Below are positions 1 to 61,698 of a stretch of DNA of 61,698 bases, in pieces. Each line of letters starts with the position of its first letter. Within the stretch, counting starts at the first letter, position 1. A program made the position numbers and the translations under genes. Source of the stretch: Actinomycetota bacterium (lineage in GTDB: Bacteria; Actinomycetota; CADDZG01; WHSQ01); contig DATLFS010000118.1 of assembly GCA_035540935.1 (NCBI GenBank), forward strand, positions 1-61,698. Direction: 5' to 3'. The notes below the pieces were generated by a model. It saw only the letters and a program-made list of their open reading frames with translations. It ran no database searches and was not told the origin of the DNA.

Positions 1-67
1 CCGCGGGGGAGCTGCCCTTGCCTTGCTCCTCCTGGAGGACCTCTGAGTAGACCTGTTCCGGATCCAA
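1..67 (-). CDS. 5' end of a gene running off the left edge; only 22 codons are visible (LDPEQVYSEVLQEEQGKGSSPA...)
   Basis: TTG at 65-67 with GGAGA about 7 nt upstream; frame is open to the window edge. 13/20 identity to residues 4-23 of the subunit-IV-like protein at 22478. Confidence 0.3.
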   Translation of the reverse strand, partial: MDPEQVYSEVLQEEQGKGSSPA

Positions 68-158
68 GCTAGTTCTCCCGAATGGCCGGGGCCCGGCGCG
101 CCGGGCCGAAATGACGAAGAGAGTGGCTCGTAAATCTACCCGCCGCGTCGCGACGCCG

Positions 159-1172
159 TCAGAGCCGCCGGTCGGTCGCCTCGCGCGCGAGGTCGGCGAG
201 GGCCGCGGCCGAGTCGCCATCTACGTCGAGGGCGGCGAGCGCGCGCCCTGCGTCGGCCACTCGGCGGTCGAGAAGAGCTTCGGTAGCGGCGCGCGCGCCG
301 TGATCCTCGAGGATGCGACGCAGGCGCGCCACGTCGTCGGCGGTGATCGCGTCGCGGCCGCCCCAGCGCGAGAGGAGGAAGTCGCGGTCGTCTCCCTGCG
401 CGCGTGCGGCTGCGTGCGCGAAGAGGACGTGCCGCTTCCCCTCACGGATGTCGCCGTCGGCCGGCTTCCCCGTCACGGCCGGGTCTCCGAAGGTCCCGAG
501 GAGGTCGTCGCGCAGTTGGAAGGCCTCACCGAGCGGCTCCCCGAACGCGCTGAGCGCCTGGATCGATGCCGTCCTCGCGCCGGCGAGTGAGGCGCCGATC
601 ACGAGCGGCTTCTCGATCGAGTAACGGCCCGACTTGAGCACGGCGATGCGGCGTGCTTCCGCCTCGTCGACCAGCTCGCGGCGCGCCGCGAGGACGTCGA
701 GCGCCTGGCCCGCGATCACCTCCTGACGCATGACCGAGTAGGGGGCGAAACCGCGGCGGGCATCCTCCGCGGAGAAGCCGGCCTGCGCGAAGAGCGCGTC
801 CGCCAGCACCAGGGCGAGATCGCCCACGAGGAGCGCGATCGGGACGCCGCACCGGACGTGGACCGCGGGTTCGCCCCTGCGCTCGTCCGATTCGTCCATG
901 ATGTCGTCATGGACGATCGCGAAGGTATGCAGGAGCTCGAGACTCGCCGCGGCGGCGACGGCCGCGTCGCTATGCGCGCCCCCACCGGCGCGGAACCCCC
1001 AGTAGCAGAAAGCCGGGCGAAGCCGTTTGCCGCCCGCCGCGAGCAGGCGGTCGATCTCGTCCAGCATCGGCGCCGCCTCCGGCAGCGCCGCCCGCCGCTC
1101 CGCAAGGAAGGTGACGAGAGCCGCGTCGATCGCGGCGCGCAGCTCCGGCAACGCCGGCGCATAGGAGCTCAT
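159..1172 (-). CDS. Polyprenyl diphosphate synthase (trans-isoprenyl diphosphate synthase family)
   Basis: Both Asp-rich motifs are present: FAIVHDDIMDESDERRG and FQLRDDLLG. 337 aa. Confidence 0.85.
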   Translation of the reverse strand: MSSYAPALPELRAAIDAALVTFLAERRAALPEAAPMLDEIDRLLAAGGKRLRPAFCYWGFRAGGGAHSDAAVAAAASLELLHTFAIVHDDIMDESDERRGEPAVHVRCGVPIALLVGDLALVLADALFAQAGFSAEDARRGFAPYSVMRQEVIAGQALDVLAARRELVDEAEARRIAVLKSGRYSIEKPLVIGASLAGARTASIQALSAFGEPLGEAFQLRDDLLGTFGDPAVTGKPADGDIREGKRHVLFAHAAARAQGDDRDFLLSRWGGRDAITADDVARLRRILEDHGARAATEALLDRRVADAGRALAALDVDGDSAAALADLAREATDRRL

Positions 1173-1202
1173 CTGGCCGGCACCCTATGCGTCGCCGCGC
1201 TG

Positions 1203-1481
1203 ATGCTGCTGGCGGCCTGCGGCGGCGGCGAAGAGACCCCCGCGGCGCCCGCGGTGATCGAAGGCGTGATCCTGGACATCGAGTCCGAGTCCCTCGGGGA
1301 GGTCGAATCGTTCACGCTCAAGGACGGCGACCGCACGTTCGAGATCTTCATCGATCCGGAGGTCGACTACGGGTTCCCCCTCTCGCATCTCAACGAGCAC
1401 ATGGTCTCGAGCGAGCCGGTGCGTTGCGAGCTGGAGGAGCGCGACGGCAAGCTGTACGCGCAGACGATCGAAGACGTCTGA
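1203..1481 (+). CDS. Small putative lipoprotein, unknown function
   Basis: Lipobox-like LLAAC|GGG at the N-terminus. The upstream part of ORF 858..1481 is antisense to the polyprenyl synthase gene and was discarded. Confidence 0.45.
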   Translation: MLLAACGGGEETPAAPAVIEGVILDIESESLGEVESFTLKDGDRTFEIFIDPEVDYGFPLSHLNEHMVSSEPVRCELEERDGKLYAQTIEDV

Positions 1482-1482
1482 G

Positions 1483-2397
1483 TCAGAGCGAGGCGAGGGT
1501 CTCGCGGAGTTCGTCCTCTCCCACGACGCCTTCGAACTTCGCCACCAGCCTTCCGTCCCGTCCGACGACGAACACCCACGGCTCACTCGGAAGCCCCCAC
1601 TCCTCGACCGCGTCCACCACCTCGAAGTTCGGCGGCTCCGCCGGAAGCTCGTAAGGCTCGACGTGGATGAACGTCGCCCCGCGCGTGTCCTTCGCCACGG
1701 ACTTCACGATGTCCAGCGTCGGGCCGCACACGGCCGTCTGACAGAACTTCGGGGTTGCGAACACGACGACGAACGGAAGATCTCCGCGGACCGCCTCGGC
1801 GATCGACCTGCGATAGAAGCTGCGCTCGGGATCCGCATCCGTCGAGATCTTCTCGAGCGAGGCGACGTCCCGCATCGTCGGCGTGTCCGATGCCGGGACG
1901 CGCTCGCCGACCTCTGGGGTCCTCGACTCCTTCGTCACCTCGAACGACGTCCTCAGCGTCTCATCGAGGCCGTCCCCGACGATGTGGATCTCCGCGCCCC
2001 ATCTCCCGGCGCGATCGAACGTCGCCTCACCCACGTAGACGCCGGTGGACCCTTCGACCGACCACATGAACTCCGGCTCGTCGACCTCGACCGGCTCGTC
2101 GGTCGAAGCTTCGAGGTCGAAGTAACTCACGTGCAGCGTGATCTCGGGAGAGCCGATAGGCGCGTCCGAATCGTCGAGAACGCCGATGAGCATGCGGTTC
2201 TCACCCATGGTGATCTCGGAGTTGACGAAGATGGGATAGGCCGACGCCCCGGAGAAGTCGCCGTCGAACGACTCGGCGTCCGAGCGGGGCGAGGACCCGG
2301 CCGATGGATCGCCGCCCTTTTCCCCGGAGCTGCACGCGCCCGCCGTGAGCGCGAGGGCGAGCAGCAGCGCGGCGCGCCGCGACGATGTCCCGAACAT
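1483..2397 (-). CDS. Thioredoxin-fold lipoprotein (TlpA/SCO-like C-terminal domain)
   Basis: Lipobox LTAGAC|SSG. C-terminal FVVVFATPKFCQTAVCGP (Cx4C in a thioredoxin-fold-like context). Sits next to ctaA. Confidence 0.55.
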   Translation of the reverse strand: MFGTSSRRAALLLALALTAGACSSGEKGGDPSAGSSPRSDAESFDGDFSGASAYPIFVNSEITMGENRMLIGVLDDSDAPIGSPEITLHVSYFDLEASTDEPVEVDEPEFMWSVEGSTGVYVGEATFDRAGRWGAEIHIVGDGLDETLRTSFEVTKESRTPEVGERVPASDTPTMRDVASLEKISTDADPERSFYRRSIAEAVRGDLPFVVVFATPKFCQTAVCGPTLDIVKSVAKDTRGATFIHVEPYELPAEPPNFEVVDAVEEWGLPSEPWVFVVGRDGRLVAKFEGVVGEDELRETLASL

Positions 2398-2441
2398 GCA
2401 AGCAGCCTAGCCGGGCGGGACGGCCGCACGTGACCGGTAGC

Positions 2442-3413
2442 ATGACCCGCGCCATGCCCTCGTTCCGCAAACTCTCTCTGCTCTCGTTGGTCGCGACGAC
2501 GGTCCTCGTCGCCGTCGGCGGGCTCGTCCGCGCCACCGAGTCGGGCCTCGGGTGTGGTCCGGATTGGCCGGTGTGCAACGGCAAGGTCATCCCGCTGTTC
2601 AGTCACTACACGGTCGCGATCGAGTTCTCTCACCGGGCGATCGCCGGAGTCGTCGTGGTCCTTCTCGCCCTCCTCTTGGTCACCGCGCGGCGCGAGCACC
2701 GCGAGCGACCGCGCCTCCGGCGGGCGGCCGCGGCGGCCTTCGGGCTCGTGCTGTTCCAGGCCGCCTTGGGCGCCGTGGTCGTCAAGCTCCACCTCGAGGC
2801 CGAGTCGGTGGTGCTCCACCTCGGGACGGCGATGCTCCTGCTCGGCCTGCTGGTCTACCTGTACGTCGCGGCCAGCGCGGCGGAAGGACAAGTGCCGCCC
2901 GCCGATGGGCGCGCCAGCGGCCGCGCCGCGCTCGCCGCGGCGAGCACCTTCGTGCTCCTCCTCGTCGGGTCGTGGGTCACCGGCCGCGAGGCCGGCTACG
3001 TCTTCTCCGACTGGCCGCTGATGGACGGTCGGCTGATCCCGGACCTGGCACTCGAGGCCGAGGCGCTTCACTTCGTCCACCGGCTGCTCGCCGCGCTCGT
3101 CGGCGTCGTGGTCGTGGTCGCGATGCTGCCGGTTATCAAGGGGCGGGAGCGGGCACCGGCCGCCGCTCGCCTCGCAACGGCGGCGGTCGCGCTGTACGGC
3201 GTCCAGGTCGCCGTCGGAGCTCTCAACATCTGGACGAAGTTCCAGGCGTCGGTCGCGGCCAACTCCGCGTCGGTCGCGCTACACCTCGCACTCGGCGCCC
3301 TCATCTGGGCGGCGTTGGTGGGGGTGGCGGCGGTGACGCGTCCGCAATTGGCCGCCGACGTCGAGCCGCGGCGTGCCTCGGCCGCGGGTGCTCCGGCCGA
3401 GGCAAGTCGCTAG
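2442..3413 (+). CDS. ctaA: Heme A synthase (COX15/CtaA family)
   Basis: SGLGCGPDWPVCNG motif; multi-pass membrane protein with conserved His in helices; adjacent to ctaB. Start chosen at MTRAMPSF. Confidence 0.85.
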   Translation: MTRAMPSFRKLSLLSLVATTVLVAVGGLVRATESGLGCGPDWPVCNGKVIPLFSHYTVAIEFSHRAIAGVVVVLLALLLVTARREHRERPRLRRAAAAAFGLVLFQAALGAVVVKLHLEAESVVLHLGTAMLLLGLLVYLYVAASAAEGQVPPADGRASGRAALAAASTFVLLLVGSWVTGREAGYVFSDWPLMDGRLIPDLALEAEALHFVHRLLAALVGVVVVVAMLPVIKGRERAPAAARLATAAVALYGVQVAVGALNIWTKFQASVAANSASVALHLALGALIWAALVGVAAVTRPQLAADVEPRRASAAGAPAEASR

Positions 3414-3414
3414 T

Positions 3415-4368
3415 ATGCGGCGGCTGATGGTTTCCGATTCCACCGCCGCGGTGGCGCGGCGCGACGCCCTCCACGCTCCCGAAGAAGTCGTGCCCCTGTC
3501 GCGTCTCGACCGCATCAAGGCCTACGTCGCGCTGACCAAGCCGCGCATCGTCGAGCTCCTACTGGTTACTACCGTCCCGTCGATGATCGTCGCGGCGCGA
3601 GGGATGCCCCCTCTGTCGCTGATCCTGTGGACCCTCCTGGGAGGGACCCTCGCGGCCGGGGGTGCGAACGCGATCAACTGCTACGTCGACCGCGACATCG
3701 ACGAGGTCATGCCTCGAACCCGCCGCCGCCCCCTACCCATGCACCGCGTCGCACCACGAGCCGCGCTCACCTTCGGCGTCGTCCTCGGCGCGGTCTCGTT
3801 CGCGCTGATGTGGGCGACCGTCAACCTGGTCGCGGCGTCGCTTGCGCTCGCGGCCCTGCTCTTCTACGTCTTCATCTACACGATCGCCCTGAAGCGCTCG
3901 ACGCCCCAGAACATCGTGATCGGTGGCGCCGCCGGCGCCGTGCCCGTCCTCGTGGGGTGGGCCGCCGTGACCGGGACGGTGGAGCTCCCCGCAGTCGCCC
4001 TCTTCGGCATCGTCTTCTACTGGACCCCGCCGCACTTCTGGGCGCTCGCCCTGCGCTACGAGCGCGACTACGCCTCCGCGGGGGTGCCGATGATGCCGGT
4101 CGTGTACGGACGCGACGAGACCGTCAAGCACATCCTCCTGTACTCGTTCCTGCTGCTCGCCGTCTGCCTCGCGTTCTTCTCGGTCGGGCGGATGGGCCTC
4201 ATCTACCTGACCGCCGCGCTCGTGCTGAACGCGTGCTTCATCGGGCTGGCGGTCCGTCTGCAGCGACGCCCGGAGCCGCGGATCGCGTGGGACCTATTCC
4301 GCTTCTCGATCTACTACCTGGCTCTGCTCTTCGCGGCCGCCGCGGCCGATCAGCTCGTCGCTCTCTGA
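3415..4368 (+). CDS. ctaB: Protoheme IX farnesyltransferase (heme O synthase)
   Basis: UbiA-family motifs: YVALTKPRIVELLL and NCYVDRDIDEVMPRTRRRPL. ATG lies 2 nt after the ctaA stop. Confidence 0.9.
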   Translation: MRRLMVSDSTAAVARRDALHAPEEVVPLSRLDRIKAYVALTKPRIVELLLVTTVPSMIVAARGMPPLSLILWTLLGGTLAAGGANAINCYVDRDIDEVMPRTRRRPLPMHRVAPRAALTFGVVLGAVSFALMWATVNLVAASLALAALLFYVFIYTIALKRSTPQNIVIGGAAGAVPVLVGWAAVTGTVELPAVALFGIVFYWTPPHFWALALRYERDYASAGVPMMPVVYGRDETVKHILLYSFLLLAVCLAFFSVGRMGLIYLTAALVLNACFIGLAVRLQRRPEPRIAWDLFRFSIYYLALLFAAAAADQLVAL

Positions 4369-5190
4369 TCCCCTCGCGAGACGTCTGTCGGCGCGGCGCG
4401 CCTCGGCATCGTCGTGCCGCATCCATCCCACCGCGACGAGCGCGGCGGCCGCGATCATCAAGAGATCGCCGCCCACCCACATGACGACGGCGCCGGCGCG
4501 TTGATCCGAGAGAGCGGCGGCTCTCCCGCTGCCTAGATAGTGCGGATACAGCACCGAGGCGGACGACCACAGCGCGAGGCCGAGGAACGCCTGGGTCGGG
4601 AGCGCCGCCAGCAGGTAGGCCAGGCGCGCCGGATGGGATAGCCGCACCGTTGCCGGACGCAGCGCGACCACGGGCGCCCAGAACAGCAGCGCGGCTCCGA
4701 GATAGAGCGCGTGCTCCAGCCCGTGCAGCGCCTCGTTGGAGAGCGCGGCGTCGTAGAGCGGCGAGAAATGCGTCCCCCACATGACGGCGGCGAAGAACGG
4801 CCACGCAACGAGCGGGTGCACGAGCGCACGCGCCCACGCCGCGTGCAACAGTGCGCTCACCCGGCGGCGGCGCGCCGGCGACGACGTCCGCAGCAGGAGC
4901 ACGGCAGGCGCCGAGGCGATGAGGAGCGGAGCGGCGGCGTGGGTCAGCAGCAGATGCTGCACCATGTGGGCCGAGAAGCGTTCGTGCGCGAGCGCCGGCA
5001 GCGGCCCGATCGAGGCGGCGACGATCGCGAGCACGCCGCCCGCCGCGGCCGCCGGCCGGATCTGCGGCCAGGAGCCGAGCGAGCGGGACGCACCCACGTA
5101 CCACCGCAGGAAGGCGGCGGCGACCAGCAGGACGAAAACGGCGGTCACCGGACCCGACACATGTTCCGCCGGCGCGCCGTGCGCGAGCAC
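4294..5190 (-). CDS. Cytochrome c oxidase assembly factor CtaG (caa3_CtaG family), copy 1
   Basis: Polytopic membrane protein with HMVQHLLL motif. Last gene of the cox operon. Paralog of 5873..6712. Confidence 0.7.
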   Translation of the reverse strand: MLAHGAPAEHVSGPVTAVFVLLVAAAFLRWYVGASRSLGSWPQIRPAAAAGGVLAIVAASIGPLPALAHERFSAHMVQHLLLTHAAAPLLIASAPAVLLLRTSSPARRRRVSALLHAAWARALVHPLVAWPFFAAVMWGTHFSPLYDAALSNEALHGLEHALYLGAALLFWAPVVALRPATVRLSHPARLAYLLAALPTQAFLGLALWSSASVLYPHYLGSGRAAALSDQRAGAVVMWVGGDLLMIAAAALVAVGWMRHDDAEARRADRRLARGSESDELIGRGGREEQSQVVDREAE

Positions 5191-5876
5191 TACTCGACCG
5201 TGACGATCCCCGTCATGTTCGGATGCAGCTGGCAGATGAACGGGTACTCGCCTGCGTCGAGTGGGTCGATCGAGTAGGTGACGCTGGAGTTCCCGGCCGC
5301 GTCCTCACCCTGGAACAACGCCTGCGACGCATCCGCCGCGTCGGCCGATCCCTGATCGGGATAGATGTAGATGTTGTGCGGCGTCGAGTCCTGGTTGTCG
5401 AGCGTGATCTCCGCCTCCTCGCCGGCCGGGAGCGCGATCTGATCCGGGTCGAAGGCGAAGTCGTGCGAGACGATCGTTCCGCCCGGCTCGACCGGACCCG
5501 AGCCCGCGGCTGCGGCCGGGGCCGCATGGCCCTCCCCCTCGGCTTCGGCGCCGTGACCCCCGCCGCCGATGCCGAGCTGCGCGATCACGACGCCGATCAA
5601 GATCGGGTACAGCACGATGATCGCCATCTCGACGAGCGACGTCTGCTCCATCCGCCGGCGCGACGCGAGCACGGCGCAGGCGATCAACACGTTGATCGAC
5701 ACCGCCAGCGCCACGGTAGTCGCCGCCTCCGGCGGGATGTTCAACAACACCCAGGCGATCCCGATCGTCACGGCCGCTATGACCGCCACGGCGACGAGTG
5801 GGATCAACAGCGGGAGAGGGACCTTGAAGCGAACCTCACCGGTGAACGGATCCTGAGAAGGTGCGTGCTGGCTCAT
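5190..5876 (-). CDS. Membrane-anchored type-1 copper (cupredoxin, amicyanin/halocyanin-like) protein
   Basis: N-terminal TM helices. C-terminal ligand set H (TPHNIYIY) plus C-x2-H-x2-M (FICQLHPNMTG). 1-nt overlap with the downstream ctaG. Confidence 0.8.
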   Translation of the reverse strand: MSQHAPSQDPFTGEVRFKVPLPLLIPLVAVAVIAAVTIGIAWVLLNIPPEAATTVALAVSINVLIACAVLASRRRMEQTSLVEMAIIVLYPILIGVVIAQLGIGGGGHGAEAEGEGHAAPAAAAGSGPVEPGGTIVSHDFAFDPDQIALPAGEEAEITLDNQDSTPHNIYIYPDQGSADAADASQALFQGEDAAGNSSVTYSIDPLDAGEYPFICQLHPNMTGIVTVE

Positions 5877-6712
5877 CGTTTCCTCATGTCCCAGACCTCG
5901 AGCTCGCGCTCGAAGTCATCCCAGCTGAGCGTGTCGATGTCTTTCGTTCGTTCTTCCGCGGCGTTCCACTTGAAGAAGATGATCGCGATGGCGGCCCACA
6001 GTAGCAAACCGCCGCCGACCTTCATGATCAGACCGGCTATGCGCTGATCCGCGACGGCGTCCAGCCACGACCAGACCCGCGGCGAGGCCGCGTAGGTGTC
6101 GTACAGCGCGCCTTCCGAGAAGGTGAGGAACGACGCGGGAACGGTCGGGATGATCGACTGGATGAAGAGGTACATCATCTTGAAGGGTTCGGTGAGGCGC
6201 GCGAACTCAGGCAGCGGGTCGAGTACGACCGCCCACATGGCGACACCCGCGCCGAGCAGCACGATATGGAAGACGAAATGGAAGAGGGCCGACGCGATCT
6301 GCAGGTCGACCACCGGCTCCCAGTGCATCGCTGCGATCCCGCCGTTCAACAACACGAAAGCGACGAGCGGCCGCGTGACGAAACGGTACAGAGCCCGGCG
6401 CGCGCCTTCGCCGACGACCGCTCGGGCGAGCCAAGTGGGCGTCCCGAGCAGCAGCAACGGCGGAACGACGTAGACGAACAGCATGTGCTGCACCATGTGC
6501 GCCGAGAACAAGCGCCCCTCGGCGAGGTCGTGGAGCGGCCATTCCTCGCCCGCCACGAGGAGGACGACGCCGCTTATGAAGGCGACCTTCTGCCCCCGCG
6601 TGACGCTCGCGCGGCCCGACCCCGGGACGTGCCGCCCCACCGCCCACATGTACCCGAGGAGCAGCGCGGCGCCGAGCGCCCAGGTCTCGGGATGCGGGTG
6701 GTGGCCCGGCAC
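5873..6712 (-). CDS. Cytochrome c oxidase assembly factor CtaG (caa3_CtaG family), copy 2
   Basis: Polytopic membrane protein with HMVQHMLF motif. 4-nt overlap with the cupredoxin gene. Confidence 0.7.
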   Translation of the reverse strand: MPGHHPHPETWALGAALLLGYMWAVGRHVPGSGRASVTRGQKVAFISGVVLLVAGEEWPLHDLAEGRLFSAHMVQHMLFVYVVPPLLLLGTPTWLARAVVGEGARRALYRFVTRPLVAFVLLNGGIAAMHWEPVVDLQIASALFHFVFHIVLLGAGVAMWAVVLDPLPEFARLTEPFKMMYLFIQSIIPTVPASFLTFSEGALYDTYAASPRVWSWLDAVADQRIAGLIMKVGGGLLLWAAIAIIFFKWNAAEERTKDIDTLSWDDFERELEVWDMRKR

Positions 6713-6713
6713 G

Positions 6714-7055
6714 TCAGGAGCCCGTGACTAGGGGCGCGGCGCCGCCCCGCGCGAACAACGTCGTGAGGTACACCGCGAACACGATCAGGGCGAGGATGAC
6801 GCCCGTCACGAACAGCCTGCGGAAGAGCGGGTTGTCGAAGCGCAGGTGCATGAAATACAGGGCCACGAGGACGAACTTGGCGAGCGCCATCACGAGAAGC
6901 CCGGTCACGATCAGCGCCGGAGAGGCACCCGGGATGTACGACAGCGCGACCTCGATCGCGGTGACGATCGCGAGGATCACCGCGACCTTCACGTAGGTCG
7001 AAGGGCCGGGGTGGTGGCCGGGCTCTTCCGGTTCGAGCGGGTTCGAGTGAGTCAT
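6714..7055 (-). CDS. Cytochrome c oxidase subunit IV (prokaryotic COX4_pro type)
   Basis: 113 aa with 3 TM helices; YVKVAVILAIVTAIEVALSY-type N-terminal helix. Position immediately after ctaE. Confidence 0.7.
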   Translation of the reverse strand: MTHSNPLEPEEPGHHPGPSTYVKVAVILAIVTAIEVALSYIPGASPALIVTGLLVMALAKFVLVALYFMHLRFDNPLFRRLFVTGVILALIVFAVYLTTLFARGGAAPLVTGS

Positions 7056-7065
7056 GTCGGCTCCG

Positions 7066-7680
7066 TCAGTTGGTCGGGACGAGGTAGACGACGGTGAAGA
7101 TCACGATCCAGACGATGTCGACGAAGTGCCAGTAGAGACCGATCAGCTCGACCTTCCGGGGCCCATCGGCGTCGTCGAGGCGCCCGAACATCGACATCCC
7201 GAACAGCGCCAGCAACATGAAGATGCCGACGGTCACGTGCGCGCCGTGGAACCCCGTCATAACGAAGAAAGAAGAGCCGAACGTGCTCGTCGATAGTTTC
7301 AGGCCCTCCTCGACGAAGGTCGTGAACTCGTAGATCTGACCGCCGATGAAGATCATCCCGAGCATCGCGGTGGCGAGGAGCCAGATGCGGCAGCCGCGCA
7401 TGTCGCGCCGCTGGATCGCCGCGAGGGCCAGCACCATCGTCAGCGACGACATGAGCAGCACGAACGACGACACCGAGGTGTAGGGAATGTCGTAGATCTC
7501 GTGCGGCCGGGGTCCGTCGAGCACGCGGTTCCGGTAGAGCAGGTAGGTCGAGATCAACGAGCCGAAGAAGAGGCACTCCGAACCGAGGAAGGCCCACATG
7601 GCCATCTTCGTGTTGTCGACACCGGTCGAACTGTGATGCTGCTCGTCGTGCACCGCGGCGGCGGCTCCGTGGGCCGCCAT
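7066..7680 (-). CDS. ctaE: Cytochrome c oxidase subunit III
   Basis: 204 aa starting at MAAHG. Motifs WAFLGSECLFFG, FFVMTGFHGAHV, YWHFVDIVW. 1-nt overlap with the ctaD stop. The longer ORF 7066..8319 is an artefact. Confidence 0.9.
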   Translation of the reverse strand: MAAHGAAAAVHDEQHHSSTGVDNTKMAMWAFLGSECLFFGSLISTYLLYRNRVLDGPRPHEIYDIPYTSVSSFVLLMSSLTMVLALAAIQRRDMRGCRIWLLATAMLGMIFIGGQIYEFTTFVEEGLKLSTSTFGSSFFVMTGFHGAHVTVGIFMLLALFGMSMFGRLDDADGPRKVELIGLYWHFVDIVWIVIFTVVYLVPTN

Positions 7681-9554
7681 CAGTGGCCTTCCTCCGCGGA
7701 TGGCTCCAGCACCCACCCGAACAGACCGAGGAGTGTCACCACGAGACCCGCGGCGATCAGGACGGGGTTCTCGTAGATCACGCCGTAGCCGGTCACCGGC
7801 AGACCGGCCGCCGCGACGATCGGGAAGTACGAGGGATCCGGCAGATGGATGTGACGCCCCGGGTCCTCGTCTTCGTCGTCGACGTCTACACCGCCCGTAT
7901 GCACCGGCGTCGGCACGCCCTCGGGCGTCTCGGTGTACTTCGTGTACCACCAGTCGTCGCGGCGCTTGACGATGGGGATCTCGGCGAAGTTGTACTCGGG
8001 CGGCGGTGACGGTATCGACCACTCGAGCGTGCGTCCGTCCCAGGGGTCGGCGCCGGCGATCTCGCCACGCCGCCTGCTGACGATGACGTTGCCGAGGAAG
8101 ACCAGGACGGAGAGCGCGATCGCGAAGGCGCCGATCGTCGACACGAGGTTCCAAAAGTTCCATCCCATCCCGTCGGGATAGGTGTAGATCCGGCGCGGCA
8201 TCCCCTGCAGGCCGTAGATGTGCATCGGGCCGAAGGCCAGGTTGAAGCCGATGATCATCAGCCAGAAGTGCAGCTTGCCGAGGCCCTCGCTCAGGAGACG
8301 GCCGAAGACCTTCGGCCACCAGTAGTAGAGGCCGGCGAAGATCCCGAAGATCGCGCCGCCGAAAAGGACGTAATGGAAGTGCGCCACAACGTAGTACGTG
8401 TCGTGCTGCTGCGCGTCGTGCGGGACGATCGAGTGCGTCACGCCGGACAGACCACCGATCACGAACATCGCGACGAAGCCGACGGCGAACAGCAGGGGCG
8501 TCGTGAACCTGATGTCACCGCCCCACAGCGTGCCGAGCCAGTTGAAGATCTTGATGCCCGTCGGGACTGCGATGAACATCGTGGAGAGGGCGAACGCCGA
8601 GTTCGCGACGGGTCCGAGGCCCGACGTGAACATGTGGTGAGCCCACACGCCCCACCCCATGAAGCCGATCGCGATGCCGGCGAAGACGATCGCGGCGTAG
8701 CCGAAGATCGGCTTACGCGCGAACGTCGGCAGGATGTCGGAGACGATCCCCATCGCCGGCAGGATCATGATGTAGACCTCGGGGTGGCCGAACAGCCAGA
8801 ACAGGTGCTGCCAGAGCAACGGGTCGCCGCCGGCCGCAGGATTGAAGAAGTTCGCCTCGTAGACCCGGTCGAACATGAGCTGGAACAGGGCCACCGCGAT
8901 CACGGGCAGGGCGAAGAGCAGAAGGAAGGACGTGACCAGCGTCATCCAGATGAAGACCGGAAGCCGCATGAAGGTCATGCCCGGAGCGCGCATGTTGATG
9001 ATCGTCACGATGAAGTTCACCGCACCGGCGATAGACGCCACACCGAGGATCTGCAGGCCGACCGCGTAGAAGGTCATCCCCGGGCCCGGCAGCTCGGTCG
9101 AGAGCGGCGCGTAGCCGAACCAACCGCCGTCCGGCGCGCCGCCCAGGAAGAACGACGAATACAGGAAGAGGCCACCGAAGAGGAAGACCCAGTAGGAGAG
9201 CGCGTTCAGGCGGGGGAAGGCGACGTCGCGAGCGCCGATCATGAGCGGGATGAAGTAGTTCATCAACGCGGTCCCCATGGGCATCACGACGAGGAAGATC
9301 ATCGTGAGGCCGTGCATCGTGAAGAACTGGTTGTAGACGTCCGCCGACAGCGTCTCTTGGTTCGGAGCCGCCAGCTGCGTGCGGATCGCCAGCGCCTCGA
9401 GGCCCCCGAGGATGAAGAAGACGAAGGCCGTGACGCCGTACATGATGCCGATCTTCTTGTGGTCGACGGTCGTCACCCAGCCCCAGACACCGGTCTTGGC
9501 CGTCGGCCGCGCGAACATCCCTCGCCGCGGCACCGCTGCCGAGGCCATCAGCAC
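7680..9554 (-). CDS. ctaD: Cytochrome c oxidase subunit I (heme-copper oxidase catalytic subunit)
   Basis: 624 aa. Motifs WFFGHPEVYI-like (LFWLFGHPEVYIMILP), HHMFTSG, VVAHFHYV. Confidence 0.95.
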   Translation of the reverse strand: MLMASAAVPRRGMFARPTAKTGVWGWVTTVDHKKIGIMYGVTAFVFFILGGLEALAIRTQLAAPNQETLSADVYNQFFTMHGLTMIFLVVMPMGTALMNYFIPLMIGARDVAFPRLNALSYWVFLFGGLFLYSSFFLGGAPDGGWFGYAPLSTELPGPGMTFYAVGLQILGVASIAGAVNFIVTIINMRAPGMTFMRLPVFIWMTLVTSFLLLFALPVIAVALFQLMFDRVYEANFFNPAAGGDPLLWQHLFWLFGHPEVYIMILPAMGIVSDILPTFARKPIFGYAAIVFAGIAIGFMGWGVWAHHMFTSGLGPVANSAFALSTMFIAVPTGIKIFNWLGTLWGGDIRFTTPLLFAVGFVAMFVIGGLSGVTHSIVPHDAQQHDTYYVVAHFHYVLFGGAIFGIFAGLYYWWPKVFGRLLSEGLGKLHFWLMIIGFNLAFGPMHIYGLQGMPRRIYTYPDGMGWNFWNLVSTIGAFAIALSVLVFLGNVIVSRRRGEIAGADPWDGRTLEWSIPSPPPEYNFAEIPIVKRRDDWWYTKYTETPEGVPTPVHTGGVDVDDEDEDPGRHIHLPDPSYFPIVAAAGLPVTGYGVIYENPVLIAAGLVVTLLGLFGWVLEPSAEEGH

Positions 9555-9585
9555 ACTCCCTTTGCGTCGAGAAGGCGGGTCATCA

Positions 9586-10659
9586 CTACTCCAGGGTCTG
9601 TAGGTAGGCGATCAGTGCTCTGATCTGGTCTTCGCTGAGGCCGAGGGCGGGCATGCGCGCCCCCTCCTTGACCGCGTTCGGGTCGCGGAGCCACGGCGCA
9701 AGATTCTCCTCGGTGTTCTCGAAGATCGCGGCGGCGAACGTGTCACGGTTGGCGAAGTCCGCGAGGTTCGGGCCCGCCTGCTGCGGCTCGTTCCCCGCCT
9801 CGTAGGTGGCGTCGACCGCGTGGCAAGCCACACAGGGTGGTCCGTTCGGGAACTGCCCTTCGTTGAAGAGACGTTCACCTTCGCGCGCGAGGGAGTCTGT
9901 GGGAGCGGACGCGGGCTCGGCGAGGTCCCTCGCCCACTCGTCGAAGGCTTCGGGATCGTGCGCGATCACGCGGAGCCTCATCTCGGCATGACCCAGACCG
10001 CAGAACTCCGTGCATTGGCCCGCGTAGATCCCCGGCTCGTCCGCCTCCAACGTGATGTAGTTGACGCGCCCGGGAACCACGTCCTGCTTACCGGCGAGCC
10101 GCGGCACCCAGAAGGCGTGGATCACCTGCGCGGTGCTGTCGACGCGATCGGTCGGGATGCCCTCGAGGCGGACGCGCACCGGCTGGCCCGTCGGGATGTG
10201 GAGCTCGTTCGCGGTGACGAGACCCAGATCGGGATACTGGTACTCCCACCAGAAGCGATGCGCTTTGACGGTCACGTTGAGGACGTTCTCGGTCGGCTCG
10301 TTGGTGAGCTCGAAAACCGTCCGCACGGTGGGAACGGCGATCCCCGCGAGGATCAGCGCCGGTATGGCGGTCAGCACGACCTCGAGCTTCGTGTTGCCGT
10401 GGAATTGCTGCGCCTCGCGGCCCGGCCGGTGACGGAACCGGACGAGCGCGTAGATCAACAGCGCCTGGACTATGAAGAAGATGACGACGGCGATCGGGAA
10501 GACGAGATTCCACAGATCGTCGGCCTTCTCCGCGTACCACCCTTCGGGTGCGAGCACGTCCTGCGGCGCTTGCTCTGCGCAAGCCGAGCCGAGGAAGGCG
10601 GCCGCCGCCACCGCGAGCGCGAGCGGCGTGCGATTCCTGACTCTGTTGGGGATCCTCAT
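9586..10659 (-). CDS. ctaC: Cytochrome c oxidase subunit II with C-terminal fused cytochrome c domain (caa3 type)
   Basis: CuA motif CTEFCGLGHAEM. C-terminal heme c site CVACH with distal Met (GARMPALG). Start chosen at MRIPNRV. Confidence 0.9.
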   Translation of the reverse strand: MRIPNRVRNRTPLALAVAAAAFLGSACAEQAPQDVLAPEGWYAEKADDLWNLVFPIAVVIFFIVQALLIYALVRFRHRPGREAQQFHGNTKLEVVLTAIPALILAGIAVPTVRTVFELTNEPTENVLNVTVKAHRFWWEYQYPDLGLVTANELHIPTGQPVRVRLEGIPTDRVDSTAQVIHAFWVPRLAGKQDVVPGRVNYITLEADEPGIYAGQCTEFCGLGHAEMRLRVIAHDPEAFDEWARDLAEPASAPTDSLAREGERLFNEGQFPNGPPCVACHAVDATYEAGNEPQQAGPNLADFANRDTFAAAIFENTEENLAPWLRDPNAVKEGARMPALGLSEDQIRALIAYLQTLE

Positions 10660-10722
10660 TCCTTCTCCCGCAAACCGTCGGCGACAGGCGGGAGCATAAA
10701 GCACGCATGAGCGACTAGCCTG

Positions 10723-11337
10723 ATGATCGTGGTCCCGTCGGAAGAGCTCGAGGACTATCACAAACGCTCAATCGCACCGCGCATCGCGCTGCTCGCCGCG
10801 GGGTGCATCGCGCTCGTGATCGCGCTGTCAATCGGACTCCGTCCCGCCGATCGCAACGCCGCCGGTGACCCTGCTCCGGAGTTCGTTCTCGAGCACCTCG
10901 ACGGCTCCGGAATGCTCTCCAGCGCGGAGCTGCGGGGGAAACCCGTCGTGCTGAACCTGTGGGCGTCGTGGTGCATCCCGTGTCGCGAGGAGGCTCCCGC
11001 TCTCCAGGCGATGTGGGAGAAGTACAAAGATCGTGTCGTGATCTTGGGGGTGAACGTGCGCGACCGGGAGGACGCGGCGCGCCGTTTCGCGGATGAGTTC
11101 GACCTGACCTACCCGCTGGTGCGCGCCGAAGGGCGGTCGCTCGAGCGCGCGCTCGGCGCGTTCGGGCTGCCGGAGACCTACTTCATCGATCACACGTGGA
11201 GCTACCTCGGCGTCGCCACCGGGCCGACACCCGCAGCAGGAGACGAGCGGGGCAACGTCTACCTCGGCGGGATCTCGGAGGAGGAGCTGGAGGCGAACAT
11301 CGAGGCCTTGCTCGAGCGTCTGGAGGAGGCGCAGTGA
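10723..11337 (+). CDS. TlpA/ResA-like thiol:disulfide oxidoreductase (membrane-anchored thioredoxin)
   Basis: N-terminal TM helix and [13 protein letters not shown] active site. First gene of the ccm operon, divergent from ctaC. Confidence 0.8.
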
Positions 11338-11906
11338 GTGCGGCGACGACGCGCGGGGTACCGGCGCCCCTGCTCGGGATGCTCCTGTTCGTCTCGAGCG
11401 AGCTCATGTTCTTCGGCGCGTTGTTCGGCGCCTACTTCACCCTGCGGGCGCGGACCGCGCCGTGGCCGCCCGCGGGGACCCCCGATCTCCATGCGGGCCT
11501 TGCGGCCTTCTTCACCTTGTTCCTCGTCGCCTCGTCGGCCACGCAGCACGCCGCCGTGACCGCGGCGCGCCGGGGAGACCGTCGGGCGACGGCCCGTCTG
11601 CTCGCGGCCACCATCGCTCTCGGCTCGCTGTTCCTGGCCGGACAGGGGTACGAATACGCGTCGCTGGCGGAGGACGGGTTCCGGGTCGGCAGCAACGTGT
11701 TCGCCACGCTCTTCTTCACGATGACCGGCTTCCACGGCCTCCACGTCTTCGGCGGGCTCTGCGCGCTGCTCCTCGTCCTTGCTAAGGCGCGCCGCGGCGA
11801 TCTGCCCGCGGCTCACCACGGGCCGATCGAGGCGGTCTCCGTCTACTGGCACTTCGTCGACGTCGTCTGGTTGTTCCTGTTCTCGCTCCTGTACCTGCTG
11901 CCGTAG
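11334..11906 (+). CDS. Second heme-copper oxidase subunit III family protein
   Basis: GTG overlaps the TlpA stop (GTGA). Motifs LFVSSELMFFGALFGAYF, FFTMTGFHGLHV, YWHFVDVVW. Confidence 0.8.
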   Translation: MSAATTRGVPAPLLGMLLFVSSELMFFGALFGAYFTLRARTAPWPPAGTPDLHAGLAAFFTLFLVASSATQHAAVTAARRGDRRATARLLAATIALGSLFLAGQGYEYASLAEDGFRVGSNVFATLFFTMTGFHGLHVFGGLCALLLVLAKARRGDLPAAHHGPIEAVSVYWHFVDVVWLFLFSLLYLLP

Positions 11907-11937
11907 CCGAGGGGCGCATCCTTTACCCTTGGGGCGC

Positions 11938-12375
11938 ATGGACGAACGCGTCTCCACCCCCTCCCGGGGCGGCACGAAACCCAAGTTCCTCATCGGCGGG
12001 GCCGTGATCGCGGTCGCGCTGCTCGGGCTGGTCGGCTGGGCGATGGGGCGGACGGGCTCGACGGCGTATTTCCTGAAGACGTCCGAGCTGGCGGCGCGGG
12101 GACCGACGACCGGCGCCGCGCCGGTCAAGGTCAACGGAAACGTCCTCCCCGAGAGCGTCCGGCGCGACGGGCTCGTCACCGAGTTCACCATCACCGACGG
12201 CAAGGCGGACATCCCGGTCACGACCGATCAGGCGCTCCCGGACGCCTTCTGGTCGGCGATGGCGGAGGGGTCGGACGAGGTCGAGGTCATCGCGACCGGC
12301 AGCTACGACGGGCGTGTCTTCACCGCCGGCGAGGTCCTCGCCAAGTGCCCGTCGAAGTTCAAGGCCAAGACCTGA
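11938..12375 (+). CDS. ccmE: Cytochrome c maturation heme chaperone CcmE, Cys-variant (CPSKF in place of HDENY)
   Basis: N-terminal TM anchor and OB-fold-like body (VKVNGNV..., VTEFTITDG). C-terminus VLAKCPSKFKAKT*. Confidence 0.85.
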   Translation: MDERVSTPSRGGTKPKFLIGGAVIAVALLGLVGWAMGRTGSTAYFLKTSELAARGPTTGAAPVKVNGNVLPESVRRDGLVTEFTITDGKADIPVTTDQALPDAFWSAMAEGSDEVEVIATGSYDGRVFTAGEVLAKCPSKFKAKT

Positions 12376-12385
12376 CGCCGCCGCG

Positions 12386-14377
12386 ATGATCTCCCTCGCC
12401 TCCTTCGGCAGGCCGTCGCTGATCGCCGCGCTCCTCTTCGCGGTCGCCGGCACGTCGTTGTGCGTCGCGGGCGCAGTCTCCCGGCGCGCCGAACGAACGC
12501 AGTCCGGCGCCCGCTTCCTCGTGTCCGCGGCTTTCTTCACCGGCGCCGCCGCGTTGTCTCTCCTAGGCGCGCTGCTCGCCCACGACTTCTCGCTCGACTA
12601 CGTCGCCCGCTACACGAGCCGGTCGCTGTCGGTCGCCTACACCTTTGCCGCGCTGTGGGGCGGGATGGAGGGGTCGCTGCTGTTCTGGACGGTGCTGCTG
12701 ACGACGTTCGCCGCGATCGCTCTCACGCGCGTCCCCGCCGCGACGGCACGGCTGACCGGCTGGGCGGGAGCGGTCTTGGGGGTGGTCGCGCTCTTCTTCC
12801 TGGCACTGCTGGCGGGACCGGCCGACCCTTTCACGAGGCTCGGCGCGGTGCCGCCGGACGGCAACGGACTCAACCCGCTGCTGCAGTCGCCGGGGATGCT
12901 GATCCATCCTCCTCTCCTCTACGCCGGCTTTGTGGGCTTCTCGATCCCGTTCGCTTTCGCTCTGTCGGCGCTACTGACCGGCCGTCTCGACGACTCGTGG
13001 TTCACCGCCACGCGACGCTGGACCCTCTTGGCGTGGAGCTCGCTCTCGATCGGCATCGTCCTCGGCGGCGCGTGGGCCTACACCGAGCTCGGATGGGGCG
13101 GCTACTGGGCGTGGGACCCGGTCGAGAACGCGTCGTTCATGCCGTGGCTGACCGCCACCGCGTTCCTCCACTCGGTCGTGATCCAGGAGAAGCGGCGCAT
13201 GTTCAAGGTCTGGAACGTCGTGCTGATCCTTCTCACCTACGTCCTTGCCGTGTTCGGCACGTTCCTCACGCGCTCGGGGATCCTCTCGTCGATCCACACC
13301 TTCACCGAAGGCGACACCGGCAAGTGGTTCCTGCCGTTCCTCGCCGTGATGCTCCTCGGCGGTCTGGGCGTCGTGGCAACGCGGCTGGACGCGCTGCGGA
13401 GCGAGAACCGGTTCGACTCGCTGTTGTCGCGCGAGAGCGCCTTCCTCCTCAACAACGTCCTCTTCGTCGCCGCCGCGTTCACCGTCCTGTGGGGGACGAT
13501 CTTCCCGATCGTGAACGAGGCGCTCACGGGAGTGCGCGTCTCGGTGGGGCCGCCGTTCTACAACTCGGTCTTCATCCCGCTGGGGCTCGTGCTCCTCGCC
13601 CTCACCGGGCTCGGTCCCCTCGTCTCGTGGCGGCGCATGCGGCCGGGAGCGCTGAGCGGTCTCGTGCGGCTGCCCGCCGCGGCAGCGGCAAGCGTCGCGC
13701 TGCTGCTCGTCGCCACCGGGGTCAGGTCGGCCGGCGCCGTCGCCGCCTTCTCGCTCTGCGCCTTCACCTTCACGGCCATCGCCGCCGAGTTCGCCCGCGG
13801 CGGGCGCGTCTACCGGCGCGCCGGCGCGCCGTGGCCACAAGCCGTGGCAGCCGCTACCGCACGGAACCGCCGCCGCTACGGCGGATACGTCGTCCACCTC
13901 GGCGTCGTCCTGATCGTGATCGGCTTCGCCGGCGCGGCCTTCCGCGTCGAGCGACAAGACCTCCTTCGCATCGGCGAGTCGATGGCCGTCGGCGAGTACA
14001 CGCTCGTGTACCGCGGGGTCGAGACCGACACCACACCCGAGAAGGACATCGTGCAGGCAAACCTCCTCGTGGAGCGGGAGGGTGAGCCGGTCGCGATGCT
14101 CCGGCCTCAACGGAACGTGCATCGCGCGCAAAGACAGGCGCAGTCCGAGGTGGCGATCCGGACGACGCCGGTGGACGATCTCTACGTCGTCGTCACCTCT
14201 TTCGACTCCGACGGCGCGGCCGCGGTGCGAGCCTTCGTCAACCCGCTCACCTGGTGGATCTGGGCCGGCGCCGTCGTGATGGCGGCCGGCATGGCGTTGA
14301 TCCTCGGCGGCCGTCGCGCGCAGCCGACCGTCGCCCCCGCGCCCTCCGTGCGCGAGACGGTCGCGGTGCGGCCGTGA
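12386..14377 (+). CDS. ccmF: Cytochrome c-type biogenesis protein CcmF (heme lyase component)
   Basis: About 660 aa, polytopic. WWD motif GWGGYWAWDPVENASFMPWL. Confidence 0.9.
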   Translation: MISLASFGRPSLIAALLFAVAGTSLCVAGAVSRRAERTQSGARFLVSAAFFTGAAALSLLGALLAHDFSLDYVARYTSRSLSVAYTFAALWGGMEGSLLFWTVLLTTFAAIALTRVPAATARLTGWAGAVLGVVALFFLALLAGPADPFTRLGAVPPDGNGLNPLLQSPGMLIHPPLLYAGFVGFSIPFAFALSALLTGRLDDSWFTATRRWTLLAWSSLSIGIVLGGAWAYTELGWGGYWAWDPVENASFMPWLTATAFLHSVVIQEKRRMFKVWNVVLILLTYVLAVFGTFLTRSGILSSIHTFTEGDTGKWFLPFLAVMLLGGLGVVATRLDALRSENRFDSLLSRESAFLLNNVLFVAAAFTVLWGTIFPIVNEALTGVRVSVGPPFYNSVFIPLGLVLLALTGLGPLVSWRRMRPGALSGLVRLPAAAAASVALLLVATGVRSAGAVAAFSLCAFTFTAIAAEFARGGRVYRRAGAPWPQAVAAATARNRRRYGGYVVHLGVVLIVIGFAGAAFRVERQDLLRIGESMAVGEYTLVYRGVETDTTPEKDIVQANLLVEREGEPVAMLRPQRNVHRAQRQAQSEVAIRTTPVDDLYVVVTSFDSDGAAAVRAFVNPLTWWIWAGAVVMAAGMALILGGRRAQPTVAPAPSVRETVAVRP

Positions 14378-14805
14378 AGGCGCGCCTCGTGGCCGTCGCT
14401 CTGGCGAGCCTCCTCCTCGTGGCGGCGTCGCCGCAGGACGTCGCGAGCGACGTGGCCGACGAGATCATGTCTCCGTTCTGTCCCGGCGTGACGCTCCACG
14501 ACTGTCCCTCGGGCGAGGCGGACGACCTCCGGCGCGAGATCGTCACGATGGCGGAACGCGGCATGTCGAAGGAAGAGATCATCGCCGCCCTGGAGGCGGA
14601 GTACGGCCCGCTGGCGGCGACGCCGGAGTCGCCGTTCGCACGCCTCCTGCCATGGGCGGCGGCGCTCGTCGGGGTGATCGCCGCAGGACTGCTGGCGTCC
14701 CGCTTCGCGGCGCGGCAACGATCGCGGCCCGCGCCGCCGGTTCTGTCCCCCGCGCAACGCGCCCGCGTCGACGAAGAGCTGCAACGATTCAGGAGCGAGG
14801 CATGA
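14374..14805 (+). CDS. CcmH/NrfF-like protein with atypical Cys spacing
   Basis: GTGA overlap with ccmF. Signal or anchor, then SPFCPGVTLHDCPSGEADDLRREI and EIIAALEAEYG, colinear with the CcmH core. C-terminal TM helix. Confidence 0.6.
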   Translation: MKARLVAVALASLLLVAASPQDVASDVADEIMSPFCPGVTLHDCPSGEADDLRREIVTMAERGMSKEEIIAALEAEYGPLAATPESPFARLLPWAAALVGVIAAGLLASRFAARQRSRPAPPVLSPAQRARVDEELQRFRSEA

Positions 14806-15191
14806 TCGAGGCGTTCCTCGTCGCGCTGGTCGCCTGCGCGGCGCTCGTCTATGCGGCCGCACCCTTACGGCGGCCTACCCCCGACCCCGGCCGCGGCGAC
14901 GCTCGGCTCGACGACGCGCTCGAGCAACGGCGCGCGGCGTTCGCCGCGCTCGCCGACCTGGAGGACGAGCGCGCCGTCGGGAAGCTCTCCGAAGCCGACT
15001 TCGAGTCGCTTCGCCGCGAGTACGAAGCGGAGGCCTTGGCCGCACTCGAGGAGCTGGACGCGCTCGAGGCCGTCTCGTCCGGCGATCTCGAAGCCGAGAT
15101 AGCGCGCCTGCGACGAGAGATGGAGTGCCCCTCGTGCGGCGCGCTGCGAACGCCGGGCGAGGCGTGCGAGCGGTGCGGCACCTCCGGCTGA
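14802..15191 (+). CDS. Small membrane protein: CcmI-like N-terminal anchor, coiled coil and C-terminal zinc-ribbon (CPSC...CERC)
   Basis: ATGA overlap with the preceding gene. MIEAFLVALVACAALVYAAAPLRRP helix, LEDERAVGKLSEADFESLRREY segment, CPSCGALRTPGEACERCG. Confidence 0.5.
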   Translation: MIEAFLVALVACAALVYAAAPLRRPTPDPGRGDARLDDALEQRRAAFAALADLEDERAVGKLSEADFESLRREYEAEALAALEELDALEAVSSGDLEAEIARLRREMECPSCGALRTPGEACERCGTSG

Positions 15192-16297
15192 CGCTCGCGG
15201 CCGTCGTCGCGTTTGCGCTCGCACCCGCACCGGCGACCGCGGCCGAACGCGGCACGATCCGCGGGGTCGTGATCAACGAGACCACCGGCCGCCCCCAGCG
15301 GGGCGTTGAGATCACCCTCACCGGCGGCCGGAGCGACGGCTCGGAGCGCGAAACGAGCTCGGCGACGACCGACGCCCGCGGCCGATACCGCTTCCGCAAC
15401 CTTCCTACGGGCGACGACCGCTTCTACGTGGTCGACGCTCGCTACCGCGGCGGGTTCTTCCCGGGATCTCCGGTGTCGCTGCCGGCGACGACGAGCAGAC
15501 CGCCGGTGATCGAGACGCGCCTCAAGGTGTGGGAGACGACGAAGGATCCCGAGACGATCCTGCTGGCGCGCGACAACGTCTTCCTCACACGCGGCGAAGG
15601 CGGCGTGGACGTCATCGAGTCGGTGACGATCGCGAACCTGACGGAGCACGCCTACATCGGGCGCGGCACGGATCCCGGCGCGCCGAGCGTGTCGCTCCCC
15701 CTTCCCGGCGGCGCACGACGAGGCGGTGCGGAGGTCATCGACTCGGATCTCGACATACCCGAGCTCGTCACGACCGAGACGGGACTAGGGCTGACGGTCG
15801 CGATCCCGCCCGGCGAGTGGAGGATCACCTACGCGTACCGCGTTCCCGGCTCTGCCGGGAACCACGACCTGTCGCGCGTCGCCTCCTATCCGGTCGTGCA
15901 GGCGAGCGTCCACGCGGCCGACGGGATCGACATCGCGTCCAACCGGCTCGTGTCGAACGGACAGGTCACGATCGGCGGCGTCGAATACCGCCGTTGGTCG
16001 GCGACCGAGGCCGTCGAGGCGGGCGAGTCGTTGCAGATCGCGGCGACGGTCGGCGGCGCGCCGGCCACGGGCCGCACCGCGCTCGCGGCCGCCGCCGCGG
16101 TCGCTGCGCTCCTCGTCGTCGCGACGGTGTGGCGCAACCGTAGGCCGCGGCGGGTTCGGCGGCCGCGCGACGAGGTCCTGCGGGAGGTGGCCGAGCTCGA
16201 CATCCGGCACGACCGCGGTGAGCTCGCCCGGGACGAGTGGAAGGAGCGGCGCGCCGATCTCATCGCCGAGCTCGACGCGCGGGGAAGCCGACGATGA
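15125..16297 (+). CDS. Secreted or membrane protein with carboxypeptidase-regulatory-like (CarboxypepD_reg) beta-sandwich domain, C-terminal TM helix and cytoplasmic coiled coil
   Basis: Signal-like AVVAFALAPAPATAA. GTIRGVVINETTGRPQRGVEITL...TDARGRYRFRNLPTGDDRFYVV. TM helix ALAAAAAVAALLVVATVW. Alternative GTG starts at 15164 and 15173. Confidence 0.55.
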   Translation: MPLVRRAANAGRGVRAVRHLRLTLAAVVAFALAPAPATAAERGTIRGVVINETTGRPQRGVEITLTGGRSDGSERETSSATTDARGRYRFRNLPTGDDRFYVVDARYRGGFFPGSPVSLPATTSRPPVIETRLKVWETTKDPETILLARDNVFLTRGEGGVDVIESVTIANLTEHAYIGRGTDPGAPSVSLPLPGGARRGGAEVIDSDLDIPELVTTETGLGLTVAIPPGEWRITYAYRVPGSAGNHDLSRVASYPVVQASVHAADGIDIASNRLVSNGQVTIGGVEYRRWSATEAVEAGESLQIAATVGGAPATGRTALAAAAAVAALLVVATVWRNRRPRRVRRPRDEVLREVAELDIRHDRGELARDEWKERRADLIAELDARGSRR

Positions 16298-16956
16298 TCG
16301 AGGTCGAGGGACTCACCGTCGTCTTCGGCCGGACGACCGCGCTCGACTCCGTCACGCTCAGCATCGGTGAGGGCGTCACGGGCCTGTTCGGCCAGAACGG
16401 CTCGGGTAAGTCGACGCTGCTGCGGACGATGGCCGGCTTGCAGCGGCCGTCTTCGGGCAGCGTCGTCGTGCTGGGTCGCGCCGCCGCCGCCCGCGACGAG
16501 GCGTTCGCGCGCGAGATCGGATACGCGGGTCATGCCACCGGCCTCTATCCGTCGCTCACCCTCGCCGAGAACCTCGAGCTCTTCGCCGCGCTGCATGGCG
16601 CGCCGTCCGGACGCCCCGCCGAGGTGATGGAGGCCCTCGATCTCTCGCCGCGCGCGCGTACTCCGGTCGCCGAGCTGTCGGCCGGCCTGCGGAGGCGCGC
16701 CGCGGTGGCGCGCGCCCTCCTTCACGACCCGCGCGTCCTCCTGCTCGACGAGCCGTACGCGAACCTCGACGACGACGCCGCCGCGGCGGTGTCGGCCGCG
16801 ATAGTCGCGTGGCGGCGGCCCGGCCGCGCGGCCGTGATCGCGACCCACGGGGCCAAGCGGGTTAAGCCCTACGCCGATGCCGGGATCATCCTCACGCGCG
16901 GGCGCGTTCAGATCGCCGGTGGCTACCGCGGCGCGGAAGGAGCGGTCGCGCCGTGA
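16294..16956 (+). CDS. ccmA: Heme exporter ATP-binding protein CcmA (ABC ATPase)
   Basis: ATGA overlap upstream. Walker A GQNGSGKSTLL, signature LSAGLRRR, Walker B LLLDEP. Followed by ccmB. Confidence 0.85.
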   Translation: MIEVEGLTVVFGRTTALDSVTLSIGEGVTGLFGQNGSGKSTLLRTMAGLQRPSSGSVVVLGRAAAARDEAFAREIGYAGHATGLYPSLTLAENLELFAALHGAPSGRPAEVMEALDLSPRARTPVAELSAGLRRRAAVARALLHDPRVLLLDEPYANLDDDAAAAVSAAIVAWRRPGRAAVIATHGAKRVKPYADAGIILTRGRVQIAGGYRGAEGAVAP

Positions 16957-17657
16957 GCGAGCAGACCTTCGTGGCGAAGACCCTGACGCTGGCGCGCAAG
17001 GACCTGCGCATCGAGACGCGCGCGTGGGACACGCTTCCGCCGATGGCGGCGTTCGCCCTTGCCGTCACGCTGCTGCTCTCGTTCACGCTGCCGGCGCGCG
17101 GCGCGCCGGGCGCGCCGCGCGACCTCGACACCGTTCTGGCGGGCTTCTTCTGGATCACGGTCCTGTTCGCCGGCCTCATCGGCTTCGCCCGCACGTTCGA
17201 GACCGAGCGCAGCGACGGCGCCCTCGAAGCTCTCCTCCTCGCACCCCTCGATCGCTCCGGGTTGTTCCTCGCGAAGGCGACGGCCAACCTCGTCTACATC
17301 GTTCTCGTGGAGGCGCTGCTCCTGCCCGCGTTCATCTTGTTCTTCTCGCTCACGGTCGGGCCCGGCCTCGCCGCGCTCCTCGTCTTGATCGTCCTCGTCG
17401 ACGTCGGCTTCGTCGCCGTCGGCACGCTCTTCGCCGCGGTCGCCGCGCAGACGCGGAGCCGCGAGCTGGTGCTGCCGATCCTGGCGCTGCCGGCGCTCGT
17501 CCCGATCTTCATCGCGGCGGTCGAGCTGACCGGCGAACTGATCGGCGGCGCATCGCTCAACGCCCTTGCAAATGCAGGATGGTTCGGCATCCTGGTCGTA
17601 TCCGACATCGTGTTCGGCGTGATCGCCGCGCTCGCCTTCGACTTCATCCTGGATTGA
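16953..17657 (+). CDS. ccmB: Heme exporter membrane protein CcmB
   Basis: GTGA overlap with ccmA. 234 aa with 6 TM helices; N-terminus LARKDLRIETR typical of CcmB. Confidence 0.8.
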   Translation: MSEQTFVAKTLTLARKDLRIETRAWDTLPPMAAFALAVTLLLSFTLPARGAPGAPRDLDTVLAGFFWITVLFAGLIGFARTFETERSDGALEALLLAPLDRSGLFLAKATANLVYIVLVEALLLPAFILFFSLTVGPGLAALLVLIVLVDVGFVAVGTLFAAVAAQTRSRELVLPILALPALVPIFIAAVELTGELIGGASLNALANAGWFGILVVSDIVFGVIAALAFDFILD

Positions 17658-18718
17658 TGCGGAAGACCACCTTTGTCCTGATAACCGCGCTGCTCCTCGC
17701 CGCTTGCAACGGCTCCCCCGAGGTGTACGAGGTTCCTCCCGGGGGTGCCGCCGCGGCCGGTGAAGGCGCCGACGGCGAACTCATCCTGCCCGAGCCGATC
17801 CCCGCGGCGCCGGCTTACTCGGTCCGCGTGCCGAAACCGCTCGGGGACCGGGACCTCGAACGGTTGTCGAAGGTTCAGGGTGTCGCGGTCGCCTCGCCCG
17901 TGCGGGTCCGGCGTGTCCCGGTGAAGGTCCGCAAGAAGCGCGTGCGGCTCCGCGTCGGCGCCGTCGAGTCACTCGAGTTCCGCGCCGTCGCACCTCCGGC
18001 GATGCGAGATGCCGACTTCGTGTGGATGTCGCTCATCACTGGCGACGCGGTCGTGACCTTCGCGGCCGCCGACCGGCTCGGGCTCCGGCCGGGCGAGGCG
18101 GTCAACATGCCCGGGGTCGGCCCCGTGGCCGTCGGCGCCTGGTCGGACAACGGTCGCCCGGCGGTCGCCGACATCCTGGTCGACGAGCAGCATCTCGAGG
18201 CGCTCGGCGCGGGACCGCCGCGGCTGGTGCTGGTGGGGGCGAAGACGGGCGTGACCCTCGAGACGCTCGGGCGCGACATAAAGAAGGTATTGCCGCGGGC
18301 GCGCCTGAGGCGGCTCACGCCGACGGCGGGCCCGGACCGGAGGGCGCCCGCCCCCCGGGTGGTCACCACCACGACCAGCACGAGCGCCTCGATCACCGGG
18401 CTGCATCCGACGCTGTCGGCCGCCGTCCAGCAGCTCATCGCCGCCTCAGGCGGACGGGTGTGGCTCGTGTCGGGCTACCGCTCGACCGCCCACCAGCAGC
18501 TCCTGTGGCAGGCGGCGCTGGCGCGCTACGGGAGCGCGGAGGCCGCCGACAACTGGGTGGCGCCGCCGGGCAGCTCGAATCACGAGAGAGGCTTGGCGGT
18601 GGATCTCGGCGGCGACCTCGAGTACGCCGCGGCGCTGGCGGCCCGGCTCAAACTCCCGCTCTGGCGGCCGATGTCCTGGGAACCATGGCACTTCGAGCTG
18701 ATCGGATCCCGAGGCTGA
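17657..18718 (+). CDS. Lipoprotein: MacB/FtsX-periplasmic-like N-terminal domain fused to a VanY-type M15 zinc peptidase domain
   Basis: Lipobox LLLAAC|NGS. C-terminal SGYRSTAHQ, SNHERGLAVD, EPWHFE (H-x6-D...H zinc ligands). 1-nt overlap with the ccmB stop. Confidence 0.7.
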   Translation: MRKTTFVLITALLLAACNGSPEVYEVPPGGAAAAGEGADGELILPEPIPAAPAYSVRVPKPLGDRDLERLSKVQGVAVASPVRVRRVPVKVRKKRVRLRVGAVESLEFRAVAPPAMRDADFVWMSLITGDAVVTFAAADRLGLRPGEAVNMPGVGPVAVGAWSDNGRPAVADILVDEQHLEALGAGPPRLVLVGAKTGVTLETLGRDIKKVLPRARLRRLTPTAGPDRRAPAPRVVTTTTSTSASITGLHPTLSAAVQQLIAASGGRVWLVSGYRSTAHQQLLWQAALARYGSAEAADNWVAPPGSSNHERGLAVDLGGDLEYAAALAARLKLPLWRPMSWEPWHFELIGSRG

Positions 18719-19872
18719 GCCGCGCCCTCGCGGCCGTCGTCGCCGTCCTGCTGACGGCCGCCTGCGGCGCGCGCGACGACGTCTTCGAGACGCCGCCCGG
18801 GCTCCTCACCGAGAACGGGACGCTCGAGCTGCCGCCCGCGGTCCCCGCCGCGCCGGCCTTCGTCGTCAGCAGCGAGTCGCCGCCGGAGGATCTGGTCGGC
18901 TCGGTCCAGGAGACGCCGGGAGTCGCAGTCGCCGCTCCGGTCAGCCTCCGCCGGGTTCGGGTGGAAGGTCCCGCGGGCGCAGCGCGCCTCACGATCGGAA
19001 TGGTCCGCCCGCTCCAGTTCCGCTCCGTCGCCCCACCCGCCACGAGAGACGCCGACTTCGTGTGGTTCGCGCTGCTCTCGGGGCGCGCGGTGGTGACCTT
19101 CGAGGCGGCGGACGAACTCGGCCTCGACGAGGCGGGGGAGGTGCGGATCGCGGGAGTCGGAGACCTCGCGGTCGGCGCGTTCGCGGAGAACGGGACGCCG
19201 GAGAACGTGGCCGACGTGCTCGTCTCCGCCGAGTCCCCGACCGGCGAGGCGCTGAGCGCCGAGGCAGGCACGGTCGTCGTCGGAGCCGAGACCGGAACCG
19301 TGCTCGAACGGCTCGGGCGCGACCTGAAGCGCTCCGTCCCCGGCGCACGGCTCCGGCGGCTCACTCCCGAGGCGAACGCGCGCCCGCAGCCGGGCGGCGG
19401 CCGCGCCCCGGCGCCGGCCGGCGGCTCCTCGAACGGCGCCATCGGGGCGATGTCCTTCGAGATCCTCAAAGACGGCTTCATCCGGCCCGACCCCGTGTGG
19501 GTGCGGAGCAACATCGCCAGCGCCCCGGTGCCGGTCTTGGGGACGATCACCTGCCACCGGCTGATGTTCCCGCAGCTCCGCGGCGCCCTGACCGAGATCC
19601 AGCAACGTGGCCTCGACCGGCTGATCCGGCCGGGCGACTACGGCGGCTGCTTCGTGCCGCGCTTCATCGACCGCGACCCGTCGAAGCCGCTCTCGATGCA
19701 TGCCTTCGGGCTCGCGGTCGATCTGAACGTCTCTACCAACGGCCTCGGTACCCGCGGCGATATCGATCCCCGCATCGTCGAGGTGTTCGAGAAGTGGGGC
19801 TTCGAATGGGGCGGCAGGTGGAGCCGACCCGATCCGATGCATTTCGAGCTCGACCGCCTGCTATCCAACTGA
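18685..19872 (+). CDS. Paralogous lipoprotein: same N-terminal domain fused to an M15C-type (D-Ala-D-Ala carboxypeptidase/endolysin-like) peptidase domain
   Basis: Lipobox LLTAAC|GAR. C-terminal SMHAFGLAVDLN and WGFEWGGRW..DPMHFE. N-terminal domain is colinear with 17657..18718. Confidence 0.7.
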   Translation: MALRADRIPRLSRALAAVVAVLLTAACGARDDVFETPPGLLTENGTLELPPAVPAAPAFVVSSESPPEDLVGSVQETPGVAVAAPVSLRRVRVEGPAGAARLTIGMVRPLQFRSVAPPATRDADFVWFALLSGRAVVTFEAADELGLDEAGEVRIAGVGDLAVGAFAENGTPENVADVLVSAESPTGEALSAEAGTVVVGAETGTVLERLGRDLKRSVPGARLRRLTPEANARPQPGGGRAPAPAGGSSNGAIGAMSFEILKDGFIRPDPVWVRSNIASAPVPVLGTITCHRLMFPQLRGALTEIQQRGLDRLIRPGDYGGCFVPRFIDRDPSKPLSMHAFGLAVDLNVSTNGLGTRGDIDPRIVEVFEKWGFEWGGRWSRPDPMHFELDRLLSN

Positions 19873-19913
19873 TCCTCCCGGAGGCGCGACCGGGCGACGG
19901 TAGGCTGCAGGGC

Positions 19914-20645
19914 GTGAAGGGATCGCACTCGCTCGACCGCCTGCGTCTCCTCGGAGCCGCGGCGTGGGCCGCGGTCGCGGTGTCTCTCGCTCTCATCTTC
20001 TTCGTTGCCCGCGAGGCGGTCGCGGCCATGGGCGGCCAGCTCCAGAGGATCTTCTACGTGCACGTGCCGTCGGCCTGGATCGCCTACCTCGCGTTCGCGA
20101 TCGTGTTCGTCGCCTCGATCGCGTTCCTGCGGACGAACTCCCGCCGTTGGGATCTCCTGGCGCACGCGGCGGCCGAAGTCGGGGTCGTCTTCTGCACGCT
20201 CGTCTTGATCACGGGCCCGATCTGGGCGCGGCCGGTCTGGGGCACGTGGTGGCAGTGGGACGCGCGCCTCACCTCGGCTTTCGTGCTGTGGCTGACCTAC
20301 GTCGGCTACCTCTTCTTGAGGTCGTTCGCAACCGATCCCGGCCGGGCCGGCCGCGTCGCCGCGGTCGTCGGCATCGCCGGGTTCGTGAACGTCCCGATCG
20401 TGCATTTCTCCGTCCGCTGGTGGCGGACGCTGCACCCCCAGGGCCCGACGCCGGCCGACCCGAGCACCGGCTCCGGCCTCGGCGCGCCGGAGATGCTCGC
20501 TTTCTTCGTTTCGCTCGCCGCGTTCACGCTCCTGTTCGCCTACCTGCTCGCCGTGCGGGTGCGACTCGGTCGTCTCGCGGATCGGGCCGAAGCCGTCGAG
20601 GTACTGGACGCGCGCGACCGGCATCCGGTGGAGGCGACGGCGTGA
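19914..20645 (+). CDS. ccmC: Heme exporter protein CcmC
   Basis: WWD motif WGTWWQWDARLTS; about 243 aa, polytopic. GTG start after the M15 gene. Confidence 0.9.
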   Translation: MKGSHSLDRLRLLGAAAWAAVAVSLALIFFVAREAVAAMGGQLQRIFYVHVPSAWIAYLAFAIVFVASIAFLRTNSRRWDLLAHAAAEVGVVFCTLVLITGPIWARPVWGTWWQWDARLTSAFVLWLTYVGYLFLRSFATDPGRAGRVAAVVGIAGFVNVPIVHFSVRWWRTLHPQGPTPADPSTGSGLGAPEMLAFFVSLAAFTLLFAYLLAVRVRLGRLADRAEAVEVLDARDRHPVEATA

Positions 20646-20773
20646 GCGACGTGGCGTGGTTGTTCGTCGCGTTCCTCGCGGTGTGGGCGGGGATCGGGGC
20701 GTACCTGTTCACGATCGCGGCGCGGCAGAGACGGCTGGAGCGCCGTCTCGAAGACCTCGAGTCGCGACGCTGA
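20642..20773 (+). CDS. ccmD: CcmD-like small membrane protein (43 aa)
   Basis: GTGA overlap with ccmC. Single TM helix WLFVAFLAVWAGIGAYLF followed by a basic tail RQRRLERRLEDLE. Below the ORF-track size cut as a separate gene. Confidence 0.55.
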   Translation: MSDVAWLFVAFLAVWAGIGAYLFTIAARQRRLERRLEDLESRR

Positions 20774-20835
20774 CGCGCCGTCCGCACGAACGCGCGAAGT
20801 CGCAGGTCAGGGCGCAAATTCACAAGCGCGGTTAT

Positions 20836-20864
20836 TTGCCGTCCCTCGCGGCCGCCCGTAATAT
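20836..20864 (+). promoter_or_regulatory. Sigma-70/SigA-like promoter of the Rieske/b6 operon, giving a near-leaderless transcript
   Basis: TTGCCG (20836-41), 17-nt spacer, TAATAT (20859-64). The ATG at 20874 is only 9 nt after the -10 element. Confidence 0.4.
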
Positions 20865-20873
20865 GGCGCCGCC

Positions 20874-21239
20874 ATGAGAGACCGCCTCTTCCGGATCACC
20901 GACAAAGAGATGACCTGGACGCGGGCGATCTTGCTGGGCAGCCTGATCTGGATCCTCCTGATCATCGGGACGGGCCAGGTGCCCTCGTTCATCATCTATT
21001 GGATCGATCAGAACGTGGCATCCGTGATCGACTTCTCCAAGAACATCCCCGGAGTGAACGACGAAGGGCTCAACCCGAAGCAGATCCAGATCGTCCGCGA
21101 CCTCATCGCGAACGGCGTGCAGATGGGCTTCCTCATCGTCCTCCTGGCGTTCGCGTACTTCTGGCAAAAGAGCAAGCAGAAGCGCCTCGGCCTCAGAGGC
21201 CTGCAGGATCCCGTCAAGGGCTACATGTCGGGCAAGTAG
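20874..21239 (+). CDS. Hypothetical membrane protein, first gene of the Rieske/b6 operon
   Basis: 121 aa with two hydrophobic helices (AILLGSLIWILLIIG, GFLIVLLAFAYFW). No family recognised. Confidence 0.5.
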   Translation: MRDRLFRITDKEMTWTRAILLGSLIWILLIIGTGQVPSFIIYWIDQNVASVIDFSKNIPGVNDEGLNPKQIQIVRDLIANGVQMGFLIVLLAFAYFWQKSKQKRLGLRGLQDPVKGYMSGK

Positions 21240-21251
21240 AAGGTCGAGCGA

Positions 21252-21674
21252 ATGCCGAAGGCACCCGAGCCGCGGAAGATGGAGATCATCGAGAAGCCCA
21301 TCTTCCGAACCGATTACGAGATGCAGCTGGTCGATTCCGACTGGCTGAAGGGCGCGGTCAAGCCGAAGAACTTCATCGACTTCATCCCCGAGCAGTGCAT
21401 CCTCTGCGAGGGCTGCGTCGACATCTGTCCCTGGTATTGCATCCACATGGTCGATCCGGCCGCGGTGGAAGAGGCCGGCAACGTCGAGCTAGCGCGCATG
21501 ATGGGCGCGAACGACATCTTGTTCTTGATCGACGACAACGCGTGCACGAGGTGCAACCTCTGCGTCGAACGCTGCCCCACCGGCGCGATCGTCCAGAGCC
21601 AGGTCGCAGGCGGTAAGCGGAAGACGGGGGCCCGCGCCATGGGTGCGGTCCCGCAATCTCAGAAGGCGTCGTAG
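21252..21674 (+). CDS. 2x[4Fe-4S] ferredoxin-like protein (cytoplasmic; no signal or Tat motif)
   Basis: Two complete CxxCxxCxxxCP motifs: CILCEGCVDICP and CTRCNLCVERCP. 140 aa. Confidence 0.8.
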   Translation: MPKAPEPRKMEIIEKPIFRTDYEMQLVDSDWLKGAVKPKNFIDFIPEQCILCEGCVDICPWYCIHMVDPAAVEEAGNVELARMMGANDILFLIDDNACTRCNLCVERCPTGAIVQSQVAGGKRKTGARAMGAVPQSQKAS

Positions 21675-21687
21675 GAGGAGCACGGAG

Positions 21688-22461
21688 TTGGCCAAGTCGG
21701 AACGTTGGAACCCGAAGGAGAAGCTCGCCGAGCGCCTCGACGACCTCCATTCGAGCCAGCTATGGCGCGCGATCTTCCGGCCGGGCTCGATCTTCCGGCG
21801 CGGCTACGCCGACTCTCCCCGCAACCGCGCCTATGTCGTGATGAACTCGCTCCTGTATCACCTTCACCCCGTGAAGGTGAAGCGCCACGGGATCAAGCTC
21901 TCCTACACGCTCTGCCTCGGCGGTCTGTCGTTCTTCCTCTTCATCCTGCTGACGATCACCGGCATCTACCTGATGTTCTTCTACCGGCCGAGCGTCGAAG
22001 CCGTGTACGGAGACATGCTGAGGCTCCAGACGCAGGTCTCGTTCGGGCTGTTGGTGCGCAACCTCCACCGCTGGGGAGCCCACCTGATGGTGATCACGGT
22101 GTTCCTGCACATGGCGCGCGTCTTCTACACCGGCGCCTACAAGCCGCCGCGGGAGTTCAACTGGGTCGTCGGCGTCATCCTCCTTCTTCTGACGCTCCTC
22201 CTGGCGTTCACCGGCTACCTCCTCCCGTGGGACCAGCTCGCCGTCTGGGCGGTCACGGTGGGAACGGAGATGATGAAGAACTCGCCGGTCATCGGCGACC
22301 AGGTGCAGTTCGCGCTGCTCGGCGGGCCCATCATCGGGGCCGAGACGCTGCTCCGGTGGTACACCCTGCACGTGCTGTTCCTGCCTTTCATCATCGTGAT
22401 CTTCATCTCGATCCATTTCTGGCGCGTCCGTAAGGACGGCGGCATCTCGGGCCCGATGTAG
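21688..22461 (+). CDS. Cytochrome b6-type subunit (N-terminal four-helix half of cytochrome b)
   Basis: AGGAGG then TTG. HRWGAHLMVITVFLH (H-x13-H) and HVLFLPFIIVIFISIH (H-x14-H), LPWDQ. Ends RKDGGISGPM like PetB/QcrB. Conserved LCLGG Cys. Confidence 0.9.
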   Translation: MAKSERWNPKEKLAERLDDLHSSQLWRAIFRPGSIFRRGYADSPRNRAYVVMNSLLYHLHPVKVKRHGIKLSYTLCLGGLSFFLFILLTITGIYLMFFYRPSVEAVYGDMLRLQTQVSFGLLVRNLHRWGAHLMVITVFLHMARVFYTGAYKPPREFNWVVGVILLLLTLLLAFTGYLLPWDQLAVWAVTVGTEMMKNSPVIGDQVQFALLGGPIIGAETLLRWYTLHVLFLPFIIVIFISIHFWRVRKDGGISGPM

Positions 22462-22477
22462 GCGAGGGGACGATTCG

Positions 22478-23281
22478 ATGGCGACTCCCGAAGAGATCTA
22501 CGAACAGGTACTGAAAGAGGAGACCGACAAGGGCTCCTCGCCCGCGGTGGCGCAGGCGCGCGCGAAAGCGGCGCGGGTGCGCGCCGAGCGCGGCTCGAAG
22601 GATCCGGCGAAGCCCGATCCGGCGACCGCGCCGCGCAAGGGGGGCGAGGCGGCCAAGGCACCCGACGAGAAGGCCCCCGCGGCCGCCGCCGCGACCAAGC
22701 CGGCCGCGGCGCGTCCCGCGGCGCGGAAGCCGGCCGGTGCTCCGGCGGGCAAGGCGGCTGCCGGAGGTAACGGCGCCGCGGTGCCCGAGCGCGTTCAGCG
22801 CCTCCTCGCGGTGGTGAAGCCCGAGGCGATCCAGCGGGTCGAGCGCCAGCCGATGGACCGCGTCAACGTGTGGCCCCACCTGATGGCCGCGGAGTTCGTC
22901 TCACTCCTGGTCGTGATGGCGCTACTCACGATCTTCTCGACGATCGTCAACGCGCCGCTGCGGGAGCTCGCCAACTTCAACCAGACGCCGAACCCGTCGA
23001 AGGCGCCGTGGTACTTCCTCGGTCTGCAGGAGCTGCTCCGTTACTTCCACCCGCAGGTCGCCGGCGTGACCATCCCCACGGTCGTGATCATCGGGTTGAT
23101 GGCGGCTCCGTTCATCGACCGAAACCCGTCGACCAGACCCGACGACAGGAAGCTCGCGATTGTCGTCTTCTCGTTCTTCATGTTGACGTTCGCGGTGCTG
23201 ACCATCATCGGTATGTTCTTCCGAGGCCCCGGGTTCAACTTCACGTTCCCGTGGTCGGACGGCATCTTCTTCGAGTTGTAG
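22478..23281 (+). CDS. Subunit IV-like protein (C-terminal half of cytochrome b) with a roughly 125-aa Ala/Lys/Pro-rich N-terminal extension
   Basis: SKAPWYFLGLQELLR is colinear with PetD ILPEWYLYPVFQILR. 3 TM helices. N-terminal low-complexity region. Confidence 0.85.
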   Translation: MATPEEIYEQVLKEETDKGSSPAVAQARAKAARVRAERGSKDPAKPDPATAPRKGGEAAKAPDEKAPAAAAATKPAAARPAARKPAGAPAGKAAAGGNGAAVPERVQRLLAVVKPEAIQRVERQPMDRVNVWPHLMAAEFVSLLVVMALLTIFSTIVNAPLRELANFNQTPNPSKAPWYFLGLQELLRYFHPQVAGVTIPTVVIIGLMAAPFIDRNPSTRPDDRKLAIVVFSFFMLTFAVLTIIGMFFRGPGFNFTFPWSDGIFFEL

Positions 23282-23303
23282 CGACGAGCAGAAAAGGAGT
23301 TCC

Positions 23304-24098
23304 GTGAGCCCGGGAACCATCGCCCTCATCGTGATCGCCGCGAGCGTCGCCCTCTGGGCGCTCTTCATGGCGAACATCACGATCATGCGGCAGCGGAAGG
23401 CGCGCAAGGCTTTCGCCGCGCCGGCGGCGCCCGAGGGTCCGGCTCCCGTCCCGTCGAAGCACGAGGCGCCCGAGCCCGAGGTCACCGTAACGAAGGTCCC
23501 GGAGCGCCAGCGCAAGCCGCTGACACCCGAGCAGCTTGCGGTCTCCCGCAGGCAGTTCCTCAACCGCGCGTGGAGCGCGTCGTTCGGCGTCTTCCTCGGC
23601 GTCTTCGGGATGAGCACGCTGTCGTTCCTGTGGCCGCGCCTAACCGGTGGCTTCGGGACGCGCATCACGGTCGGCGACCACGAGGACATCCTGGCCGAGG
23701 TGGGCCCCGACGGTGGCTTCAAGCCTCGCTTCGTGGCCGAGGGCAGGTTCTGGCTCACCTATTACGACGGCACGGGCGAGGAGCCGTCCTACGACCTGGT
23801 GAACGCGGGCGACACCCAGCTCCTCGCGCTCTACCGGAAGTGCGTCCACCTCGGCTGCTCGGTACCGCACTGCGAGACGTCGTCGCTGTTCGAGTGCCCC
23901 TGCCACGGCTCGAAGTACCGGCTGAACGGCGAGTTCTACAGCGGTCCCGCGCCCCGGGGCCTCGACCGGTTCCCGGTCGAGATCGAGGGCGGCAACGTGG
24001 TGGTCGACACCGGCGCTCTCGTCACGGGCCCGCCGCGCGGCGTGAACACCTGGGACCGGTTCGCCGAGCCGGTCGGACCCCTCTGCGTGCCCGACTAA
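23304..24098 (+). CDS. Rieske [2Fe-2S] subunit
   Basis: CVHLGC...CPCHGS boxes. Internal Tat-like SRRQFLNRA preceded by an extra N-terminal TM helix. Confidence 0.9.
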   Translation: MSPGTIALIVIAASVALWALFMANITIMRQRKARKAFAAPAAPEGPAPVPSKHEAPEPEVTVTKVPERQRKPLTPEQLAVSRRQFLNRAWSASFGVFLGVFGMSTLSFLWPRLTGGFGTRITVGDHEDILAEVGPDGGFKPRFVAEGRFWLTYYDGTGEEPSYDLVNAGDTQLLALYRKCVHLGCSVPHCETSSLFECPCHGSKYRLNGEFYSGPAPRGLDRFPVEIEGGNVVVDTGALVTGPPRGVNTWDRFAEPVGPLCVPD

Positions 24099-24107
24099 GG
24101 AGACGAC

Positions 24108-25109
24108 GTGGACACCGGCGAGATCCTTCTGATCGCGCTCATCATCCTCGGACCCGCCGCGCTCTTGTGGGTCGTCTTCCTGGCGCGCAACCGCCCGCGC
24201 AACCCCGCCGCCTCGCTCGGCATCCCGAAGGCGATGCGCCCGGGACAACCCGACGAGGTGCTGGAGGGCCCGCGGCTCCAGCGCATCCAGGCCGTCGGCG
24301 TGGTGGCAACGCTCGCGACGGCGCTCTTCATCCCCGCGTACTGGCTGCCGGAGAACCAGCGCCAGGAGGCGTTCGCGGAGCATCAGCAGGAGACCTCAAT
24401 CGAACGCGGCCACCTCATCTACTCAGAGCCGCCGCCACTCGAGGAGGCCGAGGGCGCCGGGCCGCAGCGGTTCAAAGAGGTCGAGGAGGCGATCGCGCTC
24501 GGGCAGAACTGCATCGCCTGCCACGGGCCCGAAGGGACCGGCGGGCAGGTGCCCTTCGGGTACATCGACCCGGTCCTAGGACGCCAGGTCGACTACGTCG
24601 CGCCGCCCCTCAACAACGTCTTCACCCGCTGGGACGAGGAGGTCGTGCGCTTCACGATCGAACGCGGCCGCCCCGGCACCCCGATGCCCGCGTGGGGCGT
24701 CGACTACGGCGGCCCCATGACCGACATGATGGTCGAGGACGTCATGAACTGGCTCAGGTCGCTGCCCGAGAACCAGACGCCGCCGGAGCTGCCGGAAGGC
24801 TGCGAGGAACCCGAGGGCGACGACGTGTTGCGCTGCGGCGAAGAGATCTTCGCGGCGCGCTGCGCGGTGTGTCACGGTCCACAGGGCCAGGGGAAGGATG
24901 CCGACCCGTATTACCAGGGCATGGCCCTGTGGCAGGGCAAGGTCCGCCACCTGACGCGGGGCCAGCACCTCTTCACGGTCCAGAACGGGCGCCGCTTCGC
25001 GTTCATGCCCCAGTTCTCTGAGGCCCCGGCCCAAGGGATCCCCGTTCCGCCCTACCCGCTCACCGACGCCCAGATCGAGGCGGTCGTCGAGTACGAACGG
25101 AGCCTGTAG
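24108..25109 (+). CDS. Membrane-anchored di-heme cytochrome c
   Basis: N-terminal TM helix and two CxxCH sites (CIACHGPEG, CAVCHGPQG). Confidence 0.85.
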   Translation: MDTGEILLIALIILGPAALLWVVFLARNRPRNPAASLGIPKAMRPGQPDEVLEGPRLQRIQAVGVVATLATALFIPAYWLPENQRQEAFAEHQQETSIERGHLIYSEPPPLEEAEGAGPQRFKEVEEAIALGQNCIACHGPEGTGGQVPFGYIDPVLGRQVDYVAPPLNNVFTRWDEEVVRFTIERGRPGTPMPAWGVDYGGPMTDMMVEDVMNWLRSLPENQTPPELPEGCEEPEGDDVLRCGEEIFAARCAVCHGPQGQGKDADPYYQGMALWQGKVRHLTRGQHLFTVQNGRRFAFMPQFSEAPAQGIPVPPYPLTDAQIEAVVEYERSL

Positions 25110-25796
25110 ATGGACACCACCTTCATCACCGGCATGGCTGCGTTCATCTCGTCGGTGATCGTGTTCTGTGGGAGCGTCTGGCTGTTGCTGGCGGTTGTCA
25201 TGGGGTCGCGCCTGGCTTACTTCGTGACGGCGACGGTCACGCTCGCGTTCACGCTGATGATGGGCCTCGTGTGGTCGTTCACCCCGCTCGGCCCTCTCGG
25301 TGAGCTGCCGTCCTTCCAGCCGGAGGCGATCGGCGCCTCACCCTCCGAGCTCGACTTCGGTCAGGCGAGCGCGTATCCCGAAGGAGAGTGGCGGGTCCCG
25401 GACGCCGAGGACGAAACCGAGTCGCAACACGTCTCCGACCTCGAGAGCTCCGCCGGCGACTACCTCGAGCAGGCGATCGAGGAGGGCGAGGTCACCACGT
25501 TCGAGAGTGCCGGCGACGCACAGGTGGTCGCCGATTCGGCCCGACTGATCGAGATCGGCGGGACCGAGTACGGCGCCGTCCTGATGCAGCCCGCTCCCGA
25601 CGAAGGCGCCGAGGCAGAGACGGCGTCCGTCGGCGATCCGAACACGGTCCTGGTCGTCATGGAGTTCGACCCCGGCAACCCGCAGGGTCTCGCCCGCACG
25701 ATCACGATCGGCACACTGTTGCTGTTCCTGCTGCACATGTTCGGGCTGAGCCGCGCCGAGCGGCGCGCCCGTGAGCTGCGCGAGCAATACGCGTGA
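25110..25796 (+). CDS. Hypothetical membrane protein with an acidic extracytoplasmic domain, coupled to the cytochrome c gene
   Basis: ATG immediately follows the cytochrome c stop. 2 N-terminal TM helices and 1 C-terminal TM helix; central D/E-rich domain. Confidence 0.5.
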   Translation: MDTTFITGMAAFISSVIVFCGSVWLLLAVVMGSRLAYFVTATVTLAFTLMMGLVWSFTPLGPLGELPSFQPEAIGASPSELDFGQASAYPEGEWRVPDAEDETESQHVSDLESSAGDYLEQAIEEGEVTTFESAGDAQVVADSARLIEIGGTEYGAVLMQPAPDEGAEAETASVGDPNTVLVVMEFDPGNPQGLARTITIGTLLLFLLHMFGLSRAERRARELREQYA

Positions 25797-25993
25797 GGGG
25801 AGAAGAGCAGAAGGTGAAGCGAACGACGAAGTCACTCCGCCTGCCGCTCGCGGCGCTCATCGCGCTGCTGACGACCTCGTGCGGTGGCGGCGTCGACGCC
25901 GGCCGCAACGGCGGCGTGGCATTCGTGATCCTCACCGTCTTCCTGCTGATCGGCTGCGTCGTTCTCTACATCGCGCTCGGACGCGAGGACTAG
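25793..25993 (+). CDS. Small putative lipoprotein or membrane protein
   Basis: 4-nt overlap upstream. LLTTSC|GGG lipobox-like segment plus a C-terminal TM helix. 66 aa, possibly shorter from the GTG at 25814. Confidence 0.35.
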   Translation: MRGEEQKVKRTTKSLRLPLAALIALLTTSCGGGVDAGRNGGVAFVILTVFLLIGCVVLYIALGRED

Positions 25994-26003
25994 CCGCCCA
26001 CGC

Positions 26004-26891
26004 TCAACGGTTGATGATCGTCTCGAGGATCCGGATCGCCCCGGGACCCACGGTGACGACGAACAGCGTCGGGAAGACGAAGAAGATCAGCGGGAAGAGG
26101 ATCTTCACGGGAACCTGAGCCGCCTTCTCGCGAGCCCGCTGACGCCGCTTGAGCCGCACCTGCGCACTCTGCACACGGAGGACCTCGGCGATCGGCGCGC
26201 CGACCTGGTCCGCCTGGATCAGCGCGACGATGAAGGACGACAGCTCCGGCACGTCGGTGCGGTCGCGCAGGTTCCCCAGCGCTTCCCTGCGGGACACCCC
26301 CAACTCGATCTCACGCAGGAGCCGGTTGAGCTCGTCGGCCAGCGGGCCCGTCAGGTTGGCCGTCACGGTCTCCATCGCCTGCTCCAGCCCCAGCCCTGCT
26401 TCGACGGTGATCGCCAGAAGGTCGAGCGCCTCCGGGAGGTCGCGCGCGATGTGTTCCTGCCGCGCCCTCGCCTTGGACTCCAGGTAGAAATCGGGCACGA
26501 AGGCCGCGAGCGCGGCGAAGATCAACCCCGCCGGCAGGGAGGCAAGACCGAGCGGCTGCACCGTGGCCCCGAAGAAGAACCCTGCGATACCCGCGAGCGC
26601 CTTGAACGCAAGCATCCGCTCGACCGAGGTCGTGCGCTCACGTCCTGCGTAAACGATGCGGCGCCGGATGAGGTCGACACGCCCGAGCGGAGACAGGCGC
26701 CGCGCCGCGGCCGCGAGCGCGCGCAAAGCCGGCTCGAGGGCTCGGTAGGCGAGGCCCGGTGTCGTAGAGCCGGACTCGGGATCGGCCGCCGCAACCGGCG
26801 TGGCGGTCGCCACCGTTTCGCGCGTGGCGAGCAGCGCCCAGACGATGCCGCCGAAGCCCGCACCCAGCAAGAGCGATGCCATCAGGACCAT
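26004..26891 (-). CDS. tadC: Tad pilus inner-membrane platform protein TadC (T2SS F family)
   Basis: T2SSF-type topology and motifs. Adjacent paralog and the CpaF ATPase lie upstream. Confidence 0.8.
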   Translation of the reverse strand: MVLMASLLLGAGFGGIVWALLATRETVATATPVAAADPESGSTTPGLAYRALEPALRALAAAARRLSPLGRVDLIRRRIVYAGRERTTSVERMLAFKALAGIAGFFFGATVQPLGLASLPAGLIFAALAAFVPDFYLESKARARQEHIARDLPEALDLLAITVEAGLGLEQAMETVTANLTGPLADELNRLLREIELGVSRREALGNLRDRTDVPELSSFIVALIQADQVGAPIAEVLRVQSAQVRLKRRQRAREKAAQVPVKILFPLIFFVFPTLFVVTVGPGAIRILETIINR

Positions 26892-26892
26892 G

Positions 26893-27849
26893 TCACACCT
26901 CGATCTTGATCATGCGGGACATGACGAAGAAGCCGACGCCCATCAGGGCGAGTGCGCCGATCGTCATCACCAGCCCGACGGTCGTCGTGAACAACGGGGT
27001 GAGGTAATCGGGGTTCGAGATCTGGATGAATGCCCCGACCACGAACGGCAAGCCGCCGAGCACGAACGCCGACAGCTTCCCTTCGGCCGTGAGCGCCTGG
27101 AGCTCGCGCCGGACCTCTTCGCGTGCGCGCATGAACTCCGCGACGGTGCGAAGGATGTCGGCGAGGCGCCCGCCGGTGCGCTGTTGCACCACGATCGCCT
27201 GGACCGTCCAGTCGAGGTCGCGCGACCCGATGCGTTCCCCCATCGCACGGAGCGCGTCGACGAGCGGCGCGCCGAGGCGGGTCGACGACAGGACGCGGCC
27301 GAACTCACTCGCCGCCGGCTCGTCCGCTTCGGCGACGATCAGCTCTATCGCCTGTGATACCGACGACCCCGACTCCAGGCTCGCCGCCATGAGGTCGAGC
27401 ACGTCGGGGAACTGCGACTCGAATTTCTTGCGGCGACGCCCGATCGAGATGTTGACCGCGACGTACGGCGCCGCTCCGCCTGCGGCGGCAAGCAGCAGAG
27501 CGAAGACGGCGCCGCCGCCCAGGAGGCCGAGCCCCAGACCGGCGAGCGCGAACACCCCGGACACCGCCACGAACTCTCCCGCGGACAGGTTCCAGTCACT
27601 CCGGTCGATCGCCGCAGCGACGCGGGCGAAGAACCCGCGGCGCGCCAGCGTGCGCTCCGCAACCACCCCCGCGCGCGCGAGAAGGCTCGAAACCTCCGAC
27701 GGCGTCAGCTTCGGATCGTCCTCGAGGTACGCGATCTCGAGCGTCTGACGGAGGTTCTTCACGCGTCGCTCGCTCCTTCGGCGCGCCGAGTAGACGGCGG
27801 CGGATCCGCCGACGGCGACGAGAGCGGAGCCGATCAGCGCGACGTCCAT
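26893..27849 (-). CDS. tadB: Tad pilus inner-membrane platform protein TadB (T2SS F family)
   Basis: T2SSF domain. Directly downstream of the CpaF-like ATPase. Confidence 0.8.
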   Translation of the reverse strand: MDVALIGSALVAVGGSAAVYSARRRSERRVKNLRQTLEIAYLEDDPKLTPSEVSSLLARAGVVAERTLARRGFFARVAAAIDRSDWNLSAGEFVAVSGVFALAGLGLGLLGGGAVFALLLAAAGGAAPYVAVNISIGRRRKKFESQFPDVLDLMAASLESGSSVSQAIELIVAEADEPAASEFGRVLSSTRLGAPLVDALRAMGERIGSRDLDWTVQAIVVQQRTGGRLADILRTVAEFMRAREEVRRELQALTAEGKLSAFVLGGLPFVVGAFIQISNPDYLTPLFTTTVGLVMTIGALALMGVGFFVMSRMIKIEV

Positions 27850-29289
27850 CTACCGGCCCTCGAGCGCGGCCGCTGGGCCACGATAGATCGACGCGGCCAC
27901 CAAGACGCCGCGCTCCTTGAGCTTCTCTGCACAGTGCGGGCGCAGACCCGTGGCCCGCAGCGGGCTGTCTCCATCACGCGTGAAAACGTCCTGCATCGTG
28001 ACCGTGTCGCCCTCGCGGCCCTGGACCTCGGCGATGCGGTCGATCACCCTGCGGCCGTCCGGACGGCGCTGGAGCTGGACGACGATGTCGAGCGCACTGG
28101 CGATCTGCTCGCGAACCGCACGCAGCGGAAGGTCGAGCCCCGCGAACAAGACCATCGTCTCGATGCGGGCGAGTGCGTCCCTCGCGGTGTTCGCGTGCAC
28201 GGTCGTGAGCGAGCCCTCGTGACCCGTGTTCATCGCCTGCAGCATGTCGACCGCTTCCGCACCTCTTACCTCACCGACGACGATCCGGTCGGGACGCATG
28301 CGAAGGGCGTTACGGACGAGGTCACGGATCGCCACGCGGCCCGCTCCTTCGATGTTCGCCGGGCGCCCCTCGAGGCGGACGACGTGCGGCTGCCCGAGAC
28401 GCAGCTCGGCGGCGTCCTCGATCGTGATGACGCGCTCGTCGTCCGGGATGAAGTTCGACAGCACGTTCAGCAACGTCGTCTTGCCGGTCCCCGTCCCGCC
28501 GCTGACCAGGACGTTCAGCTTGCCTCTAACGGCGGCCTCGAGGAAGACGGCGGCGTCCTTCGACACCGACTCCATCCGGATCAGGTCGGCGACCGTGAAG
28601 GCGGTCTCCGGGAACCTGCGGATCGTCAGGACCGGCTCGCCGACTACGAGCGGCGGGATGATCGCATTGATCCTGCTGCCGTCGTGCAGACGGCCGTCGG
28701 CCATCGGCGAGGCCTCGTCGACGCGACGGCCGGCGATCGCCAGCATCCGGTCGATCACCTGCCGGTAAGCGGCCGCACTGCCGAACTTGACTTCGGTGCG
28801 CGCGAGCTTCCCGCCCCGCTCCACCCAGATGTCGTCGTGCGCGTTGCACATGACTTCCGTGATCGAGGTGTCGGCCATGAGATCCTCCAACGGACCCCAC
28901 CCGAGCATGTCGGCCAGCATCGTGTTGTAGAACTCCGCCCTCTCGCGCGGGCTCACGGAGACGCTCGACGACCGCATCGCCTCTCCCAGGTGATGCTCGA
29001 GCCGAACGCGGAGGTCCGCCTCGCCGACATTGCCCGCGGCCAGGCGCGGCCCGAGCTCCTTGACCACGGCCGACCTGACCTGCGCCTTGATGCCCTCGAG
29101 GGTCGCGCGGTGGTGGTCGATCGTCAGCTTTCTCGCCCCTGCATCCGGGCCGGGCGCGGCGGCCTTCGCCTGCTTGGCCCGAGGTGCCACAGTCTTCTTC
29201 TTCGGTGGCTTCTTCTCCGTCACCAGCGGAGGACGCGAGCCCGGCTCCTCTTCCTCCGCCAGCTGTGCGAGACGATCGGAGAGCTTCAT
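27850..29289 (-). CDS. Tad pilus secretion ATPase CpaF/TadA
   Basis: Walker A VSGGTGTGKTTLLN, Asp box, Walker B, His box (TGHEGSLTTVHAN). ATGA overlap with the upstream gene. Confidence 0.9.
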   Translation of the reverse strand: MKLSDRLAQLAEEEEPGSRPPLVTEKKPPKKKTVAPRAKQAKAAAPGPDAGARKLTIDHHRATLEGIKAQVRSAVVKELGPRLAAGNVGEADLRVRLEHHLGEAMRSSSVSVSPRERAEFYNTMLADMLGWGPLEDLMADTSITEVMCNAHDDIWVERGGKLARTEVKFGSAAAYRQVIDRMLAIAGRRVDEASPMADGRLHDGSRINAIIPPLVVGEPVLTIRRFPETAFTVADLIRMESVSKDAAVFLEAAVRGKLNVLVSGGTGTGKTTLLNVLSNFIPDDERVITIEDAAELRLGQPHVVRLEGRPANIEGAGRVAIRDLVRNALRMRPDRIVVGEVRGAEAVDMLQAMNTGHEGSLTTVHANTARDALARIETMVLFAGLDLPLRAVREQIASALDIVVQLQRRPDGRRVIDRIAEVQGREGDTVTMQDVFTRDGDSPLRATGLRPHCAEKLKERGVLVAASIYRGPAAALEGR

Positions 29290-30170
29290 GAGTTGGTCCC
29301 TTTCGTGAAGAGCCGGCGCAACCGGGCCCATATACCGGACGAGGATGCCTCCGACGACGCGGGTCGTAGGTCGGCGGGAACGACCGCGACGATCGCATCC
29401 GTCACCTTGCGAGCGACGCTGCTGCGCGGCTCCGTCTCGATGACGACGCGGCCGATGTTCATCGCGCGCGATACCGCGCGGGATTGCGGGATGAAGCCGA
29501 CGAACCGATCGTTGAACGCCTCCTGCGTCTGCTTCACGTCGATGCCCACGTCTTTGTCGATCTTGTTCAGAACGAGGCGAAGACGTGAGTCGTCGACCTT
29601 CAGCCGGCGAAGGGTGTCGAGGAAGACGCTCAGGTTCTTGAGACTGGGGATGTCGAGCGTCGCCATCACCGTCACGACATCGCTGCGCTCGAGCGCGGTG
29701 AGAACGATCTCGTTCAGTGAGGGCGGGGTATCGACGACCACTACATCGTAGGAGCGGGCAACGACATCGAGCACGGCGTCGGCATCGCGTGCTCCGACGT
29801 AATCGGCCAGCGCGGGATCGCGCGGTGCCGTCAGCACGTCGAAGCCAAGCGGGTGGCGAACGACGAGCTCGTCCAGGTGCTCGGCAAAGGTCCCCTCCGG
29901 GAGCGGCTTGCCGTTCTGACCGTACAGGCCGTCGTAGAGCGAATACTGCGGCCGGATCTGAAGCGCCGCGGCAACCTCGCCGAACTGGAGGTCGAGATCC
30001 ACCAGCACCACGCGCTTCCCGCCGCGCGCCGCGAGCGCCGCGACGTTGGTCGCGAAGAACGTCTTGCCGCAGCCCCCGGTGGCGGAGGCGACGGTGAGGA
30101 TCGAGCCCGGACCCGCCTGCTCCGCGCTCTCCTCCACCGCCGCGTCCAGCACCTCCGCCGGACGGGCCAC
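29286..30170 (-). CDS. TadZ/CpaE-like ParA/MinD-family ATPase
   Basis: Deviant Walker A SATGGCGKTFFATNVA. Position between cpaB and cpaF. Confidence 0.8.
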   Translation of the reverse strand: MARPAEVLDAAVEESAEQAGPGSILTVASATGGCGKTFFATNVAALAARGGKRVVLVDLDLQFGEVAAALQIRPQYSLYDGLYGQNGKPLPEGTFAEHLDELVVRHPLGFDVLTAPRDPALADYVGARDADAVLDVVARSYDVVVVDTPPSLNEIVLTALERSDVVTVMATLDIPSLKNLSVFLDTLRRLKVDDSRLRLVLNKIDKDVGIDVKQTQEAFNDRFVGFIPQSRAVSRAMNIGRVVIETEPRSSVARKVTDAIVAVVPADLRPASSEASSSGIWARLRRLFTKGTNS

Positions 30171-30964
30171 TACGACTTCCTCCGGTTCGCCTTGACGACG
30201 TCGTCCGGAGTCACTCCGTTCGGCGTCTGGTGGCTCTCGCCCTCGGTGGACAGACCCAGGTAGAGCTGCCCCAGAGTCGCCCCGTTCACGAGCCGCTCGG
30301 CGTCGATCGGTCGGACCTCGAGCACGGCGATGACCTGGTCACCGGCCGGCTGGGACGAACTCGACTCCGCCTCTTCGCCCTCCGGCGCCGGCGCAACCGA
30401 GACCGACAGCACCTTCACGCCGGAGAGGAAGAGCTTGGTGCGCTCCTCGGCCGCGGCCGAGCCGACCCGCGTCGGGAGACCGCCGGCGGCGACCGCCTTC
30501 CCTTCGGAGGATCTAACGTCCTCGTAGGTCACGAAGACGTCGACCCAGGATCCGGGCTGCACGTATCGCGCCATGCCGCGCGAGAGGTCGACCTGCACCG
30601 CGACCGCGACCCTGCCCCTCTCCGGCTTGAGCGACGCGATCTCGTCGGGGGACGCGAACATCGTCTCGGACAGCTGTCCGCCCGAGGCAACGGGCCCCGA
30701 CAACACCATGCCTGCCAGATCGGCCAGCTCGCCGACCGCTCCGGCGGCGACGTAAGCGCGCGGGATCTCCTTCGTCTCCGTAACCTCCACCAGCTGTTCG
30801 GCGGCGGTCCCTGCCGGAAGCGCGGCCGAGGCGACGAGAACGGAAACCGTCTCGCGTCCGTCCGCGATGCGCTGCTCGACGCTCCGGCCGTAGGCGAGGA
30901 CGAGCCCCGCTCCTATCAATGCGGCGACCACGCCCAGCGCGATCGTCAGGTTCAGCTTGCGCAT
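30170..30964 (-). CDS. Flp pilus assembly protein CpaB/RcpC-like (SAF domain)
   Basis: N-terminal TM helix MRKLNLTIALGVVAALIGAG followed by a SAF-like domain. Start chosen at MRKLNL (accurate to about 1 codon). Confidence 0.7.
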   Translation of the reverse strand: MRKLNLTIALGVVAALIGAGLVLAYGRSVEQRIADGRETVSVLVASAALPAGTAAEQLVEVTETKEIPRAYVAAGAVGELADLAGMVLSGPVASGGQLSETMFASPDEIASLKPERGRVAVAVQVDLSRGMARYVQPGSWVDVFVTYEDVRSSEGKAVAAGGLPTRVGSAAAEERTKLFLSGVKVLSVSVAPAPEGEEAESSSSQPAGDQVIAVLEVRPIDAERLVNGATLGQLYLGLSTEGESHQTPNGVTPDDVVKANRRKS

Positions 30965-31076
30965 GCCTCTCTTACCTCCTGTCGGTAAACGCCGCGGGTG
31001 CGCCCGGTGACGCCGGATGTCGGTTCGTCTGGTCGTGTCGTCTCGGGCCGCACGCACGCGGCCGTGTATCGCTGCG

Positions 31077-31496
31077 TCATTCGAGTACGCCCGTGGTCGT
31101 CGCCTCCAGGTCGAGCGAGGGGGTCCCGAGGAACGACCCGACGATCCCCAGCGACACGGACTTCTGGAGCGTCACCGTGATCTCGGTCCCTGCCAGGCTT
31201 CCGCGCGGCGCGGGCGAGACCATCGCGTCGATCCCATCGATCTGACATCGCGCCTCGCCCACCACTTGGATCGCGGTCGGACGTCGTCCGCCGAGCGGCG
31301 CGCCGCTGCAGTCGAAGCGACGCTGGTCCGGAACGGCCGTGGCGAAGCGCAGCGTGCGACCCGCCGCTCTGCCGAGCTCGAGCTGGTCCTTGAAGGCGAT
31401 GACGAGAGGGCCCGTGAGGGCCACGAAGCCGACGAGGAGCGACATGAAGAGCGCGAGTTCGACCGCGGCGACACCTCTTTCGTCTCTCATCGTCAT
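31077..31496 (-). CDS. TadE-like minor pilin/pseudopilin
   Basis: N-terminus MRDERGVAAVELALFMSLLV (TadE motif). 4-nt overlap with the upstream tadE-like gene. Confidence 0.65.
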   Translation of the reverse strand: MTMRDERGVAAVELALFMSLLVGFVALTGPLVIAFKDQLELGRAAGRTLRFATAVPDQRRFDCSGAPLGGRRPTAIQVVGEARCQIDGIDAMVSPAPRGSLAGTEITVTLQKSVSLGIVGSFLGTPSLDLEATTTGVLE

Positions 31497-31918
31497 TCCC
31501 GCCGTCCGCTCGCGGAGCGCGAGATCGTCGAGGCGCTGCGGACATCCACGCCCACCAGTGCCATGAAGCTCCCAACGGCTCGGAGCTCCGGCATCTCGGG
31601 AAACGTGACGGACACGGTGACGATGCTCCCCTCGTCGGTTCCGGTGGAGGTCGTCGCGACCTGCGGTGTCCCCATGAACCGCGGTGTCCGGCCCGCGACG
31701 AAAGAGCTCACCTGCGCGGCCGTCGGATACGGCGCCGACGCCGACGAGCCGGTCCTCGTCGTGGCGTACCGGGCGGCGCGCCGCGCCACGTTGTCGGTCG
31801 TCGACGAGAAGAGTCCGTAAAGGGCGCCGAACAGGATCATGCCGACGAAGGCCAGGACGACCGGGAGGACGATCGCCACCTCTACCGCGGTGGCGCCCTC
31901 GTCGCGACGCCTCATCAC
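31493..31918 (-). CDS. TadE-like minor pilin/pseudopilin
   Basis: N-terminus RRRDEGATAVEVAIVLPVVLAF. Confidence 0.7.
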   Translation of the reverse strand: MMRRRDEGATAVEVAIVLPVVLAFVGMILFGALYGLFSSTTDNVARRAARYATTRTGSSASAPYPTAAQVSSFVAGRTPRFMGTPQVATTSTGTDEGSIVTVSVTFPEMPELRAVGSFMALVGVDVRSASTISRSASGRRE

Positions 31919-33117
31919 GCGTCCTCCATCTCGCCGCGCACGAGGCTGGCACGGAAGGCGCCGGTCGCCCGCGTGGCGCAGGCGGTCTCCCCGACGAGCG
32001 TGGCGCCGCCGCTGAAGCAGACCGGCACGAAGTCGAAGAAGGGGATGTTCAGCGCGCCCGTCGGGTCGTTCGGGTAGGTGACCGGCGCGCCGTTCGCCCA
32101 GCCGACGACGAGAGCCACGCCCTGCTCGCCAGTCGCCCGCATGTCGGCGACGACCTCACTGAGGGCGGGCGGATCACCGCTGCCCGGGTTGTATACGTCG
32201 TTGAAGTCATCCTTGAGAGCGTCGAAAACCTGATGGCACTCGAGGTCCCATCCGAGCAGCGATCCGAGGGTCGCGAGGCTCTGCTCGAACCTCGCGTCGA
32301 CCGTCTCGATGATCGTCACCACCTCGTCGTGGGTGTCGGCGAGCGCCGGGTTCGGATCGATCGGCTCGCCTACGAGAGCCGGCAACACGTCGGCGACCGG
32401 AAGCACGATCAGGTTCTTGAAGCGGCGGCGCGCCGTCGAAGCAACCCGCTCACCGTCCTCGACCGCGCCCTCGACGGCGCCGTCCAGAGCGCCGCTCGTG
32501 GTGCGGCTCAGCTCGACCTTGATCCCCGGGCGCAGAAGGGCCGGGACGAGGTTCGCGAGCCGGGCGTGCAACAGCTCGGTCGGGTCCGGCAACGTGAGCG
32601 TTGGCTGGGGCAGCGGCGTGAGCTGCACGCCCGGAAGCCCGGGCAGCGACGGCACGGTGGGGAGCGGCGCCGGAGGAAGCTGAGGGAGAGCCGGAACGGA
32701 TGCCGTCAGGCTCTGCGCGCACGCCTGCAGGCGGTCGATCCCATCCAGATCCGAGAGATAGGTAGCGGTGCAGTTCTGCGGCCCGACGGCAGCGGCGTAT
32801 TCCTCGGAGACGGCGTCGTCGACCGCGGCGGTGGCGGCCGCCTGTCTGCAGGCGACCGAACGAGGGTCTTCCGCCCCCGGGAACGTCACCGCATCGGGAG
32901 CCGTGACGTAGGCGAGCGCCGTCCCGACATCGGTGAGCGGGATCGAACGCGCTCCGGCAAGGCTGCCGGCGTCGGCGGCGCGCTGGAGCTCGCCGCGGGT
33001 TCCGGCACGCGTCAACGACGACATGCCGGCCGCCGTGGCGACCACCAGAGCAAAGGAGAAAAGGATGGCGAGGAGGACCGCGATGGCCCCCTGCTCGTCG
33101 TTCGTCCGCCGCATCAC
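31915..33117 (-). CDS. TadG-like pilus assembly protein
   Basis: N-terminus DEQGAIAVLLAILFSFALVV plus AADAGSLAGA motif typical of the TadG N-terminal domain. Confidence 0.65.
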   Translation of the reverse strand: MMRRTNDEQGAIAVLLAILFSFALVVATAAGMSSLTRAGTRGELQRAADAGSLAGARSIPLTDVGTALAYVTAPDAVTFPGAEDPRSVACRQAAATAAVDDAVSEEYAAAVGPQNCTATYLSDLDGIDRLQACAQSLTASVPALPQLPPAPLPTVPSLPGLPGVQLTPLPQPTLTLPDPTELLHARLANLVPALLRPGIKVELSRTTSGALDGAVEGAVEDGERVASTARRRFKNLIVLPVADVLPALVGEPIDPNPALADTHDEVVTIIETVDARFEQSLATLGSLLGWDLECHQVFDALKDDFNDVYNPGSGDPPALSEVVADMRATGEQGVALVVGWANGAPVTYPNDPTGALNIPFFDFVPVCFSGGATLVGETACATRATGAFRASLVRGEMEDA

Positions 33118-33143
33118 AGTCCGCCCGTTCCTAGTAAGGAAGC

Positions 33144-33177
33144 GGCGCTCCGCACCCGGTGCCGGATGCGGAGCGCC
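33144..33177 (-). terminator. Strong hairpin between flp and tadG (partial terminator or attenuator)
   Basis: 11-bp perfect stem GGCGCTCCGCA / TGCGGAGCGCC with a self-complementary loop. No long U-tract. Confidence 0.4.
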
Positions 33178-33186
33178 GTCCGTGAT

Positions 33187-33375
33187 CTAGCCGCCGAGCC
33201 CGTCGACGATCGTCTGGAACGCGCCGAGGACGTTGACGCCCAGTGCCTGGACCGTGGCGATGATGACGGCGGCGATGAGCGCCACCATCAGGCCGTACTC
33301 GACCGCGGTCGCGCCTTCCTCATCCGACCGCAGCGCAACCAGTCGGTTCGATACGGTTGCCAGAAGCTGCACCAT
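33187..33375 (-). CDS. flp: Flp family type IVb pilin (62 aa prepilin)
   Basis: EEG|ATAVEYGLMVALIAAVIIA Flp processing and hydrophobic motif. The longer ORF 33187..33564 is over-extended. Confidence 0.8.
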   Translation of the reverse strand: MVQLLATVSNRLVALRSDEEGATAVEYGLMVALIAAVIIATVQALGVNVLGAFQTIVDGLGG

Positions 33376-33617
33376 CTCGTACCCCCTTGTCTCCGGCACG
33401 GATCCCCGTGCACATCCGAATCGGCGGCTCGCCGGTCGTTTCGTGATGACCGGATCGAACCCCATTTGCACCGGCCCGTGAATCCGCAGAAGTACGCACC
33501 TGTTGTCCCGGTATCGCATCCTCACGGAGCGGTACGTCTTCTTACGGACGCGCGCGAAGAACACTCAAGCGAGTTACGCAGTATTGCGGAGGGACGACTC
33601 GGAACTATCGGCGCGAA

Positions 33618-34916
33618 CTACGCGCGCGTGGCGAAGACGTGCCTTGCGGCATCGACGAAGCGCTCGATGTGATCGGGGGTATGCGCGCTCGATAGGAACA
33701 GCGCCTCGAAACGGCTGGGCGGCAGATAGACACCGTGCTCCAGCATCCCGCGGAAGAAACGCGCGTAAGCATCGGCGTCCGTGGCGCGCGCGGCGTCATA
33801 GTCGAAGACTTCATCGTCGACGAAGAAGAAACCGGCGAGGCCGCCGATCGCCGCCGCTACCATCGGCACCTCGGCGCGATCCGCCGCATCGACCAGGCCG
33901 CGCACGAGGTCCCGCGCCCGGTTCTGAAGCTGCTCGTAGAGCCCCGGCTCGCCCTTGATCATGGACAACGTGGCGATGCCCGCGGCCATCGCCAGCGGGT
34001 TCCCCGACAGCGTCCCGGCCTGGTAGACGGGTCCTACAGGCGCGAGCTGATCGAGCGTCTCGGCGCGCCCGGCGAGCGCGGCGGCGGGAAGACCTCCCCC
34101 GATGACCTTGCCGAGCAGGACGACGTCGGCCGCGACCCCGAATCGCTCCTGGGCACCGCCCGGACCCAGCCTGAAGCCGGTGATGACCTCGTCGAAGACC
34201 AGCAGCGCTCCGACCTCATCGGCGATCCGCCGCAGCTCCTCGAGGTAACCATCGCGCGGGAGAACGAGGCCCATGTTGGCCGCGACCGGTTCGACGAGGA
34301 TCGCCGCCACATCGGCGGCATGAGGTTCCAGAGCGGCGCGCAGGGCGGCGATGTCGTTGTAGCGGACGACCAGGGTGTCGCCGGCGGAGGCGCGCGTCAC
34401 CCCGGGCGTGCCCGGGATCCCGAGCGTCGCCACCCCCGAGCCGGCCTCGGCAAGGAGCGAGTCGCTGTGGCCGTGATAGCACCCGGCGAACTTCACGACC
34501 TTGTCGCGGCCGGTGATCCCGCGGGCGAGCCGGACCGCGGTCATCGCGGCCTCGGTGCCGGACGAGACGAATCTCACCTTCTCGACGTTCGGCACGAGGT
34601 CGACGACCAGTCGCCCTAGCTCCACCTCGAGCTCGTTTGGGGTCCCGAACGACGTCCCGCGACCGGCTGCGTCTACGACCGCCTCGACTATCCGCGGATG
34701 CGCGTGACCGAAGAGCAGGGCGCCCCAAGACTGAACGAAGTCGACGTAGCGGTTGCCGTCGACATCTTCGATCTCCGCGCCCTCGGCGCGCCGGACGAAG
34801 AAGGGATCACCACCGACCGCGCCGAAGGCCCGCACCGGCGAGTTGACCCCGCCGACGAGGATCCGCTGCGCCTCGGCGAAGAGGCGATCCGACTGCGCGC
34901 GCGTCACGCGAGCCAC
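33618..34916 (-). CDS. hemL: Glutamate-1-semialdehyde 2,1-aminomutase
   Basis: Full-length class III aminotransferase with a HemL-type N-terminus (LFAEAQRILVGGVNSPVRAF) and the PLP Lys region. Confidence 0.95.
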   Translation of the reverse strand: MARVTRAQSDRLFAEAQRILVGGVNSPVRAFGAVGGDPFFVRRAEGAEIEDVDGNRYVDFVQSWGALLFGHAHPRIVEAVVDAAGRGTSFGTPNELEVELGRLVVDLVPNVEKVRFVSSGTEAAMTAVRLARGITGRDKVVKFAGCYHGHSDSLLAEAGSGVATLGIPGTPGVTRASAGDTLVVRYNDIAALRAALEPHAADVAAILVEPVAANMGLVLPRDGYLEELRRIADEVGALLVFDEVITGFRLGPGGAQERFGVAADVVLLGKVIGGGLPAAALAGRAETLDQLAPVGPVYQAGTLSGNPLAMAAGIATLSMIKGEPGLYEQLQNRARDLVRGLVDAADRAEVPMVAAAIGGLAGFFFVDDEVFDYDAARATDADAYARFFRGMLEHGVYLPPSRFEALFLSSAHTPDHIERFVDAARHVFATRA

Positions 34917-35881
34917 TCGGACGCAGCTTTGGCGTGATAGGTGACGATGAGGTCGGCGCCGGCGCGCTTGATCGACGTCAGCGCCTCGATAACCGCGGCG
35001 CGCTCGTCGATCCAGCCGCGCTCGGCCGCCGCCAGCAACATGGAGTATTCGCCGGAGACGTTGTAGGCCGCGGTGGGCAGACCGAGCTCGGTCTTCACCC
35101 GGTGAACGACGTCGAGGTACGGGAGCGCCGGTTTGACCATCAGAACATCGGCGCCCTCGTCGACGTCGAGGCGGGCGTCCCGGAGCGCCTCCGCCGCGTT
35201 GGCCGGATCCATCTGGTGCGTCCGTCTGTCACCGAATCTGGGCGCGCCCTCCGCGGCATCGCGGAACGGCCCGTAGAAGCTGGATGCGTACTTCACCGCA
35301 TACGAGAGGATCGGGATCTCGGCGTAGCCCGCTTCGTCGAGGGCGGCGCGGATCGCGCGCACCTGGCCGTCCATCATGCCCGACGGCGCGACGAGGTCGG
35401 CCCCGGCGGCCGCCTGCGACACCGCGATCCGCGCGTAGACATCGAGCGTCGCGTCGTTGTCGACCTCCTCACCGCGGAGCAACCCACAGTGGCCGTGGTC
35501 GGTGTACTCGCACAGGCACAGATCGCTCAAGAGGACGACCTCGTCGCCGAGCTCCTCCCTCAAGGCCTCGAGCGCGCGCTGCACGATGCCGTTCTCGGCG
35601 GCGGCCCCGGATCCGGCCGCGTCCTTGGCGGCGGGGATGCCGAAGAGGAGCAGGCCGGCGACGCCGCGCTCGGCCAGCTCGCGCGCCTCCTTGCGGAGGC
35701 TCTCGAGCGTGTGCTGGGAATGTCGCGGCATCGACGCGATCGGCGCCGGCTCGGACATGCCCTCCTTCACGAACAAGGGCGCGATCAGGTCCGAAGCGCG
35801 GACATCGGTCTCGGCAAAGGCCCGGCGCAGGGCCGGCGTTCGCCGCAGTCGGCGCAGACGAAGTGAGGGGAACTGGCTCAT
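34904..35881 (-). CDS. hemB: Porphobilinogen synthase (delta-aminolevulinate dehydratase)
   Basis: RLRRLRRTPALRRAF N-terminus and the active-site Lys regions. ATGA overlap with hemD. An alternative start lies 3 codons upstream. Confidence 0.9.
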   Translation of the reverse strand: MSQFPSLRLRRLRRTPALRRAFAETDVRASDLIAPLFVKEGMSEPAPIASMPRHSQHTLESLRKEARELAERGVAGLLLFGIPAAKDAAGSGAAAENGIVQRALEALREELGDEVVLLSDLCLCEYTDHGHCGLLRGEEVDNDATLDVYARIAVSQAAAGADLVAPSGMMDGQVRAIRAALDEAGYAEIPILSYAVKYASSFYGPFRDAAEGAPRFGDRRTHQMDPANAAEALRDARLDVDEGADVLMVKPALPYLDVVHRVKTELGLPTAAYNVSGEYSMLLAAAERGWIDERAAVIEALTSIKRAGADLIVTYHAKAASEWLA

Positions 35882-36639
35882 GGGCTCCATGTTCGCATCT
35901 CCGTGCGCCCCGTCCCGGCCGCCTCGACGACCGCCTCCACCAGCCCCTTCAGCGTGTGCGGTCGCGCGACGGCCGCCACGGAGTAACCCTCGTCTTTCGC
36001 CGCCGCCGCGGTCGACGGCCCTATGCAAACGACCGCCGCACCGGCGGGAAGGCGGTCGGGAGGAGCGACACGGGCGAACGGCTCGACGGCCGATGGGCTC
36101 GTGAACGTCACCACGTCGAAGAGGCCGGGGTCGTCCACGTCGCGCGGAAGGTTGCGGTAGGCAGCGACCTCGTGCACCGCCCACCCCGCCCGCTCGAGCG
36201 CGTCGATCGCGGCGCGTGGGCCCGCTTCGACCCGCGGGAAGAGCACCCGTCCGCGCCCCGGCCCCAGCGCGTCCGCGAGGTCCACGGCGGTGAAGCGCTC
36301 CGGCAACACGTCGACGGCCACGCCGTGCGCCTGCAGCCGGGCCGCGGTCGCCTCCCCCACCGCGCCGGTCTTGATCCCGCCGAGGTCGATCCCGAGGTGC
36401 GCCGCACGCGCGACGACGGCATCGACGGCCGCGGTGCTGGCGAAGAGGACCCGAGCGAAGCCGGCGAGATCACGCAGCGCACGGTCGAGCGGATCCCACG
36501 ACTCCGGCGGCGCGACCTCGACCGTCCGTCGCGTTATCACCTCTGCGCCCAGCGCCTCGAGCGCGGCGGCGAGATCGTCGCCTTTGCTCTCGGGGCGCGT
36601 CACCACCACGCGACGACCCGCGAGCGGCCTCTCGTTCAC
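35878..36639 (-). CDS. hemD: Uroporphyrinogen-III synthase
   Basis: HEM4-like, 253 aa (LAGRRVVVTRPE...). Located between hemC and hemB. Confidence 0.75.
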   Translation of the reverse strand: MNERPLAGRRVVVTRPESKGDDLAAALEALGAEVITRRTVEVAPPESWDPLDRALRDLAGFARVLFASTAAVDAVVARAAHLGIDLGGIKTGAVGEATAARLQAHGVAVDVLPERFTAVDLADALGPGRGRVLFPRVEAGPRAAIDALERAGWAVHEVAAYRNLPRDVDDPGLFDVVTFTSPSAVEPFARVAPPDRLPAGAAVVCIGPSTAAAAKDEGYSVAAVARPHTLKGLVEAVVEAAGTGRTEMRTWSP

Positions 36640-37583
36640 GGCGCGTCGCCGGCGCGGACGTCCTCGAGGATCTCCTCACCGCCGCCGGCGAGGATCGCCT
36701 CCGCAAGGTCGCGGCCCATCTCGGCCGCCGCGCCGAGCGGCCCCGAGATGCGATCGCGGATCGAGTAGGTGCCGTCGGTCCGCCCGAGGAAGCCGGTGAC
36801 GAGCAAGCGGCCGTCCCCGGCCTCGGCGCGGCAACCGACCGGGATGGAGCAACCACCCTCTATCCGCCGGCCGAATGCACGTTCGCACTCGACCTCCGCG
36901 CGCGCCGCGGGATCGTCGAAGGAGCCGACCAGATCCGCCACATCGGCGCGGTCCCGGCGCGCCTCGATCGCGAGCGCGCCCTGCGCCGGGGCCGGCACCC
37001 ACCACGAAGGATCCAGAGTGGCCGGTCTCACCTCCTCAGTGAGGCCCAAGCGGGCGATGCCCGCGGCGGCGAGGATCGCGGCATCGACCTCGCCGTCGGC
37101 GACCTTGCGCAGGCGCGTATCGAGGTTTCCCCGTAGCTCGACGACGCGCAGATCGGGCCGCGCCTCCAACAGGAGGGAGCGGCGGCGGAGACTAGACGTG
37201 CCGACGCTCGCCCCCTCGGGAAGGCTCCCGAGCCTGTCTTCGCCCGTCTCGCCTCGCCCTCCCACTACGACGTCGCGTGCGTCGACGCGGACCGGGACCG
37301 CCGCGAGCGTGCAGTCGGGGTGAAGCGCGTCGGTCAGGTCCTTCGCCGAATGGACCGCGAGGTCGGCCGCGCCCTCAACGACCTCGCGCTCGACCTCGCC
37401 CATGAAGATGCCCTTGCCGCCGATCTCGTGGAAGGGCCGGCGGTCCCGGTCGCCGCGCGTCCGAACCGTCTTGATCTCGACCTGGATCGCCGGATGCGCC
37501 CGGGTGATCAGATCGGCGACCGTTCGGGCCTGTGCGAGAGCGAGCTTCGAACCGCGGCTCGCGAGGACGATGCGGTCGGGCAC
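36636..37583 (-). CDS. hemC: Hydroxymethylbilane synthase (porphobilinogen deaminase)
   Basis: IVLASRGSKLALAQA, GDRD, GGKGIFMGEVE, GCSIPVG motifs. GTG start 10 nt after the hemA stop. Confidence 0.9.
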   Translation of the reverse strand: MPDRIVLASRGSKLALAQARTVADLITRAHPAIQVEIKTVRTRGDRDRRPFHEIGGKGIFMGEVEREVVEGAADLAVHSAKDLTDALHPDCTLAAVPVRVDARDVVVGGRGETGEDRLGSLPEGASVGTSSLRRRSLLLEARPDLRVVELRGNLDTRLRKVADGEVDAAILAAAGIARLGLTEEVRPATLDPSWWVPAPAQGALAIEARRDRADVADLVGSFDDPAARAEVECERAFGRRIEGGCSIPVGCRAEAGDGRLLVTGFLGRTDGTYSIRDRISGPLGAAAEMGRDLAEAILAGGGEEILEDVRAGDAP

Positions 37584-37593
37584 GCGAGCGCGG

Positions 37594-38868
37594 CTACTCG
37601 TCGTCGAGCTCGAAGAGCTCACGAAGGACCGCGAGGTGCACGTGCGCGTCCTTCGAGCCTGCCAGGTCGCGCAGGTTCGCAAGCGGGGTGTGCAGGAGCT
37701 TGGCGACTACCCGGCGCGTCGCGTGGTCGATCGCATCCTGCTCTCGCTCCGATAGCCGGGCCGCGACGCGCTCCACTTCGGCGCGCCGTATCTCCTCCGC
37801 ACGCTCGACGAGTGCCGCCGCCACCGGCGCGCTCTCGGTCGAGCGCTCCCAGCGAAGGAAGTGCTCGAGCTCGATCGCGATGAGCTCCTCGACCTTCGTC
37901 ACCTCGGCAAGGCGCCCTCCGACGCCCGAATCGACGACGCCACGGAGGTCCTCGATGTCCCGCAGCAGGACGCCGTCGATGTCGGCCACCGCGGGCTCGA
38001 CATCCCGCGGCACCGCGATATCGACGATGAAGAGAGGAGTCTCTCGGACGCGGCGCGTCGCCGCGCGCTGCACGGCCTCGACGCCGATGATGGTCGCGGG
38101 AGCGGTCGTCGAGGAGATGACGATGTCGTTCGCGGTCAGCAGCTCCTCGAGGTCGTCGAACCCCGCGGCGTGCGCACCGAACTCCTCGGCCAGCAGCCGG
38201 GCGCGCTCCTCGCCGCGGTTGACGACCGTGACGCGCTCGACCCCCGCGCCTCGCAACGCCCGCGCCGCGAGGCGGCCCATCTTCCCCGCCCCGACCACGA
38301 CCACGCCGCGTCCCGCGAGGCTCCCGCCGAACGCGCGGCGTGTCAGCTCGACCGCGGCAGACGAGATGCTGACGGGGTTCCGTCCGATGCCGGTTTCGCT
38401 CCGCGCTCTCTTCCCGACGCGGAGAGCGCGCCGGAAGGCGGCGCCGATCGTGCGCCCCGCCATACCCTCAGCGACCGCCGCGTGATAGGCGCGCCGTACC
38501 TGGCCGATGATCTCGCTCTCGCCGACGACCAGCGAGTCGATACCGGACGCGACGCGGAAGAGGTGACCGACCGCGGCATCGTCGTGATACGTGTAGAGGT
38601 GGTCTACGAAATCTTCCGGCGCGACGTGGCAGAACTCGGCGAGGAAGTTGCGCAGGTCCTGAGCACCGCCGTGGAACTTCGTTACGGCCGCGTAGACCTC
38701 GATGCGGTTGCAGGTGGAGAGAAGCACCGCCTCGAGCACGTGCTCGTACGTCGCCAGTTGATGAAGGGCCTTGGGCAGACGCTCTTCGCCGATCGCCAAC
38801 CGCTCGAGCAGCGCCACGGGCGCGGTCTTGTGGTTGATGCCGGCGACGACGATCGACGACGGTGCCAC
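37594..38868 (-). CDS. hemA: Glutamyl-tRNA reductase
   Basis: VAGINHKTAPVALLERL, LSTCNRIEVY, NADPH site VVGAGKMG. GTG start 2 nt after the rex stop. Confidence 0.9.
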   Translation of the reverse strand: MAPSSIVVAGINHKTAPVALLERLAIGEERLPKALHQLATYEHVLEAVLLSTCNRIEVYAAVTKFHGGAQDLRNFLAEFCHVAPEDFVDHLYTYHDDAAVGHLFRVASGIDSLVVGESEIIGQVRRAYHAAVAEGMAGRTIGAAFRRALRVGKRARSETGIGRNPVSISSAAVELTRRAFGGSLAGRGVVVVGAGKMGRLAARALRGAGVERVTVVNRGEERARLLAEEFGAHAAGFDDLEELLTANDIVISSTTAPATIIGVEAVQRAATRRVRETPLFIVDIAVPRDVEPAVADIDGVLLRDIEDLRGVVDSGVGGRLAEVTKVEELIAIELEHFLRWERSTESAPVAAALVERAEEIRRAEVERVAARLSEREQDAIDHATRRVVAKLLHTPLANLRDLAGSKDAHVHLAVLRELFELDDE

Positions 38869-38870
38869 CC

Positions 38871-39548
38871 TCAGCGACCTCCGGAGAGACGGCGATTCGC
38901 CTCGCGCGCGGTGGCGATCGCCTGCATGCGCTGCATGTGGAACGACAGGATCTGCAGCTCGATCGAGAGGTCTACCTTGCGCACCTGGACATCGGGCGGC
39001 ACGTTCACGACCGCGGGGGCGAAGTTGAGGATCGACTTGACGCCGGCGTCGACGAGTCGCTCGGCCACTTCCTGTGCCGCGGCCGGAGGCGTCGTGATGA
39101 TGCCGATCGTGATGCCCTCGTCGATCACGCATTCCTTCAGGTCGTCGAGATGCCTCACGATGAGCCCGCCGACGGTGTCTCCGATGACCCCTTCGTCCAC
39201 GTCGAAAAGCGCCGCTATCCGGAAGCCGCGCTCGGAGAAGCCCTTATAGGAGGCGAGCGCGCGGCCGAGGTTCCCTGCGCCGATCAGGGCCGCCGGCCAG
39301 TCTTGCGTCAGCCCCAGCTCGCGGGTGATCTGGTAGAGGAGGTACTCGACGTCGTATCCGACGCCGCGCGTCCCGTACGACCCAAGGTAGGACAGGTCCT
39401 TGCGCACCTTTGCCGCGTTCACGCCGGCCATCCGCGCGAGGTCCTCGCTGGAGACGTTCGAATCCCCCTGCTCGGCGAGATCGAGCAACGCCCGCAGGTA
39501 GATGGGCAGCCGGGCGACGGTTGCTTCGGGGATCGGGCGGTGTGGCAT
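38871..39548 (-). CDS. rex: Redox-sensing transcriptional repressor Rex
   Basis: IPEATVARLPIYLRAL, SYLGSYGTRGVGYDVEYL, GAGNLGRAL Rossmann motif. Nearly colinear with Streptomyces Rex as I recall it. An alternative ATG is at 39557. Confidence 0.9.
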   Translation of the reverse strand: MPHRPIPEATVARLPIYLRALLDLAEQGDSNVSSEDLARMAGVNAAKVRKDLSYLGSYGTRGVGYDVEYLLYQITRELGLTQDWPAALIGAGNLGRALASYKGFSERGFRIAALFDVDEGVIGDTVGGLIVRHLDDLKECVIDEGITIGIITTPPAAAQEVAERLVDAGVKSILNFAPAVVNVPPDVQVRKVDLSIELQILSFHMQRMQAIATAREANRRLSGGR

Positions 39549-39568
39549 CCGGTTCATCCTAACCTCGC

Positions 39569-39586
39569 TTGTGAATCGCGTCACAA
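39569..39586. promoter_or_regulatory. Rex operator (ROP box)
   Basis: Perfect inverted repeat TTGTGA-ATCGCG-TCACAA just upstream of the rex start. Matches the TTGTGAnnnnnnTCACAA consensus. Confidence 0.7.
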
Positions 39587-39669
39587 ACGTCGCGCCGCCT
39601 CTGACCTGCGCTTTTAGCGCGCTGTGCCGGGCCCCAACAAACGCCTTGAGAATTTGTGCCCACCCTCCG

Positions 39670-40413
39670 TCAGATGTCGCTCCAGAAGTCGACGCCGAGG
39701 CGCGCCATCGCCTCGTTCATCCAGATCGAGACGTTGAACATCTGCCCGGTCACGAACAGCACTCCGACGATGACGAGGAGGGCGCCGCTGGCGAGGTTGA
39801 CCACCCGAGTGTGCCGGCGAAGCCAGCCGACGGCGGCCGTGAACCGGGAGACGCCTAAACCGGCGATCACGAAAGGCAACCCCAATCCCAACGAATAGAC
39901 GGCCAGCAGGAGCGCCCCCTCACCGACACCGCCGGTCGCGCCGCCGCGTCCCGCGGCCATCGCGAGGACGGCGCCCATCGTCGCCCCGATGCACGGGGTC
40001 CAGCCAAAGGCGAACGCTCCGCCCAGGAGGACGCTCCCCCACACCCCGGCCTCGGGCGTCGGATGGAAGCGCGCCTCCCGATAGAAGAAGGGCACCTTCA
40101 GCACGCCCATGAACACAAGTCCGAGGACGATGATCACGACACCGGCGGCGCGCGCCAGCAGGTCGTGGTTCTGGCGCAGGAACGCGCCCAGCAGCGTGGC
40201 CGTCGCGCCCAGCGGGACGAAGACGAGCGTGAACCCGGCGACGAACGCCAAGGCGGCGAGACCGGTTCGAAGAGACCGGCGCAGCCCGACGGACTCGGCG
40301 GCGCCCAGGCCGGACATGTAGGAGAGGTAGCCCGGCACGAGGGGGAGGACGCAGGGGGAGAGGAACGAGGCGAGCCCGGCCAGGAACGCGATCGGAACGG
40401 TCGGGTCAGCCAC
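39670..40413 (-). CDS. ccdA: Cytochrome c biogenesis thiol-reductant transporter CcdA (DsbD transmembrane family)
   Basis: FLSPCVLPLVPGYLSYMSG and the second conserved Cys (WTPCIG). 6 TM helices. Confidence 0.85.
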   Translation of the reverse strand: MADPTVPIAFLAGLASFLSPCVLPLVPGYLSYMSGLGAAESVGLRRSLRTGLAALAFVAGFTLVFVPLGATATLLGAFLRQNHDLLARAAGVVIIVLGLVFMGVLKVPFFYREARFHPTPEAGVWGSVLLGGAFAFGWTPCIGATMGAVLAMAAGRGGATGGVGEGALLLAVYSLGLGLPFVIAGLGVSRFTAAVGWLRRHTRVVNLASGALLVIVGVLFVTGQMFNVSIWMNEAMARLGVDFWSDI

Positions 40414-40942
40414 GGGCGAGCGCGTCGTCGATCAATTCGAACAACCTCTCCGTGCTCGGGATGGCCCCCGCCACGTGGTGGACGATGCGGCCGTCGGCGT
40501 CGATCACGAAGGTCTCCGGCTGCCCGGTCAGCCCGTACGCCCGGTAGACCTCGAGGCTTTCGTCCCGCACGTTCGGATAGCCGAGGTCGTGGCGCTCAAC
40601 GAAGGCACGAGCGTCGGAGATCGAGTCGCGGATGTCGACGCCCAGGAAAGCGACCCTGCCCGCGTAGCGGTCGGCCGCGGCGCGCAGCATGGGCGCCTCG
40701 TCCTCGCACGGGCCGCACCAAGAAGCCCAGAAGTTCAGCACGACCGGCTTGCCCCGCAGCTCGGAGAGTGACAGCGCTCCCTCCCCCTCGAGGCGGGTGG
40801 CCGTGAAGGCCGGCGCCGGATCACCGGGGCCCGGCGGTCCGGTCGCCCGCGCCAGCCCGAAGGCGAGCAGCCCGACGAAGGCCACCGCCGGCAGCAGGAA
40901 CAGAGCGATGCGCCCGGGGCGCGAAGACGCCGTCACCGGCAC
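40406..40942 (-). CDS. ResA/TlpA-like membrane-anchored thioredoxin
   Basis: TM anchor and [13 protein letters not shown]. 8-nt overlap with ccdA. GTG start chosen at VPVTASS. Confidence 0.8.
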
Positions 40943-41004
40943 ATCTTCGCGCCCCCGCTCGGGGGCTTGACGTGCAGCATGCGAAGGTTGTAGAACGTAA
41001 TCAC

Positions 41005-41595
41005 ATGCAACCGCAAACAAACGGCACGATTCGAGCCGAGAAGACCCGACTCGTCAGGAAGCTGGAGCGGGGATCGTTCCTCCACCTCGCCGGCGACGCC
41101 GCCGGGAACTCCGTCCACCTCCTCGAGTCGGGGCTGCTCAAGCTCGTGGCCCGGGCCGAGGACGGGCGCGAGTCGATCGTCGACCTCGTGCTGCCGGGAG
41201 AGGTCGCCGACGACATCGCCGCGATCGACGGCCTCCCGCATGCGTTCGATGCGATCGCCGTGGTCGACTCCACCGTCGTCGTCCTCGATCCTGCCGTCTC
41301 CTCCGAGCTCGTCGCCGCCTCGTTGGCCGCACGGGTGCGGCGCCTCGGCTCCGCGGTCCACGAACGATCGGGCTCCGCGCGCGAGGCGCTGGCGGGGCGA
41401 CTCGCGGAACTCGCCCGCGCGGGAGCGCGCTCGGTGCCACTGGCCCAGGCGGATCTCGGTCGGCTCGCCGGCACGAGCCGCGAGACCGTCTGTCGCGAGC
41501 TGGCGCGGCTACGTCGTACGGGGGCCGTGTCCTATCGCTCGAGGTCGGTGCGCATACTGCGGCCGGAGCTGCTCGACCGCCTCCGGTGCGGCTAG
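41005..41595 (+). CDS. Crp/Fnr family transcriptional regulator
   Basis: cNMP-binding-like N-terminal beta-roll and C-terminal HTH (SRETVCRELARLRRTGAV). Confidence 0.7.
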   Translation: MQPQTNGTIRAEKTRLVRKLERGSFLHLAGDAAGNSVHLLESGLLKLVARAEDGRESIVDLVLPGEVADDIAAIDGLPHAFDAIAVVDSTVVVLDPAVSSELVAASLAARVRRLGSAVHERSGSAREALAGRLAELARAGARSVPLAQADLGRLAGTSRETVCRELARLRRTGAVSYRSRSVRILRPELLDRLRCG

Positions 41596-43076
41596 GCGTC
41601 GCGCAGGGCGCGCCGCAAGACCTTCCCGGTCAACAGATGCGGTAGGTCGTCGACGATCTCGATCGATTCCGGACACTTGAAGCGCGCAAGACGCGTGCGC
41701 ACGTCCGCCAGGAGCCCTTCCTCGGAGGCATCGGCCCCATCGGCCAGGGTTACGTACGCCCTGACGGCCTCACCCGTGTACGGGTGCGGGACGCCCACGA
41801 CCGCCGCCTCCGCGACCGCGGGGTGCGCCACCAGCGCGTCCTCCACCTCTGACGGGTAGACGTTGAAGCCCGACACGATGATCAGATCCCGCTTGCGATC
41901 GACGAGGAAGAGGTACCCCTCCTCGTCGATGACCCCGATGTCCCCGGTGTGGAACCAGCCGTCGGTGAAGGCCCGCTCGGTCTCGTCCGGCCGCTTCCAG
42001 TAGCCGGCGAAGACATTCGGGCCGCGCACGACCACCTCGCCCGGATCGCCCACCTCGACATCCTCCATGTCGTCGCCGACGACCCGCAGCTCGACCCCCG
42101 GCAACGGCTTGCCGACCGAGCCCGGCCGCGGTCGCGGTCCCATCCGGTTCGAGGTCAGAGCCGGCGCCGTCTCGGTCAGGCCGTAGCCCTCATACAGGTC
42201 TACACCGGTGATCTCGGCGAAGGACCGCACCACGTCGGGGGGAAGAGGAGCGGCGCCGGAGACGGCGAGGCGCACGCGCGACAGGTCGTACTGCTCGACG
42301 CCCGGGGTGCGGACCCACGACACGTACATCGGCGGCGCGCCGAACAGCACCGTCACCCCTTCTTCCTGCACCGCGCGCAGCGCCGGTACGGGATCGAAGC
42401 GCTCGAGGAGCACGCCCGTGGCACCGTTCATGACGGTGAGACCGAGCATCACGTTCAGCCCGAAGATGTGGAACAACGGAAGCGCCATCAAGACGACGTC
42501 GTCCTCACGCACGCGGTCTTCCGGCACGTCCATCTGCTGCCGCAGGTTGGCGAGCAGGTTGCCGTGGGTCAGCATCACGCCCTTCGGCGCGCCGGTCGTC
42601 CCCGACGTATAGGCGAGGACCGCGAGGTCTCCCTCCTCCCGCTCGACCGGCGCCTCCGCGTCGGCCCCGATGTTCGCCCAGCCTGCATCGTCGACCACCA
42701 CCGGTCCGCCGACACCCACTCCCGCCGCGGCGGCGGCCGCCACGCGGCCGGGTCCGCCCGCTCCCACCACGGCCGCGACTCCCGCGTCTTCGAGGATCGC
42801 GCCGGCCTCGAACTCGGTGAGCATGGCGTTGAGGGGGACGGCGGCCGCGCCCGCCCCCAGGATCCCGAAGTAGGCGGATGCGAAGCGGGGCACGTTCGGC
42901 ATGGCGAGCGCGACCCGGTCGCCCGCGGCCACTCCGGAGCGGCGGAGGAAGCTGGCGACGCGCGCAGCCTCCTCCGCGAGCTGCCGGTAGGTGTAGCGCT
43001 CTCCGCCGGGAACCCGCAGCGCGTCCTTCTCCGGGGTGCGGCGGGCGGCGTCGGCCAGAAGCTGCGCGAGGTTCAC
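41592..43076 (-). CDS. AMP-dependent acyl-CoA synthetase/ligase (FadD-like)
   Basis: AMP-binding motif LAYTSGTTGAPKGVMLTH, YGLTE, GWFHTGD, and the final K in LTGKVLRR. Confidence 0.85.
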   Translation of the reverse strand: MNLAQLLADAARRTPEKDALRVPGGERYTYRQLAEEAARVASFLRRSGVAAGDRVALAMPNVPRFASAYFGILGAGAAAVPLNAMLTEFEAGAILEDAGVAAVVGAGGPGRVAAAAAAGVGVGGPVVVDDAGWANIGADAEAPVEREEGDLAVLAYTSGTTGAPKGVMLTHGNLLANLRQQMDVPEDRVREDDVVLMALPLFHIFGLNVMLGLTVMNGATGVLLERFDPVPALRAVQEEGVTVLFGAPPMYVSWVRTPGVEQYDLSRVRLAVSGAAPLPPDVVRSFAEITGVDLYEGYGLTETAPALTSNRMGPRPRPGSVGKPLPGVELRVVGDDMEDVEVGDPGEVVVRGPNVFAGYWKRPDETERAFTDGWFHTGDIGVIDEEGYLFLVDRKRDLIIVSGFNVYPSEVEDALVAHPAVAEAAVVGVPHPYTGEAVRAYVTLADGADASEEGLLADVRTRLARFKCPESIEIVDDLPHLLTGKVLRRALRDA

Positions 43077-43178
43077 GTCTGGATTGTGCCCCAGGGGGAG
43101 GGGTTATTCAACAGTTGCAAGCACTCGCTCGCGATCGCAAACGTCGGACCCGCGACGCGGCCGTGGCAGCATGGGCCG

Positions 43179-44027
43179 ATGCCCCGTCGCCAGGTTCAGT
43201 GCTCCACCGGTCCCTTCTGGACCATGTCCTTGGCGCGGGCTCTCGACCTCGTGGCCGAGGCCGGGTTCGTGGAGGTCGAGCTGATGGTCACCCGCGATCC
43301 GGCGACCCAGGAGCCGGACCTCCCGCGGAGGCTGGCCGACGACAGGGGGCTCCGCATCGCCTCCGTCCACGGGCCCTTCCTCGTCATCACCAAGAGCGTC
43401 TGGGGGATGGATCCGCTCGGCAAGATCCGGCGCGGCGTCGAGTTCTGCCGCGCCGTAGGCGCGTCGTCGCTGATCGTCCACCCGCCCTACCTGTGGGAGG
43501 GCGAGTACGCGCGCTGGGTCCGGGAGGAGTGCGATGCGTTCTGCGCCGAACACGGCGTCGAGGTGGTCGTCGAGACGATGTACCCGAAGTGGGTCGCCGG
43601 GCGTCGCATGCGCGCCTACCGTTGGCTCGAGCCGGCCGCCCTCGTAGACGCCGCTCCGTATGTCGCCATCGACACCAGCCATCTCACCGTCAGCCGCGTC
43701 GACATCCTCGACGCACTCGACACACTCCTGCCGAAGCTGTCGCACATCCATCTGTCCAACAACAACGGCGATGGGCGCGACGGACATCTGGAGGTAGACC
43801 GCGGCATCCTTCCGCTCGACCGCTTCCTCGACTCCCTGCGCCGGGCGCGCTACCGGGGAGCCGTCTCGCTCGAGCTCTCGGTTCGCCGGTACCTCGACCG
43901 CCACGACGACCTCGTCGCGATGCTCCGGCGCAACCGGGAGTTCGTCGAACGACACCTCAGCGCGCCGCGGCGCGCCGCGAAGGGCTTGCCGCGGCGCGGT
44001 CGCGGCGACGTATCCTCCAAGACATGA
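43179..44027 (+). CDS. Sugar phosphate isomerase/epimerase (xylose isomerase-like TIM barrel)
   Basis: AP_endonuc_2-like pattern (GFVEVEL..., IVHPP..., HLSNN..., SLEL). The upstream part of ORF 41949..44027 is antisense to fadD. Confidence 0.7.
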   Translation: MPRRQVQCSTGPFWTMSLARALDLVAEAGFVEVELMVTRDPATQEPDLPRRLADDRGLRIASVHGPFLVITKSVWGMDPLGKIRRGVEFCRAVGASSLIVHPPYLWEGEYARWVREECDAFCAEHGVEVVVETMYPKWVAGRRMRAYRWLEPAALVDAAPYVAIDTSHLTVSRVDILDALDTLLPKLSHIHLSNNNGDGRDGHLEVDRGILPLDRFLDSLRRARYRGAVSLELSVRRYLDRHDDLVAMLRRNREFVERHLSAPRRAAKGLPRRGRGDVSSKT

Positions 44028-44122
44028 GGCGCAACACGCTCTACGCGATCATCTTGTTGCTGACGGCGATCGCTATCGCCGGGACACTCGGCGTGCTGCG
44101 CATCTACGGCGCCGGCGGTTAG
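44024..44122 (+). CDS. Possible 32-aa hydrophobic micro-protein
   Basis: ATGA overlap with the preceding stop. MRRNTLYAIILLLTAIAIAGTLGVLRIYGAGG is a single TM helix. Confidence 0.3.
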   Translation: MRRNTLYAIILLLTAIAIAGTLGVLRIYGAGG

Positions 44123-45150
44123 AAGAACGCTCCTCCGCGTTCCTCCAGGTTGCGCACCAGCATCTGCTGGATCCGATCGCGGACCGTGTCACTGAGATCG
44201 AACACCAGCATCGCGTCCTCGTGCGCGTCGTCGGCGTAGCCGTCCATCTCCATCGGCTCACCGAACTCGATGATCCACTTCGACGGCAACGGCAGGAGGC
44301 CGAGCGGCCCGAGGAGCGGCCACGTGGGCGTTACGGGGAAGTACGGCAGACCGAGGGCGCGCGCCAGTGGCCTCACGTCGGCGATCATCGGATACGCCTC
44401 CTCGGCGCCCACGATCGACACCGGGACGATCGGAGTGCGCGTCCGGAGAGCCACCTCGATGAACCCGCCGCGGCCGAAACGCTGCAGCCGGTACCTCTCG
44501 CGCCAGCCCTTTCCCACGCCCTTGAACCCTTCGGGGAAGACCGCAACCACCTCACCGCGTCGGAGGAGCTCGACCGTGTCCTCCTCGCAGGCGACCGCGG
44601 CCCCGCTCTTGCGGGCCAACGAGCCGATGAGCGGGAACTCCCACACGAGGTTCGCCCCCACGTTGCGCATGACGCGGCGCGCCGGGTGATAGGTGGCGAG
44701 GGCGTACTGGAGCATCACGGCATCGAGCGGGATAGTCCCGGAATGGTTCGCGACGAGCATCACCGGGCCGTCCGACGGAACGCGGTCGACCCCGACGTGC
44801 CGGATGCGGAAGTACCGCTCGTAGAGGATCCCCATCAGCGGGAGCAGGACGCTGGAGAAGAGCTCCGGATCGAACCCGAAGTCGTCGACCGCGTACTCGC
44901 CTCTCGACCGGCGACGGGCGAAGGACTGAACGTCGGCCGGAGGCGATGCCGCCGCCGGCGCGTCGGGACGCACAGCCTCGACGGGCGCATCCGCGCCTCC
45001 GTGAACGCGGCAGAAGTCCGAGCCTCCGACCGCGTAGTTGCGACAGGGTCGGCCTGAGGACGTGACCGCGCGACATCGGATCCGTACGTGAGCGCGGCCG
45101 ATGCTGCGCGCGTGCGGGTTCATAGGGATGATCTCCGCGTCTGCCATCAC
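44119..45150 (-). CDS. Lysophospholipid (1-acyl-sn-glycerol-3-phosphate) acyltransferase family with an N-terminal Cys/His module
   Basis: HxxxxD box VANHSGTIPLD and FPEG motif. N-terminal RCRAVTSSGRPCRNYAVGGSDFCRVHG. Confidence 0.8.
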   Translation of the reverse strand: MMADAEIIPMNPHARSIGRAHVRIRCRAVTSSGRPCRNYAVGGSDFCRVHGGADAPVEAVRPDAPAAASPPADVQSFARRRSRGEYAVDDFGFDPELFSSVLLPLMGILYERYFRIRHVGVDRVPSDGPVMLVANHSGTIPLDAVMLQYALATYHPARRVMRNVGANLVWEFPLIGSLARKSGAAVACEEDTVELLRRGEVVAVFPEGFKGVGKGWRERYRLQRFGRGGFIEVALRTRTPIVPVSIVGAEEAYPMIADVRPLARALGLPYFPVTPTWPLLGPLGLLPLPSKWIIEFGEPMEMDGYADDAHEDAMLVFDLSDTVRDRIQQMLVRNLEERGGAFF

Positions 45151-46193
45151 ACCCTCTCCCGCTCCTGATCGACCTTGTTCTTCAGATACTCGAAGAGCTC
45201 ACGCTCCCACGCCGGATGCGACCCCGGTTTCTGCACCGTTGCTGCATCGCGGTTGTCGCGGAAGTCCTCGAGCGCGGCGCGAGTGTCGTAACGCGGGACG
45301 AACCCGAGCCGCTCGCGAGCGCGCCGGATGTCGACGACGCGGCCGTGCACGATGAGGTTCAGCTGGTCGACCGGGAAGTCGACGAGACCCGTCCGGCGCA
45401 GTACGTCGGCCGTCACAGCGGCCGCAGGAAGGAGAAGCGGGAGCCGGCGCCGCCCGAGTATGCGGATAGCCTGCGAGAGATAGACGATCCCCCCGCCGGC
45501 GATGTTGAAGATGCCGCGCGCGTCGTCGTCCAGTGCCAGCCACAACGCCTCGACCGCGTCCTCCTCGTGGAGGAGTTGGAGCCGCGGGTCGAACCCGAGC
45601 GCGGTCGGGATCACCGGCAGTGACAGATAGCCGGCCAGGCTGGTCCGGACGGTCGGACCCACGACGTTCTGCGTACGCAGGATGACGAGCGCCACGTCCG
45701 GACGGCGACGGCCGAAGTCACGCACGTACGTCTCGGCCTCCGCGCAGTCGCGGCCGTAGCCCCGAAGGTCCGTCTGCTGCGCCGCGTGGTCCTCCGAGAT
45801 GATCGAGGGCTCCCCCGGCTGCATGCCGTACACCGCGGTCGACGATTTCACGACCACGCGCCGGATGCGGCGCGCTCGCTGCGCCGCAGCCAACAGCTGC
45901 ATCGTCCCGATGACGTTGTTCTCCTTCATCCCGGCGCGGCCACCGAGGCGCGCCGGTTCCGATGCGATGTTGGTATGGACGATCGTGTCGACTTTCGTCG
46001 CCTCGACCACGCGAGCGATCAGCGGGTTGCGGATGTCACACCGGACGAACTCCATGTTCTCTACCGGAACGACGGGCTCGTCCAGATCGACGCCGACGAC
46101 GTCGACGTCCTCGTGCTCGAGACGCTTCGCCAGACGCAGTCCTAGGAAACGCGACACCCCTGTGATCAATATGCGCCGGCGCATCGCGGCCAT
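45147..46193 (-). CDS. NAD-dependent epimerase/dehydratase (extended SDR)
   Basis: ILITGVSRFLG Rossmann motif and YxxxK region. 4-nt overlap with the downstream acyltransferase gene. Confidence 0.85.
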   Translation of the reverse strand: MAAMRRRILITGVSRFLGLRLAKRLEHEDVDVVGVDLDEPVVPVENMEFVRCDIRNPLIARVVEATKVDTIVHTNIASEPARLGGRAGMKENNVIGTMQLLAAAQRARRIRRVVVKSSTAVYGMQPGEPSIISEDHAAQQTDLRGYGRDCAEAETYVRDFGRRRPDVALVILRTQNVVGPTVRTSLAGYLSLPVIPTALGFDPRLQLLHEEDAVEALWLALDDDARGIFNIAGGGIVYLSQAIRILGRRRLPLLLPAAAVTADVLRRTGLVDFPVDQLNLIVHGRVVDIRRARERLGFVPRYDTRAALEDFRDNRDAATVQKPGSHPAWERELFEYLKNKVDQERERV

Positions 46194-46201
46194 CTGCTCC
46201 C

Positions 46202-47020
46202 CTAGACGCTCGTGGGTCCGACGATCGCGGTCGACCCGGGCCGGGCCCGGAGCTGGGCTCCGGCGTCTCCCTTGTTCACGGCGAGGCTGAGGTATCGGTA
46301 CGAGTCCTCGACGAGGACGAACTCGCCCGCTTGGACGTCGGCGAAGCTGCCGCCCAAGGGAACGTTCAGGCGGTGGCCCTCGAGCCTGACCTCGAGGCGC
46401 TTGCCGCCGGCGAGACCGACCTCCTCGAGCTGGCTCAGTCCGAGATTGAGCTGGAGGTTCCCGAAGCGGTCCACCTGCAGCACCTCCGCGTGGAGATGGT
46501 CGTCGTGGATCCAGGCCGCCGGTATCTCGAGGTCGACCAGCTCGCTCGCGGGGATCTCCGGGCCCAGCTCGCGCGGATCGACCCCGTTGGCTATGTGGGC
46601 CGTAGCCGGCGCGAAAACATCACGACCCTGGAAGGTCCGTGACACGGGCCGCAGCAAGAAAGACTCGTCCTCGATCCCGTAGGCGCGCCGGATGCCGCCG
46701 GCCTCCCGCGCCGCCGGAAGCAGCAGACCATTGTCGGGACCGACGAAGACCTCGTCCCATCCGGTGACGATCGCGACGGCGCGCCGCTCCGACCCGACGG
46801 TGGGATCCACGACCGCGAGGTGGACCGAATCCGGCATGTACGGAAGCGCCTGCTTGAGCACGACGGCCCCATGACGTATGTCCTGGCGGAGGATCCCGTG
46901 ATGCACGTCGACGATGCGGAGGTGCGGGGCGATGCGCAACATCACTCCGTGGCACACGCCGACGAACTCGTCTTCGAGACCGTAGTCGGAGAGGAACGTG
47001 ACTATCCCGCGCTTCTTCAC
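46202..47020 (-). CDS. SAM hydroxide adenosyltransferase / SAM hydrolase (DUF62, chlorinase/fluorinase-like)
   Basis: N-terminus IVTFLSDYGLEDEFVGVCHGV and the overall two-domain length typical of this family. Confidence 0.75.
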   Translation of the reverse strand: MKKRGIVTFLSDYGLEDEFVGVCHGVMLRIAPHLRIVDVHHGILRQDIRHGAVVLKQALPYMPDSVHLAVVDPTVGSERRAVAIVTGWDEVFVGPDNGLLLPAAREAGGIRRAYGIEDESFLLRPVSRTFQGRDVFAPATAHIANGVDPRELGPEIPASELVDLEIPAAWIHDDHLHAEVLQVDRFGNLQLNLGLSQLEEVGLAGGKRLEVRLEGHRLNVPLGGSFADVQAGEFVLVEDSYRYLSLAVNKGDAGAQLRARPGSTAIVGPTSV

Positions 47021-47064
47021 GCCGGAATCCTACCGTCGCGCCCGGAACGTCCCCAGAAAGAATA

Positions 47065-47094
47065 TTGACGCCGTCCCGCGCGCCTTCCTAGACT
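47065..47094 (+). promoter_or_regulatory. Candidate promoter for whiB
   Basis: TTGACG (47065-70), 18-nt spacer, TAGACT (47089-94), about 55 nt upstream of the whiB ATG. Confidence 0.35.
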
Positions 47095-47149
47095 TCCAAC
47101 TCCCTCTGCTTCGCCACGAGGCAGCCGAACCAGGAGCCGCCCCATCAGC

Positions 47150-47383
47150 ATGCGAACGAACGTGATCGAGCGCGACGAGGTCTGGCGGCAAGCCGCCGCG
47201 TGCCTTGAGCATCCGGTCGAGGTCTTCTATCCACAGCCCGACGAAGATGCGCGCGATGCGCTCCTCGTTTGCAGGGACTGCGCGGTACGGAAGCCGTGCC
47301 TAGAGGCCGCGCTGGCTGCGGGCGAGACGTTCGGGATCTGGGGCGGCCTCACGCCGGCGGAGCGACAGACGTTGGGGCGCTGA
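47150..47383 (+). CDS. whiB: WhiB family [4Fe-4S] transcription factor
   Basis: Four Cys (C...CRDCAVRKPC) and the GIWGG turn. 77 aa. Confidence 0.9.
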   Translation: MRTNVIERDEVWRQAAACLEHPVEVFYPQPDEDARDALLVCRDCAVRKPCLEAALAAGETFGIWGGLTPAERQTLGR

Positions 47384-47386
47384 CCC

Positions 47387-47488
47387 CTACTTACCTTGCT
47401 GTCTGCGCTGCCAGCGCGTCTTCTTCAGCATCTTGCGATGCTTCTTCTTGCGCATCTTCTTGCGTCGCTTCTTGATGAGTGACGGCAT
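47387..47488 (-). CDS. bS22-type small ribosomal protein (33 aa, highly basic); not in the ORF track
   Basis: Reverse strand translates to MPSLIKKRRKKMRKKKHRKMLKKTRWQRRQQGK*. Closely resembles the mycobacterial bS22 sequence ([33 protein letters not shown]) as I recall it. Confidence 0.75.
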   Translation of the reverse strand: MPSLIKKRRKKMRKKKHRKMLKKTRWQRRQQGK

Positions 47489-47517
47489 ACCAACCTCTCT
47501 TTCTCAGACGAGCCGGG

Positions 47518-48414
47518 TCATTCCGTCCCGAAGAGCTGCCGGAGATCGACCGGCCCTCGGGAGCGACCCGACAGATCCATCCTTATCGAGCCGAGACGCA
47601 GACCTCGCACGCCCTGCGTCACCGGCGAAACCATCCGGAGGATGTCCTCTGCCGGGTCGTATTCGAGCACACCTATACCTACGCACCGACCGGACCCGTC
47701 CTCCATGCCCACGACGAGCGCATCGAGCAACGCGAGGTCGAAGCCCGGCGGCAGCGTCGGCATGAAGACCGTGGGCTTGACGCGCCAGCGCGACGAGCCC
47801 CTCGCGAAGTAGCCGGCGAACCTGCGTTCGCGGAGTTGGATCCGCTCCTCGACCGACCGTTCCCGGACCTCGGAGGGAACAGGGAGCTCCAGTACCTCCG
47901 CGGGCGTGAAGCGCTGCGCCATGCCGACGAGGGGTTCGAGCTCGCCGCCCCGCTCGAACGCCACGACGAAGTCGGGCCGGATGAGATCCATCTTGAAGTA
48001 TTTGAGCGTCTGCCCGTACAGACCCGAGATCAGGCTCGAGGAATCGACCACCACGAGGCGCGCTCCTTCGTCGCGCGCCGTCCAGACGAGCTTCGCCGTG
48101 CTCACCGCCATCGGCAGAAGGTGGCCCTTCGGCATCAGCGAGCCGACGAAGCCGAGCGCGTCCTCGGTGGCGAGGCCGTCGGGGGAGAGGTCGGCGGCGG
48201 ACGTGCACATCTTGAGGCCCGTGGTCGTGGGCGGCCCGACGGTCGATTGCACGACGTCGCCGTCCACGATGGCCGTCGGGATGCCGGCCGCGACGGCGCG
48301 CCGGGCGAGCTCGATCCCGAACGTCGTCTTCCCCGTGTCGAGACCGCCCATCAGGAAGACGACTCCGGGGTTCTCGAGGAGCCTGTCGTACGTCCTTTCG
48401 ATCTCGGTCTTCAT
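47518..48414 (-). CDS. Clp1/Grc3-like P-loop protein (putative polynucleotide 5'-hydroxyl kinase)
   Basis: Walker A MGGLDTGKTTF followed by VDGDVVQSTVGPPTT, which resembles the Clp1 D-x-D-x-GQ...PG segment. Confidence 0.55.
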   Translation of the reverse strand: MKTEIERTYDRLLENPGVVFLMGGLDTGKTTFGIELARRAVAAGIPTAIVDGDVVQSTVGPPTTTGLKMCTSAADLSPDGLATEDALGFVGSLMPKGHLLPMAVSTAKLVWTARDEGARLVVVDSSSLISGLYGQTLKYFKMDLIRPDFVVAFERGGELEPLVGMAQRFTPAEVLELPVPSEVRERSVEERIQLRERRFAGYFARGSSRWRVKPTVFMPTLPPGFDLALLDALVVGMEDGSGRCVGIGVLEYDPAEDILRMVSPVTQGVRGLRLGSIRMDLSGRSRGPVDLRQLFGTE

Positions 48415-48432
48415 TCGACGCTCACCCCATAC

Positions 48433-48462
48433 ACAAAAAAGAGACCGCCCGCGGGGGCGGTC
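48433..48462 (-). terminator. Rho-independent terminator after the HTH gene
   Basis: On the minus strand: GACCGCCC-CCGC-GGGCGGTC followed by TCTTTTTTGTGT. Confidence 0.7.
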
Positions 48463-48484
48463 CTCACGGTCGGAACCCGGTGCG

Positions 48485-48703
48485 TCAGCCCGCGTCCATG
48501 TACCGCTGCTCGAGGTAGCGGCGGACGTCTTCCGCCTTCAGGCGATAGCCACGTCCGACCCGCACCGCCCGGAGATCACCCGACTTGATGAGCCGGTAGA
48601 CCGTCATGTTCGACACCCGCAACTGCCGGGCCACCTCCGCCACCGTCACGAAATGCCCGAGTGAACCCGAGGCGTCGATGGGATCGGAAGGCGGCTGGCT
48701 CAT
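48485..48703 (-). CDS. Excisionase-family (MerR-like) helix-turn-helix DNA-binding protein
   Basis: VTVAEVARQLRVSNMTVYRLIKSGDLRAVRVGRGYRL, typical of the TIGR01764-type HTH. 72 aa. Confidence 0.8.
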   Translation of the reverse strand: MSQPPSDPIDASGSLGHFVTVAEVARQLRVSNMTVYRLIKSGDLRAVRVGRGYRLKAEDVRRYLEQRYMDAG

Positions 48704-48748
48704 GTCGCCGGCAGTATAGCAAGGGCGATTTTCCGTGCCCGAGCCGCC

Positions 48749-49699
48749 TCAGAGCAGGAAGACGCCGTCCTCGACCACCGTGGCGCCGTCGATGCGAAGC
48801 GTCGGCGCGGTCAGGATCGCGTCCTGGTGCGACGAGACCCGCACCGACCCTCCGAAGGAATGGTTGTCGCCGAAAGCTACGTGGACGCTCCCCAGGATCT
48901 TCTCGTCCTCGAGGACGTTCCCCGTGAGGGTCGCGGCCTCGTTCGTGCCGATACCGAGCTCCGCCACCGCGAACGCCTCGCGGCCGTGCGGCGCGAGAAC
49001 CTCTCTGAACCGCTCCGCCTCGGCGCCGGTCATATCGATCGCGTAACCGTCCTCGATCGTGATCGTGATGGGCGATCTCAGCCGACCGACGGGCCAGACC
49101 GTGCCGTCGACCACGAGGGTGCCGTTCGTCCGTCCCTCCACCGGAGCGATGAAGCCCTCGCCGGCGGGGAGGTTGCCGAAAGCGCCCGGCGCGCTCAGGT
49201 CGCCGGTGTCGGCGATGCCGTCACGCCCCTCGATGGAGATCGTCAGATCGGTGCCGATCGAGGACGTGATCGTGACGGAGCTGCCTTTCGTCAGCAGCTC
49301 GGCGGCCGCCTCCGAGCGCCGCTTCACCTCGGCGTAATCGGCCGACATGGTACGGACGAGCATGTCCTCGGTGACCTCCGGCATCGTCGCCGCTCTCGCC
49401 CCGCGCTCGGAGGCAGCCCGGCGCGCCGCCGTATGCGAGACGCTCTTCGTCGTCGGCGCCAGCAGGACATCGCAGGCGAGCATGGCGGAGGCGATCGCAG
49501 GAGGAGGCTCCGTCCCGTGCGTGACCCGCTCCGCCATCTCCGCCAGCACCGCCTCGGCCTCCAGCTCCCGCGCGGCTGCAACCAAGGCGTCACCGATCGG
49601 GCGCCGTTTCGGATCCGTCACGACGAGGACGTTCTCGCCGGCGCCGACCTTCAGACAATCGACGAGGACGGTCCTCACCGCGCGGGAGATGTCGCTCAC
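48749..49699 (-). CDS. Aminopeptidase (M29/AmpS-like family)
   Basis: 316 aa from the GTG that overlaps the upstream stop. Motifs GNLPAGEGFIAP, GTNE, HVAFGDN. The rest of ORF 48749..50707 is an artefact. Confidence 0.55.
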   Translation of the reverse strand: MSDISRAVRTVLVDCLKVGAGENVLVVTDPKRRPIGDALVAAARELEAEAVLAEMAERVTHGTEPPPAIASAMLACDVLLAPTTKSVSHTAARRAASERGARAATMPEVTEDMLVRTMSADYAEVKRRSEAAAELLTKGSSVTITSSIGTDLTISIEGRDGIADTGDLSAPGAFGNLPAGEGFIAPVEGRTNGTLVVDGTVWPVGRLRSPITITIEDGYAIDMTGAEAERFREVLAPHGREAFAVAELGIGTNEAATLTGNVLEDEKILGSVHVAFGDNHSFGGSVRVSSHQDAILTAPTLRIDGATVVEDGVFLL

Positions 49700-50475
49700 A
49701 GCTCGTCCCTCATCGCCGCGTTCACGACCGTCCACGCGGGCTCGTAGGCGCGCGGAAGGCGGTTGTCGTCGAGAGGGACGATCACGTCGATCCGGCCCTC
49801 GGCAGCCGCTATCGCGAGCGCGGGATCGTTGATGTCCATCACCGCGACTGTACGTATGCCCCGTTCGATCGCGGCACCGGCGAAGCCGTGATCGCCGAGG
49901 ACGATGTCGGGCCGCGGGTCGACCTCGAGCAACGCCTCCATCGCGGAGGCGGAGTGAGTGTGAAGGAGCGCGCCCCAATCGGCGAGGCACGCCACGCCTC
50001 CGATGTACCTCACCTCGCGGGGCTTGCGGCCGGGAAGGGGCAGCGACTCGTCTTCGAGAGGACGGAGGACCTTTCCGCCAAGGTCCCGGTAAGCGGACGC
50101 GATCTCCATGTAGCACTCGAGCATCCCGGTGGGATGTCCCGTAGCGACGAGGAGGAGCGCACCCGCGCGTGCAGCTTCGCCCAGGGCGCGACCTGCCTCG
50201 ACCAGCCCTTGCATCGTCAGATCGGGATCGATCCGGTCGAATCCTTCGACGTCGTCGGGGTCCGTCCAGCAGCCGGTGAGCCGCGACACAAGGCCGAGTA
50301 CCTCTCGGGGGGAGTGGCGGTCGAGGCCGCTCAAACCGAACGTGTCGTCGGTGTCCCCCGAGATGACCTCGTTGATCTTCTTCAAGACGTTCGCCCTCGA
50401 GTGAGAGCGATGCGCGCCGGTGATGCCGGCAGCTTCGAGCTCTTCGCGCGCGCGTTCCAGGATCTCGTGGGGCAT
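49696..50475 (-). CDS. Conserved hypothetical protein
   Basis: 259 aa with good coding character. Coupled to the aminopeptidase gene (GTGA overlap). No family recognised with confidence. Confidence 0.5.
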   Translation of the reverse strand: MPHEILERAREELEAAGITGAHRSHSRANVLKKINEVISGDTDDTFGLSGLDRHSPREVLGLVSRLTGCWTDPDDVEGFDRIDPDLTMQGLVEAGRALGEAARAGALLLVATGHPTGMLECYMEIASAYRDLGGKVLRPLEDESLPLPGRKPREVRYIGGVACLADWGALLHTHSASAMEALLEVDPRPDIVLGDHGFAGAAIERGIRTVAVMDINDPALAIAAAEGRIDVIVPLDDNRLPRAYEPAWTVVNAAMRDEL

Positions 50476-50511
50476 GCGACGATCCTACGGGCCACCAAGA
50501 GGAGGTTTGAC

Positions 50512-51276
50512 ATGTCGCTGGAGCGCTTCTCCCTCCAAGGCAAGGTCGCGGTCGTGACGGGTGCGTCCCGCGGGATCGGCCGCGCGATCGCCGTTGGTTT
50601 CGCGCAAGCAGGCGCGGACGTGGCGGTAGCAGCGCGCAGTGCTCCCGATCTCGACGCGCTCGTCGACGAGATCGAGGGCACCGGCACCCGAGGACTCGCC
50701 GTCCCAACGGATGTGACGGAGCGGGCCCAGATCGAGGCTCTGATCGACCGGACCGTGAGCACCTTCGGGGGGATCGACATCCTCGTCAACAACGCCGGCG
50801 GCACGAGGTTCATGGCGCCGATCGTCGCGTTGCGCCCGGAGGGATGGGACAAGGCGATGCGGCTGAATCTGGACTCGGTCTTCCATGCGACGCAGCTCGC
50901 GGCGCAGCGGATGGTCGAGCGGGGAGGCGGCTCGATAATCCAGGTCTCCTCGATCGCCGGGCTCGAGGGTGCGCAGGGCCTCTCCTTCTACTCGGCCGCG
51001 AAGGGCGGCGTACGTCTCCTGTCGCAAGCGGTAGCGAAAGAGCTGGCGACCTCGAAGGTGCGGGTCAACTCGATCGCGCCCGGGTGGGTCGCGACGGACC
51101 TGAACGCGAACATGCGCCAAGACGAAGCGTCCGACCGCTTCATCACCGACATGATCCCGATGGGTAGGTGGGGCGACGTAGACGAGATCGTCGGCGCGGC
51201 GATCTTCCTCGCCTCCGATGCGGCCTCGTTCGTCACGGGGACGACGCTCGTCGTCGACGGAGGTCAGACGGCCTGA
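50512..51276 (+). CDS. Short-chain dehydrogenase/reductase (FabG-like)
   Basis: AGGAGG RBS. TGASRGIG, NNAG, and S...YxxxK (YSAAKGG). Confidence 0.9.
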   Translation: MSLERFSLQGKVAVVTGASRGIGRAIAVGFAQAGADVAVAARSAPDLDALVDEIEGTGTRGLAVPTDVTERAQIEALIDRTVSTFGGIDILVNNAGGTRFMAPIVALRPEGWDKAMRLNLDSVFHATQLAAQRMVERGGGSIIQVSSIAGLEGAQGLSFYSAAKGGVRLLSQAVAKELATSKVRVNSIAPGWVATDLNANMRQDEASDRFITDMIPMGRWGDVDEIVGAAIFLASDAASFVTGTTLVVDGGQTA

Positions 51277-51277
51277 T

Positions 51278-52468
51278 TCAGTGCGTGCACCCACCGGTGT
51301 CGACCGGTGCGGTGGAACGCGCCCCTAGCTCGACCTCGTCTTCGACCTCCGAGCCGGTGAGCGCGTACCCGACGCCCCCGTCGGTCGTAGAGGCCGCGAA
51401 GACGACGCCGGCGACGTTGCCGTTCGGGAGGACGAACGGGCCTCCCGAATCTCCTTGCCGGACCGGCGCCCGCAGCTCATAGACCTCACGATCGACCCGG
51501 TCGCGCCCGTAGATGTCCCGCCCGGTGGCGGTGTAACGCGCCTGCACCGCGGCACGGTGTGTGACGAGGCGGCCTTGCTCGGCGCCGGGGTAACCCAGCG
51601 TCGCGCCCGCGCGGCCTCGGTCGTAGGAGGTCGTGTCGAGCGACAGTTCCGGCGCGCCGAGGCCCTGAGTGCGGAGGATGGCTATGTCCGTGGCGGCATC
51701 GAAGAGCACGACGGTCGCCGGCACCTCGCGGCCGAAGCGATCCTGGACTCGCACCGAGCCGGGGTCACCGCCGGCCACCACGTGCGCATTGGTCACGACG
51801 GTCTCAGGTGCGGCGACCCAGCCGGATCCGAGCTGCATGCCGCCGCACGCGGGAACCGAGATGCGCAACGTGGACTCCTGGGCCGCCTCGACCGCACGCC
51901 TCGCCTGACGGTTGGACGGCAGGTCGACGGGTTCGCTGAGCGGCGGCGGCAACCCCGCGAAGACCTGCGGGAAGCCCGACGTCTGGAGGTACTGACGGAC
52001 GAGCGCGAGGACGTCCGGCGGCTGCGGCAGCGTGGAGTTCACCGCGCGCAAGATCGTCGACCGGCCAAACGCGCGCGCGAGCGCCGGACTCGGGGCGGCG
52101 ACGAGGAGCGAGCCGACGAGCCAGAAGACGATCAGCGTGACGCCGGTCCCGAAGGCGGCGCCGAGACCGGCATCTACCCGGCCGAGCTTCGCATTCCGTG
52201 CCGCCCGCCCGAAGCGGTGTCCCACTACGAATCCGAGCGTTTGTCCGATCGACAGGAACAGGAAGACGACCACGAGGGATATCAGCGCCCCCTGAAGCCC
52301 CGGCGCGCTGCTGACCGCGCCCGCGATGCGCGGGCCGAACACGAGCCCGGCCAGCAGGCCGATGAATCCGCCGCCGAGTTCGAAAGCCTGGCCGACGAGG
52401 CCGCGCCGCCACCCGCGGGCGGCCGCCGCCACCACCAGGAGCAAGATCGCGACGTCGACCAGGTTCAC
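51278..52468 (-). CDS. MarP-like membrane serine protease (CvpA domain plus trypsin-like S1 domain)
   Basis: N-terminal CvpA-like TM region (VNLVDVAILLLVVAAAARGWRRG). Catalytic H (VTNAHVV), D, and GDSGGP. Confidence 0.8.
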   Translation of the reverse strand: MNLVDVAILLLVVAAAARGWRRGLVGQAFELGGGFIGLLAGLVFGPRIAGAVSSAPGLQGALISLVVVFLFLSIGQTLGFVVGHRFGRAARNAKLGRVDAGLGAAFGTGVTLIVFWLVGSLLVAAPSPALARAFGRSTILRAVNSTLPQPPDVLALVRQYLQTSGFPQVFAGLPPPLSEPVDLPSNRQARRAVEAAQESTLRISVPACGGMQLGSGWVAAPETVVTNAHVVAGGDPGSVRVQDRFGREVPATVVLFDAATDIAILRTQGLGAPELSLDTTSYDRGRAGATLGYPGAEQGRLVTHRAAVQARYTATGRDIYGRDRVDREVYELRAPVRQGDSGGPFVLPNGNVAGVVFAASTTDGGVGYALTGSEVEDEVELGARSTAPVDTGGCTH

Positions 52469-52854
52469 CCGACGCCGAGTCCGGTCATCAGAGCGCGGGC
52501 CGTGAGGCCGAAGTTCACGAAAGCTGCGATCCCGAAGAGAGCCCACGGGATCTGCCGCCATCTCTCCGAGCGCGCCCGGACGTGTGCCCACACCAGCACC
52601 GCGGCCGGGAAGAACGCTCCGTAGAAGTAGTGGAGGAATCCAAGGCGATCCCCCGGCGCCGCGCGGCCGCCTCCGGCGAACATCACTGCACCTACGACGA
52701 ACTGGACCGCGATGACGACCTGGAGCACGGCGAGGAGGTGCCAGAAGAGCTCGCGGGGGTTGCGGTTCCTGATGAACGCGACGAGCGCCCAGAGCGCGAG
52801 CAACAAGAAGCCGCTGGGGATCGCGTAGCCGATGTAGAGATGGATCTGTCTCAC
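52465..52854 (-). CDS. Hypothetical 4-TM membrane protein
   Basis: 129 aa, hydrophobic. 4-nt overlap with the MarP-like gene. Confidence 0.5.
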   Translation of the reverse strand: MRQIHLYIGYAIPSGFLLLALWALVAFIRNRNPRELFWHLLAVLQVVIAVQFVVGAVMFAGGGRAAPGDRLGFLHYFYGAFFPAAVLVWAHVRARSERWRQIPWALFGIAAFVNFGLTARALMTGLGVG

Positions 52855-52864
52855 GCCGTGGAGC

Positions 52865-53983
52865 CTACGCTCGGGCGAGCCGCTCTAGCCGCGGCAGGCA
52901 CGCGTCCAGTACCCGCGCGATCGACCGCTCGACGTCGTCGCGCCGCGGCCGCGCCACCTCGTCGGGAGCGCGGTCGTTAAGCCACTCTGCGGGGATCTGC
53001 TCGGGCGCGCCGACCATCTCCGCGAAGTGCATCGTCCAGACCTTCGGGACGATGGTCTCGGCCTGATAGCCGCCGCCGCCCGTGGCCACCCAGCGCCCCT
53101 CGCACACCTCATGCGCCACATCATGGAGGACGCGCGCCATCGGCGGATACGCGCCCATCGTCAGGGCAAGGTTCGCGAGCGGGTCGCCGTGATGAGTGTC
53201 GGCTCCGAGCTGAGTCACGAGGACGTGCGGGCGGAACGCGCGCGCGAGCTCGGGGACCAGCCGTCGCAGTGCGTGGAGATAGTCGTCGTCACCCGTGTAG
53301 GGAAGCAGCGGGATGTTCGCCGCGGTTCCGAGAGCGCCGTCACCCCCGATCTCGTCTTCGAAGCCCGTCCCCGGATAGAGGTAGCGGCCGGACTGGTGCA
53401 GAGACACCGTCAAGACCCGCGGCTCGTCGTAGAAGATCCACTGAACGCCGTCCCCGTGATGCACGTCTACGTCGACGTACATCACACGCCATTCCGGATG
53501 CATCGCGAGCAGCCGCGCGATGGCGATCGCAGGATCGTCATAGATGCAGAAACCCGACGCCTCCCGACGCCTGGCGTGATGCAGCCCGCCCGCGGGATTG
53601 AACGCGTGCTCGAACCCGCCGGAGCCGATCGCCTCGGCCGCGGTCAGAGACGCGCCCGCCACCGCCGAGGACGCCTCGTGCATGTCGGCGAAGATCGGAT
53701 TGTCGGGCGTGCCGAGGCCGAACTCCAGCGCTCGCTCCGGCGCCAGAGCTCCCGCGTCGACGGCCTTGACCGCTTCGACGAAGGCGCGGTCGTGGACTGC
53801 GAGAACCTCCTCCTCGGTCGCCACACGCGCCGGCACCTCACGCACGTTGGAACGCATCAAGCCGCGCTCTGCGATGTGCTCGTAGGTGAGCAGCACGCGT
53901 TCGGGGCGAAGCGGATGCGTCGCCCCGAAGTCGTATTTCCTCGCGATGTCCTCGACGACGACGAGCGCGACGCTTTCGCTCAC
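52865..53983 (-). CDS. Histone deacetylase-family enzyme (AcuC/acetylpolyamine amidohydrolase-like)
   Basis: GGLHHARRREASGFCIYDD and DVDVHHGDG motifs. GTG start overlaps the ALDH stop. Confidence 0.85.
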   Translation of the reverse strand: MSESVALVVVEDIARKYDFGATHPLRPERVLLTYEHIAERGLMRSNVREVPARVATEEEVLAVHDRAFVEAVKAVDAGALAPERALEFGLGTPDNPIFADMHEASSAVAGASLTAAEAIGSGGFEHAFNPAGGLHHARRREASGFCIYDDPAIAIARLLAMHPEWRVMYVDVDVHHGDGVQWIFYDEPRVLTVSLHQSGRYLYPGTGFEDEIGGDGALGTAANIPLLPYTGDDDYLHALRRLVPELARAFRPHVLVTQLGADTHHGDPLANLALTMGAYPPMARVLHDVAHEVCEGRWVATGGGGYQAETIVPKVWTMHFAEMVGAPEQIPAEWLNDRAPDEVARPRRDDVERSIARVLDACLPRLERLARA

Positions 53984-55476
53984 ACTTCGGCTTGCTTGTC
54001 GATCTGTGCCTTCTGCAGCTTGCCGGAGAAATCGATCGCAACGGTCTTCCACTCGGTGAAGAAGTCGATCGAGGTCGGTCCCGCCTCCCGGTGACCGTTG
54101 CCGGTGTTCTTCATGCCTCCGAACGGAACCGATACCTCGGCGCCGATCGTGGGTGCGTTCACGTAAGCCAGGCCGAACGCGATCTCCTGCGCGAAGCGGA
54201 AGACGTTGGTGATGTCGTGCGTGTAGAGAGAGCAGGAAAGGCCGTACTGGACCGAGTTGGCGACCTCGATCGCTTCGTCGATCGAGGTGATCCCGATGAT
54301 GCCCGTGACGGGGCCGAAGATCTCTTCCTGCGCGATCCGCATCTCCGGCGTGACGTCCGTGAAAACGGTCGGAGCCACGAAGTAGCCGCCCTCGAAGTCC
54401 TCGCCGGTGAGCTCGTCTCCGCCGCAGAGCAACTTCGCGCCCTCTTGCTGGCCGAGTGCCACGTACTCGAGGATGCGGTTCTTCTGCTTCTCATTGATGA
54501 CCGGGGCCAGCTCGACGTCCGGATCGAGTCCGTTGCCGACCTTCATCGTGGTCACCCGATCCAGTAGACGTTCGGTGAAGGTCTCCCTCACGTCTTCGTG
54601 GACGATCAAACGGCTGGTCGCGGTGCAGCGTTGTCCCGAAGTGGCAAAGGCCCCCCAGGCCGCGCCTTCGACGGCGAGTTCGAGGTCGGCATCGGGCATC
54701 ACGATCTGCGCGTTCTTGCTGCCCAGCTCGAGCGACACACGCTTCATCTGCCGGCCGCAACGCTCGTTGATCATGCGGCCCACTTCGAGCGAACCCGTGA
54801 AAGAGATACCCGCGACGTCCGGATGGTCGACGAGGGCGGCGCCGGCTTCCTCGCCGTAGCCGTGGACCGTGTTCCACACGCCGGCCGGGAGGCCGACCTC
54901 GTCGAAGATGTCGGTGAGGATCGAGGCGCACAGCGGCACGTCTTCACCCGGCTTGAAGACGACGGTGCAGCCCGCCACGAGAGCGGCGAAGCCCTTCCAG
55001 GTCGGGATCGCGATCGGGAAGTTCCACGGCGTGATGAGGCCGACGACACCGATCGGGTGCCGGTACGTCATCTGCACCTTGTTGCGCAGCTCGCTCGGAA
55101 TGGTCTCTCCGAAGAGGCGGCGGCCTTCCCCCGTCATGTAGAAGGCGAAGTCGATCGCCTCCTGGATGTCGCCGCGCGACTCCTTGAGCGTCTTGCCCAT
55201 CTCGCGCGTCATGACGTGCGCTATCTCTTCCTTGCGCTCCTCGAGCTTGAGCCCGGCGCGCAAGACGTAGTCGGCGCGCTCGGGCACCGGCGTCATCATC
55301 CAGTCGCGGAAGGCATCCCGCGCGGCGCGAACCGCGGCGTCGACGTCGGCGGCATCTGCCTTGGCGAAGGTGCCGATGATCTCAGAGGAAGAAGCCGGGT
55401 TGCGGCTCTCGAACGTTTCGCCGGAGGCCGCTCCTGTCCACTCGCCGTTGATGTAGTTGCCGTAATCGGTACGCAT
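53980..55476 (-). CDS. NAD(P)-dependent aldehyde dehydrogenase (possibly P5C dehydrogenase, by context)
   Basis: PWNFP, ELGSKNA, GQRCTA catalytic Cys, EEIFGPV. A proline dehydrogenase gene is nearby. Confidence 0.85.
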   Translation of the reverse strand: MRTDYGNYINGEWTGAASGETFESRNPASSSEIIGTFAKADAADVDAAVRAARDAFRDWMMTPVPERADYVLRAGLKLEERKEEIAHVMTREMGKTLKESRGDIQEAIDFAFYMTGEGRRLFGETIPSELRNKVQMTYRHPIGVVGLITPWNFPIAIPTWKGFAALVAGCTVVFKPGEDVPLCASILTDIFDEVGLPAGVWNTVHGYGEEAGAALVDHPDVAGISFTGSLEVGRMINERCGRQMKRVSLELGSKNAQIVMPDADLELAVEGAAWGAFATSGQRCTATSRLIVHEDVRETFTERLLDRVTTMKVGNGLDPDVELAPVINEKQKNRILEYVALGQQEGAKLLCGGDELTGEDFEGGYFVAPTVFTDVTPEMRIAQEEIFGPVTGIIGITSIDEAIEVANSVQYGLSCSLYTHDITNVFRFAQEIAFGLAYVNAPTIGAEVSVPFGGMKNTGNGHREAGPTSIDFFTEWKTVAIDFSGKLQKAQIDKQAEV

Positions 55477-55529
55477 TCTGCGGGCTCCCATCGATCGGTC
55501 GTGCGGAAGGGTCATCCTACGACCGGCGC

Positions 55530-56255
55530 CTAGCGCACCTCGATCTCGACCCGCTTGTTCGCCCGGCCCTTCGACTTGTAGTTCGTCACGGCGAAGCCAC
55601 CGACCTCATCCGTGCGCGCCACGTGCGTGCCGCCGTCGGCCTGTCGATCGAGACCCTCGATCGTCACCACGCGCACCTCGCGGATGTCCTTGGGCAGGAG
55701 GTTGATCTTGGTCCGGATGAGATCGGGATCGTGATCCGCGGCATCCCGCCCTAGGAACTCCACCGATATCGGGCGCGCGGCGGCGATCTCCGCGTTCACC
55801 TTGTCCTCGATCTCTCGCACCAGCTCCGCCTTCATGTTCTCGAACTCGAAGTCCATCCGCGCGCGACCCGGTTCCATGTTCCCGCCGGTCACCTTGGCGT
55901 CGAAGTCCCTCCAGATGACCCCACAAAGGATGTGAAGTGCGGTGTGCGTCCGCATCAACAGGTGACGCCGTTCCCAGTCGATGACGCCCCTCACCTCGTC
56001 GCCCTCCGCGGGGAGGAAGCCGTCGAGCTCGTGCCACACGAGCGGCCCCTCCCGCCGCACCCCGGTGACGGCCGCCGTGCGGCCCCCGCCCTCGAGCCTT
56101 TCGGTGTCGTGCGGCTGCCCGCCGCCGGTGGGATAGAAGGCGGTGCGGTCGAGGGCGACGCGCATCCCCCTCTCATCGACCGCAACGACGCGCGCTTCGA
56201 AGTCGCGCAGATACGCGTCTCGCTGATAGAGGAGGTCGGTCGGCGCATTCGTCAT
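55530..56255 (-). CDS. Alanyl-tRNA editing protein AlaX (AlaXM type)
   Basis: HTALHIL zinc motif, the second-site GGTH region and the tRNA_SAD domain. 241 aa. Confidence 0.8.
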   Translation of the reverse strand: MTNAPTDLLYQRDAYLRDFEARVVAVDERGMRVALDRTAFYPTGGGQPHDTERLEGGGRTAAVTGVRREGPLVWHELDGFLPAEGDEVRGVIDWERRHLLMRTHTALHILCGVIWRDFDAKVTGGNMEPGRARMDFEFENMKAELVREIEDKVNAEIAAARPISVEFLGRDAADHDPDLIRTKINLLPKDIREVRVVTIEGLDRQADGGTHVARTDEVGGFAVTNYKSKGRANKRVEIEVR

Positions 56256-56350
56256 GCGAGATGTCTCCCTGGTGGACCAGCCGGACCCGCGAAGGCGACG
56301 CCTATGATTGCAGGTCGAGTCATCCCCTGCGGAATGGGAAGGACAGGCAC

Positions 56351-57262
56351 GTGCTCGGCCGAATGCTCCTGTGGGCGTCAGAGAGGAAGCGCGTCGAACG
56401 CTTCCTCACGCAGGGCAGACTCACCAGCCCGGTGGTGGAGCGATTCGTCGCCGGCGCTCGGCTCGACGACGCGATCGAGGCGATCCGGCGGCTGAACGAA
56501 GACGGCATCGGCGGGATCCTCGACCTCCTCGGCGAGGGTGTGACCGACCCCGCCGGCGCCGCCCAAGCCTTCGATGAGTACCTCGAGTCGATCAAGAGGA
56601 TCGACGAGACGGGCATCGACACCACCGTGGCCATCAAGCTCACGCAACTCGGTCTGGCCTTCGACAAGGGCCAGTGCATCGACTACGTCAGGCGGCTCGG
56701 AGCCGAAGCGCAAGCGATCGGGACCTATGTCGAGATCGATATGGAGCAGTCGGCATACGTGGACGACACGCTCGATGTCTACCGGCTGCTCAAGGCCGAC
56801 TTCGACGACCTGCGCCTCGCCATGCAGGCCTACCTGCGGAGGACGCCGGTCGATCTCGAAGCGATGAGCGATCTCAGGCCCAAGGTGCGGCTGGTGAAGG
56901 GTGCGTATGCCGAACCGGAGGAGATCGCGCTGCAGAAGAGGAAGGAGATCGACAACCAGTTCCGCTTCATCACGGAGTGGCTCTTCGATCGCGGCGACGA
57001 CCCCGGTATCGCCACCCACGACTCACGACTGATCCTCTACGCACGCGCCGCCGCGCTCGAGCGCAACCTCGACCGGACCTCGTTCGAGATCCAGATGCTG
57101 TACGGCGTCCGGCACGACCTCCAACGAGAGCTGGCACGCGAGGGGCATCGCGTCCGCTGCTACGTGCCCTTCGGGTCGGCCTGGTACCCCTACCTGATGC
57201 GGCGGCTCGCGGAGCGGCCGGCGAACCTGCGTTTCTTCCTGCGCGCCGTCGTCGGCCGCTGA
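56351..57262 (+). CDS. Proline dehydrogenase (monofunctional)
   Basis: RFVAG...LDLLGEG, the VKGAY motif and the C-terminal PYLMRRLAERPAN. An alternative ATG is at 56363. Confidence 0.85.
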   Translation: MLGRMLLWASERKRVERFLTQGRLTSPVVERFVAGARLDDAIEAIRRLNEDGIGGILDLLGEGVTDPAGAAQAFDEYLESIKRIDETGIDTTVAIKLTQLGLAFDKGQCIDYVRRLGAEAQAIGTYVEIDMEQSAYVDDTLDVYRLLKADFDDLRLAMQAYLRRTPVDLEAMSDLRPKVRLVKGAYAEPEEIALQKRKEIDNQFRFITEWLFDRGDDPGIATHDSRLILYARAAALERNLDRTSFEIQMLYGVRHDLQRELAREGHRVRCYVPFGSAWYPYLMRRLAERPANLRFFLRAVVGR

Positions 57263-57271
57263 GCGCGAGAA

Positions 57272-57357
57272 GGGCCCCAGAAACCTCCGACCGGAGACGT
57301 TCCTCGTGCACTTCCCCACACACGAGGTTCGACGCCGCGCTTCGGCTTCTGGGGCCC
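57272..57357 (+). other. 86-nt multi-stem RNA-like structure immediately 3' of the proline dehydrogenase gene
   Basis: Closing 11-bp helix GGGCCCCAGAA / TTCTGGGGCCC encloses hairpins CCTCGTG..CACGAGG and GCCG..CGGC. Confidence 0.3.
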
Positions 57358-57501
57358 GGAACCGAGTGCCGCTCGAGCGAGAAACCCTCGGAACGAGCGA
57401 CAACATAGAGGCGCGCCGTTCAACGCGTCAAGAACGCGAAGGTGCTGCTCATGCGGCAAAAACCCAGGTCAAAGCGGTGCAAGTTTTTTTCGCGTTCGGA
57501 C

Positions 57502-58743
57502 TCAACAGGTGCATGCTTCGGGGGCTTGCTCCTCGAGGAGGCACTCGTAGAGATCGAGCATCGCGGCGGCCGAGCGGGACCACGAATACACCGCCGCAGA
57601 TCGCGCCGCGGCGCGCCCGAAGGCGGCGCGGGTGTCCTCGTCCGCAAGCACCTGCTTGAGTTGAGCCGCGAAAGCGGCCGCATCCCGCTCTTCCACCACG
57701 AAGCCGCCGACCCCGCCGCGGACCAGGTGCGTCAGACCTCCGACCGCGGTTCCCACGACCGGGGTTCCGCTCGCCATCGCCTCGAGTCCCACGAGACCGA
57801 ACGACTCGGAATAAGAACAGACGAGGACCGCATCGGCCGCGCGGTAATACGTCGGCAGGCGATCGTGCGGTTGCGGACCGGCGAAGCGAACGTTCTCCTC
57901 GATCCCGAGAGCGCGCGCTCTCGCCATCAGGCGCTCCATCTCGGAGCGGCCCGCCGGTCCGCTCGGTCCGCCGACGACGGCGAGCGAGACGGGACGGTCG
58001 AGCGCCGGAACCAACTCGGCGACCGTATCGATCGCGAGGTCGAGCCCCTTGAGCGGCTGGATGCGACCCGCCGCGAGGAGCACGAGCTCGTCCTCGATGC
58101 CGAGCTCGCGACGCGCCGCCGCCCGGTCGCCCGGGGCGAAACGCTCGTGGTCGACGCCGGGCGCGATCGTCTTGATCCGGTCGTGCGGCGCGCCGTACAT
58201 GCAGACGAGATGCGCCTGCTCCTCCTCGGTGAGAGTGACGAGGACGTCGGCGGCTGCGATCACACTCTGCTCCGCTTCGATCCGGTAGGCGGCCTCCGGC
58301 GCGTCGCCGGGGGCGAGGTACATGTTCTTGACCCGTCCGAGCGTGTGGTGCGAATGCACGAGCGGAACGCTCCATCCGCGCGCCAAGGCGGTCGCGGCAA
58401 GGCCCCCCTGCCAATAATGCGAGTGCACCAGGTCGTAACGAGCGCGCTGTGAGGAGGCGAAGGCGCGGACCGAGACCACGAAATCGGCGATGTAGCGGCG
58501 CTGCTCTTCCTTCGGGATGATCTCCTCCGGCCCGGCCGGGAGGGCGATGACACGGGTTCCGCGTCCGAGATGTGAGATCCGTGAGCTCTCGCCTGTGGAT
58601 CGCGTGAAGATGTCGGTGTGAACGCCGCGGCGCGCCATCTCCCTTGCGAGCGCGCGTACGTAGATGCTCATGCCTCCCGCGTCGCCCGACCCCGGCTCGT
58701 TCAGCGGATTCGAGTGATACGCGACGACGGCGACTCGCATCAT
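57502..58743 (-). CDS. GT4 family glycosyltransferase (MshA-like)
   Basis: N-terminus MRVAVVAYHSNPLNEPGSGDAGGMSIYV resembles MshA. C-terminal E-x7-E region (ESFGLVGLEAMASG). Confidence 0.8.
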   Translation of the reverse strand: MMRVAVVAYHSNPLNEPGSGDAGGMSIYVRALAREMARRGVHTDIFTRSTGESSRISHLGRGTRVIALPAGPEEIIPKEEQRRYIADFVVSVRAFASSQRARYDLVHSHYWQGGLAATALARGWSVPLVHSHHTLGRVKNMYLAPGDAPEAAYRIEAEQSVIAAADVLVTLTEEEQAHLVCMYGAPHDRIKTIAPGVDHERFAPGDRAAARRELGIEDELVLLAAGRIQPLKGLDLAIDTVAELVPALDRPVSLAVVGGPSGPAGRSEMERLMARARALGIEENVRFAGPQPHDRLPTYYRAADAVLVCSYSESFGLVGLEAMASGTPVVGTAVGGLTHLVRGGVGGFVVEERDAAAFAAQLKQVLADEDTRAAFGRAAARSAAVYSWSRSAAAMLDLYECLLEEQAPEACTC

Positions 58744-59774
58744 CGCGGTGAGGCGACGCGCAGGTTGTTGAGTGGGACCGGCTGCGCTCCCAGGCGGTAC
58801 TTGTAGCGCTCCGGGCCCCGTAGGAAGTCGAAGATCCTCACGCCGCGTTCGATGCCGTCCCGGATCTGCTCCGATACGAGCATCAAGCCAGGCGACAGCC
58901 GCCGGACCTCCTCCTCGAAAGCGGAGTTGTAGAGATACAGGACGCGATCGACCTCGAAGCCGAAGGTGGTCGCCACCGGAACGCCGCCGATCTCGAGGAA
59001 ATCGAGGCGCAGCCATCCGCGCGCCATGAAAGAACGCGCCACGCGCTCGAAGAAGGTCGCGATCTCGGGACGCATGAAGTGGCCCTTCAACCCTTCCGCG
59101 CCCCGATGCATCTCGACGAACACCTTGAGGTCTTGCTCAAGCGTGTCGGGGGACGACGTGCGGAAGGTGGCATCGGGGTATTCCCGCGCCAGTCGCCGGC
59201 GCTTGCGCTTGAGCTCGTGCCGATCCTTCCCTTCGAGCATCGCGAGGTACTCGTCCCAAGAAGAAGGAAGAGGAAGGAGGGCGGAGGTTTCCTCCTGTTC
59301 GAGGGAGAAGTCGAGCCCTGCGCGGTCGACCCGTTCGACAAGGACCTCACCGAAGCCGAACGGTACCGGCATGTTGTGGGCGTCGAATTCGTCCCACTCA
59401 ACGTCGGTCTCGAGGAGCCAGCCGACGAGCGACTCGGCCACCGCGGCTTGGTGTTCGGGCGCCGTGATCGGGCCGAGGTAATCGGTGAGGTCGATGCCGC
59501 CGACGAAGCGCAGGATCCGCCGGTGGCCTTCGTGCTTACGGTAAAGCCCGACGACGGCGACCACCTCGCCGGCACGCTTCATCGTGAGCACGAACAGATC
59601 CTTGCCGGCGCCGAACTCCTCCCACCACAACCGATTCCATTCGGGGGTGGCGAAGATGTGGCGGTGAGGATCGCGTCTCAAGACCTGCGGCCACGCGGGC
59701 AGATCGAAACAACCTTCGCCGCGATCGACGTGCACGTCGAGAGGCATCGTCACCGTCCTTGGAACCACGATCAT
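58740..59774 (-). CDS. GNAT-fold acetyltransferase (CelD/BioF2-like, Acetyltransf_6)
   Basis: C-terminal LSPGLMLVSEQIRDGIERGVRIFDFLRGPERYKYRLGA. ATGA overlap with the GT4 gene. Confidence 0.7.
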   Translation of the reverse strand: MIVVPRTVTMPLDVHVDRGEGCFDLPAWPQVLRRDPHRHIFATPEWNRLWWEEFGAGKDLFVLTMKRAGEVVAVVGLYRKHEGHRRILRFVGGIDLTDYLGPITAPEHQAAVAESLVGWLLETDVEWDEFDAHNMPVPFGFGEVLVERVDRAGLDFSLEQEETSALLPLPSSWDEYLAMLEGKDRHELKRKRRRLAREYPDATFRTSSPDTLEQDLKVFVEMHRGAEGLKGHFMRPEIATFFERVARSFMARGWLRLDFLEIGGVPVATTFGFEVDRVLYLYNSAFEEEVRRLSPGLMLVSEQIRDGIERGVRIFDFLRGPERYKYRLGAQPVPLNNLRVASPR

Positions 59775-59814
59775 GGAGTCGTTGTTCCCCTTCCGTAGCC
59801 GGGCACGCCCGCCG

Positions 59815-59849
59815 TGAAAGAAAAGAGCCCGCCCGTGAGGGGCGGGCTC
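59815..59849 (-). terminator. Rho-independent terminator after the HbhA-like gene
   Basis: On the minus strand: GAGCCCGCCC-CTCAC-GGGCGGGCTC followed by TTTTCTTTC. Confidence 0.7.
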
Positions 59850-59867
59850 TCAACCACCGAGAGGCAC

Positions 59868-60173
59868 TTACGAGGCCTTCGCGGTCTTGGACGCAGCGGA
59901 CTTGGTGGCACGCGTGTTGGCGCGCACCGCCTTGCCGACGCTGGTGGCAGCCGCCTTGACCTGCGAGCGGGCGGTCTTGCTCTGCTCGACCGCCTGCTTG
60001 GTCGCGGCCGAGCTCTTGATCTTGGTCGTGAGCGTCTTGCCGCGCTTGACGAAGTCCTTGTAGAGCTTGCTCGTCACCTTGCGGTCGGCGAGCTTGCCGG
60101 CGTCCTTCACCTTCGCGACCGCGAAGTCACCGGCGCCGACCACCGCGTACAGCACATCCTGTGCCTTGGCCAT
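59868..60173 (-). CDS. HbhA-like (heparin-binding hemagglutinin family) Lys/Ala-rich protein
   Basis: AAGGAGG RBS. N-terminus VLYAVVGAGDFAVAKV resembles the HbhA N-terminus; Lys/Ala/Thr-rich tail. Next to an XRE gene, as in mycobacteria. Confidence 0.55.
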   Translation of the reverse strand: MAKAQDVLYAVVGAGDFAVAKVKDAGKLADRKVTSKLYKDFVKRGKTLTTKIKSSAATKQAVEQSKTARSQVKAAATSVGKAVRANTRATKSAASKTAKAS

Positions 60174-60317
60174 CTCTTCACCTCCTTGTCTTGCCGTAGT
60201 CATGTGTGAAAGGGGCTGACGGGAATCCGGAGTCAGAGCCGAACCTCGTCGACGATGACGCCGCCGCGATCCGGCACCGGGTGGGGGGTGAAGAGGCTCC
60301 GGGATCCCCGTCAGATC

Positions 60318-60716
60318 TCAACGTTTCGGTTCGCTTCCCTCCTCGCCGGCCTTCAGCTCGTGGACCGAGACCGGAGCATCGCTCGGGAGGTCGTTCGCCT
60401 CCCGAAAGGCTCGGTAGGTGTCGATGAGGTTCTGCTTCTGCCGCTCTGTGATGTAGGGGTCCTTGAGGATCTCCGCCTCGAGATCGTGATCGCGCTCCTC
60501 GTCGAGGATGCCCGCGCGTACGTAGAGCGTCTCGGCCGAGATTCGAAGCGCCCTCGCGATCGCCTGCAGGATCTCGGCCGACGGTTTCCTCAGGCCCCGC
60601 TCGATCTGCGACAGGTAGGGATTGGAGATGCCGGCGAGATCGGACAGCTTGCGCAGCGACAGGCGGGAGCTGCGGCGCTGCTCCCGGATGAAGGCGCCGA
60701 GCTCGGCCAGCTTCAT
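60318..60716 (-). CDS. XRE family transcriptional regulator
   Basis: HTH LRKLSDLAGISNPYLSQIERGLRKPSAEIL. Start chosen at MKLAELG. Confidence 0.85.
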   Translation of the reverse strand: MKLAELGAFIREQRRSSRLSLRKLSDLAGISNPYLSQIERGLRKPSAEILQAIARALRISAETLYVRAGILDEERDHDLEAEILKDPYITERQKQNLIDTYRAFREANDLPSDAPVSVHELKAGEEGSEPKR

Positions 60717-60940
60717 CCTGCCTTGGCTCACCCGCCCTCCCCTCGTCGTCGACCACCTACCGCTAACTACGATACGCGGAAGTTTTAACACTTGCAAGCA
60801 ACGCAGGAGGTCGGGCGGGCAGGTCAAGAACGATGCTTGGCACGTCGACACTCTGGGTAGGCACTAGACGGCTGCTGCTGACTACAGAGCGTGGCGAATC
60901 GGTTACACTTCGCGAACGCAATCGCCGGGGGGTTGACGGA

Positions 60941-61698
60941 GTGGTGCAAGCAACGAGAACGGGTCGATCGGCTCTCCTTCAGGGAGCGCTCGCCGCCGTC
61001 CTCTCCGGAAGCCTCGTCCTCTTCGCCGTGCTCGCGACCTCGATCGCGTTTGAGGCGCGTCGTCGTTCCGGCCTCGCACCCGTAGTGCCCTCCCAGCGCG
61101 GCGTCGCGATCTCTCTCCCGGATCCTGTCGCCGACGCGGCAGCGACCACGGGCCCGCTCCTCGAGCCCATCCTCGGGCCTACTTTCGCGGCGCTGGTCGA
61201 CGCGTCGACCACCGGCGCCGCACCTTTCGCGCTGGCGCAAGCACCCGACGCGGGGACGACCGGTGGGGGTTCCAACGGCGGGCTCGGCGCGCCGGTGGCA
61301 GGCGATACCGGCGATCGCGGGAGGCCCCGCCTGAGCGGTTCCGGGCGTCTCGACCCGCGTTCGGGCCCCGGCCGGCCGGGCGGCAACGTGGACGAGCCGT
61401 CGCGTGAGGGTGCGACTGATTCCGATGTGGAGCCGCAGCGCGCACGCACGACCGACGACGATCAGAAGAAGGCGAAGAAGAGCGACGGCAAGGACGCGCA
61501 GGGCAAGGGTTCGACGGGGGCCGGAGGTGGCAAGCCGCCCAAGGCAACCGGCGGGACCGGCTCACCCAGCTCCGGTGGCAAGGGGAAGAAAGGTGCTTCG
61601 GGCGGCGGAGGATCCAAGCCTTCGTCGGCCTCAAAGCCGTCGCAATCCGGTGGTGGCAAGTCCGGCGGCGGGAAGTCCGACTCCGGTAAGTCCGGCGG
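60941..61698 (+). CDS. Partial CDS (3' end off the window): membrane-anchored protein with a Gly/Lys/Ser-rich low-complexity tail
   Basis: Frame is open from the GTG at 60941 to the window end. TM helix ALLQGALAAVLSGSLVLFAVLATSIAF, later GGKS/GKG repeats. Absent from the ORF track because it has no stop codon. Confidence 0.45.
   Translation, partial: MVQATRTGRSALLQGALAAVLSGSLVLFAVLATSIAFEARRRSGLAPVVPSQRGVAISLPDPVADAAATTGPLLEPILGPTFAALVDASTTGAAPFALAQAPDAGTTGGGSNGGLGAPVAGDTGDRGRPRLSGSGRLDPRSGPGRPGGNVDEPSREGATDSDVEPQRARTTDDDQKKAKKSDGKDAQGKGSTGAGGGKPPKATGGTGSPSSGGKGKKGASGGGGSKPSSASKPSQSGGGKSGGGKSDSGKSG

Follow-up and report, generated by a model that had tools for sequence, protein, structure and literature searches.

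A Rieske/cytochrome b6-type operon of a deep-branching actinobacterial lineage encodes a small two-cluster ferredoxin-like protein

Results

Organization of the operon

Between positions 20874 and 25993 of the window (the whole 61,698-nt stretch of DNA that was analysed), eight open reading frames follow one another on the + strand at the coordinates given in a preliminary description, which had counted seven genes. Coordinates, domains and motifs bear out its account of a Rieske/b6-type operon with a ferredoxin-like gene, in the order X, Fer4, cytochrome b6, subunit IV (SUIV), Rieske, di-heme cytochrome c, Y and a 66-aa ORF:

20836..20864, +, weak promoter-like site read from the sequence: TTGCCG (20836-41), 17 nt, TAATAT (20859-64)
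20874..21239, +, X, 121-aa membrane protein with 2 TM helices (TM prediction, charges)
21252..21674, +, Fer4, 140-aa cytoplasmic 2x[4Fe-4S] ferredoxin-like protein (Pfam Fer4 families)
21688..22461, +, cytochrome b6, 257 aa (Pfam Cytochrome_B, E 1.8e-45)
22478..23281, +, subunit IV-like protein, 267 aa (Pfam Cytochrom_B_C)
23304..24098, +, Rieske [2Fe-2S] protein, 264 aa (Pfam, NCBIfam, motifs)
24108..25109, +, membrane-anchored di-heme cytochrome c, 333 aa, CIACH and CAVCH (Pfam Cytochrom_C/CBB3, TM segments)
25110..25796, +, Y, 228-aa membrane protein: two TM helices at the N-terminus, an acidic domain outside the cytoplasm and one more TM helix at the C-terminus
25793..25993, +, 66-aa ORF with one clear TM helix and a 4-nt overlap with the Y stop codon

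Intergenic spacing across the operon runs from -4 to +22 nt: the Y ATG abuts the cytochrome c stop, as had been described, the cytochrome b6 ribosome-binding site (GGAGGA) overlaps the Fer4 stop codon, and genes overlap by 4 nt in the related loci L084 and L086. The gaps and the RBS/stop overlap suggest translational coupling within the operon. Translation of cytochrome b6 most likely begins at TTG 21688, which follows the GGAGGA site and gives 257 aa, as in L001; the reading frame is open from GTG 21643, a less likely start. The claim of one promoter ahead of the genes is weak. Its TTGCCG/TAATAT elements are readable, ending 9 nt 5' of the first ATG, but they match only 8/12 consensus positions, under the scan threshold, and the promoter scan found 0 sites. 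Because no ribosome-binding site lies ahead of the X start at 20874, a leaderless transcript from the promoter-like site is possible.

The Rieske/cytochrome b core

Cytochrome b6 aligns over its full length with the cyanobacterial protein (E 2.4e-47) and carries four His heme ligands and a heme-ci motif, C76-LGG. Its basic N-terminal extension of about 50 aa (WRAIFRPGSIFRRGYADSPRNR...YHLHP) is as strongly conserved as the heme core across 77 loci, and the NCBIfam ExtP match (299 bits, cutoff 290) begins at residue 51. SUIV has a ~130-aa Ala/Pro/Lys-rich N-terminal extension, the Qo motif APWY, found in 70/70 loci, and a conserved WPHLxxxEF, with the SUIV Glu kept across the 15 commonest WPHL variants. 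Given this Glu and the presence of CxGG in 84/84 loci, a complete n-side quinone-reducing site is likely. In the Rieske protein, an extra N-terminal TM helix precedes a Tat-like SRRQFL and a second TM helix, and the boxes CVHLGC and CPCHGSKY form the S-Y ‘high-potential’ signature, for which a rule of > +260 mV has been given (PMC4122944); 67 of 68 Rieske loci share it. With APWY, CxGG and an S-Y Rieske, the complex bears the marks of the uncharacterised ‘APWY clade’ (PMC4122944).

Fer4 and the unassigned membrane proteins

Fer4 contains two complete CxxCxxCxxxCP motifs (C49-C59 and C98-C108), as previously described, and sequence and motif checks found neither a TM segment nor a twin-arginine motif, in keeping with its description as a protein with no export signal. 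A 38-aa spacer separates the cluster motifs, a fifth conserved Cys is present (CPWxC), and the protein is extended by a conserved 45 aa at its N-terminus and ends in a basic tail. An alignment of 38 sequences, reaching down to 35% identity to the window protein, has 25 invariant columns, and all eight cluster cysteines are invariant. Among the closest relatives Fer4 is the second most conserved product (identity 81-85%, versus 86-92% for b6 and 61-71% for Rieske); in Acidimicrobiia its 44-58% identity roughly equals that of Rieske and lies below those of b6 and the SUIV core. The net charge of the Fer4 core is -8, versus +9 for the b6 N-terminal extension. Modelling of Fer4 by AlphaFold2 gave a structure of too low confidence to be used (pLDDT 46.5).

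The three membrane proteins earlier called unassigned keep that status: Pfam, NCBIfam and PDB searches with the products of 20874-21239, 25110-25796 and 25793-25993 gave zero matches. Both termini of X are predicted to be cytoplasmic, and its basic C-terminal tail has a conserved G-Y motif; in every subfamily a homologue immediately precedes Fer4, and W15, A18 and P37 are invariant. By tblastn, a Y homologue lies behind the cytochrome c gene in 56 loci, and Y homologues also appear in the gene calls of L084-L086. Whether the 66-aa ORF is a true gene is uncertain; tblastn detected it, at 41-59% identity, only in the closest relatives L001, L002, L004, L006 and L007. Its label as lipoprotein-like is weak, as Cys30 lacks a canonical lipobox.

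Conservation and genomic setting

The operon is flanked by ccm/caa3-oxidase genes and Tad pilus genes, in a neighborhood of cytochrome-maturation and heme-biosynthesis genes, and the flanking ccm and caa3 genes suggest that it encodes the main respiratory complex. Fer4 relatives occur in at least 585 genome stretches from species genomes. In the related loci cytochrome b6 lies directly downstream of Fer4 in 86/86 cases, which confirms synteny with split petB/petD-like genes and adds X and Y as conserved partners. SUIV, Rieske, cytochrome c and Y come next wherever the DNA is long enough (81 loci, 80 from species-representative genomes plus L001). The module from X to Y recurs in four divergent Fer4 subfamilies, in Acidimicrobiia isolates and many Actinomycetota MAGs, and recurrence of this gene order across 86 loci is far beyond chance. 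In this deep-branching actinobacterial lineage the operon always includes a gene for a small two-cluster FeS protein.

Relationship to GltD-like ferredoxin domains

In a homologue search covering 1.84 billion representatives, the single-stretch matches below the Fer4 family itself were largely C-terminal 2x[4Fe-4S] domains in proteins of up to ~645 aa. A domain scan found Pyr_redox_2 and a C-terminal ferredoxin domain in 10/10 of them, and Fer4_20 also in the five full-length ones. Fer4 aligns with the C-terminal ferredoxin domain of one GltD-like protein, P0392, at 43% identity (E 8e-18), and a fifth Cys (CPxxC) and a spacer of 33-49 aa are common to Fer4 and the GltD-type domains. By these sequence comparisons, the nearest relatives of Fer4 outside its own family are the C-terminal ferredoxin domains of GltD-like NAD(P)/FAD proteins. 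A Rieske gene lies immediately downstream of the GltD-like gene in the 5/5 cases checked, followed by a cytochrome b gene wherever the contig continues, which is the anammox-type architecture. The analogy once drawn with the FeS/NAD(P)-linked complexes of anammox bacteria can thus be raised to homology, given the 43% identity and the APWY, CxGG and S-Y signatures of that clade. APWY occurs in the GltD-type clusters L089 and L091, WPHLL..E in L091, and an N-terminal extension on the cytochromes b of L087, L089 and L091. The GltD-type cytochromes b checked have WGLGG and lack the ci cysteine, so their wiring may differ.

In anammox bacteria, Rieske proteins were measured at > +300 mV, the subunits co-migrate, and in AlphaFold3 models a chain of four FeS clusters connects hemes bN/cN with FAD (PMC12954380). 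The models place Arg511 and Arg550 of the FeS subunit at the n-side dimer interface, and these quoted residue numbers would make the C-terminal ferredoxin domain the membrane-proximal one (PMC12954380).

Discussion

We lean modestly towards a model in which the eight genes specify a menaquinol:cytochrome c complex with Fer4 as a bound n-side subunit and a third, outward electron port. From the gene content, motifs, strict synteny and ferredoxin-module homology, we infer physical binding, a docking site, and electron transfer and its direction. Based on the homology to the GltD domain and the b6 N-terminal extension common to both groups, Fer4 is most likely a bound n-side subunit through which the low-potential chain would reach the cytoplasm. 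In this model, a split b6-type complex of the APWY clade would feed the neighboring caa3 oxidase, and Fer4, present in stoichiometric amounts, would correspond, in minimal form and as a separate protein, to the ferredoxin domain at the C-terminus of the anammox-type NAD(P)/FAD subunit, docked probably via the basic b6 extension and the cytoplasmic tail of X. Its two [4Fe-4S] clusters could lengthen the chain from heme bL through bH and ci to the cytoplasmic surface, adding a third port to the two quinone sites and cytochrome c. Outward flow is favored because a high-potential S-Y Rieske combined with low-potential menaquinone predicts b hemes of very low potential, the Rieske and cluster potentials being predicted from motifs. 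Upon quinol bifurcation, one electron would pass to cytochrome c and O2, and the second could go to a cytoplasmic acceptor at the ferredoxin level, competing with quinone reduction on the n side. With heme ci and the conserved SUIV Glu present, the complex could run a full, ordinary Q cycle even in the absence of Fer4. It also counts against our model that there is no evident reason for an aerobic heterotroph to send respiratory electrons to ferredoxin.

Reverse flow from ferredoxin to menaquinone is possible, and the same synteny, homology and conservation would fit a bound n-side Fer4 acting as an entry port, in which a soluble ferredoxin or docking dehydrogenase passes electrons through the clusters and heme ci to menaquinone. 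Such a port would resemble the ferredoxin:quinone reductase long proposed for b6f cyclic electron flow. The likely complete n-side quinone-reducing site is consistent with this role, and for b6f the entry of electrons from ferredoxin at heme ci is an established hypothesis (PMC5600118). Nevertheless, we consider entry somewhat unlikely, as the b-heme potentials predicted for an S-Y Rieske with menaquinone favor outward flow (PMC12954380, PMC4122944) and none of the loci seen links the operon to a ferredoxin-producing enzyme. It is unlikely that Fer4 is bound but offers no through-route, serving as an electron buffer or safety valve (semiquinone, ROS), a redox/O2 sensor gate, or a structural or assembly element. 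The Pfam/NCBIfam scan of the operon revealed neither a flavin or NAD(P) module nor any other substrate module that could be a catalytic partner, the high sequence conservation would suit a structural core subunit, and the hosts are aerobes already equipped with a full Q-cycle toolkit. By contrast, the invariance of the cluster cysteines and the wiring of the homologous GltD-type domain to a flavin/NAD(P) site favor real electron transfer (PMC12954380).

Very unlikely, in our judgment, is a Fer4 that, with X, stays outside the mature complex, either as a soluble ferredoxin co-transcribed with it or as a maturation factor, for instance in heme ci attachment or a different step of heme or cytochrome biogenesis. 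We know of no mechanism for this attachment beyond the chloroplast/cyanobacterial CCB system, the operon sits among maturation and heme-biosynthesis genes, and X and Fer4 are always upstream of b6. Relatives of the Fer4 domain are also found alongside cytochromes b without the ci cysteine, however, so heme ci attachment cannot be their common function; moreover, long conserved N- and C-terminal extensions are typically absent from soluble ferredoxins, and the homologous anammox subunit co-migrates with its complex (PMC12954380). Finally, it is scarcely credible that Fer4 is exported to the p side by riding piggy-back on the Tat-dependent Rieske protein, there to act between Rieske and cytochrome c. 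Signal-less FeS subunits such as DmsB do hitch-hike elsewhere, and SRRQFL could supply the Tat signal, but the acidic Fer4 core complements the basic n-side b6 extension and X tail, its homologous domain occurs as a fusion with cytoplasmic NAD(P)/FAD modules, and exposed [4Fe-4S] clusters would be unstable outside an aerobic Gram-positive cell.

The classical actinobacterial QcrCAB of Mycobacterium and Corynebacterium (CIII2CIV2) shares with our complex its phylum and a di-heme cytochrome c, and the neighboring aa3-type oxidase suggests a similar electron path. Both complexes would use menaquinol. QcrCAB differs in its unsplit QcrB and in lacking heme ci and a ferredoxin subunit, and NCBIfam scores far under the cutoffs (QcrB 132/500, QcrA 22/275, QcrC 29/200) uphold the earlier statement that this is not a classical qcrCAB operon. 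Cyanobacterial and chloroplast b6f likewise has split b6 and SUIV, four His ligands and a CLGG heme-ci motif. In contrast to b6f, with its Qo PEWY and plastoquinone, our operon encodes a dedicated FeS subunit but neither cytochrome f nor PetG/L/M/N, and has APWY, menaquinone as presumed substrate, and additional N-terminal residues, about 40 on b6 and about 130 on SUIV. Firmicute b6c (Bacillus QcrABC) and heliobacterial complexes are also Gram-positive, menaquinol-oxidizing and of the split b6 type, with heme ci and a c-type cytochrome, but their operons differ in gene order, lack a ferredoxin gene and have Qo PDWY or PEWY and a low-potential Rieske (PMC4122944). Geobacter ExtOPQ (extHIJKLMNOPQS) shares the split b6/SUIV type and the APWY clade (PMC4122944), and our cytochrome b scores just above the ExtP cutoff; however, the ExtQ score is 56 (cutoff 150), the N-terminal extension is missing from the ExtP model, a ferredoxin gene is absent from the Ext cluster (PMC5877670), and our operon has no porin, rhodanese or multi-heme Ext partners.

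The closest systems are anammox R/b-2 and R/b-3 (Kuenenia Kustd1480-85 and Kuste4569-74) and the GltD-like-Rieske-cytochrome b clusters of Dibrova subfamily G/G', which share an n-side FeS protein gene adjoining Rieske/cytochrome b, a homologous ferredoxin domain and the high-potential Rieske signature (PMC12954380, PMC4122944). Here, however, the two-cluster module stands alone (140 aa) without Fer4_20, FAD or NAD(P) domains, on the p side a plain di-heme cytochrome c leading to caa3 oxidase takes the place of a multi-heme/HAO-like protein, X and Y are additional, the hosts are aerobic Actinomycetota, and the ci cysteine missing from the GltD-type clusters checked is present. The concept itself is not new, since cytoplasmic FeS subunits on small cytochromes b have been published (Dibrova 2013/2017, Kartal 2013, Hauser 2025). 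The minimal ferredoxin-subunit form seems not to have been described from aerobic Actinomycetota, our literature search having found no paper on a Fer4-bearing actinobacterial complex, and it hints at a third electron port in a main quinol-to-cytochrome c complex.

NuoI/NDUFS8 offers a further parallel as a small two-cluster ferredoxin fold with extensions that serves as a membrane-proximal electron wire in complex I. JGI annotation places Fer4 in a NuoI/NDUFS8-type COG. Fer4 is not NuoI by score (42 bits, cutoff 215) or genomic context, and it matches Rieske/cytochrome b-associated ferredoxin domains at 57-66 bits, far above the 27.7 bits obtained with Thermus Nqo9.

A ferredoxin-like gene is a fixed partner of the b6-type operon

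Eight ORFs on the forward strand fill positions 20874–25993, with intergenic gaps of −4 to +22 nt. The second encodes Fer4, a 140-aa 2x[4Fe-4S] ferredoxin-like protein; X and Y are membrane proteins encoded 5′ of Fer4 and 3′ of the cytochrome c, respectively.

Genes of the b6-type operon
20874–21239 (+), X: 121 aa, two transmembrane (TM) helices, basic termini
21252–21674 (+), Fer4: 140 aa, Fer4-type Pfam domains only
21688–22461 (+), cytochrome b6: 257 aa, PF00033/PF13631
22478–23281 (+), subunit IV-like protein: PF00032, Qo motif APWY at residue 176
23304–24098 (+), Rieske protein: PF00355, CVHLGC and CPCHGSKY boxes, Tat-like SRRQFL
24108–25109 (+), di-heme cytochrome c: CIACH and CAVCH
25110–25796 (+), Y: three TM helices, acidic external domain
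25793–25993 (+), 66-aa ORF: 4-nt overlap with the Y stop codon

Both CxxCxxCxxxCP motifs ascribed to Fer4 in the preliminary description are complete (C49–C59 and C98–C108) and invariant across the family, and the protein indeed carries no export signal, a TM segment and a twin-arginine motif both being absent. The reading frame of b6 is open from 21643; a GGAGGA overlaps the Fer4 stop codon and precedes TTG 21688, which yields the 257-aa product and agrees with the gene call in a close relative (locus L001). This protein can be aligned over its full length with cyanobacterial b6 (E 2.4e-47), with the four histidines that ligate hemes bL and bH (HRW..H and H..(14)..H) in register and a predicted heme-ci motif, Cys76-LGG, lying over cyanobacterial Cys35-LGG.

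Two smaller claims of the preliminary description fared less well. The promoter-like site at the operon start (TTGCCG, 17 nt, TAATAT) matches the consensus at only 8 of 12 positions and a consensus scan left it blank, and the 66-aa ORF, which had been called lipoprotein-like, lacks a canonical lipobox at Cys30. Scans of the region for sigma-70 promoters and terminators and against Rfam returned nothing useful. Because X has no ribosome-binding site, its transcript is possibly leaderless.

The association of Fer4 with b6 is stable across genomes. In the neighborhood check, b6 lay directly 3′ of Fer4 in 81 of 81 loci, followed in turn, where the contig was long enough, by subunit IV, Rieske, cytochrome c and Y; in the lone exception, L011, subunit IV had been missed by tblastn. 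Close homologs of Fer4 (79–88% identity) are plentiful in Actinomycetota metagenomes, and an exhaustive search of 1.84 billion representatives extends the family down to ~40% identity with the N-terminal region in common. With each GTDB species represented by one genome, at least 585 stretches proved to encode a Fer4 relative; among their sources are Acidimicrobiia, for example Microthrixaceae, Iamiaceae, Ilumatobacteraceae, Aquihabitans sp. G128 and Salinilacustrithrix flava, and unclassified Actinomycetota. Four divergent Fer4 subfamilies share the same gene calls, namely a small unassigned protein, Fer4, b6, subunit IV, Rieske and cytochrome c, with an unassigned protein of 244–302 aa as the last gene; System I or System II cytochrome c maturation genes border these loci, joined in L084 and L086 by heme-copper oxidase genes. 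Among the closest relatives only b6 (86–92% identity) is more conserved than Fer4 (81–85%), which ranks ahead of subunit IV (72–86%), Rieske (61–71%) and cytochrome c (53–65%). The ferredoxin gene is thus a fixed partner of the operon, and the gene arrangement first described is real and robust.

X proteins from all subfamilies can be aligned, with W15, A18 and P37 invariant and a conserved C-terminal G-Y, and Y proteins have their TM helices in common. Neither X nor Y matched Pfam, NCBIfam or PDB chains, when searched as single sequences and, for X, also as a profile. Apparent X–Fer4 fusions, suggested by long stop-free stretches 5′ of Fer4 in 29 of 87 sequences, were set aside as out-of-frame high-GC translation rather than X, and no such gene fusion was seen among 86 loci. 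In two metagenome proteins, P0148 and P0186, the X C terminus (..YGRPLV/ARKG) runs in frame into the Fer4 N terminus (MARTDANPP..); these could be genuine fusions, or artifacts of assembly or gene calling.

A split complex with the marks of the APWY clade

The complex is of the split type, with distinct adjacent genes for a four-helix b6 and subunit IV, whereas classical actinobacterial QcrCAB has an unsplit QcrB. The earlier distinction from QcrCAB is borne out by the family models, all of which score far below cutoff (NF050120, 132 versus 500; NF050121, 22 versus 275; NF050122, 29 versus 200). The Qo motif is APWY in 70 of 70 loci, the predicted heme ci/cn site CxGG is present in 84 of 84 related loci, the Rieske protein has an S-Y signature in 67 of 68, and subunit IV carries WPHLxxxEF with its glutamate conserved across loci. 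Judged by these motifs, the complex has the hallmarks of the APWY clade that Kao and Hunte described, which comprises cytochromes b of Deltaproteobacteria, Chloroflexi, Nitrospirales, Planctomycetes, two deep Firmicutes and Actinobacteria, had no characterized member at the time, and was predicted to have Rieske partners of Mid+ to High potential with an S-F or S-Y signature (PMC4122944). The same study assigns five actinobacterial split cytochromes b, Ilumatobacter included, to either the PEWY-cyt c or the APWY clade, leaving individual placement unspecified (PMC4122944).

These marks also explain why the best NCBIfam match of b6 is the Geobacter ExtP model, at 299.1 bits barely above its cutoff of 290. 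We discarded the corresponding function in a selenite/tellurite operon, since ExtQ scores 56.5 against a cutoff of 150 and the Ext partners are absent: the published cluster includes the rhodanese ExtH, the porin ExtI and the multi-heme ExtKL/M/N/S (PMC5877670), none of which occurs in the window around the operon.

Two N-terminal elaborations accompany the core subunits. Residues 1–130 of subunit IV (22478–22870) form an Ala/Pro/Lys-rich, low-complexity cytoplasmic extension ahead of the membrane part, and its length differs among relatives. In the Rieske N terminus (23304–23640), SRRQFL and the usual anchor helix are preceded by a further TM helix and ~55 aa of cytoplasmic loop, giving this protein two TM helices in total.

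Fer4 is homologous to the ferredoxin domain of an anammox-type module

Beyond the Fer4 family, many matches, including most single-stretch ones, are either short stand-alone forms or the C-terminal domains of larger proteins, up to ~645 aa long; the remaining remote matches in the exhaustive search are polyferredoxins and other dicluster proteins. All ten relatives scanned contain Pyr_redox_2 and a C-terminal dicluster ferredoxin domain, and the five that are full-length also contain Fer4_20, which is the architecture of GltD-like NAD(P)/FAD proteins. Residues 44–117 of Fer4 align with residues 550–629 of one homolog, P0392, at 43% identity (E 8e-18), and Fer4 and the GltD-type domains have in common a fifth cysteine (CPxxC) and a spacer of 33–49 residues between cluster motifs. 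Among solved structures, the best single match of Fer4 is Thermus Nqo9/NuoI, at 27.7 bits. The JGI annotation as NuoI/HycF was rejected, with 42.4 bits for NuoI against a cutoff of 215 and a Rieske/cytochrome b rather than a nuo context.

In all five neighborhoods examined for these relatives, a Rieske gene lies directly 3′, whether the ferredoxin is GltD-like (L089, L091 and L092) or short and stand-alone (L087 and L088); cytochrome b comes next wherever the DNA suffices, and L089 and L091 also encode multi-heme cytochromes. The association is not universal among distant relatives, because the gene for one remote relative, P0222 (L090), is not adjacent to Rieske/cytochrome b genes, although a Fer4_20 gene lies nearby. 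In L091 (positions 2–2444), two tandem GltD-like genes, each ending in the same ferredoxin domain, precede Rieske and cytochrome b, which suggests that the n-side module was duplicated in that lineage.

The GltD-like–Rieske–cytochrome b clusters have the same architecture as Kustd1480-85 and Kuste4569-74 of anammox bacteria. For the anammox complexes, the n-side subunit co-migrates with the complex and Rieske potentials above +300 mV have been measured. In AlphaFold3 models, a path links hemes bN/cN to FAD by way of a predicted inter-monomer heme b and four FeS clusters, and the n-side dimer interface includes Arg511 and Arg550 from the FeS subunit (PMC12954380). In the homologs we examined, these two residue numbers fall where the C-terminal ferredoxin domain starts, from which we infer that the ferredoxin domain is the part of the n-side subunit closest to the membrane and that Fer4 represents it in stand-alone form. 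The two systems also differ. The anammox type has Fer4_20 and an FAD/NAD(P)-binding Pyr_redox_2 domain, whereas Fer4 lacks both and neither is encoded in the operon or its flanks; on the p-side, the anammox partners are multi-heme or HAO-like, whereas here there is only a di-heme cytochrome c. An AlphaFold2 monomer model of Fer4 from a 38-sequence alignment was of low confidence (pLDDT 46.5, pTM 0.35).

A candidate docking site on b6

The N terminus of b6 exceeds that of cyanobacterial b6 by ~40 residues and that of the ExtP model by ~50, and this extension (WRxIFRPGSIFRKGYxDSPRNR...YHLHPVKVKRH) varies as little across 77 loci as does the heme-binding core. Its net charge is +9, alongside +6 for the X tail and +8 for the subunit IV extension, versus −8 for the Fer4 core. 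The extension has homologs in the cytochromes b encoded by the GltD-type clusters; that of L091, for example, reads SQVWRSIFRHG...TPRTRS...NFFLHLHPV and is accompanied by APWY and WPHLLVRE. By contrast, a ferredoxin gene is absent from the Geobacter Ext cluster (PMC5877670), whose ExtP model begins after the extension. The b6 extension is therefore a candidate docking site for Fer4 on sequence grounds, the co-occurrence of ferredoxin and extension coming from few lineages.

Just ahead of helix A, residues 58–67 of b6 (21859–21888, YHLHPVKVKRH) contain an invariant HxHP..RH that is common to ExtP-type and GltD-linked cytochromes b. The extra heme b predicted for the n-side dimer interface of the anammox complexes is held, in the AlphaFold3 models, by a histidine from the N-terminal portion of each cytochrome b monomer (PMC12954380). 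By analogy, the conserved HLHP motif may hold an extra inter-monomer heme here.

A possible electron route through Fer4

The homology of Fer4 to the anammox-type module puts the idea of an extra electron route on a concrete basis, and we regard such a route as plausible from the sequence relationships. Fer4 would be bound at the n-side of the complex as a subunit, and its two clusters would prolong the low-potential chain as far as the cytoplasm. Acidimicrobiia are menaquinone organisms. Since a Rieske protein of the S-Y type, predicted to lie above +260 mV, would be paired with menaquinone (−74 mV), the b hemes could be low enough in potential to reduce a [4Fe-4S] cluster. This reasoning, which has also been applied to the anammox complexes (PMC12954380), would favor electron exit or bifurcation. 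The opposite direction, ferredoxin-to-quinone entry through an n-side quinone site, is also allowed, and the intact ci motif and conserved subunit IV glutamate suggest that such a site works. Fer4 may instead have a purely structural, buffering or sensing role, or may act in maturation, an idea weakened by the fact that relatives of the Fer4 domain accompany cytochromes b that lack the ci cysteine.

A more specific proposal is possible, if rather unlikely: that the sole complex III of Acidimicrobiia and allied Actinomycetota, an entire class of common aerobes, is a three-port machine, in which the second electron of quinol passes via bL, bH, ci and two [4Fe-4S] clusters to a ferredoxin-level acceptor in the cytoplasm, or in which the reverse flow makes it a ferredoxin:menaquinone reductase. 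The high-potential Rieske protein would then pull menaquinol oxidation. If true, this would be the first case outside anammox bacteria of quinol-based bifurcation to ferredoxin, and a minimal, culturable, non-photosynthetic model of the long-debated ferredoxin/heme-ci route of b6f.

More broadly, Rieske/cytochrome b complexes are textbook two-substrate machines. To our knowledge, the sole proposed exceptions, anammox complexes fitted with an NAD(P) module on the cytoplasmic side, are unproven, and we know of no pure culture of an anammox organism. Complexes with a cytoplasmic FeS module are already known, and the Fer4 operon represents a minimal form of them; this variant is widespread in aerobic Actinomycetota and experimentally tractable. 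Full-text searches of a literature collection that covers a minority of subscription papers turned up no account of a ferredoxin subunit for b6-type complexes of Acidimicrobiia or other Actinobacteria. The ferredoxin part of the anammox module is fixed and highly conserved among the genes of the ordinary aerobic respiratory complex in hundreds of actinobacterial species, including isolates and environmentally abundant groups (Microthrix, Ilumatobacteraceae and soil Actinomycetota). Should Fer4 prove to be bound and redox-active, these species would offer a simple system for studying cytoplasmic electron exchange by the low-potential Q-cycle branch, the purpose of heme ci and the working of a high-potential Rieske protein with menaquinone, and energy-yield estimates for these lineages would change.

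Genomic neighborhood

On its 5′ side the operon is preceded by genes for COX1 and a COX2–cytochrome c fusion (−), a thioredoxin-like protein, COX3, CcmF, CcmA, CcmB, two VanY/M15 peptidase paralogs, CcmC and a CcmD-like ORF; Tad-type pilus genes lie 3′ on the − strand. Embedded in this respiratory island, the operon therefore looks like the host's main complex III, feeding a caa3-type oxidase. COX2, with its C-terminal cytochrome c domain (caa3-type; 9586–10761, −), adjoins COX1 (7680–9554, −). It is the likely acceptor for the di-heme cytochrome c and a candidate supercomplex partner.

The Tad genes at 26004–29331 (−), two T2SSF TadB/C-like genes and one for a CpaF-like ATPase, are convergent with the operon; the nearest ends 10 nt past the 66-aa ORF, with no terminator-like site between them. 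In Aquihabitans sp. G128 (L030, ~11100–11517), a NuoA-like ORF begins directly after the Y gene, and a nuo operon may thus lie directly 3′ of the bc operon; the presence or absence of an NADH module (NuoEFG) in this organism's complex I would bear on a ferredoxin loop. Between ccmB and ccmC, the VanY/M15 pair (16877–19872, +) consists of tandem lipoprotein-like D-Ala-D-Ala carboxypeptidase paralogs, and L001 has one M15 gene at the same spot, so the M15 insertion in the ccm cluster is conserved.
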